NCBI RefSeq assembly: GCF_000765475.1
Contig: NZ_JRHO01000014.1
Span: 365,687 to 389,686 of the forward strand
Length of the DNA: 24,000 bases
Origin: Methanococcoides methylutens
Lineage (GTDB): Archaea; Halobacteriota; Methanosarcinia; Methanosarcinales; Methanosarcinaceae
Direction of reading: 5' to 3'
Shown: piece by piece, positions 1 through 24,000 of the stretch
Numbering within the stretch: the first letter of the stretch is position 1
Layout of the letters: each line of letters starts with the position of its first letter
Translations under genes and position numbers: made by a program
The notes under the pieces: generated by a model
What the model was told of the DNA's origin: nothing
The model's database searches: none
The model's input: the letters and a program-made list of their open reading frames with translations, nothing else

Positions 1-651
1 ATCCCCGAACTGGAATCCGGAATCTGCTGCATCCCTGAAAGGACCATAGAATGCTGAAGAATATTTGGCTGCATAGGACATTATAGGAGTGTTCTTGAAA
101 TTCCCATCATCCAGAGCCGTACGAATAGCACCGATCATACCGTCCATCATACCTGAAGGTGCCACAATGTCAGCACCTGCATTTGCATGACTTACAGCGA
201 TCCTGCCCAGTATGTCAAGGGTCGGGTCATTGAGAACCTCTTCGGTCTCAAAGTCCACAACACCACAATGACCATGGCTTGTGTATTCACACATGCAGAC
301 ATCAGTGATGACCACCATGTCCTTTCCAAGGTCTTCCTTGATAGCACGGACAGCCTGCTGGACAATGTCCTCATCGCCATAGGAACAGGTGCCAGTCTCA
401 TCCTTGTGCTCCGGGATACCGAAAAGTACCACTGCAGGAATTCCAAGATCTGCTGCATCCTTTGCATCATCAACAACCTTATCCAGAGGCAAACGCTGGA
501 CACCGGGCATAGATGACACATCCACAGTAGAATCAATGGTTTCATCCACGAACATAGGATATATCAAGTCGTTAGCGCTAAGTTCGGTCTCCCGAACCAG
601 ATCACGTATCTTACCACTTCTTAACCTTCGCATTCTAACATGTGGGAACAT
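1..651 (-). CDS. hemB: Porphobilinogen synthase (delta-aminolevulinate dehydratase), 5' part; the gene runs off the left edge
   Basis: Absent from the ORF track because it is edge-truncated. My minus-strand translation from the ATG at 649-651 reads MFPHVRMRRLRSGKIRDLVRETELSANDLIYPMFVDE...VITDVCMCEYTSHGHCG...IVAPSGMMDG...YAAKYSSAFYGPFRDA. It contains the Cys-rich Zn motif DxCxCxYTxxGHCG typical of PBGS. The frame stays open to position 1. The start lies 11 nt downstream of the hemA stop. Confidence 0.9.
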   Translation of the reverse strand, partial: MFPHVRMRRLRSGKIRDLVRETELSANDLIYPMFVDETIDSTVDVSSMPGVQRLPLDKVVDDAKDAADLGIPAVVLFGIPEHKDETGTCSYGDEDIVQQAVRAIKEDLGKDMVVITDVCMCEYTSHGHCGVVDFETEEVLNDPTLDILGRIAVSHANAGADIVAPSGMMDGMIGAIRTALDDGNFKNTPIMSYAAKYSSAFYGPFRDAADSGFQFGD

Positions 652-662
652 AGTATCAACTC

Positions 663-1931
663 TTAATTTGTAGCATCATTGCTCTTCTTAATCGGACTGA
701 TATCAAATAAACGGGATACAGAATCTAAAAACTCTTCATCATCGTATTCAGCGGCATTGCGTAATTTTTTGGTCGGCTCTGCCAGGATCTTGTTTGTAAT
801 AGCACGGGTAAGGTCCACAAGCACCTTGCGTTCAAAGTCACCTATCGTATGATAGGAACTCAACTTATTAATGGCGTGCTCCATCTCGGTTTCTCTCAAA
901 CCATAGGAATTGCTGTAAAGCTTCGAAATAATAACATCTGCTTTCTGACGCTTATACTGGGACCGAAGAAGTTCAAGTTCCTGTTCAACTATGACCTCTG
1001 CCTTCTTGGCCTCAACCATCCTCATCTGAAGATTTTTCTCATTTATGACACGCAGACCGTCAATATTGCGAAGAATTACATGAGGGATGTCTTCTACCAA
1101 AGGATCAATGTCTCTCGGGCTTGCAATATCAATAAGCAGAAGCTCGTTCGTACGTCCATCCATGATTTTCTCGACAATGTCCTTCTTCAGGACATAATGT
1201 GGAGCAGAAGTAGCACTTATCACCACATCAGCTGCGGAAACATATTTCTCAAGCTGGTCAAACATGACAGCTTCGCCACCAAGCTCTACTGCAAGATCCT
1301 TTGCTTTCTCGTAGGTACGATTTGCAATATAGATCACATTCATGTCCCTGTGTGCAAGAGCCCTTGTAACCAGAGTACCCATCTCCCCGGTACCAACTAC
1401 AAGGATATTCTTGTCATTGAGACCATCCAGGATATCATCGGCAAGATCAACAGCTGCAGAAGCAATGGAAACCGCTCCCCTGTTGATGAAGGTCTCGGTA
1501 CGTACCCTCTTGCCAACCTGTATAGCCTTGCTGAAAGCAGTATCCAGGACCTTTCCTACAGTACCGGCTTTTTTTGCGACAAGGAACAGGTCTTTCATCT
1601 GTCCCAGTATCTGAGCCTCTCCAATTATCATGGACTCAAGACCGGAAGCAAGCCTCAGGAGGTGCCTTAAAGATTCATCATGGTCATAGAACTCCACGAT
1701 ATTTGCTGACACGCCCATCTCCTTGGCATAATGGAACAGAACACTGCTACCCTTTGAGGAAACAACATATATTTCCACACGATTGCATGTCTTAAGAACC
1801 GCACACTCATAGACAAGTTCATTTGAGTATAGCTGATTCAGAACGAGATCAAGGTCCCCATGCCAGGAATCTTCCATTTCCTCAACAGTAGCCTTGGCAT
1901 GTGTAATGACCATACTTGATATCTCTGTCAC
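663..1931 (-). CDS. hemA: Glutamyl-tRNA reductase
   Basis: ORF 663-1946. Active-site motif TCNRVEIY and NADPH-binding motif VVGTGEMG. The track start at 1946 is a TTG. A GTG at 1929-1931 is preceded by GGAGGT and gives VTEISSMVITH..., so it is preferred. An ATG at 1911-1913 is an alternative start. Confidence 0.92.
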   Translation of the reverse strand: MTEISSMVITHAKATVEEMEDSWHGDLDLVLNQLYSNELVYECAVLKTCNRVEIYVVSSKGSSVLFHYAKEMGVSANIVEFYDHDESLRHLLRLASGLESMIIGEAQILGQMKDLFLVAKKAGTVGKVLDTAFSKAIQVGKRVRTETFINRGAVSIASAAVDLADDILDGLNDKNILVVGTGEMGTLVTRALAHRDMNVIYIANRTYEKAKDLAVELGGEAVMFDQLEKYVSAADVVISATSAPHYVLKKDIVEKIMDGRTNELLLIDIASPRDIDPLVEDIPHVILRNIDGLRVINEKNLQMRMVEAKKAEVIVEQELELLRSQYKRQKADVIISKLYSNSYGLRETEMEHAINKLSSYHTIGDFERKVLVDLTRAITNKILAEPTKKLRNAAEYDDEEFLDSVSRLFDISPIKKSNDATN

Positions 1932-2023
1932 AGTGAACCTCCACAATGAACGTGCATTAGATGTAGCATACCTTCATGAACACGAACATCGGACTTAAAT
2001 TTAATGTAATGTTCCATATAATA

Positions 2024-2704
2024 TCAACCTTTCTTGCTTATGTGCTCCTGAACTATACTATATGCTATATTATACCCTTTTTCATATGAAACATCAAGAG
2101 CTTCCCATACTGACCGATCTTCAAGAATCTCCCAGAGAATAGCCTTTCTTGTCTTTTGCTCTGCAACTTTACCCTTTAGAAGAGTTCGAATCTGATCCTG
2201 CAGTTTGATCATATCCCCATACTGAGGAGTGATAAAAGTTTCTATTTTCCTGCGAGTGTATTTGGATACTGCAGGACTGGAACCAAGTGTGGAAACACCA
2301 ATTGTCAGACCGCCTCTCTTAATTACAGAAGGAATGACCACATCATCTGCCATATCAACACGATTTACCAATGCACCTGACCTTCGGGCACATTCCTTTA
2401 TCCTATCGTTCAAATCAACCATATTAGTTGCGGGAATAACGAGGAAAGCACCCATGACAAGCTCTTCAAGCTTTTCGTCTGATACGAATAAAAGGTCCAT
2501 GGAAATCAGTTCCACAGAAGATGAGGATGCAAGGTCCCAAAGCTCAGGAACGAAGTCAGCACTTACAACTATAGTATGTGCATACTCCGAAAACAGTGAT
2601 GCTTTTCGAAGACCCACAGAACCTCCACCAAAGATGATCACTTTCCTGTCACTCAGATCAATAAAAAGTGGCAGATAGGTACGACTATCGGTATGCTCTA
2701 CCAT
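2024..2704 (-). CDS. Precorrin-2 dehydrogenase / sirohydrochlorin ferrochelatase (SirC / CysG N-terminal domain type)
   Basis: 226 aa with an N-terminal Rossmann motif VIIFGGGSVGLRK. The length and layout match short siroheme synthase proteins. Its ATG directly abuts the stop of the upstream ahb gene, and it sits between ahbA/B-type genes and hemA. Confidence 0.82.
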   Translation of the reverse strand: MVEHTDSRTYLPLFIDLSDRKVIIFGGGSVGLRKASLFSEYAHTIVVSADFVPELWDLASSSSVELISMDLLFVSDEKLEELVMGAFLVIPATNMVDLNDRIKECARRSGALVNRVDMADDVVIPSVIKRGGLTIGVSTLGSSPAVSKYTRRKIETFITPQYGDMIKLQDQIRTLLKGKVAEQKTRKAILWEILEDRSVWEALDVSYEKGYNIAYSIVQEHISKKG

Positions 2705-3184
2705 TCACAACCTCACACCGGTCTTTTTAAACTCGCGGACACTGTACAAGAGATTATAATCAGTGATGCCCGTGGCCCTTGATATCTCCTGCGCAACGTA
2801 TTCACAATCTTCCTTTGTATAGGAATGTACCATGGTGAAAAGGTTGTAAGGCCAATCAGGATAACGTGGTCTTTCATAACAGTGAGTGACCTCAGTAAAG
2901 CCTGCCATAACAGCACCCACTTCTTCAACACGCTCATCAGGAACATTCCAGGTACACATTGCATTTGCAGTGATCCCGATCGCACGATGACCGATGGATG
3001 CACCAAATCTGCGAATAAAGCCATTTTTCTGAAGTTGTTCTATCCTTTGGACAACCTCATCCTCAGTTATCCCAAGTTCTTCTGAGATTATAGCAAATGG
3101 CGAATGGACAAATGGTATGCCATCCTGAGTTAGCTTGAGAAGACGAGTATCGACCTCATCCATGACAACATTATCATTTGACAT
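2705..3184 (-). CDS. Siroheme decarboxylase subunit (AhbA/AhbB, NirD/L/G/H family; AsnC/Lrp-like fold)
   Basis: 159 aa. N-terminal HTH-like segment LDEVDTRLLKLTQDGIPFVHSPFAIISEELGITEDEV followed by RRFGASIGHRAIG. It is a paralog of the adjacent gene and overlaps it by 11 nt. Context is siroheme and hem genes. I cannot tell AhbA from AhbB by eye. Confidence 0.78.
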   Translation of the reverse strand: MSNDNVVMDEVDTRLLKLTQDGIPFVHSPFAIISEELGITEDEVVQRIEQLQKNGFIRRFGASIGHRAIGITANAMCTWNVPDERVEEVGAVMAGFTEVTHCYERPRYPDWPYNLFTMVHSYTKEDCEYVAQEISRATGITDYNLLYSVREFKKTGVRL

Positions 3185-3629
3185 CGAATTTCACCCCGAT
3201 CTTAAAAAGTCGTTTTGTAGGCAGATTTATCAACGGACAGCCGGTCTCTTCCTGAAGGTCATTTATGATCTGCTCCAGACGTTCCTTGTTAGCAGCAGAC
3301 ACTGTGAACCATATATTATAATCTGCCTGGCGCAAATAGTTATGGGAAACTTCCTGATGTTGATTGATAAGCTCTGCGATCTCATCTATCTTTGATTCAG
3401 GAGCTTTTAATGCAACAAGAGTACTGGTCCCACCCACTCTTTTTGTGTTGATAACAGGACCAATTCGACGCACTGCACCTTCTTCCTTTAAACGGCCCAT
3501 ACGCTCCAGCAGTTCCTCTTCAGAGATGCCCAGTTGAAAGCTCATTTTTTCAAATGGATGAACATCAAGTGGAAAATCCAGCTGGATCAGATTAAGGATA
3601 TTCTTATCAATATCATCAAGTTGTATCAT
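3174..3629 (-). CDS. Siroheme decarboxylase subunit (AhbA/AhbB, NirD/L/G/H family), second paralog
   Basis: ORF 3174-3644 (the track start is a TTG). The ATG at 3627-3629 gives MIQLDDIDKNILNLIQLDFPLDVHPFEKMSFQLGISEEEL...RRIGPVINTKRVG, the same architecture as the neighbouring gene. Confidence 0.78.
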   Translation of the reverse strand: MIQLDDIDKNILNLIQLDFPLDVHPFEKMSFQLGISEEELLERMGRLKEEGAVRRIGPVINTKRVGGTSTLVALKAPESKIDEIAELINQHQEVSHNYLRQADYNIWFTVSAANKERLEQIINDLQEETGCPLINLPTKRLFKIGVKFDVK

Positions 3630-3810
3630 ATAAATGAACACCAAATGTTTTATTTTGTTATGCAGCGAGCTTATTCCATATTGAATGGTATAAGATATAC
3701 ATCAATGTAGATGAATGAAAAATACACTAACGAACTCAGACCGTTGTAACCTTTCCCCCTTCTTGATGTATGTGTTTATATTTGTTTCCTTCTATGTGTG
3801 AGAAGCAAAT

Positions 3811-3891
3811 GAAAATATATCATCATAATTATACTAATTATTAGAAACATATATATTCTAGAAAAAACAATTGAATTTCGCCTATGAGGTG
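3811..3891 (+). promoter_or_regulatory. Candidate archaeal promoter and RBS for arlB1
   Basis: TATA-like GAAAATATAT at 3811-3820 and a second AT box ACATATATATT around 3847-3857. Shine-Dalgarno GAGGTG at 3886-3891 lies 7 nt before the ATG at 3899. The same GAAAATATAT decamer recurs at 5076-5085. There is no experimental TSS. Confidence 0.35.
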
Positions 3892-3898
3892 ACTAAAC

Positions 3899-4459
3899 AT
3901 GTGGAAAAATTTTTCAAAAGATGATAAAGCATTTACAGGACTTGAAGCAGCGATAGTCCTGATTGCTTTCGTAGTCGTGGCAGCTGTTTTCAGCTATGTC
4001 ATGTTGGGAGCGGGTTTCTATACAACCCAGAAGAGCCAGGAAGTAGTGCACACAGGTGTACAGCAAGCAAGTAGCAGTGTAGCAGTAGCCGGAGATGTTG
4101 TAATTAGAGGCCATACAACAGCCGGAAGTGCAACCAATGTTACATTCTATGTAACAAATACTGCAGGCGGATCCCCTGTAGATCTCAGCAAATCAATGCT
4201 GACTTACACGGATTCGAATGATTTTGTTGCCAACTGTACTTGGGAGACGGAATGTACGCTTGGAGATGACGACAACCTGGTTGAGAAAGGTGAAAAATAT
4301 CAAATCACAGCCACATTGGGTTCTACATCAGGAGTATCCCTTCCTACAGTAAATGAACAAATAAAACTTGAACTTAAACCACCAGATGGAGCTGTACTGG
4401 TACTACAGAGAACAATGCCGCCAGAATTGGGTGCTAATGAATACCAGACAGTCTATTGA
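3899..4459 (+). CDS. arlB: Archaellin (archaeal flagellin) 1
   Basis: 186 aa. Class III signal peptide and hydrophobic N-terminal helix: MWKNFSKDDKA/FTGLEAAIVLIAFVVVAAVFSYVMLGAGFYTTQKSQEVVHTG, as in class-II methanogen archaellins. N-x-S/T sequons NVT and NCT. First gene of the arl operon. Confidence 0.9.
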   Translation: MWKNFSKDDKAFTGLEAAIVLIAFVVVAAVFSYVMLGAGFYTTQKSQEVVHTGVQQASSSVAVAGDVVIRGHTTAGSATNVTFYVTNTAGGSPVDLSKSMLTYTDSNDFVANCTWETECTLGDDDNLVEKGEKYQITATLGSTSGVSLPTVNEQIKLELKPPDGAVLVLQRTMPPELGANEYQTVY

Positions 4460-4473
4460 TGAGGTGTTTCAAA

Positions 4474-5034
4474 ATGTTTAAAAGATTCTTTAATAATGAT
4501 AAAGCGTTTACTGGTTTGGAAGCAGCAATCGTCCTGGTCGCATTCGTGGTCGTGGCAGCAGTTTTCAGTTATGTCATGCTCGGAGCAGGTTTTTATACAA
4601 CCCAGAAGAGCCAGGAAGTGGTACACACAGGTGTAGCACAAGCAAGTAGCAGTATTGAGATAAGTGGAGACGTTATTGCAGCAGGATACACTGGCAACGA
4701 TACACTTGCAAATATGACCATATTCCTGCAACTTACTGCAGGAGGTTCAGCAGTTGACATCAACAAAACCATAGTCACATACACAGACAGTACCAACCAC
4801 GCATCTTACACATTAAGTGATTCAGAAATGAATGTAACCGCAAAACACGGTGGTGCAGATGGTGACGAGCTCCTCGAAAAATTCGAGAAGTTTGAAGTGC
4901 TTGTTGATATTAGCGGATATGATGTGGGTCCAAACGAAGAGTTCCAGATTGAGATAAAGCCACCTGAAGGAGCTTCCTACACTCTGCAGAGGACAGCACC
5001 CCCACAAATCGATGCAATAATGACACTCTATTAA
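4474..5034 (+). CDS. arlB: Archaellin (archaeal flagellin) 2
   Basis: ORF 4456-5034. The ATG at 4474 is preferred because GAGGTG at 4461-4466 lies 7 nt upstream, the same geometry as arlB1. N-terminus MFKRFFNNDKA/FTGLEAAIVLVAFVVVAAVFSYVMLGAGFYTTQKSQEVVHTG. The C-terminal domain has diverged. Four sequons: NDT, NMT, NKT, NVT. Confidence 0.9.
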   Translation: MFKRFFNNDKAFTGLEAAIVLVAFVVVAAVFSYVMLGAGFYTTQKSQEVVHTGVAQASSSIEISGDVIAAGYTGNDTLANMTIFLQLTAGGSAVDINKTIVTYTDSTNHASYTLSDSEMNVTAKHGGADGDELLEKFEKFEVLVDISGYDVGPNEEFQIEIKPPEGASYTLQRTAPPQIDAIMTLY

Positions 5035-5040
5035 AGAGTG

Positions 5041-5067
5041 TCTCATCTTTTTTTATTTTTGAGATGA
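5041..5067 (+). terminator. Oligo-T terminator candidate after arlB2
   Basis: T7-A-T5 run at 5048-5060, 14 nt after the arlB2 stop. It is flanked by a short complementary pair, TCATCT (5043-5048) and AGATGA (5062-5067). Archaeal terminators are typically oligo-T tracts. This fits a separate abundant archaellin transcript. Confidence 0.45.
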
Positions 5068-5171
5068 AACAAAAAGAAAATATATTAATTAATAGATGTA
5101 ACTATCCTTCCTTAATTAGTATTATTATTATAATTATTATTAAAATTTTTATATGTCCAGGTGAGTAAAAA

Positions 5172-5870
5172 ATGGGTGATGCAGAAGGTTTCGACCAGTC
5201 AATGATTGATGATCTGATGACGAGTGCTGAAGGAGACACCGTAGAGTCCAAAGTTGCTGACTTGGAAGCCGAGGTAGCTGAAATAAAAGGTTCTGTTAAA
5301 AAGCTCCTCTTGGATATAAGGGAAACAATGAGCGTTCTTGAGAATCCTTTTCAGAACATTCAGGCAATATCCAATCTTACTGCCCAAACACCTAATCCGG
5401 CCCATGTGCCCCCTACACCGCCAATAGATGAAATTCCTGATGCTGTCGAGGTTGAACCAGTTCCCCAGAATATTTCCAATATTCACGATCAAAATATGGA
5501 AAATAATGCCATGGGGAACAATGATTATGCCCAACAGGCAAGTAATCTTCCTGATTTTAAGCTTGTAGACCCCCTCTCATTCCATAAGACGATAATATGG
5601 GGACGAGAGATGGTGGAAAAATATGATTCTGAAACTATGCAGGAACTAGTCGAAATATTCTCACTCCTGGGCTATATCCCTGATAACATAAAAGAGATTA
5701 TACTCAAAATCACAAATATACTTTATGAAAATAATAATCTAGACGAATCGGTCATGGACCTATACAAGCTTTACCATATACTCAATCCGGAAGATCCAAG
5801 CCTTGACTCCAAGGTACTGGATTTAGTTCTGAATGAAAACGATGCGGAGAGTCCATGTCAAATGAAGTGA
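5172..5870 (+). CDS. Archaellum accessory protein of the ArlC/D/E (FlaC/D/E) type: N-terminal coiled coil plus C-terminal FlaD/E-like domain
   Basis: 232 aa. Heptad-like N-terminus VADLEAEVAEIKGSVKKLLLDIRETMSVLENPFQ, a Pro/Asn-rich linker, and a C-terminal segment FHKTIIWGREMVEKYDSETMQELVEIFSLLGYIPDNIKEIILKI that resembles the FlaD/E domain. The position between arlB and arlF is the canonical euryarchaeal slot. RBS AGGTGAG at 5159-5165. Confidence 0.68.
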   Translation: MGDAEGFDQSMIDDLMTSAEGDTVESKVADLEAEVAEIKGSVKKLLLDIRETMSVLENPFQNIQAISNLTAQTPNPAHVPPTPPIDEIPDAVEVEPVPQNISNIHDQNMENNAMGNNDYAQQASNLPDFKLVDPLSFHKTIIWGREMVEKYDSETMQELVEIFSLLGYIPDNIKEIILKITNILYENNNLDESVMDLYKLYHILNPEDPSLDSKVLDLVLNENDAESPCQMK

Positions 5871-6328
5871 TAACTACATCGATACTTGTAATAGCAAGTG
5901 TTGTAGCAGTTGTAGCTTTAGTTAGTGCTGTTGTTCCTTCGGTGAATGAGTTGTCACGTTCTTACACTTCTGTTGCAGATGAAATGGGAACTGAGGTCAG
6001 AACTGATGTCGATATAATATTTATTTCCGCTCAGGGAAACAACGTTTCCGTTTGGATCAAAAATGTTGGTTCCTCCAGGATTCCTTTATCCTATTTTGGA
6101 ATGAGTGACATATTTATCACGTCCTCTTCTAATTACTGGCATCCTGATTTTGAAAGCACATCCAATCCCGCCTGGAATTATACACTTGAAAATGGTGATG
6201 GAAATACGTGGGACTCAGGTGAAACAATAAAAACAATTATCGAGTTAGATAATCTACCCAGTGATACCTATAAGTTGAATTTCATTCTTTATAATGGAGT
6301 CTCCGGGTCAGATATATTCTCCAAGTGA
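5855..6328 (+). CDS. arlF: Archaellum protein ArlF (FlaF)-like; N-terminal TM helix plus a beta-rich domain
   Basis: 157 aa. Archaellin-like hydrophobic N-terminus ITTSILVIASVVAVVALVSAVVPS followed by VRTDVDIIFISAQGNNVSVWIKNVGSSRIP. The call relies on the canonical F-G-H-I-J gene order. ArlF and ArlG are not distinguishable by eye. Confidence 0.6.
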   Translation: MSNEVITTSILVIASVVAVVALVSAVVPSVNELSRSYTSVADEMGTEVRTDVDIIFISAQGNNVSVWIKNVGSSRIPLSYFGMSDIFITSSSNYWHPDFESTSNPAWNYTLENGDGNTWDSGETIKTIIELDNLPSDTYKLNFILYNGVSGSDIFSK

Positions 6329-6332
6329 TAAT

Positions 6333-6806
6333 ATGGGCTTTGATACAGTAATTGTTGCATTTTTTGTAATCACAACCATGATAGTTGTAGCAAACACCTT
6401 TATGATCGGGATGAATGACTTTGTAGATTCAGCTTATGATGGCTATAGTGCAATACATACAACTACAATGGATAAAATGCAAACGGATATTGAGATACAG
6501 ACAATCTGGTTCAATTCAACAGAAAATCACCTTCATTTCATCGTGGAAAATACCGGTGAAACCAAATTGAACAATTTTAATCTATGGGACATTATTGTTA
6601 TTAAAAACGGTACTGCCGATTATATGGATGACAATAAATGGACAATGGATGTGTATGATGGCCAGCTCAACCCCAATATTCTGGATCCACTCGAAGAAAT
6701 GGAAGTTGAGCTACATGAAGAATACGGGGTAGGAGATGAAATTATTTTAAAAATTGTCACTCCAAACGGCATTATTTCCTCCAAAGGGCACACAATTGGT
6801 GGTTGA
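6333..6806 (+). CDS. arlG: Archaellum protein ArlG (FlaG)-like; N-terminal TM helix plus a beta-rich domain
   Basis: ORF 6294-6806. The ATG at 6333, 5 nt after the arlF stop, gives MGFDTVIVAFFVITTMIVVANTF...DIEIQTIWFNSTENHLHFIVENTGETKL. This parallels the ArlF architecture. The assignment is by gene order. Confidence 0.6.
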   Translation: MGFDTVIVAFFVITTMIVVANTFMIGMNDFVDSAYDGYSAIHTTTMDKMQTDIEIQTIWFNSTENHLHFIVENTGETKLNNFNLWDIIVIKNGTADYMDDNKWTMDVYDGQLNPNILDPLEEMEVELHEEYGVGDEIILKIVTPNGIISSKGHTIGG

Positions 6807-6807
6807 A

Positions 6808-7524
6808 ATGGAAGACGAAGACAATAATAAAAACATTGTTTCAAGCGGTAATAATGAAATTGATAAAAAACTCGGAGAAGGCATACCTCTGGGATCCCTT
6901 GTACTTATAGAAGGTGAAAACGATACCGGAAAAAGTGTTTTGTGCCAACAGCTAGTATTTGGCGGATTGAATCAATTGCATAGGATGGCATATTATTCAA
7001 CTGAAAACACAATCAAAAGTCTACTTATGCAAATGGAAAGTCTAAGTCTGGATGTATCCGATTTTTACAGTTGGGGATATCTAAGAATATTCCCTGTTCA
7101 CCTTTCTGGCGTTGAATGGACCTCTGAACAGATGAAAGGCACTCTTAATCTGATGGCAGAGCACATCAAGAGCATAAGGGAGAAGGTGATAATAGTAGAT
7201 TCCCTCACAATGTTTACGACATATTCCGATGAAGATAATATTCTTGGTTTCCTTACAAGCCTTAAAAATTTTTGTGATCGAGGCCTTACTATTTTCATCA
7301 CCCTACACCAGCATGCTTTCAAGGAAGATACACTTGTAAGGATCAGATCTGCATGTGATTGCCATCTATTTCTCAGGAAAGAGCAGCTTTCAGATCGATA
7401 TATCAGTGTTATGGAAGTTTCAAAGCTAAGGGGCGCAAAGAAAACTACAGGTAATATTGTGAGTTTTGAAGTTCAACCTGGATATGGACTGAAAATTATT
7501 CCTATATCTCATGCCAAAACATGA
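6808..7524 (+). CDS. arlH: Archaellum ATP-binding protein ArlH (FlaH), KaiC/RecA-like
   Basis: ORF 6754-7524. The ATG at 6808 lies 1 nt after the arlG stop, with GGTGG upstream. Walker A LIEGENDTGKSVLCQQ and a Walker B-like VIIVDSLT. The size (238 aa) and position before arlI fit ArlH. Confidence 0.9.
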   Translation: MEDEDNNKNIVSSGNNEIDKKLGEGIPLGSLVLIEGENDTGKSVLCQQLVFGGLNQLHRMAYYSTENTIKSLLMQMESLSLDVSDFYSWGYLRIFPVHLSGVEWTSEQMKGTLNLMAEHIKSIREKVIIVDSLTMFTTYSDEDNILGFLTSLKNFCDRGLTIFITLHQHAFKEDTLVRIRSACDCHLFLRKEQLSDRYISVMEVSKLRGAKKTTGNIVSFEVQPGYGLKIIPISHAKT

Positions 7525-7557
7525 AAATGATGATTTTTTTAGTTTTTGGAGGTTTAT

Positions 7558-9390
7558 ATGGTTGAATCTGAAGATATACTTATGAAGGAAGGTTTTGAAA
7601 AGGGCTTGGAAGCCTGCTTTCCTTTTAAACCAAAAAAATATGAAGGGCATGATCATTCTGACGTAACAAAATCGAGTATATATAAGATACTTCCTCCTGG
7701 AATGAAAAAAGAAGTCGAAAGGAATCACCATCTTCTGGAATACTTACACATATTGCCGATTGATACGATGGGAATTCCAAAATATGTATCCAAACTTGAA
7801 TCAAAACATGGTGACCTTGAGCATCCCAATTTAATATACAAAGCAAGTGACAGTAGCTACGTACATATTTATCCAAACAAGAACGGTGTAAGGGATTATT
7901 ATATTCCGATAGAACCAAACCTACTTACCGGTGTTGGCAACATCCTAAAAGAATTAGAACATAGGATGCTGGATTACCTCACGGGCCTTGACTTCGATCC
8001 GGAAAATATTGAAGAAAAAACGCAGATATTGATCGAAGCTATGGATGATATTTGTGTGATTGGAGAAAAGGAAGAAAATCAAGATTCTTTTGCAAATTTG
8101 AAAAAGGTCCTTGGTTCAAAGCTCTTTCCGAATAAAGGGAAAAAGGAAGACAATCACATCTATTTATCTGAAGATCAATATAAGGCCTTAAAATATTCTC
8201 TTCTCAGAGATAAAATTGGTCTGGGTTTTCTTGATCCGTATATATGTGACAGCAATATAGAAGATATTACCTGCAACGGATTAGGGTCGATATATTTAGA
8301 GCACAAAGTATTTGATGGGCTAAGAAGTGTCCTGGAGTTCACTGACCATGACATTCTCAACCACTTTATAATCAAGCTTGCAGAAAGGATAGGTAAGCCC
8401 ATTACGTTTAAAGATCCTATTGTGGATGCCTCACTTCCGGATGGTTCGAGGATTAACATCGTTTATGGTACCGATGTAAGTAAAAATGGAAGTAACTTCA
8501 CAATAAGGAAATTTAATGAAATTCCATTTAGTATCCTTCAGGTAATCGATAAAGGAACGATGGACTACAGAGTTGCAGGTTATCTTTGGATCCTTCTTTC
8601 TGAAGGTATGAGTGGCTTTATCTGTGGTGAAACTGCAAGTGGTAAAACGACTTCATTAAATGCCCTTACAACTTTCATTAGCCCTGATGCAAAACTGGTA
8701 TCTATAGAAGATACTCCTGAATTGCAGATTCCTCACAAAAACTGGACACGTGAGATGACCAGAGGTAGCACAAGAGGCGGAGGGGTTGGCGAAGGAAGTG
8801 GTTCGGATGTTACAATGTTCGACCTTCTGAAAGCTGGCTTAAGGCAGAGACCAAATTATATTCTTGTGGGTGAGATCAGAGGAGTAGAGGGAAATGTTGC
8901 GTTCCAGGCTATGCAGACCGGGCACCCAGTCATGTCAACCTTCCACGCTGCAAGCGTTGAAAAACTAATACAGAGGATTACTGCAGACCCCATAAACATA
9001 CCTAAAACATATGTTGATAATCTGAATTTTGTTATCATCCAGTCTGCTGTCAGAAGACCTGATGGAAAAATGGTAAGAAGAGTAATCAGTGTGAACGAAG
9101 TTCTGGGATATGATCCTCAAAAGGGTGTTTCTTTCGTTGAGGCCTTTTCATGGGACCCGGTTACTGATTCTTATGTTTTCAGTGCTCATGGTAGTTCTTA
9201 TCTTCTGGAACAGAAAATTGCAACAAGACTAGGTATTCCTTCGAAGAGAAAACATGTTGTTTATGATGAGATCGAGAAAAGAGCAAAAATATTAGAAAGA
9301 TTTCAAAAGGAAGGGATCACTAATTTCTATGATTTCTTTGATACCACCTCTAAAATTACAAAACATGGGATGCTGAGGATTAAATTCTAA
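7558..9390 (+). CDS. arlI: Archaellum motor ATPase ArlI (FlaI), type II/IV secretion ATPase superfamily
   Basis: ORF 7546-9390 (the track start is a TTG inside the RBS). The ATG at 7558 follows GGAGGT. Walker A GETASGKTTSLNAL, Walker B/Asp box NYILVGEIRGVEG, His box MSTFHA. Confidence 0.95.
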   Translation: MVESEDILMKEGFEKGLEACFPFKPKKYEGHDHSDVTKSSIYKILPPGMKKEVERNHHLLEYLHILPIDTMGIPKYVSKLESKHGDLEHPNLIYKASDSSYVHIYPNKNGVRDYYIPIEPNLLTGVGNILKELEHRMLDYLTGLDFDPENIEEKTQILIEAMDDICVIGEKEENQDSFANLKKVLGSKLFPNKGKKEDNHIYLSEDQYKALKYSLLRDKIGLGFLDPYICDSNIEDITCNGLGSIYLEHKVFDGLRSVLEFTDHDILNHFIIKLAERIGKPITFKDPIVDASLPDGSRINIVYGTDVSKNGSNFTIRKFNEIPFSILQVIDKGTMDYRVAGYLWILLSEGMSGFICGETASGKTTSLNALTTFISPDAKLVSIEDTPELQIPHKNWTREMTRGSTRGGGVGEGSGSDVTMFDLLKAGLRQRPNYILVGEIRGVEGNVAFQAMQTGHPVMSTFHAASVEKLIQRITADPINIPKTYVDNLNFVIIQSAVRRPDGKMVRRVISVNEVLGYDPQKGVSFVEAFSWDPVTDSYVFSAHGSSYLLEQKIATRLGIPSKRKHVVYDEIEKRAKILERFQKEGITNFYDFFDTTSKITKHGMLRIKF

Positions 9391-9403
9391 ATGAGGCGTT
9401 GAT

Positions 9404-11023
9404 ATGGATATCTCCGATATAAAAAATATTTTTAAGAGCAAAAATGAAGGTGATACATCTAAATCTTTGTCAGGAATAATATCCCGCAGGGTAGATCGCT
9501 TTAAAAAAGAGCTCTACATTAGCAACGATATGCTTTTCTCCCTAACTTACATGGCATCCATATCTACTGCAAATGTGAGCAGGGACAAGATATTCGAGAA
9601 CATATCGAAGAAAACAGAATATTGCCCATATATTTATTTTGAAAAGGTCAAAGATCTATCCCAAGACTGGCATTATGATTACGCTAATGCATGTGAGCTT
9701 GTATCCACTAAGGTAAAGCATATTAGACTGCAAGAACTTTTTAATAGGTTCTCCAATGCGATTGCATCAGGTGAGCCAGACATTGATTTTCTCAAGAAAG
9801 AGTGGACATTGTTTAAAACAATAAGGAAAGACGAATTCGAGAGAAATCTTGAAACCACAAAAGAATGGTCAAACGCTTACACTGCGCTGCTTGTCTCAAC
9901 TTCCCTTGTATCCATTATAATATTACTTTCTGTAATTCTGTATAATCTAGGAGATCCTGAGAAGACACTTTACGGTACAGCTTTTATCGTGTCAGGTATG
10001 GCTTTTGGGGGTGTAGGATTATTATGCAAAGGAGTTCCCAGAGATTCGATGGTCCATAGTTTGGATAAGAAATCAAAGGAACAGACCTTCATTTACAAAT
10101 GGATGCCAGTTACAATAATTCTAGCTATCCTCTCAGTTATAACACTGACATTGATACCTTCATTTTTGCATCCCATTGATTTCTATGTAGATATCAAAGG
10201 TCTCGGAATGATTCTAGCAGGATTGATCATGCTCCCGGTTGGAATCACAGCTCACAGAGATATTGTCAAAGTTAACAAAAGAGATGAAAGTTATACGACA
10301 TTTATCAGGAGTCTTGGGTCAATCGTTAGTGGATCGGGATTGACAATTCCAAAGGCCCTAATGAAAATAGATCCAAAAAATCTTGGTGAATTGAAGGGTG
10401 TGACTCTTGAACTCTATAAGAAGCTTACAATTGGCATGGATTCAAAGTTGAGCTGGGATCAATTTGTAGAGGAATCAGGTAGCTATTTGATTCACAAATT
10501 TACAAGTGTTTTTGTTGATTCCATTAATTTGGGAGGAGATGCCGAAGAGGTTGGAGAGCTAGTAAGTTCATCAAACCTTGAACTTGTCCTTTTGAGAATG
10601 AAAAGGGATCGTATTTCTACTTCATTCACATACCTTGTCGTACCCCTTCATTTGGCAATGGTGGCACTTCTTCTTTTCATTGGGCAGATACTTACGATAT
10701 TCACAAACATCATTTCAGATCTATTTGTACAATATGACATATCAGAATCTGCGATCGCAGGTGGTGCAGGTGGTGTTGGAATGAATTTGGGAATCTTTGG
10801 AGGAGTTCCGGTTGAGCTTTTAGGTCAATACGTCGTAGTGGTAATTATAGTATTAACTCTGGCCAATATTCTTGTAGTAAATGTTGTGAAAGGAGGCCCT
10901 TTATATCTGATAGTATTTTACGCTTCAATATTTTTTATTCTTTCGGGAATCATGATGATCAGTGTTCCTCCCGTAGTGGACATGTTCTTTTCGTTTGACT
11001 CATTTATTGAAGGAGGTATATGA
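9404..11023 (+). CDS. arlJ: Archaellum platform membrane protein ArlJ (FlaJ), TadB/C / GspF-like polytopic protein
   Basis: 539 aa. Soluble N-terminal domain followed by multiple hydrophobic helices (LVSTSLVSIIILLSVILY, VTIILAILSVITLTLIP, VVVIIVLTLANILVV, LIVFYASIFFILSGIMMISV). It lies immediately after arlI. RBS GAGGCG at 9393-9398. Confidence 0.9.
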   Translation: MDISDIKNIFKSKNEGDTSKSLSGIISRRVDRFKKELYISNDMLFSLTYMASISTANVSRDKIFENISKKTEYCPYIYFEKVKDLSQDWHYDYANACELVSTKVKHIRLQELFNRFSNAIASGEPDIDFLKKEWTLFKTIRKDEFERNLETTKEWSNAYTALLVSTSLVSIIILLSVILYNLGDPEKTLYGTAFIVSGMAFGGVGLLCKGVPRDSMVHSLDKKSKEQTFIYKWMPVTIILAILSVITLTLIPSFLHPIDFYVDIKGLGMILAGLIMLPVGITAHRDIVKVNKRDESYTTFIRSLGSIVSGSGLTIPKALMKIDPKNLGELKGVTLELYKKLTIGMDSKLSWDQFVEESGSYLIHKFTSVFVDSINLGGDAEEVGELVSSSNLELVLLRMKRDRISTSFTYLVVPLHLAMVALLLFIGQILTIFTNIISDLFVQYDISESAIAGGAGGVGMNLGIFGGVPVELLGQYVVVVIIVLTLANILVVNVVKGGPLYLIVFYASIFFILSGIMMISVPPVVDMFFSFDSFIEGGI

Positions 11024-11024
11024 A

Positions 11025-11924
11025 ATGGATTTATCAATTTTAACAGAAATAGATTCTTCAATTATCCTGGGGATTGTTGTTAGTATAATAGTGATGAGTG
11101 TCGCAGTCTTCTATGATAAATATAGGGGAGATAAGATTCCTGATCCTAATACCTCCACATCAAAATCATATGAAATGCTAGGCCAATTTATTGATTTTTC
11201 CAAATTTAAAGTATCGAATCCTTTTGTAGGAACTGGTCAAAAAATCAAGAAGCTAATTAACAGTGAATCTGATTCAAAAGAAAATGAAACATCAGAATTA
11301 GCAGTTGATAAGGAGTCAAATTATTCTGGCATTAAAGGTATTTTTACCAATTTCAGATCAAAGATATCATCTATTAAGTTAAGTTTGCCTGGAAAAGGTG
11401 ACCGGGAAAACGAGGCCATATTTACAGACATGGCTAGTTCTAAAAATGCTACTTCCACAGAAAATGAATCAAATATAGATTTTGATGTCGATAAAATCGT
11501 AGGAAATAAAAAGAATGAATTGGATTTTGATGATAATCTGATCAATGAGATGGCTACTGCAGGTAGTTTAGGCACTCAAATTGAAGTTGACGAACCGGAT
11601 TCGGATTTATCACTTAATGGTGATTTGTCTATTGATATGGATGAATTTGACTTCGGTTTTGGAGAGGTAGGAGACGAACAAGATGATAGCCAGGATGATG
11701 AATTTTCTTTCGAAATGTCTGAAGATGACCCTTACAATGATGATTTCTCCTTTGAAGATGACGACGATAGTTTCATAGAGTCATTGAAGAATGACATAAT
11801 TATTGAGGAGAAAAAGAAAGCCGATTTCATGTCAGAAATGAAAGGAGAAAATTTAGACATCGAAGAAATTAAAACCGAGCTTGAAGGGGTTTTAGAAAAT
11901 CTAAAAAGGTACAACACCCCCTAA
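11025..11924 (+). CDS. Hypothetical single-pass membrane protein with a long acidic low-complexity tail; last gene of the arl operon
   Basis: ORF 10995-11924. The ATG at 11025 lies 1 nt after the arlJ stop, and AGGAGG (11011-11016) is embedded in the end of arlJ. One TM helix, IILGIVVSIIVMSVAVFY, followed by DKYRGDK. The tail is Ser/Asn/Asp/Glu-rich with repeated D-[DE]-F-x-F motifs (DEFDFGFGE, DDEFSFEMSEDD, DDFSFEDDDD). The C-terminal stretch is helical or coiled-coil-like (IEEIKTELEGVLENLKRY). I recognise no known family. Confidence 0.7.
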   Translation: MDLSILTEIDSSIILGIVVSIIVMSVAVFYDKYRGDKIPDPNTSTSKSYEMLGQFIDFSKFKVSNPFVGTGQKIKKLINSESDSKENETSELAVDKESNYSGIKGIFTNFRSKISSIKLSLPGKGDRENEAIFTDMASSKNATSTENESNIDFDVDKIVGNKKNELDFDDNLINEMATAGSLGTQIEVDEPDSDLSLNGDLSIDMDEFDFGFGEVGDEQDDSQDDEFSFEMSEDDPYNDDFSFEDDDDSFIESLKNDIIIEEKKKADFMSEMKGENLDIEEIKTELEGVLENLKRYNTP

Positions 11925-12173
11925 AATAGGAGCTCAGTGGAAACATCAAAATCTCCATCATTAGAGTTAAATAATAAATTATTTCCAATATTATATAGTG
12001 CTCAAAAAAATAATATTTAGAATGAAATCTCTAGTAGAATTCCAAGCATTTGGACTCAGATCGAATTTGATAGTATTTATTCAAATTATAGCATAAAAAT
12101 AATTAATTGATTCATTAATTGATTTTAGTTTTATATTGATAGATAATTTAAAACAGGAAAAAGTGATTTAAAT

Positions 12174-12335
12174 ATGTTAGACGCAAAATACATAGGCCTT
12201 ATAGTCTTAGCATTGTTTTCAGGTTCAATGCTTGTTTATCAATGGCTTTCACTCTACAACAGACTTGACTATAGTGTTGTTTTCTATGCTGCACTTTTGA
12301 TATTTTCGTTTTCTTTAATGCTTTTGAAGAGATGA
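12174..12335 (+). CDS. Possible small (53 aa) two-helix membrane protein
   Basis: Below the track length cut-off. My translation is MLDAKYIGLIVLALFSGSMLVYQWLSLYNRLDYSVVFYAALLIFSFSLMLLKR. TATA-like TTTTATATTG at 12129-12138 lies about 40 nt upstream. A T7 run at 12381-12387 lies downstream. The RBS is weak and I could not test conservation. Confidence 0.3.
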   Translation: MLDAKYIGLIVLALFSGSMLVYQWLSLYNRLDYSVVFYAALLIFSFSLMLLKR

Positions 12336-12647
12336 ATTATCTGAAAGTGTAGAATAAAATGACCTGATACACACATTTAATTTTTTTAGTTACATGAGAA
12401 TATTTTTGATTGAATATGGATCGAAGCAGGGCTGCTTAGATATTAATTTATAATCAAAAAAGTAGTGTTTGGTAGATATAAGTGGAAATTTAAATAATCA
12501 GAAAAGTATCAAAAACCATATTTCGCAGATAGACCTATCTGAGGGAATATTTCAATATTTCAATAATCCATAATAACATTAATAAACCGACATGAATTCT
12601 AAAAAAGATGAGGAGACGGTTTTAAAAGAGCAGAACTGAATATTCCT

Positions 12648-13460
12648 TTAAATTTTCATGTAGATTTTGTCTTTTATACTCACAGGTTCAAATAAACTTC
12701 TCATTTCAGGAGGTAATGTTTCGGATTTACCTATTATGAGATAGCCACCTTTTGTGAGTGAATCGTAGAAGTTGCTTATCATTTTTACTTTTTGAGTTTC
12801 ATTGAAATATATCATCACATTCCTGCAGAAAACAGTGTCAAAATGCTTTGAAACTGGAGTATCGTTTGTTAGATCATATCTTTTGAATCTATATGATAGA
12901 TTTTGAATCTTTTTTACTTTAAAAGTATCCTCAGATTTTTCAAAATACTTGTGCCTGAGCATATAGTCAAGGTTTTTAATTTTATCCTTGAAGTACACCC
13001 CTTCTGAAGCATTTTTTAAGCACTTTTCATCTATATCAGTAGCATATATCGATATGTTCCAATCTTCAGGAAATACTTCTTTTGCACAGATCCCAATAGA
13101 ATAAGGTTCTTCTCCGTTAGAACACCCAGCACTCCAAAATCTAACCAGTTTGCTTTGTGATTTTTGCTTTCTTTCTATTATATCTGCAATCAAGTTATCC
13201 TTGAAAAATATGAACGGTGTTTTGTCTCGCATAAATTCAGTCACATTAATAGTAAGAGTATCTATGAGTGCAGCTAATTCACCTTCATTCGTTTCAAGAA
13301 ATCGCATATAATCCTTATAATCAGTGATTCCTACAACCCTCATTCTCAGATCAATTCTTCTCCGAAGGTATTTATCCCTATAACCATCGAGAACGATACC
13401 CGATAATTTAGATACCTTGTTTGTAAGAAGATCAAAGTAATCTGTATCACTTACATCCAT
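12648..13460 (-). CDS. cheR: Chemotaxis protein methyltransferase CheR
   Basis: 270 aa. SAM-binding motif VRFWSAGCSNGEEPYS and VFCRNVMIYF. Overlaps the 3' end of cheD by 10 nt. A T6 run on the minus strand (12601-12606) is a terminator candidate just downstream. Confidence 0.93.
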   Translation of the reverse strand: MDVSDTDYFDLLTNKVSKLSGIVLDGYRDKYLRRRIDLRMRVVGITDYKDYMRFLETNEGELAALIDTLTINVTEFMRDKTPFIFFKDNLIADIIERKQKSQSKLVRFWSAGCSNGEEPYSIGICAKEVFPEDWNISIYATDIDEKCLKNASEGVYFKDKIKNLDYMLRHKYFEKSEDTFKVKKIQNLSYRFKRYDLTNDTPVSKHFDTVFCRNVMIYFNETQKVKMISNFYDSLTKGGYLIIGKSETLPPEMRSLFEPVSIKDKIYMKI

Positions 13461-14113
13461 AATACCTTCCCATTGCTATATTTAACAATTAGACTTCCGT
13501 CAACTGCATTGAAAATAACATTTCTCCCCATACTTCCCCCTACATCTGTGGCTAATATTTCGATTTTCTCTTTTTTGAGAGTTTCTTCAACAGATTTAAT
13601 ATTCCGATCACCGATCTTAAGTATGTCCAGATTCATGTGCTTAAATATCTGGGCACCACCTGCAACCTTTGCAGAAATATGTTTTCGCCTTGCTCCATTG
13701 CAAACCATTTCTTCAAGCATTGTTGTTATGGCAGTTTCAGCATGTTTGGTTTTTCCATCGTTTGACGCTCCGGGGAGCAATACATGTGCAATACCAGCCA
13801 TACGACTTTTGTGATCGTAAAGTACCACACCTACACAGGAACCAAGTCCCATTGCTTTCAGTAGGATATTTTTTCCCACTTTGTATTCTCCAATGCCAGC
13901 AATCAACTCTCCTTCTAATAATTGTACATTGGAGTCCGGGGAGCTACCTTTTAAGTGGTTCTTTGCGCCTATTATCAGTTCACAATCTGGATGGCAAGAA
14001 CCAGATGCACACCTACCATCCATAGAACAGTATGAACCCACTACTGTATTATTTCTGCTCAAAACAATCGCTTTTGCGTTTGCTGTTGAGACGTATGCAA
14101 TATCGTTACTCAT
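13451..14113 (-). CDS. cheD: Chemoreceptor glutamine deamidase CheD with an N-terminal extension of about 70 aa
   Basis: 220 aa. The CheD core starts near IGIGEYKVGKNILLKAMGLGSCVGVVLYD...GIAHVLLPG...AKVAGGAQIF. The start at 14113 forms an ATGA overlap with the cheC stop, which supports the long N-terminus. Confidence 0.9.
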   Translation of the reverse strand: MSNDIAYVSTANAKAIVLSRNNTVVGSYCSMDGRCASGSCHPDCELIIGAKNHLKGSSPDSNVQLLEGELIAGIGEYKVGKNILLKAMGLGSCVGVVLYDHKSRMAGIAHVLLPGASNDGKTKHAETAITTMLEEMVCNGARRKHISAKVAGGAQIFKHMNLDILKIGDRNIKSVEETLKKEKIEILATDVGGSMGRNVIFNAVDGSLIVKYSNGKVLWM

Positions 14114-14712
14114 AATCCTTCCAATATATTCATAATGTTACTGAATAAATCATCTTCAGGTAACAATGCCAAATTTATTTCGATGTTTGACTCCGAATTT
14201 AGCTTGGTTTCAAATATAATTAGGTTATCACTTTTTTGTGCCATCTGGGAAACTACCCCATCCATAACTGCAGTAGCCATATCAACTGCATAATTTGGAG
14301 GAGAAGGTAACAGGATTATGTCCAGGAAGTCAGCTGAGGCATCACAAAATGATGATGCAAGTATGTTTCCAGCTTCCATTACTGCAGAAGCATACATCTC
14401 ATCGTCAACATCTTCTGTCCCATACATTTCCACTACAAGTTTGTCTGCAGATTTCATAGGTACCATGACGTATAGGTAACCAGAGTTGTTCCCCTCAAGA
14501 TCCTGTAATGCTATAAGGACACCTGCTACAACTTCTTCATACAATTCGCCACGCAAATCTGCTATACTTACGATTTTTACTTCTGGAACAGTAATTTCAA
14601 TATATTTGTCTAACAATTTTGAAAGTGAAGTGGCTGCATGTCCAGTACCAATATTACCAAGTTCTTTTAAAACCTCTACTTCCATTTCACTAAGACATTC
14701 TAATTCAAGCAT
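14110..14712 (-). CDS. cheC: CheY-P phosphatase CheC
   Basis: 200 aa. Both E-x2-N-x22-P active-site motifs are present: ELGNIGTGHAATSLSKLLDKYIEITVP and EAGNILASSFCDASADFLDIILLPSPP. Overlaps cheA by 8 nt. Confidence 0.9.
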   Translation of the reverse strand: MLELECLSEMEVEVLKELGNIGTGHAATSLSKLLDKYIEITVPEVKIVSIADLRGELYEEVVAGVLIALQDLEGNNSGYLYVMVPMKSADKLVVEMYGTEDVDDEMYASAVMEAGNILASSFCDASADFLDIILLPSPPNYAVDMATAVMDGVVSQMAQKSDNLIIFETKLNSESNIEINLALLPEDDLFSNIMNILEGL

Positions 14713-17700
14713 CTATATCTCCTCCTACTAGTGCTGATACATCCAGGATCGGTATGACCCTTCCATCCCCCAGAATTGTAACTCCAATAAATCCTTTAAC
14801 TTTTGACAAAACACTGCCCAGTGGTTTTATCACTATTTCTTGTTGATCAATTATTGAATCAACAAGTAACGCAACTTCTTCACTTTCCCTCTCTACAATA
14901 ATACCAACTTCTTTTTCCAATTGTTTGCCATACTCCCCAATATCAAAAAATTCTTTTAATCTTATTGCAGGCAGCAGCTTTTCTCTTACATAAAGCAGTG
15001 GCTGATCACGTATAAGTTTGAAATTATCTTTGTTAACATCGAGTGCTTCAACAACATTGGAAATTGGAATTGCATAAGTCTCATTCCCGGATTCAACAAC
15101 AAGTGACTTTATAATTGCAACTGTGGGAGGGAGGTTGATCCTCATCTTGGTACCTTTCCCGTTCTGGGAGTATATTTTTATTTTACCACCCAGTTTCTCG
15201 ACAGTTGTCTTCACGGCATCCATTCCGACCCCTCGTCCTGAGATCTCGGTCGCACTGTCTTTTGTAGATAGTCCTGAAGTAAAAATAAGCATCCTAATTT
15301 CATCTTCACTAAGTTTATCCAAATCAGTCGATGAAATGATCCCCTTTTCTAAAGCCTTATTCTTGATCTTTTTCAAATCCAGACCTTTCCCGTCATCTTC
15401 AATTTCAATTATGACGTTGCTCTTCTCCCTTTTTGCTGAAAGTTTTATATGTCCTGTTTGACTTTTACCGGCTTTTGCTCTTTCTTCCGGAGTTTCGATT
15501 CCATGATCGACACAATTCCTTACAAGATGAACCAAAGGATCACTAATTTCGTCAAGAATAGTCCTATCGAGTTCAGTTTCCTGACCCTCGATTTCAAAAC
15601 CTATGTCTTTTTCAAACTTTCTACTTAGGTCCCTCACCATTCTTGGGAATTTTTTGAATACCTTTTCGATTTTGACCATTCTCATCATCATAACTTCATC
15701 TTGTAAACTTGTGATGGATTTGTCCAAAATTGCAGTAGCCTCTTCCAGTTCGGGTATCCTATGCTCCTGGGAAATTTGAAGAAGGCAACCTTTGTTAATT
15801 ACAAGTTCTCCAACAAGGTTCATTATGCTATCAATATTGGAAACTCGAACACGTATTGTATCCTGCCTTTTGTTCCCCACTGATCCTTTTTTAGTAGTAT
15901 CCTGCTTGGCAGTGCAATTATCTTGATTTGATCCAATATTTCTGATGTTAACTACTTCTTTCTGGATATCTTCTTCCACCATTAACGGAGATTCATCTTC
16001 CTGAATACTTTCTTCAGACATTAACGAAACTTCATCTTTCTGAATACTTTCTTCAGACACTAACGAAACTTCATCTTTCTGAATACTTTCTTCAGACATT
16101 AACGAAACTTCATCTTTCTGAATACTTTCTTCAGACACTAACGAAACTTCATCTTTCTGAATACTTTCTTCAGAAATTAACGAAACTTCATCTTTCTGAA
16201 TACTTTCTTCAGAAATTAACGAAACTTCATCTTCCAGAATAATTTCTTCAGACATTAACGGAGATTCATCTTCCTGAATAATTTCTTCAGATATTAACGA
16301 GGATTCATCTTCCAGAATACTTTCTTCAAACATTAACGAAGCTTCTTCATCCTGAATGATTTCCTTTGCCGATATTGCACCGGAATAGTTATTCCCGAAA
16401 AGTGTGTTTATCAATTTCCTTAACTTTTCCTGAAGAGAACAATTTTCATTACTGAGAATTTCCTTAAATGTAAACATCATACTTTCATTTGTTTGAATAG
16501 TAGATTCGATTATTTCTTGCTCCCCTTTACTTCCTTCATTATTGGGAATATCCTCCTGAGCAATATTTTCCATTTCATCCTGATTTGGGAGTTGAATTTC
16601 CTCAGTGACTTCTTCTTGTTCACAGGAGATAATTTCAAAATTATCAATTTCAGAAATTTTGTTCATTACATCTTCCACTTTACCCGCATCCCCCTTGATG
16701 AAGGCTTTAAGTGAACCCTTAAAAGTGCTATCGATCTCTTCTTCCGTAGGTTCTGTTCTTATAACATACCCCGCTTCTTTCAAAGATTCAATAACAAGTA
16801 TCGCTTTCAATTCCTTTATATCAGAATCAGGAGCTAGTTTTACATTGAGTATGAGATTATGCCCCCCATCCCCCTTTTCACAATTCAGATCTTCTGTTTC
16901 CAAAGACCCTGATGTTTCGGAGACAGCTTCTTCCAGAGGACAAGAATCCACATTTTCCTCATTTTCTTCTTGATCACAGGAGATGACTTCAAAATTATCA
17001 ATTTCAGAAATTTTGTTCATTACATCTTCCACTTTACCCGCATCCCCCTTGATGAAGGCTATAAGTGAACCCTTAAAAGTGCTATCGATCTCTTCTTCTG
17101 TAGGTTCTGTTCTTATAACATGCCCTGCTTCTTTCAGAGATTCAATAACCAATATTGCTTTCAATTCCTTTATATCAGAATCAGGAGCTAGTTTTACATT
17201 GAGTATGAGATTATGTTCTGCGCCCTCATTTTTAGATTTCATATCTTCTGTTTCCAGAGATCTTACCACAGAAGAGACATCTTTTTTCAAAGAAGAATCC
17301 ACAGATTCGTTATGTTCTTCTTGATCACAGGAGATAACTTCAAAATTATCAATTTCAGAAATTTTGTTCATTACATCTTCCACTTTGCCCGCATCCCCCT
17401 TGATGAAGGCTTTAAGTGAACCCTTAAAAGTGCTATCGATCTCTTCTTCTGTAGGTTCTGTTCTTATAACATGTCCTGCTTCTTTCAGAGATTCAATAAC
17501 CAATATAGCTTTCAATTCCTTTATATCAGAATCAGGAGCTATTTTTACATTGAGTATGAGATTAGGTTCTCCGTCCTCATTTTCAGAATTTAGATCTTCT
17601 GTTTCCAGAGATCCTGTTACGGCAGAGACATCTTCTTCCCGATGAGTAAATTCCACATCTTCGGCTTCCTGCGTATCTATTATTGCAGAGGTGCTTTCTT

Positions 17701-18109
17701 CAGGGATGCGATCTTCAACTTCTTCATCTTTTTGAGATTTATACATGTCGAAAGCATTTAGAAGGTTGTCGATTTTAATCTCATCGTTGCCTTCGCTTTC
17801 TATTTTCTCCACCATTTCATTTATTCGATCTACAGTTGAAAGCATTATGTCTATAAGGTCGCTATCAATTACGATATCGCCACATTTTATGCCACTTAAA
17901 ACTTCTTCCATGCTGTGACAGAGTTTTTCAAGTGATGCATATCCAAGGAATCCTGCCATTCCTTTAATTGTGTGTGCTACTCTGAATATTTCATCCAAAG
18001 CGTCATTATCACCATTTTCCAGATCTACAAAAGACTGATTGAATATCTCAAGATACTCATTTACTTCCTGAAGGAAATCATCCTTGTAAGCGTCCATATC
18101 AGTTTGCAT
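14705..18109 (-). CDS. cheA: Chemotaxis histidine kinase CheA, unusually long (1134 aa) because of internal tandem duplications
   Basis: HPt (P1) with the phospho-His context RVAHTIKGMAG (H46). Dimerisation/P3 begins at TIRVRVSNIDSIMNLVGELV. The kinase N box is HLVRNCVDHGIE, G1 is IEDDGKGLD and G2 is SGRGVGMD. P5 is CheW-like (YAIPISNVVEAL...ILGDGRVIPILD). About 640 aa lie between P1 and P3, and most of that is repeats. Confidence 0.95.
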   Translation of the reverse strand: MQTDMDAYKDDFLQEVNEYLEIFNQSFVDLENGDNDALDEIFRVAHTIKGMAGFLGYASLEKLCHSMEEVLSGIKCGDIVIDSDLIDIMLSTVDRINEMVEKIESEGNDEIKIDNLLNAFDMYKSQKDEEVEDRIPEESTSAIIDTQEAEDVEFTHREEDVSAVTGSLETEDLNSENEDGEPNLILNVKIAPDSDIKELKAILVIESLKEAGHVIRTEPTEEEIDSTFKGSLKAFIKGDAGKVEDVMNKISEIDNFEVISCDQEEHNESVDSSLKKDVSSVVRSLETEDMKSKNEGAEHNLILNVKLAPDSDIKELKAILVIESLKEAGHVIRTEPTEEEIDSTFKGSLIAFIKGDAGKVEDVMNKISEIDNFEVISCDQEENEENVDSCPLEEAVSETSGSLETEDLNCEKGDGGHNLILNVKLAPDSDIKELKAILVIESLKEAGYVIRTEPTEEEIDSTFKGSLKAFIKGDAGKVEDVMNKISEIDNFEIISCEQEEVTEEIQLPNQDEMENIAQEDIPNNEGSKGEQEIIESTIQTNESMMFTFKEILSNENCSLQEKLRKLINTLFGNNYSGAISAKEIIQDEEASLMFEESILEDESSLISEEIIQEDESPLMSEEIILEDEVSLISEESIQKDEVSLISEESIQKDEVSLVSEESIQKDEVSLMSEESIQKDEVSLVSEESIQKDEVSLMSEESIQEDESPLMVEEDIQKEVVNIRNIGSNQDNCTAKQDTTKKGSVGNKRQDTIRVRVSNIDSIMNLVGELVINKGCLLQISQEHRIPELEEATAILDKSITSLQDEVMMMRMVKIEKVFKKFPRMVRDLSRKFEKDIGFEIEGQETELDRTILDEISDPLVHLVRNCVDHGIETPEERAKAGKSQTGHIKLSAKREKSNVIIEIEDDGKGLDLKKIKNKALEKGIISSTDLDKLSEDEIRMLIFTSGLSTKDSATEISGRGVGMDAVKTTVEKLGGKIKIYSQNGKGTKMRINLPPTVAIIKSLVVESGNETYAIPISNVVEALDVNKDNFKLIRDQPLLYVREKLLPAIRLKEFFDIGEYGKQLEKEVGIIVERESEEVALLVDSIIDQQEIVIKPLGSVLSKVKGFIGVTILGDGRVIPILDVSALVGGDIDA
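15981..16370 (-). repeat. In-frame 39-nt (13-aa) tandem repeat array, about 10 units, inside cheA
   Basis: On the plus strand, units starting A[T/C]TAACG... occur at 15981, 16020, 16059, 16098, 16137, 16176, 16215, 16254, 16293 and 16332. The five central units differ by only 1-2 nt (consensus ATTAACGAAACTTCATCTTTCTGAATACTTTCTTCAGAC). They encode SEESIQKDEVSL[V/M/I]. The outer units are more degenerate. Confidence 0.95.
16616..17640 (-). repeat. Three tandem modules of 351-354 nt (117-118 aa) inside cheA; P2-like domain plus linker
   Basis: The anchor CACAGGAGAT recurs at 16621, 16975 and 17326 on the plus strand. Cores of about 240 nt are near-identical; I count about 6-7 mismatches between copies 1 and 2 by eye. 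Each encodes NLILNVK[IL]APDSDIKELKAILVIESLKEAG[HY]VIRTEPTEEEIDSTFKGSL[KI]AFIKGDAGKVEDVMNKISEIDNFE[VI]IS. The linkers are more diverged but all contain SLETED. Confidence 0.92.
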
Positions 18110-19157
18110 TGCATTTCACCTCTAACATCCTAATAATTTCTTCAGGTATCTCAAAAATAGGTTTTACAACGTCAATTGCTCCGGCTTCGATTGCAGCTTT
18201 TGGCATCCCAAAAATAACACAGGTATCTTCACTGCATGCTATGGTAGATCCATTTGATTCTTTTATTTTTTTGAATCCGGATGCTCCATCGACCCCCATT
18301 CCCGTAAGTATTGTGGCGATTGAATTTTTCCCATATACATTTACAAAGCTTTCAACAGTCACATCGACAGAAGGCATTACAGCGTGCATCGGTTCACCTT
18401 TTATGATCTTTATCCTGGTTACATTCAAGGCTTTTCGAATTTGCATATGATAGCCACCAGGGGCGATGTAAGCAACTCCATTTTTTACTTTCTCATTATT
18501 TTCAGCTTCTTTTACTTCAAGTTCTGATAAGGTATTCAATCTCGCAGCTAACTGGCTACAAAAATTGCCTTCTGGCATATGCTGGACTACAAAAACCGAT
18601 GCTGGCAGGTTGCCTGGCAATCTTGGAATTATTTGCTCAAGAGAAGAAGGGCCACCTGTTGATGAACCAATAAGTACTCCCATATTTTGCATCTCCGGAC
18701 AATTCCAGTTTCCATTTATTACCTCACCTTTGAACTTTTTCAGGTTGAGTAGTCTTATAATGTTTGGATTTGAATTGTGGATGCTACGAACTTTCGTTAT
18801 TAGCTCGCTTTCGCTCTTAGCTATTTCTTGTAAGCCACTGGGTTTTGTTATAAAATCGATCGCACCAAGTCTCAAAGCTTCCAGAGCTTCTCTAGAACCC
18901 TTTTTGGTGAGAGAGCTAAACATTATAATAGGTATCGGAGTTGTATCCATTATAGCTTCAACGGCTGCCAGCCCATCCATGACAGGCATATTAACATCCA
19001 TTACTATAACTTCCGGCTTTAGCTTATTCGCTTTTTCTACAGCTTCTTTGCCATTTTTTGCAATCCCGATGACTTCTATATCGCCAGCACTCTCAAGCAT
19101 GTCTCTTGCTGCCCTTCTCATTAAGGCAGAATCATCAACAACAAGGGTTTTGATCAT
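18099..19157 (-). CDS. cheB: Chemotaxis response regulator protein-glutamate methylesterase CheB
   Basis: 352 aa. REC domain (LVVDDSALMRR, VIVMDVNMPVMDG, KP). Catalytic domain with GSSTGGP (Ser), VVQHMP (His) and LTGMGVDG (Asp). Overlaps cheA by 11 nt. Confidence 0.95.
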   Translation of the reverse strand: MIKTLVVDDSALMRRAARDMLESAGDIEVIGIAKNGKEAVEKANKLKPEVIVMDVNMPVMDGLAAVEAIMDTTPIPIIMFSSLTKKGSREALEALRLGAIDFITKPSGLQEIAKSESELITKVRSIHNSNPNIIRLLNLKKFKGEVINGNWNCPEMQNMGVLIGSSTGGPSSLEQIIPRLPGNLPASVFVVQHMPEGNFCSQLAARLNTLSELEVKEAENNEKVKNGVAYIAPGGYHMQIRKALNVTRIKIIKGEPMHAVMPSVDVTVESFVNVYGKNSIATILTGMGVDGASGFKKIKESNGSTIACSEDTCVIFGMPKAAIEAGAIDVVKPIFEIPEEIIRMLEVKCNAN

Positions 19158-19171
19158 ATTTTACCCGGCCT

Positions 19172-19534
19172 TTATGCGCCAGTAACTTTTTTAATTTCTT
19201 CAAGGACCTTTGGTGCCTGGAAGGGCTTTATGATATATCCTTTTGCACCAAGCTTGATGGCTGTCTTTACTATTTTTTCCTGACCAATAGCGGTACACAT
19301 TACAACTTTTGCACCTTTGTCAAAGCTTTTTATCTGTTTTAAAGCATCAATTCCATTCATATCCGGCATAACTATATCCATTGTTACTACATCCGGATTT
19401 AATTCCTTGTACATTTCTACAGCCTGGTTCCCATTTTCAGCTTCCCCGGCTATATCGAATCCTGCTCCAAAGAGTATGTTCTTCAAAAGCTTTCTCATAA
19501 ATGCTGTGTCATCGACAATTAATACTTTTGGCAT
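19172..19534 (-). CDS. cheY: Chemotaxis response regulator CheY
   Basis: 120 aa single REC domain: VLIVDDTAFMR, VTMDIVMPDMNG (phospho-Asp), MCTAIG, YIIKPF. Confidence 0.95.
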   Translation of the reverse strand: MPKVLIVDDTAFMRKLLKNILFGAGFDIAGEAENGNQAVEMYKELNPDVVTMDIVMPDMNGIDALKQIKSFDKGAKVVMCTAIGQEKIVKTAIKLGAKGYIIKPFQAPKVLEEIKKVTGA

Positions 19535-19551
19535 GTAATCTCACCTTTTAA

Positions 19552-20352
19552 TTATAAATTCGGTATGTCCCCAACCATGGTCACCCCACGAGGGGTTAAT
19601 TCAACTTCTTTTCTTATTTTCACAACTTTTGCCAAACCGGAATCAACTAACCTATCATAGTACTCATTAAGTTCGTCTGTAGAAATTCCGATCATATTCT
19701 CTATTGAAACAAAATCTAATCCAGAATATACAAGTGTTAAAATCTGTTTTTCCATATCTGTAAATTCTATCCCGGGTTTATGTGTTTCAATAAGGCGGTT
19801 AAGATAATTTTCAAGCATCTCCAATGTAGTTTCAGGGCACATTAGTAAGCTTGTAGCGACCTGACCATTCTCAACTTTGGACAGGACAAGAACTTTTCTC
19901 TGTTTACCCCCAACATTTCTCACATCTTTCACCACAGTGCCCAGACTATCAAACAGCATCTTCTGCTGCTTTTTTGGTGAGATGAACCAGAATCCCTCAT
20001 CAGTCACACTAAAATAACCTTTCTCCCACTGAGTTCCAGATGAAACTACACCTCCAACTGTTGCTGAATCAAGGTAATAGACCGCAAATCTATCGGCTTT
20101 CAAATTAAATGCAAGAAACCGGAAAACCTGTTGCATGAGATTCTCCGGGGGCTTGATGATAATCTCTCCATCATTCTTGATCCTAATTGCCTCTACGCCC
20201 TCAACTTCAACATTACCAATGTCTTCAATTTCGTTTACCTGAATTTTGGTATTCCCAATGCATAGGATTTGCTCGGTAACGATGAGTTCCGCATCAACCC
20301 ATTTGCCATCATACAATTTTGCAGGAGTCTGGAGGTGAACTTTGCCATTCAT
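19552..20352 (-). CDS. cheF: Probable CheF, the archaea-specific adaptor between CheY-P and the archaellum (DUF439 family)
   Basis: 266 aa with no match to a bacterial Che family. It lies between cheW and cheY and forms an ATGA overlap with cheW. Archaeal che operons characteristically encode CheF. The C-terminal third looks winged-helix-like (EKQILTLVYSGLDFVSIENMIGISTDELNEYYDRLVDSGLAKV). The assignment is by context and elimination, not by a recognised motif. Confidence 0.65.
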   Translation of the reverse strand: MNGKVHLQTPAKLYDGKWVDAELIVTEQILCIGNTKIQVNEIEDIGNVEVEGVEAIRIKNDGEIIIKPPENLMQQVFRFLAFNLKADRFAVYYLDSATVGGVVSSGTQWEKGYFSVTDEGFWFISPKKQQKMLFDSLGTVVKDVRNVGGKQRKVLVLSKVENGQVATSLLMCPETTLEMLENYLNRLIETHKPGIEFTDMEKQILTLVYSGLDFVSIENMIGISTDELNEYYDRLVDSGLAKVVKIRKEVELTPRGVTMVGDIPNL

Positions 20353-20828
20353 CTTTGCATACCTTCGATTTCCTCTTCACTAAACACTTTATCCAGATCC
20401 ATTAATGTCAAAAGACCATCATCGAGTTTCCCCACACCAGTCAGGAATTTTGAATCGTTTCTTGACGTTATAATGCTTGGTAACTCATCTATATTCTTTG
20501 ACGACAGGTACTTGACTTCATTCACTGTATCCACAATCATCCCTATGACTGCGTTTTCGTATTCAACTACAATAATCCTAGTTTCACTGTCCGTTTCTTT
20601 TGTCTCCTTGCCAAATCGAGTTCTTAAATTTATTATAGTCGTAATCTGACCCCTGAGATTTACAACCCCCTCTATGAACTCGGGTGCATTCGGAATTCTT
20701 GTAATCTTGGTTGGCCTGATTATTTCCTTTACCTGAGAAATATCAACACCATATCGTTCTTCTCCAAGAGCGAATACAATAACCTGTACGGTCTGGTCAA
20801 CATCCATCATTTGATTATGAGGATTCAT
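20349..20828 (-). CDS. cheW: Chemotaxis coupling protein CheW
   Basis: 159 aa. Typical CheW sequence: VIVFALGEERYGVDISQVKEIIRPTKITRIPNAPEFIEGVVNLRGQITTIINLRTRFG...IIVVEY...IGMIVDTVNEV. Confidence 0.93.
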   Translation of the reverse strand: MNPHNQMMDVDQTVQVIVFALGEERYGVDISQVKEIIRPTKITRIPNAPEFIEGVVNLRGQITTIINLRTRFGKETKETDSETRIIVVEYENAVIGMIVDTVNEVKYLSSKNIDELPSIITSRNDSKFLTGVGKLDDGLLTLMDLDKVFSEEEIEGMQR

Positions 20829-20871
20829 TTAGATCACCTACAAAAAGATATTAAAAGGAGGTCAAACCTCC

Positions 20872-22827
20872 TTAATTTTCAGAAAATTTGAAGTTTTTCA
20901 AGAGCATATCCGTTGTCTTCTGAGCTAGATCAGTAACATTCTTTATGGAACCACTAACCTGTTCTGATGCTGCAGTCTGTTCTTCGATTGCTGCTGAAGT
21001 TTCCTCGCTGTTTGCAGCATTTTCTTCTGCAGTTGAAGCAACTTCCCCTATGTTCTCATTGATACTCTCGATCTTCTCCATGCCCTCTTCTGCTTTCTGA
21101 TTCAGTTCACCAAGCATCGAATTGATCTTGTCGACCATCTCTGTGATTTCGCCAGACTTACCCAGAGCCCCTCCAATATCTCTGTTACCACTAATTACTT
21201 GTTCTTTGGCTCTTTCAATGGCTTCAGTGACCTTTTTTGTCTCTTTCTGGACATTGACCACAATTCCATTGATCTCGGCTGTGCTGCTTCTTGACTCTTC
21301 AGCAAGTTTCCTTACCTCATCTGCTACAACAGCAAAACCTCTCCCGTGTTCCCCTGCTCTTGCCGCTTCTATTGCTGCATTCAGGGCCAGGAGATTTGTC
21401 TGGTCTGCAATGGATTTGATTTTGTCAGTAACCTTATCGATATTATCAACAGCACCATCAAGAGATGTAACGATGCCAGCAAGTTGCTCGATCTCATTCA
21501 TGATTACTTCGAGGTCTTCCAGTGCACTGTTTGCGAGTTTTTGACTTCCGTCACTCATTTCTACTGCTTTAGCAGAGAAACTTGCAGATTTTGTAGCTGC
21601 TTCACTCAGTTCCTTGAATATCTGTTCGGAAGCTTTTGCATCCAATGATGCAGTATTAGCATGTCTTGAAAGGTTTTCAGATCCTGTTGCAATCTGTTCT
21701 GCAGCAGTTGATATTTGCTCCATACCCGTATTCATCTGGTTGACAGCTTCACGGGACTGATTCACCTCATCCAGCGTAGCATTCATATCGCCCACCGTAG
21801 ACTGAACAATTCCTCTTAGGTTCCCTACAAAGTTATTGAATTCGTCGAAGGTCTTGCCGAAATCATCATCTTTGACCTTCTCAAGCTTGGTATCAAGATC
21901 ACCCTCGCCAACCATTTTAATTCCAGTTCCAAGGTCTCCAAGACATTTATTGGTGTAATCAAGCAATTCTTCGACTTCTTTTTCTTTCTGCTTGATATCG
22001 GTCAGGTCTGTAAGCACTTCCAGTATTCCTTCAAAATTACCTTCCTCGTCATATATAGGTGAAACAGAACTTATTGTGTAGAGCTCACGGTCCAGCCCAT
22101 TTAACCTTACGATTGTTTCTATTGAATCCACACTTTTGCGAGTATCCAGTGCAATTTCAATAATCGACTGGTTGGTTCCAAATTTAGTTTCTGCATCCTC
22201 TCCAACCAGTGTTGTTTTTGCAACAATATCAGAATGAGGCCTTCCTATGATTTCTTCATCAGATTGGAATTGGCTCAGTTTGACAAAATGATCATTTATG
22301 TGCTTGACCTTGCCTTCGGGATCTACGAAAAGTGCAAGTGCAGGTTCTGGTATGCTTTTTACAATTGTTTTCTGGGACTCTGCTTTTGCCAGGACATTTT
22401 CTGTAATGTTCAGGAATACACCATCCAGATAAGCTGCATTTCCCTCGTCATCGTTTACCAGATTACCTTCTTCACGGATGTAAACAGATTCTCCTCTTGT
22501 ATTTTTTATTCTGTAGTTAACTTTGTATGATTTGTTATTTTTCATTGCTATGTCGATAGCTTCATCAATTTTTGGCACATCTTCGGGAAAAACAATGTCC
22601 GACCATGTCAACTTTTTATCAAGATAATCTGTCTTTGGGTAACCTGTGAGCTCATATACATTTTTGCTGATGTAGTATATGTCCCATGATGCTTTTATGT
22701 CACATCTGAAAATAGTAACAGGAAGATTGTCAATCAGCCAGCTAATCTCTTCTTCCTTTTGTTTTGCGTCTTTATTGTCTGGCCCTACAATTGTGATGTT
22801 TTCTGTAATTGGCTCTTTATTTCCCAT
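20872..22827 (-). CDS. Methyl-accepting chemotaxis protein, apparently cytoplasmic, with two N-terminal PAS-like domains
   Basis: ORF 20872-22845. The ATG at 22827 is preferred because AGGAGGAG lies 5 nt upstream. The conserved signalling hairpin is present: [43 protein letters not shown]-like segments are [13 protein letters not shown]...[12 protein letters not shown]...[13 protein letters not shown] and [21 protein letters not shown]...[21 protein letters not shown] see no hydrophobic stretch of TM length. Confidence 0.92.
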
Positions 22828-22879
22828 AAATACTCCTCCTGACATGATGGATTATTATTATTATCATTATTATGAGTTG

Positions 22880-22920
22880 AAGGCGGAGTATATGTATAGC
22901 ATAGGAAATATATAAAATTA
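22880..22920 (-). promoter_or_regulatory. Candidate promoter of the che operon
   Basis: On the minus strand, TTTTATATATTT (plus-strand 22906-22917) lies about 85 nt upstream of the mcp ATG. This would give a leader of about 55-60 nt, similar to the spacing inferred for arlB1. There is no experimental TSS. Confidence 0.4.
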
Positions 22921-23594
22921 GAGGTCAAAGATTGATAGAGCTGCTCCATTGATTCATGACAGAAAAACTCGCCACATGAAGTCAAGGTTGTCTGCCAATA
23001 TGAACATGAACTGTGAACTCCACCCACATATTCATTGATACCTCGACCAAAGAAGTGGATGGCAATTTTAACGATGAGCAAAAAAAATGCACAAATGTTA
23101 AACGGTTTCTAAACTATTGTATAATGTAACTGATCATATATCGAATACATCCAAGATCAACCCCCGAAAATTGAAATGGACAAAGATAAATTCATCCTGC
23201 AAACTGCGGGGAAGGACATACAAAAATTGACAAGTGATATCCATGAAGAGAAAATGAGGCGAATGCCACACAAGTGAAAGATGGATTCGCGAATATTAAT
23301 ATTGCCCATCAATATATGATTCAGAAATATCAGCTAATTTTTGTGAAAGATAACCGAATGTCCAGTATGCAAGACCAAGGCCAGAAGTGAACTCGAAAAA
23401 AGATATCCAGAGTAATGTAACTGTTAACCCCTGAAAATATACCCTTTGATTTATTTTAGTAAACTTTAAATAAAAATGCTGATCAGAAAATCGTAACCTG
23501 AAGATTGACGATCAGACAATTAACTTATATCCCTTTGATTTTAGGTATTTGTTGCCCGAATCCACAATTACAATTATTTTGTAAACGTAAACTT

Positions 23595-24000
23595 TTACCG
23601 AGGCACATATATACAGTACGGCTCTTCGGCCATGTAGTCACCAGTAGCAGCATAAGCACGAGCACGACAGCCGCCACAAACACCTTTATAGCCACATTTT
23701 CCACACTTTCCACCCAGACTATCAAAGTCCCTGAGATCGGTGAACAGTTTGGAATCTTCCCAGATCTCCCTGAAGCTCTGCTCCTTTATGTTCCCGGCAA
23801 CCACAGGCAAGTAACCGCATGGTTGAACGTCACCGGTGCTTGAAACAAAACAGAAGCTTGTGCCTCCAAGACATCCACGAGTCATGGCCTCATACCCATG
23901 CGTCTTAACACTGACCTCTATGCCTTCCCTTTTAGCACGCTGACGCATTATCCTGAAATAATGAGGGGCACAGGTTGCCTTAAGCTGGATACTGACATGT
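23595..24000 (-). CDS. Radical-SAM/SPASM protein of the NirJ-like AhbC/AhbD type (3' part; the gene runs off the right edge)
   Basis: The track ORF 23595-23948 starts at an internal Met. The frame stays open to 24000 (...[26 protein letters not shown]...). The C-terminal SPASM-type Cys cluster is [15 protein letters not shown]...[21 protein letters not shown]. It is on the same strand as the ahbA/B-type genes at 2705-3629. Confidence 0.78.

What the first reader, a model, noticed from the sequence alone, without database searches (positions are those of the whole stretch)
11025..11924. Uncharacterised acidic single-pass membrane protein translationally coupled to arlJ
The canonical euryarchaeal arl operon ends with arlJ. 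Here a further 299-aa ORF starts 1 nt after the arlJ stop, and a strong AGGAGG sits inside the last arlJ codons, so co-expression is very likely. The architecture is a short acidic N-terminus, one TM helix and a basic patch (DKYRGDK). By the positive-inside rule, the long tail would then be cytoplasmic. The tail of about 260 aa is probably disordered and extremely acidic, with repeated aromatic-acidic motifs (DEFDFGFGE, DDEFSFEMSEDD, DDFSFEDDDD). It ends in a helical, coiled-coil-like C-terminus. A TM anchor plus coiled coil is loosely reminiscent of crenarchaeal ArlX, which euryarchaea are thought to lack. The components of the cytoplasmic polar cap beneath euryarchaeal archaella are also still unidentified. 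The protein could be a new motor-associated scaffold or anchor, or a decoy surface for CheY/CheF or ArlCDE. All functional ideas here are speculation.
Basis: partly seen in the sequence, partly recalled or inferred. Interest (0 to 1): 0.62.

Follow-up and report, generated by a model that had tools for sequence, protein, structure and literature searches.

The report
Unnamed membrane-tethered acidic protein after arlJ
The gene right after arlJ is real and belongs to an unnamed, fast-evolving protein family that closes one widespread type of archaeal swimming-motor operon: a membrane anchor, a long acidic flexible tail and a conserved docking tip, which probably ties a cytoplasmic motor part to the membrane.

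Summary
A 299-codon gene (11025-11924) starts 1 nt after the arlJ stop, behind an AGGAGG lying in the last arlJ codons. It is under purifying selection (dN/dS 0.36-0.46). It encodes one N-terminal TM helix, a mostly disordered tail (pI 4.1, net charge -42) and conserved short helices at the centre and the C-terminus.

The operon is not the canonical euryarchaeal type. It is the arl2/fla2 type (arlG before arlF).

The gene is not lineage-specific. In 151 genomes sampled evenly across the phylum, the family profile hit 19, all among the 52 with an arl2-type ArlJ and none of the other 99. The remaining 33 arl2 loci all carry an ORF right after arlJ: 30 have one or two TM helices, and three are short acidic proteins without one. 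Independently aligned groups match at 95-97% hhalign probability. Links to TM-less forms (Methanosarcina duplicate clusters, ANME-2) are probable, and links to Chloroflexota are only suggestive. Thirty arl1-type loci lack it.

It matches no Pfam, NCBIfam or PDB entry, including ArlX and ArlCDE. Reviews and surveys up to October 2026 name no such component. Earlier notes of this scan describe the same family on other genomes.

The function is inferred only: a membrane tether or adaptor for the ArlI/ArlJ-centred motor.

The parts
9404..11023 (+). arlJ, the arl2-type archaellum platform protein (539 aa). The target gene is coupled to it.
   Evidence: NF004703 756.6 bits against a cut-off of 570; Pfam T2SSF.
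11011..11016 (+). AGGAGG Shine-Dalgarno-like hexamer inside the last arlJ codons, 8 nt upstream of the ATG.
   Evidence: Read from the sequence. GGAGG is kept at the same place in the three Methanococcoides orthologous junctions and in one further genus of the family (L012, genome G019).
11025..11924 (+). Target CDS, 299 aa plus stop (P0001). It is a member of an unnamed post-arlJ family.
   Evidence: dN/dS 0.36-0.46. pI 4.07, 71 D+E against 29 K+R.
11058..11111 (+). Single N-terminal transmembrane helix (aa 12-29), preceded by a 11-aa acidic stub (net -3).
   Evidence: Kyte-Doolittle maximum 2.64 centred at residue 20. AF2 helix 11-34 with pLDDT about 75. Exactly one N-terminal TM in 23/23 type-1 relatives.
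11112..11135 (+). Juxtamembrane YDKYRGDK. The Y-D-[KR]-Y core is conserved and the only K/R residues near the TM lie on this side.
   Evidence: Y30, D31 and Y33 are invariant in alignment A1.
11136..11480 (+). Near-neutral, poorly conserved linker with two weak predicted helices (aa 70-78 and 102-116).
   Evidence: Net charge +1 over aa 61-135. pLDDT below 50 over aa 37-150.
11481..11561 (+). Central conserved motif FDVDKIVGNKKNELDFDDNLINEMATAG (aa 153-179), predicted as two short helices.
   Evidence: Invariant D156, K162, K163, E165, L166, D167, F168, D169, D170, L172 and M176. AF2 helices 155-163 and 170-179, pLDDT 57-66.
11565..11774 (+). Hyper-acidic disordered region (aa 181-250, net -29) with aromatic-acidic motifs. 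DEFDFGFGE lies at 11640-11666.
   Evidence: charge; pLDDT below 50; D200, D204 and F208 invariant; G211 and F212 nearly so.
11757..11915 (+). Conserved C-terminal domain (aa 245-297), DDDDSFIESLKNDIII..KADFMSEMKGENLDIEEIKTELEGVLENLKRY. This is the family signature.
   Evidence: Invariant D245, D248, L254, K255, D257, K265, F268, M269, L277, D278, K283, L286 and L290. AF2 helices 249-257, 268-272 and 279-296. hhalign between independently aligned groups gives 95-97%.
5172..9390 (+). Rest of the arl2 accessory and motor genes: soluble ArlC/D/E-like 'hyp' 5172-5870, arlG 5855-6328, arlF 6294-6806, arlH 6754-7524, arlI 7546-9390.
   Evidence: NF052591 ArlG, NF052590 ArlF, NF004723/NF052589 ArlH, NF058587 ArlI.
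3899..5034 (+). Two archaellin genes (arlB) heading the operon.
   Evidence: PF01917, E = 3e-39 for the first. The second is read from its sequence.

Best explanation
The ORF is a genuine last gene of an arl2-type archaellum operon, probably translated in step with ArlJ. It belongs to an unnamed, rapidly evolving family found after arl2-type arlJ across the phylum in which this genome lies (Methanosarcinaceae, Archaeoglobales, Methanocella, Methanoliparum/Methanolliviera and six further unnamed families).

Shown: the family has three defining features.
1. An N-terminal membrane anchor (one TM here, a two-TM hairpin in some other families) that leaves the rest of the protein in the cytoplasm.
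2. A long, length-variable, acidic and largely disordered linker.
3. One or two short acidic amphipathic helices plus a conserved C-terminal helical domain of about 50 aa.

Inferred: the protein works as a flexible membrane tether or adaptor. The anchor sits in the membrane beside the ArlJ platform. The C-terminal domain, and probably the central ELDFDDxLLxEM helix, dock onto a cytoplasmic motor component such as ArlI/ArlH or the soluble ArlC/D/E-like protein. This would hold or position that component at the membrane, a job that the TM helix of ArlX does in crenarchaeal arl2 motors.

My confidence is about 0.9 that it is a real, conserved archaellum-operon protein with this architecture. It is about 0.4 for the tether/adaptor mechanism specifically.
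For: Gene reality and coupling.

Architecture: TM, charge and AF2 results.

Strict linkage to arl2-type arlJ:
- Among 41 relatives, exactly the 6 genomes with this arlJ type carry the gene, starting 5-27 nt after the end of the ArlJ match (which leaves out the stop codon).
- In 23 type-1 loci from public genomes the gap to arlJ is -8 to +12 nt, often an ATGA overlap.
- In the phylum sample, 19 of 52 arl2-ArlJ genomes hit the family profile against 0 of 99 others.
- The other 33 arl2 loci all carry an ORF directly after arlJ. Thirty have TM anchors and three are short acidic proteins without a TM. Twenty-five of the 33 hit the C-terminal HMM, although 9 of those 25 are training contigs.

Homology across groups: hhalign gives G1-G2 95.6% (E 1e-8), GM-G1 95.0% (E 4e-8) and GM-G2 96.5% (E 9e-10).

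Absence from arl1: none in 30 arl1-type loci.

Cytoplasmic tail with either anchor type.

Tie to the ArlI/ArlJ core: a cluster reduced to arlI-arlJ-DUF4352-X still keeps it.

The ArlC/D/E-like protein of this operon has no TM.
Against: - No interaction, localisation, transcript or peptide evidence could be obtained.
- The AF2 model is poor overall (pLDDT 50, pTM 0.17), so the 'docking domain' is inferred from conservation alone.
- arl1-type euryarchaeal motors work without such a protein, so a membrane tether is not a general requirement.
- TM-less probable relatives (groups G3-G5) would need another way to reach the membrane. G4 and G5 have strongly amphipathic N-termini, but G3 does not.
- The family is diverged and its motif is a short helix. 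Short-helix profiles gave one clear false positive, ribosomal uL1.
Confidence: 0.5

Rival explanations
1. It is a regulator or assembly factor of the platform. The acidic tail binds the positively charged cytoplasmic face of ArlJ, or the ArlI docking site. It would act as a chaperone, placeholder or brake that controls when ArlI engages ArlJ, rather than as a structural tether.
For: - Tight translational coupling to arlJ and retention in a cluster reduced to arlI-arlJ.
- Extreme negative charge: net -40 over aa 136-299.
- The literature describes conserved cytosolic positive charges on ArlJ, thought to mediate ArlI binding (PMC12488501, read).
Against: - What is conserved is specific helices, not charge as such. 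The acidic stretch varies in length and sequence.
- Some family members carry little net charge: -2 to -13 in the 201-211-aa forms.
- There is no direct evidence.
Confidence: 0.2
2. It is a polar organiser, analogous to HubP/FimV: a membrane-anchored acidic hub. It would link archaellum motors to the polar cap or to chemosensory arrays, or space them from it.
For: - The architecture (TM, acidic low-complexity cytoplasmic region, short conserved C-terminal motif) parallels HubP/FimV (my own knowledge).
- The gene lies between the arl and che operons here, and next to cheW-cheF in L151.
- In Methanococcoides, the arl2 cluster, this gene and the che genes are present or absent together: 4 of 13 species.
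- The composition of the polar cap is unknown (PMC10117864).
Against: - No LysM or other outside domain is present, and NCBIfam, which includes the FimV models, gave no hit.
- A probable relative occurs in a genome without detectable CheW or CheA (G031, 94% complete).
- A secure family member occurs in a reduced arlI-arlJ cluster.
- Polar caps are described in arl1-type species, which lack this family.
Confidence: 0.15
3. It is a chemotaxis-coupling element. The acidic amphipathic helices (DDxLLxxL) would be docking peptides for CheY, CheF or the ArlC/D/E-like switch, as in the first reader's decoy or adaptor idea.
For: - It is adjacent to a complete F1-type che operon.
- The DDxLΦxxΦ helices loosely recall the CheY-binding peptides of FliM and CheZ. 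This is recalled from memory and was not tested.
Against: - The motif is generic, and no Pfam or NCBIfam match to CheZ or FliM families was found.
- A probable relative occurs where no CheW or CheA was found.
- Archaeal CheY is known to act through CheF and ArlCDE (PMC7534055; title and abstract seen).
Confidence: 0.08
4. It is not functional: a hitch-hiking or decaying ORF kept open by chance or by overlap constraints.
For: - dN/dS is higher than for arlJ (0.36-0.46 against 0.08-0.16).
- Most of the protein is low-complexity.
- Some relatives look frame-shifted (L041, L152, L163).
Against: - It is conserved at the same position across many families of the phylum, with invariant residues in three blocks.
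- dN/dS is clearly below 1.
- The SD, the start codon and the frame are conserved.
Confidence: 0.02

Closest known systems
ArlX (FlaX) of Crenarchaeota (Pfam PF24151)
   Same: It is an accessory protein of an arl2-type archaellum operon. It has an N-terminal TM anchor and a cytoplasmic helical part thought to contact the ArlH/ArlI motor. It occurs in lineages whose ArlC/D/E-like protein is either absent or soluble.
   Different: There is no sequence match: PF24151 finds nothing in the whole genome at E <= 1, and Pfam scans of 11 family members found nothing. It is encoded after arlJ, not between arlB and arlG. It is mostly disordered and acidic rather than a long coiled coil. It also coexists with an ArlC/D/E-like gene, which Makarova et al. 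regard as the ArlX counterpart (PMC4858521).
ArlC/ArlD/ArlE switch proteins (PF05377 FlaC_arch, PF04659)
   Same: They are cytoplasmic archaellum accessory proteins of Euryarchaeota that evolve fast and are often unrecognisable by sequence.
   Different: There is no Pfam hit. hhalign against this operon's own ArlC/D/E-like protein gives 0.1% probability. ArlC/D/E proteins have no TM and sit upstream of arlF/arlG.
HubP / FimV / TspA polar hub proteins of Gammaproteobacteria
   Same: The layout is a single TM, a very acidic low-complexity cytoplasmic region and a short conserved C-terminal motif. These proteins are associated with motility and chemotaxis machinery. This is an analogy from my own knowledge.
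   Different: They are bacterial and much larger, with a periplasmic LysM domain. There is no NCBIfam or Pfam match. This is an analogy of layout only.
ZipA (E. coli divisome)
   Same: It has an N-terminal TM anchor, a long flexible charged linker and a small C-terminal domain that binds a cytoplasmic partner (FtsZ). It is the textbook membrane-tether layout (my own knowledge).
   Different: It is an unrelated protein in an unrelated machine. It is cited only as a mechanistic analogue.

Membership tests
Unnamed post-arlJ family of arl2-type operons (defined here and in earlier notes of this scan) | Encoded directly 3' of an arl2-type (NF004703) arlJ on the same strand. | tested here: met
   There is a 1-nt spacer in the window. 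The same position is kept in 6/6 relatives, in 23 type-1 public loci and across the phylum sample.
Unnamed post-arlJ family of arl2-type operons (defined here and in earlier notes of this scan) | N-terminal membrane anchor with the remainder of the protein cytoplasmic. | tested here: met
   One TM at aa 12-29, with K/R residues only on the C-terminal side. There is 1 TM in 23/23 G1 and 8/8 G2 members, and a two-TM hairpin in the GM group. Topology is predicted, not measured.
Unnamed post-arlJ family of arl2-type operons (defined here and in earlier notes of this scan) | Conserved C-terminal domain of about 50 aa: DDxLΦxSLKx...ΦΦ[RK][DE]Φ[KR]Gxx(L/F)DxxxLxxELxxΦLxxΦ. | tested here: met
   The HMM gives E = 3e-33 for the window protein and 1e-10 to 1e-29 for type-1 relatives. 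hhalign gives G1-G2 95.6%, GM-G1 95.0% and GM-G2 96.5%.
ArlX / FlaX (PF24151) | Sequence match to the ArlX profile. | tested here: not met
   No PF24151 match in the genome at E <= 1. None in hmmscan of P0001 or of 11 members.
ArlX / FlaX (PF24151) | Position between arlB and arlG in the arl2 operon. | tested here: not met
   That position is occupied by the soluble ArlC/D/E-like ORF 5172-5870. The target gene follows arlJ.
ArlX / FlaX (PF24151) | Forms rings and binds ArlH/ArlI. | not testable with these tools
   This needs biochemistry or multimer modelling.
ArlC/D/E (PF05377, PF04659) | Match to the FlaC_arch or FlaD/E domain profiles. | tested here: not met
   No hit at E <= 1 in 11 members. 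hhalign against the operon's ArlC/D/E-like protein gives 0.1%.
HubP/FimV polar hubs | Periplasmic LysM domain and the FimV C-terminal motif. | tested here: not met
   The extracytoplasmic stub is only 11 aa. There are no NCBIfam or Pfam hits.
Archaellin / type IV pilin-like (class III signal peptide) | Basic n-region and a [KR]G-cleavage motif before the hydrophobic helix. | tested here: not met
   The N-terminus MDLSILTEIDSS is acidic and lacks the motif. There is no PF01917 hit.

The most novel reading that the evidence does not exclude
This family is a so far unrecognised structural subunit of euryarchaeal arl2-type archaella (Methanosarcinales, Methanomicrobiales-like families, Methanocellales, Archaeoglobales). 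It would be the membrane tether that fixes the cytoplasmic ArlH/ArlI/ArlCDE-like assembly next to ArlJ, functionally replacing the TM anchor of crenarchaeal ArlX. Its anchor module would have been exchanged during evolution (one TM, a two-TM hairpin or an amphipathic helix), with possible descendants in the bacterial archaella of Chloroflexota.
Probability: 0.35. Interest if true: 0.8.

Novelty: new variant of a known kind. Interest (0 to 1): 0.64.

Why it matters
The accepted parts list of the archaellum (ArlB, C/D/E or X, F, G, H, I, J) has been stable for years. A survey published in October 2026 states that no further conserved genes were found in type-IV-filament loci (PMC13705601).

A protein that follows arlJ in every arl2-type locus sampled across a phylum would be an overlooked component. 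It was probably missed for two reasons. The model organisms are arl1-type (Haloferax, Methanococcus, Pyrococcus) or crenarchaeal (Sulfolobus). The protein also evolves too fast for family databases to capture it.

The finding gives a concrete candidate for a long-standing question: how the cytoplasmic part of the euryarchaeal arl2 motor is held at the membrane. It offers defined peptides (aa 153-179 and 245-297) to test for binding.

If the mechanism is wrong, the finding still adds a marker gene that separates arl2 from arl1 operons.

Tried and rejected
- Known families. Pfam, NCBIfam and PDB sequence searches of the protein, of 11 family members and of 10 divergent relatives gave only noise.
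- ArlX profile. A whole-genome search found nothing.
- The operon's own ArlC/D/E-like protein. No relation.
- Fold comparison. Not attempted, because the AF2 model is too poor (pTM 0.17).
- Jackhmmer from the C-terminal 70 aa. It pulled in ribosomal protein uL1. I therefore replaced open iteration with leave-one-group-out searches, hhalign of independently aligned groups and composition-preserving shuffles.
- Weakly supported groups. By those tests the Methanomicrobiales-like short forms (G6) are not supported. Chloroflexota (G7) are supported only for a few members (L100, L103 and L111, p <= 0.008). I do not count either group as members.
- Representative search hit P0032 (1034 aa). It is a repeat-protein false positive.
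- P0010. It looks like a chimeric assembly.
- Expression evidence.
- Literature. Searches for M. burtonii or A. fulgidus locus tags found nothing relevant.
- Makarova 2016 supplement. The stored text is truncated, so the arCOG of the M. burtonii orthologue could not be read.
- CheF profile as a marker. It misses this genome's own CheF-position ORF, so I used CheW instead.
- Genome behind L148. It is not held, so I could not check whether arlB-H lie elsewhere.
- ArlJ-X read-through fusion fold. I considered it and dropped it, because the tool returns no inter-residue confidence and the result could not be interpreted.
Full report
**1. What is in the sequence**

The window carries an archaellum operon on the + strand:
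- two archaellin genes, 3899-5034
- a soluble ArlC/D/E-like gene, 5172-5870
- arlG, 5855-6328 (NF052591)
- arlF, 6294-6806 (NF052590)
- arlH, 6754-7524
- arlI, 7546-9390 (NF058587, 683 bits)
- arlJ, 9404-11023 (NF004703, 756.6 bits against a cut-off of 570)

The order arlG-arlF marks it as the arl2/fla2 type described by Desmond et al. 2007 for Methanosarcinales, Methanospirillum, Archaeoglobus and Crenarchaeota (PMC1914349).

A convergent F1-type che operon lies on the - strand at 12648-22845.

The target ORF is exactly as described. The arlJ stop TGA is at 11021-11023, one base follows, and ATG is at 11025. AGGAGG lies at 11011-11016 within the last arlJ codons. The frame runs for 299 codons to TAA at 11922-11924.

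**2. It is a real gene**

A word-indexed search found eight relatives at 39-93% identity, all labelled hypothetical. The M. burtonii orthologue is ABE51349.1 / Q12YX7.

Among 41 related genomes, exactly the six that carry this arlJ type also carry the gene. In each it begins 5-27 nt after the end of the ArlJ match.

Pairwise dN/dS among four Methanococcoides species is 0.36-0.46. This means purifying but relaxed selection, compared with 0.08-0.16 for arlJ.

The junction with GGAGG and the ATG is conserved.

**3. Anatomy**

| Region (aa) | Feature | Source |
|---|---|---|
| 1-11 | Acidic stub, net -3 | |
| 12-29 | The only hydrophobic segment | |
| 30-37 | YDKYRGDK follows the TM; Y30, D31 and Y33 are invariant | |
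| 30-135 | Near neutral and poorly conserved | |
| 136-299 | Net charge -40 | |
| whole protein | pI 4.07 | |

AlphaFold2 with a 31-sequence alignment gave pLDDT 50 and pTM 0.17. It predicts:
- a confident TM helix (11-34)
- short helices at 155-163 and 170-179
- short helices at 249-257, 268-272 and 279-296 (pLDDT 69-85)
- 175 residues below pLDDT 50

The conserved blocks coincide with these helices:
- FDxDxIVxxKKxELDFDDxLLxEM
- DxxEFDxGF
- the C-terminal DDxDxΦΦxSLKxDI...KΦxFMxxMxGxxLDΦxxΦKxELExVLxxLK

So the tail is disordered and its second half is acidic, but the 'coiled coil' is only a short amphipathic helical tip.

**4. The family is wide**

Eighty public arlJ loci were fetched with an ArlJ alignment. 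Almost every one has an ORF directly after arlJ. The loci fall into these groups:

| Group | Taxa | Form |
|---|---|---|
| G1 | Methanosarcinaceae and Archaeoglobales | One TM; clear orthologues |
| G2 | Methanocella, Ca. Methanolliviera, Ca. Methanoliparum | One TM |
| G3, G4 | The additional arl2 clusters of Methanosarcina | No TM |
| G5 | ANME-2-like Methanosarcinales | 133-152 aa; no TM |
| G6 | Short Methanomicrobiales-like forms | No TM |
| G7 | Chloroflexota | Mixed |

Open iteration picked up ribosomal uL1, so I used stricter tests.

*Leave-one-group-out HMMs against 14,581 six-frame ORFs*

| Group left out | Recovered at E |
|---|---|
| G2 | 1e-5 |
| G4 | 3e-5 |
| G5 | 2e-8 |
| G1 | 9e-4 |
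| G3, G6, G7 | not recovered |

*hhalign of independently aligned groups*

| Pair | Probability | E-value |
|---|---|---|
| G1-G2 | 95.6% | 1e-8 |
| G3-G4-G5 (pairwise) | about 95% | 1e-7 to 1e-8 |
| G1+G2 against G3+G4+G5 | 80.5% | 1.3e-5 |
| G6 or G7 against the archaeal groups | 3-32% | - |

*Composition-preserving shuffles* agree with this picture. They support only a few Chloroflexota members.

**5. An unbiased sample**

The sample was 151 genomes drawn evenly from the phylum.
- 52 have an NF004703-type ArlJ.
- The type-1 profile of the target found the gene in 19 genomes. All 19 are among the 52, and none are among the other 99.
- By coordinates, 16 of the 19 are adjacent to arlJ, two have one gene of about 0.7 kb between, and one lies in a fragmented assembly.

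For the other 33 genomes I fetched the 1.9 kb after arlJ.
- All 33 have a same-strand ORF starting at the arlJ end.
- 30 carry one or two N-terminal TM segments.
- 25 hit the C-terminal HMM at E < 1e-3. Nine of those are contigs already used to train the HMM.

A new group (GM) comes from six further families. It has a two-TM hairpin and proteins of 279-457 aa, and was aligned on its own. It matches G1 at 95.0% (E 4e-8) and G2 at 96.5% (E 9e-10). The hairpin has basic residues on both flanks, so its tail is cytoplasmic too. This agrees with the N-out/C-in reading for the single-TM forms.

Thirty arl1-type loci (NF004704 above cut-off) contain no such ORF and give no HMM hit.

A profile search of 1.84 billion representative proteins found only 39 hits. 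This fits a small, fast-diverging family.

**6. Context clues to function**
- One member (P0043) sits in arlG/F-arlH-arlI-arlJ-X-...-cheW-cheF-cheY-cheB-cheA-cheC.
- Another (P0035) closes a cluster reduced to arlI-arlJ-DUF4352-X. Its ArlI and ArlJ are bona fide (NF058587 718 bits, NF004703 749 bits).
- In Methanococcoides, all 13 species have an arl1-type ArlJ. Only four have the arl2 operon with this gene, and only those four have CheW/CheA.
- An ANME-2-like genome with an arl2 cluster and a G5-type ORF shows no CheW (94% complete).

Together these points tie the protein to the ArlI/ArlJ core rather than to chemotaxis. The G5 link is only probable.

**7. Comparison with what is known**
- There is no match to ArlX (PF24151), to FlaC_arch or the FlaD/E domain, to any NCBIfam model or to any PDB chain.
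- ArlX shares the TM-anchor-plus-cytoplasmic-helices idea. It differs in sequence, in operon position and in structure.
- HubP/FimV and ZipA are analogues of layout only.
- None of the following mention a gene after arlJ: the 2021 history review (PMC10117864), Makarova 2016 (PMC4858521), the Chloroflexota archaellum paper (PMC12488501) and the October 2026 T4F survey (PMC13705601).
- Desmond 2007 draws unnamed hypothetical genes in the cluster figure but does not discuss them.
- Earlier AI notes of this scan describe the same family on other genomes. I treated them as leads and tested the ArlX lead myself.

**8. Mechanism**

Shown:
- a membrane anchor
- a cytoplasmic, acidic, largely disordered linker of variable length
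- conserved short helices
- strict genetic coupling to arl2-type arlJ

Inferred:
- the protein is made together with ArlJ
- it sits in the membrane next to the platform
- it uses its C-terminal domain (and the central acidic helix) to hold a cytoplasmic motor part at the membrane

I put about 0.4 on this tether/adaptor model. The rivals are an ArlJ/ArlI regulator or assembly factor at 0.2, a polar organiser at 0.15, chemotaxis coupling at under 0.1, and no function at 0.02. The rest is something not yet considered.

No transcript, peptide or interaction data could be obtained.

Noticed in passing
L014:3018-3479 and L085:5516-5977 (ANME-2-like Methanosarcinales MAG): The post-arlJ ORF of this genome has two in-frame TAG codons (codons 35 and 83). 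Otherwise it stays open and conserved to a TAA stop. Relatives have E or R at those positions. Both stops being TAG suggests amber read-through (pyrrolysine) rather than decay.
   Followed up: partly
window 3645-23594 and genome G000: The genome has two archaellum clusters: this arl2 one and an arl1-type one (ArlJ at C6:822996-824627, NF004704 700 bits). In the genus, all 13 species have the arl1 type. Only 4 have the arl2 cluster with this gene, and only those 4 have CheW/CheA, so arl2, this gene and the che genes behave as one gained-or-lost island.
   Followed up: partly
window 19552-20352 (- strand): A 266-aa ORF sits between cheW and cheY, where CheF lies in related loci. It gives no PF04283 CheF-arch hit, only a weak HTH_45 hit at its C-terminus. 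A CheF-arch match (2e-12) lies about 0.2 kb downstream of cheW in M. burtonii (G006), where the counterpart would be. This is probably a divergent CheF.
   Followed up: partly
L148-L150: 1960-6663: These loci hold a reduced cluster, arlI-arlJ-DUF4352-X, with a divergently oriented lipid-synthesis gene upstream and no arlB/G/F/H nearby. The DUF4352 gene between arlJ and X also seems to be present in two genomes of the phylum sample (G122, G092), which show a gap of about 0.7 kb.
   Followed up: partly
L041 (contig labelled Christensenellaceae bacterium MAG): This contig carries a Methanosarcina-like arl2 cluster (ArlJ 68% identical). The post-arlJ ORF is split into two overlapping frames (5620-6015 and 5957-6613). 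This is probably a binning error plus a frameshift or assembly error.
   Followed up: no
L067-L079 (Methanosarcina second arl2 clusters), N-termini of the ORF after arlJ: The TM-less G3 proteins begin with 3-4 tandem 7-8-residue repeats of the form NGLKxLxx (for example MNGLKNLKINGLKDLKVNGLKYLRINELKHL). G4 and G5 instead begin with a strongly amphipathic helix, with a hydrophobic moment at or above the 96th percentile of the genome's N-termini.
   Followed up: partly
P0010 (1.8-kb metagenome contig): This is a 441-aa protein. Its first 120 aa or so resemble the central part of the family (…SKKDELDFDDDILNEM) and are joined to a complete acyl-CoA dehydrogenase. It is most likely a chimeric assembly or a mis-called start.
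   Followed up: no
G000 C15:160813-161538: The C-terminus of ribosomal protein uL1 (DMDVEKLAENIETVLSRVEQSLEKGK) scores E = 1.6e-3 against the C-terminal-domain HMM and contaminates jackhmmer. This is a warning that the motif alone is not specific.
   Followed up: yes

Follow-up and report, generated by a model that had tools for sequence, protein, structure and literature searches.

In Escherichia coli and Thermotoga maritima, the P2 domain of the chemotaxis kinase CheA binds CheY with a sub-micromolar Kd and presents it to the P1 domain on flexible tethers. A mechanistic precedent for docking by P2 is available (PMC5705603), and the domain is dispensable in the sense that more than 50% of all CheAs lack it (PMC10782961). 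Some CheAs carry more than one copy. Berry, Andrianova & Zhulin 2023 reported P2 duplications in "some sequences" and ascribed them to "several independent duplication events" (PMC10782961). In Borrelia burgdorferi CheA2, P2-alpha and P2-beta lie between P1 and P3, and it has been proposed that both bind CheY and thereby raise its local concentration (PMC10703414). The two Borrelia domains are 26% identical (PMC10703414) and stem from an ancient duplication fixed in all Borreliales (PMC10782961).

Among archaea, Table S3 of the same survey lists dozens of CheAs with the order Hpt,P2,P2, including those of Methanococcoides burtonii (897 aa), Methanococcoides sp900774055/AM1 (952 aa), Methanosarcina spp., Methanomicrobiales and about 30 Thermococcales (PMC10782961). 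It also lists LI82_RS12540 of Methanococcoides methylutens (1134 aa, GCF_000765475.1) as Hpt,P2,P2,P2,... and assigns it to class cheaF1. This is the protein analyzed here. The original prediction for this DNA knew of no multi-P2 CheA described before, yet such proteins prove to be common and annotated in this clade, and the practical outcome is a correction of that novelty claim: the triple-P2 architecture is real but already catalogued, and it is not a discovery. The triple copy receives no discussion in the survey, nor do the near-identity of its domains, their concerted evolution or copy-number variation within genera. Literature searches on multiple P2 domains and on Methanococcoides CheA returned nothing specific to this clade, and no published account of the evolutionary mode of the P2 array was found.

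The cheA gene and its operon

The window, which is the whole 24,000-nucleotide stretch of the M. methylutens genome that was analyzed, carries a che operon on its minus strand (Table 1). The gene of interest is a single open reading frame whose product, WP_052402859.1, scores above the Pfam cutoffs for H-kinase_dim, HATPase_c and CheW, so that every element of the CheA core as defined by Berry et al. 2023 (H-kinase_dim, HATPase_c and a C-terminal CheW-like domain) is present, and aa 751-1130 are modeled confidently by AF2. In P1, His46 within the motif VAHTIKGMAG corresponds by homology to the phospho-accepting histidine of CheA and is invariant in a 40-sequence alignment. Genes for CheW, CheY, CheB, CheR and an MCP lie alongside cheA, and the CheF-like ORF of the operon is 86% identical to an M. 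burtonii ORF recorded with PF04283. We conclude from domain content and gene context that the 1134-aa protein is a class-F1 chemotaxis histidine kinase CheA, with predicted autophosphorylation and phosphotransfer to CheY and CheB. The name given to this triple-P2 CheA by NCBI is "CheW". Plus-strand ORFs of 93-122 aa at 16605-17645 were considered as genes and rejected as the antisense shadow of the repeated modules; they recur because the sense sequence repeats, and it is the sense frame that has strong Pfam support.

Table 1. Features of the M. methylutens cheA locus, in window coordinates
Feature	Position	Strand	Basis and remarks
che operon: MCP(PAS-PAS-HAMP)-cheW-cheF-like-cheY-cheB-cheA-cheC-cheD-cheR	12648..22845	minus	Pfam scans
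cheA, 1134 aa, WP_052402859.1	14705-18109	minus	single ORF, Pfam domains and exact database match (M. methylutens)
Domain order of cheA product: Hpt-P2-P2-P2-long linker-P3-P4-P5	14705..18109	minus	Pfam
P1/Hpt domain, aa 1-127	17729..18109	minus	Pfam Hpt at aa 9-104, E 2.7e-17; folded in AF2 model
P1-P2 linker, aa 128-182	17564..17728	minus	acidic, predicted disordered; pLDDT <50 over aa 128-180
P2 copy 1, core aa 183-262	17324..17563	minus	best Pfam P2 stretch aa 187-258; purpose-built HMM 183-258
Inter-P2 linker 1, aa 263-299	17213..17323	minus	most diverged linker; 69-72% nt identity to others; pLDDT <50
P2 copy 2, core aa 300-379	16973..17212	minus	purpose-built HMM 300-375; folded in full-length model
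Inter-P2 linker 2, aa 380-417	16859..16972	minus	first half is the ortholog of the only inter-P2 linker in Methanococcoides sp. AM1
P2 copy 3, core aa 418-497	16619..16858	minus	purpose-built HMM 418-493; folded in full-length model
P2-P3 linker, aa 498-745, 248 aa	15875..16618	minus	27% D+E, net charge -51, mostly predicted disordered
Second tandem array within P2-P3 linker: ~10 units of 13 aa (SIQKDEVSLxSEE), 39-nt period	15971..16360	minus	TRF
Kinase core: P3 dimerisation aa 750-809, P4 HATPase_c 856-995, P5 CheW-like 1003-1128	14726..15862	minus	Pfam

Three tandem modules with near-identical cores

M. methylutens CheA contains three tandem modules of 117-118 aa, with cores starting at aa 183, 300 and 418 and the motif SLETED at aa 167, 284 and 402. 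Tandem Repeats Finder (TRF) placed the array at 16610-17639 with a 351-nt period (2.9 copies, 89% matches, score 1673), and a repeat search recovered three copies of 300 nt at spacings of 354 and 351 nt; together with the ORF, these results bear out the module number, the periods and the consensus originally proposed. The 80-aa cores are 95-98% identical as DNA and 96-97% identical as protein. Per 249 nt of core, copies 1 and 2 differ at 6 positions, 4 of them synonymous, copies 1 and 3 at 12 (8 synonymous), and copies 2 and 3 at 11 (6 synonymous). Five amino acid positions vary between copies (I/L, H/Y, K/I, V/I and D/E), none of which falls in a column that the family conserves; only K/I is non-conservative, and it represents a substitution specific to copy 2 (K233 to I350). 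Linkers within the window cheA are about 70% identical at the nucleotide level (69-72%), so the earlier description of a handful of differences in the cores beside diverged linkers was accurate.

The linkers are acidic. Residues 121-182 contain 37% D+E, and a linker alignment indicates that the repeated linker has its first copy in the last ~37 aa of the P1-P2 linker. In the AF2 model the P2-P3 linker has pLDDT <50 over aa 498-542 and 572-750. This linker contains a second tandem array, in frame in cheA, which TRF reports at 15980-16357 with 9.7 copies and 91% matches; the original prediction had missed it. The other M. methylutens assembly has two units fewer of this 13-aa repeat.

The modules are P2 domains by profile and predicted fold

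Pfam PF07194 matched M. methylutens CheA in three stretches totaling 123.5 bits; one module on its own scored 55 bits with an E-value of 8.5e-15, where the cutoff is 23 bits, and a purpose-built HMM gave 100-101 bits for each copy. A single-sequence phmmer search with one module against PDB sequences yielded no relevant match; the module-family profile alone recovered 1U0S_A, the P2 domain of T. maritima CheA determined with CheY, with an E-value of 4.2e-16 over its full length. AF2 modeling of copy 1 gave a beta-alpha-beta-beta-alpha-beta fold (E-H-E-E-H-E) with a pLDDT of 93.6, for which Foldseek returned 1u0s_A as the sole match at E<=0.001 (TM 0.82/0.80, rmsd 2.4 A). The M. methylutens modules therefore share the PF07194 family and fold with the T. 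maritima domain at 22% sequence identity, although T. maritima CheA has a single copy and M. methylutens three.

In the full-length AF2 model, the array forms three separately folded P2 domains between the Hpt and dimerisation domains, the location originally proposed and also given by the Pfam order, and every linker has pLDDT <50 and is predicted to be flexible. All three copies retain intact predicted P2 folds and the family-conserved residues. By profile and predicted fold alike, we conclude, every module is a bona fide P2 domain, as had been suspected, and its binding of CheY and CheB is putative.

The three copies are present in a second assembly

Long repeats of 351-354 nt with cores 95-98% identical are a setting in which assemblers may expand or collapse copy number, a concern raised in the original prediction, and the assembly of Methanococcoides sp. 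SA1 contains a 587-nt exact repeat that makes its copy number untrustworthy. For M. methylutens this worry is largely dispelled. A second, independent assembly, GCA_900773915.1, has three P2 modules identical to those of the window cheA, and its flanks match the window at 99.5-99.7% identity; 6-12 SNPs in the core and a linker of its own mark each copy; and the reading frame of cheA is intact across the array. An assembly artefact is unlikely because the second assembly has three copies and the longest exact repeat between copies, at 73 nt, is shorter than ordinary reads, and we give an expanded or collapsed copy number only a very slim chance.

Probable concerted evolution of the P2 cores

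Four Methanococcoides loci were compared, for which the DNA of relatives was fetched through exact-protein look-ups; a contig search with the full CheA returned one distant bacterial locus and no Methanococcoides genome. P2 copy number within the genus is 2, 3 or possibly 6, and among close relatives it is 1, 2 or 3. The value of six comes from a kinase-less protein of SA1 with six P2 modules and a P5 domain, encoded in assembly GCA_013166765.1 on contig JABKBV010000003.1, where cheY and cheC are its only che neighbors; its weight as evidence that copy number goes higher was reduced on account of the exact repeat and the chimeric structure. Below, WIN denotes the window cheA, AM1 that of Methanococcoides sp. 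AM1, and L1 and L2 the inter-P2 linkers.

Core nucleotide identity is 95-98% within WIN and 95% within AM1 vs 90-92% between them, and fixed differences separate all WIN from all AM1 copies at nine core sites, as against 1-2 sites that are position-specific. Under a strict criterion, the cores grouped by genome in 1496 of 2000 bootstraps. By comparison, WIN_L2 reaches 89% identity with AM1_L1 over its head half, while linker pairs within a genome are 63-74% identical (1934 of 2000 bootstraps); since the segment spans 57 nt, support for this orthology is moderate, and the case for conversion as a whole draws on short segments, these half-linkers and the 240-nt cores, from four genomes. In its tail, AM1_L1 matches AM1_L0 at 88% identity (1964 of 2000 bootstraps).

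One explanation is that the copies are simply young, having arisen by lineage-specific tandem duplications after the split of M. methylutens and AM1 with no conversion. The grouping of cores by genome would fit, as would a core dS within genomes (0.08-0.15 in WIN, 0.08 in AM1) that is lower than the species dS, which is 0.26 over P1 and P3-P5, the copy numbers of 2, 2 and 3 in close species, and the similar "QE(E/A)" sequences that bound the linker-plus-core unit and could mediate repeated unequal exchange. We nevertheless consider this account rather unlikely. The linker-head orthology of WIN_L2 and AM1_L1 implies that an inter-core linker already existed in the common ancestor; the WIN linkers have diverged by 28-31%, far more than the neutral divergence of the adjacent cores; and the two P2 copies of M. 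burtonii CheA differ by a dS of 0.49, about the age of the genus split.

Because the cores are homogenised within each genome, by dS as well as by identity and fixed sites, and part of an inter-core linker is orthologous across species, the array appears to predate the split of M. methylutens and AM1 and to evolve in concert. These comparisons indicate concerted evolution by gene conversion or unequal exchange, mainly confined to the cores. Of the two origins first suggested, very recent duplication or ongoing gene conversion, conversion is the better fit given the linker orthology and the fixed sites. Our main reading, which we hold with a probability of roughly 80%, is that the single CheY/CheB-docking P2 of a class-F1 CheA has multiplied to three intact domains in tandem, which evolve in concert.

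This array differs from Borrelia CheA2 in having three copies that are 96-97% identical and homogenised within the genome, and in its independent archaeal origin. Unlike the Borreliales domains, which are anciently diverged and position-conserved paralogs, the M. methylutens copies cluster by genome. An exhaustive profile search found the same Hpt-P2-P2-P2-P3-P4-P5 architecture, with three Pfam P2 matches, in P0124, a 981-aa CheA from a different lineage. The P0124 sequence resembles the bacterial-type P2 modules of the set; identity among its three copies is 30-32%, and this divergence indicates that P0124 is probably an old triplication without homogenisation.

Possible function of the array

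The CheA predicted here would carry three P2 beads on acidic linkers predicted to be disordered, between P1 with His46 and P3-P4-P5. If the copies act as P2 does in E. coli and T. maritima, each would dock one CheY or CheB receiver domain, and a CheA dimer would offer six equivalent docking sites rather than two. Multiple P2 domains might then raise the local substrate concentration near phospho-P1 and let CheY and CheB dock simultaneously. Multivalent docking of CheY and CheB by the array is what we infer from this analogy.

It had also been proposed that a triple domain could let one kinase serve CheY, CheB and perhaps CheF-bound complexes at once. In one version of this idea the copies would be specialised for different partners, such as CheY, CheB and either a third receiver or a CheF-bound complex; P2-alpha and P2-beta of Borrelia may be a parallel. 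Two receiver-domain partners, CheY and CheB, are encoded in the operon, and diverged multi-P2 CheAs exist in Borrelia, in P0124 and in Methanohalophilus, whose P2 copies are 68-70% identical and are position-specific orthologs. In M. methylutens, however, the near-identity of the copies at the protein level weakens the proposal, the few variable positions avoid conserved family columns, and ongoing homogenisation would oppose divergence. Specialisation is therefore quite improbable, and because the copies are so similar, it is most likely that they share one specificity.

The extra copies could instead be near-neutral by-products of a repeat-prone disordered tether between P1 and P3, with any effect arising through tether length and not valency. 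The tether carries the second, independently expanding 13-aa array, which differs by two units between M. methylutens assemblies; close relatives vary in P2 copy number; and Methanosarcinaceae CheAs, whose total length is 850-1040 aa, contain very long linkers in general. Moreover, the absence of P2 from more than half of CheAs suggests that extra copies may add little (PMC10782961). Against this stand the intact folds and family-conserved residues in all copies and a dN/dS among copies of ~0.13-0.21, a value confounded by conversion. Double P2 is also retained in whole orders, for example Thermococcales and Methanomicrobiales, which suggests that the duplication has some value. We regard a near-neutral origin as possible, if somewhat doubtful.

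Implications

Three features of these loci call for caution in annotation and assembly: the "CheW" naming, the differing 13-aa repeat count in the sister assembly, and the SA1 repeat. The M. methylutens array illustrates how a folded signaling domain can evolve in concert while the disordered linkers beside it drift. More speculatively, the P2 region of Methanosarcinaceae CheA might be a conversion-homogenised docking array of 1, 2, 3 or perhaps 6 copies which, with the expandable 13-aa tether, would form an evolvable dial of CheY/CheB number and reach near phospho-P1; the SA1 (P2)6-P5 protein, instead of being debris or a misassembly, would then serve as a natural scaffold or sponge for CheY. 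We advance this idea tentatively and think it doubtful as a whole.

Among two-component kinases, close relatives with 1, 2 and 3 near-identical P2 domains make up the cleanest "valency series" that nature offers for a docking domain. Such a series could show whether the kinetics of phosphotransfer depend on P2 valency and tether length, as has been asked for Borrelia CheA2.

Three tandem modules of CheA match P2 domains

The tandem repeat predicted from the sequence alone lies where it had been placed: Tandem Repeats Finder reported a period of 351 nt at 16610-17639 (2.9 copies, 89% matches, score 1673), and a repeat search recovered three 300-nt copies at spacings of 354 and 351 nt. The product of the cheA gene is an exact match to WP_052402859.1 of M. 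methylutens by database comparison, and its phospho-accepting histidine, H46 (VAHTIKGMAG), is invariant in 40 homologs. The P2 cores start at CheA residues 183, 300 and 418 and the SLETED motifs at residues 167, 284 and 402. Pairwise, the cores differ at 6, 12 and 11 positions over 249 nt, of which 4, 8 and 6 are synonymous, and the linkers between cores (~37 aa) are only 69-72% identical. Plus-strand ORFs of 93-122 aa across the repeat region were rejected as antisense shadows of the repeated modules.

A single-sequence search with one module found nothing and missed the solved T. maritima P2 domain. One isolated module scored 55 bits against Pfam P2 (E 8.5e-15; cutoff 23), and a profile built from 36 diverse modules matched T. 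maritima CheA P2 in the P2-CheY complex (1U0S chain A) over its full length with an E of 4.2e-16. The AlphaFold2 model of the module (pLDDT 93.6) has a beta-alpha-beta-beta-alpha-beta fold, and its sole PDB match with E ≤ 0.001 was again 1U0S_A (TM 0.82/0.80, rmsd 2.4 A). Three independent tests, by Pfam, profile and modeled fold, thus confirm the predicted assignment of the modules as P2 domains. In the full-length model the confident units are P1, three separately folded P2 domains and P3-P5, and every linker has a pLDDT below 50 (aa 128-180, 263-297, 380-414, 498-542 and 572-750), so that CheA looks like beads on an acidic string in this model; D+E make up 27-37% of the linker residues, and the net charge of the 248-aa P2-P3 linker is -51.

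The operon around cheA reads MCP(PAS-PAS-HAMP)-cheW-cheF-like-cheY-cheB-cheA-cheC-cheD-cheR, and an archaellum gene cluster adjoins it on the opposite strand. The 266-aa ORF between cheW and cheY (19552-20352, minus strand) had no significant match in a direct Pfam scan, with a weak HTH_45 hit (E 0.0013) only; it is 86% identical to an M. burtonii ORF recorded with PF04283 (CheF-arch) and so probably encodes a CheF-like adaptor that has diverged. NCBI/UniRef gives the name "chemotaxis protein CheW" to WP_052402859.1, to its sister WP_135607206.1 and to several Methanosarcina orthologs; for a full-length CheA this name is wrong, and the C-terminal CheW-like domain probably prompted it.

Features of the cheA locus, the adjoining archaellum cluster and the related SA1 gene
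Feature	Nucleotide position	CheA residues	Strand	Description
cheA	14705-18109		minus	1134 aa; single ORF enclosing the whole repeat
Hpt		9-104		Pfam
P2 (PF07194)				Pfam; three stretches, 123.5 bits
H-kinase_dim		750-809		Pfam
HATPase_c		856-995		Pfam
CheW		1003-1128		Pfam
Two-helix element (FTFKEILSNENCSLQEKLRKLINTLFGNNY)	16397-16486	542-571	minus	Small; pLDDT about 68-78, in otherwise disordered P2-P3 linker
13-aa array (SIQKDEVSLxSEE)	15971-16360	584-713	minus	39-nt in-frame tandem units, ~10; inside acidic, predicted-disordered 248-aa P2-P3 linker
Archaellum cluster	3899-11023		plus	Two archaellins, two shorter archaellin-domain proteins (FlaF/FlaG-like), KaiC-like FlaH, T2SSE-type FlaI, T2SSF-type FlaJ
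SA1 chimera NPE27230.1	L002:5001-7619 (contig JABKBV010000003.1)			872 aa, "hypothetical protein"

The three copies recur in a second assembly

The original prediction had raised the concern that the copy number was collapsed or expanded during assembly. A second M. methylutens assembly, GCA_900773915.1, is a different sequence, as the flanks of its locus are 99.5-99.7% identical to the window, and its CheA (WP_135607206.1, 1108 aa) carries exactly the same three modules. The longest exact inter-module match is 73 nt, and each P2 copy is tagged by its own SNPs and a unique linker. We conclude that the three-copy array is unlikely to be an assembly artefact.

WP_135607206.1 differs from WP_052402859.1 solely by one substitution and the deletion of exactly two units (78 nt) of a second array, the 13-aa repeat in the P2-P3 linker. 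The longest exact repeat within that array is 96 nt at offset 78, and the two-unit difference is either real slippage variation or assembly collapse. In Methanococcoides sp. AM1 and M. burtonii this array has merely 3-6 degenerate units. The two-helix element in the same linker is conserved in AM1 and partly in M. burtonii and is a candidate docking or regulatory motif.

Multi-P2 CheA proteins are known, and three or more copies are rare

Using a P2 HMM built here, we counted P2 copies in the 120 best homologs. One copy was present in 98/120 and two in 18/120, including M. burtonii, AM1, Methanohalophilus and several Methanosarcina; both M. methylutens proteins had three, and one Methanococcoides sp. 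SA1 protein had six. When 1.84 billion representative proteins were searched exhaustively with the profile, many two-stretch CheAs appeared and few with at least three stretches: P0006 (six), P0124 (three) and P0145 (three by profile, but two by Pfam). P0124, a 981-aa CheA on a 39-kb contig, is independent, and its three copies share 30-32% identity, which indicates that they are old and that triple-P2 has at least two origins, one of them ancient and not followed by homogenisation.

In the SA1 protein, NPE27230.1, ~22 aa from the CheB N-terminus precede six near-identical P2 modules, which are followed by a 28-aa stretch of the post-P2 linker, the last P4 residues and P5 (CheW-like); Hpt, P3 and the kinase domain are absent. 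Its 587-nt exact repeat is too long for short reads to confirm the copy number. Of the che operon, the gene has kept only cheY upstream and cheC downstream as neighbours, and it may represent a decaying remnant, a misassembled locus or a kinase-less CheY scaffold.

Most CheAs have one P2 and some have it duplicated, in the Borreliales ancestor and in several other independent events (Berry, Andrianova & Zhulin 2023, PMC10782961). Entries in Table S3 of that study give the architecture Hpt,P2,P2,... for Methanomicrobiales, Methanosarcinaceae, Thermococcales and Methanospirillum, and the sole triple-P2 protein in its block of multi-P2 F1 architectures is the M. methylutens CheA. Borrelia CheA2 carries P2-alpha and P2-beta, which are 26% identical (PMC10703414). 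Clade-specific literature searches gave no matches. From the homolog counts and these tabulated and published cases, multi-P2 CheAs are common and already annotated in this clade, so the claim that none had been described is refuted; the triple-P2 architecture and the M. methylutens protein itself were already known.

Linkers point to an old array that is homogenised in some lineages

We found no description in the literature of how P2 arrays evolve. The cheA loci of the second M. methylutens assembly, AM1, M. burtonii and SA1 were compared with the window; a scan of genome contigs for further cheA loci found no relatives. The window and AM1 differ by a dS of 0.26 in P1 and also in P3-P5, against a within-genome core dS of 0.08-0.15 (window) and 0.08 (AM1). 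At the nucleotide level the window cores share 95-98% identity and the AM1 cores 95%, compared with 90-92% across the two genomes. Nine core sites are fixed differences that separate all three window copies from both AM1 copies, and copy-to-copy orthology is backed by one or two core sites only. Taken alone, the cores are compatible with both explanations originally offered, independent recent duplications and gene conversion.

The linkers favor conversion or unequal exchange. Over its first half, window linker 2 matches the single AM1 inter-core linker at 89% identity (1934/2000 bootstraps), against only 63-74% for the linkers of its own genome, which argues that the inter-core linker, and hence the duplicated array, predates the species split. 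Over its second half, the AM1 linker is instead nearest to AM1's own upstream linker (88% vs 74%, 1964/2000 bootstraps), so the homogenised tract in AM1 reaches from the core into the linker tail. Window linker divergence (28-31%) is also far above the neutral divergence of the adjacent cores. Homogenisation is not universal, since the two M. burtonii cores have a dS of 0.49, about the age of the genus; the two Methanohalophilus copies share 68-70% identity, with orthology by position, and identity between Methanosarcina copies ranges from 64% to 97%. We suggest that the P2 array is older than the M. methylutens/AM1 split, that gene conversion or unequal exchange has homogenised its copies in some lineages, and that units have occasionally been gained or lost. 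Our confidence in this reading is moderate because the segments are short, only four genomes were compared and strict grouping of the cores by genome was recovered in only 1496/2000 bootstraps. A dN/dS of 0.13-0.21 between copies, an estimate confounded by conversion, suggests that each copy is kept functional.

Proposed role of the P2 array

The P2 domain of E. coli CheA has a Kd of about 0.5 uM for CheY; there, P1 and P2 tumble independently on flexible linkers, and the same CheY can be held by P1 and P2 of one CheA (PMC5705603); deletion of P2 slows phosphotransfer without abolishing it (PMC10782961). By analogy with this binding on flexible tethers, three P2 domains, all intact and nearly identical, on acidic, disordered tethers would give a CheA dimer six equivalent docking sites. 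With such sites CheY and CheB would be locally more concentrated near phospho-P1, a hypothesis already proposed for Borrelia CheA2, and the two partners would be able to dock simultaneously. Specialisation of the copies for different partners is unlikely, since they vary at five positions only (I/L, H/Y, K/I, V/I and D/E) and 0/5 fall in a conserved column of the family alignment. The extra copies may instead be a near-neutral outcome of a repeat-prone tether. With the architecture itself already tabulated, this locus is of value for the concerted evolution and the copy-number variation to which it points, and for the natural P2 valency series that it offers for experiments.
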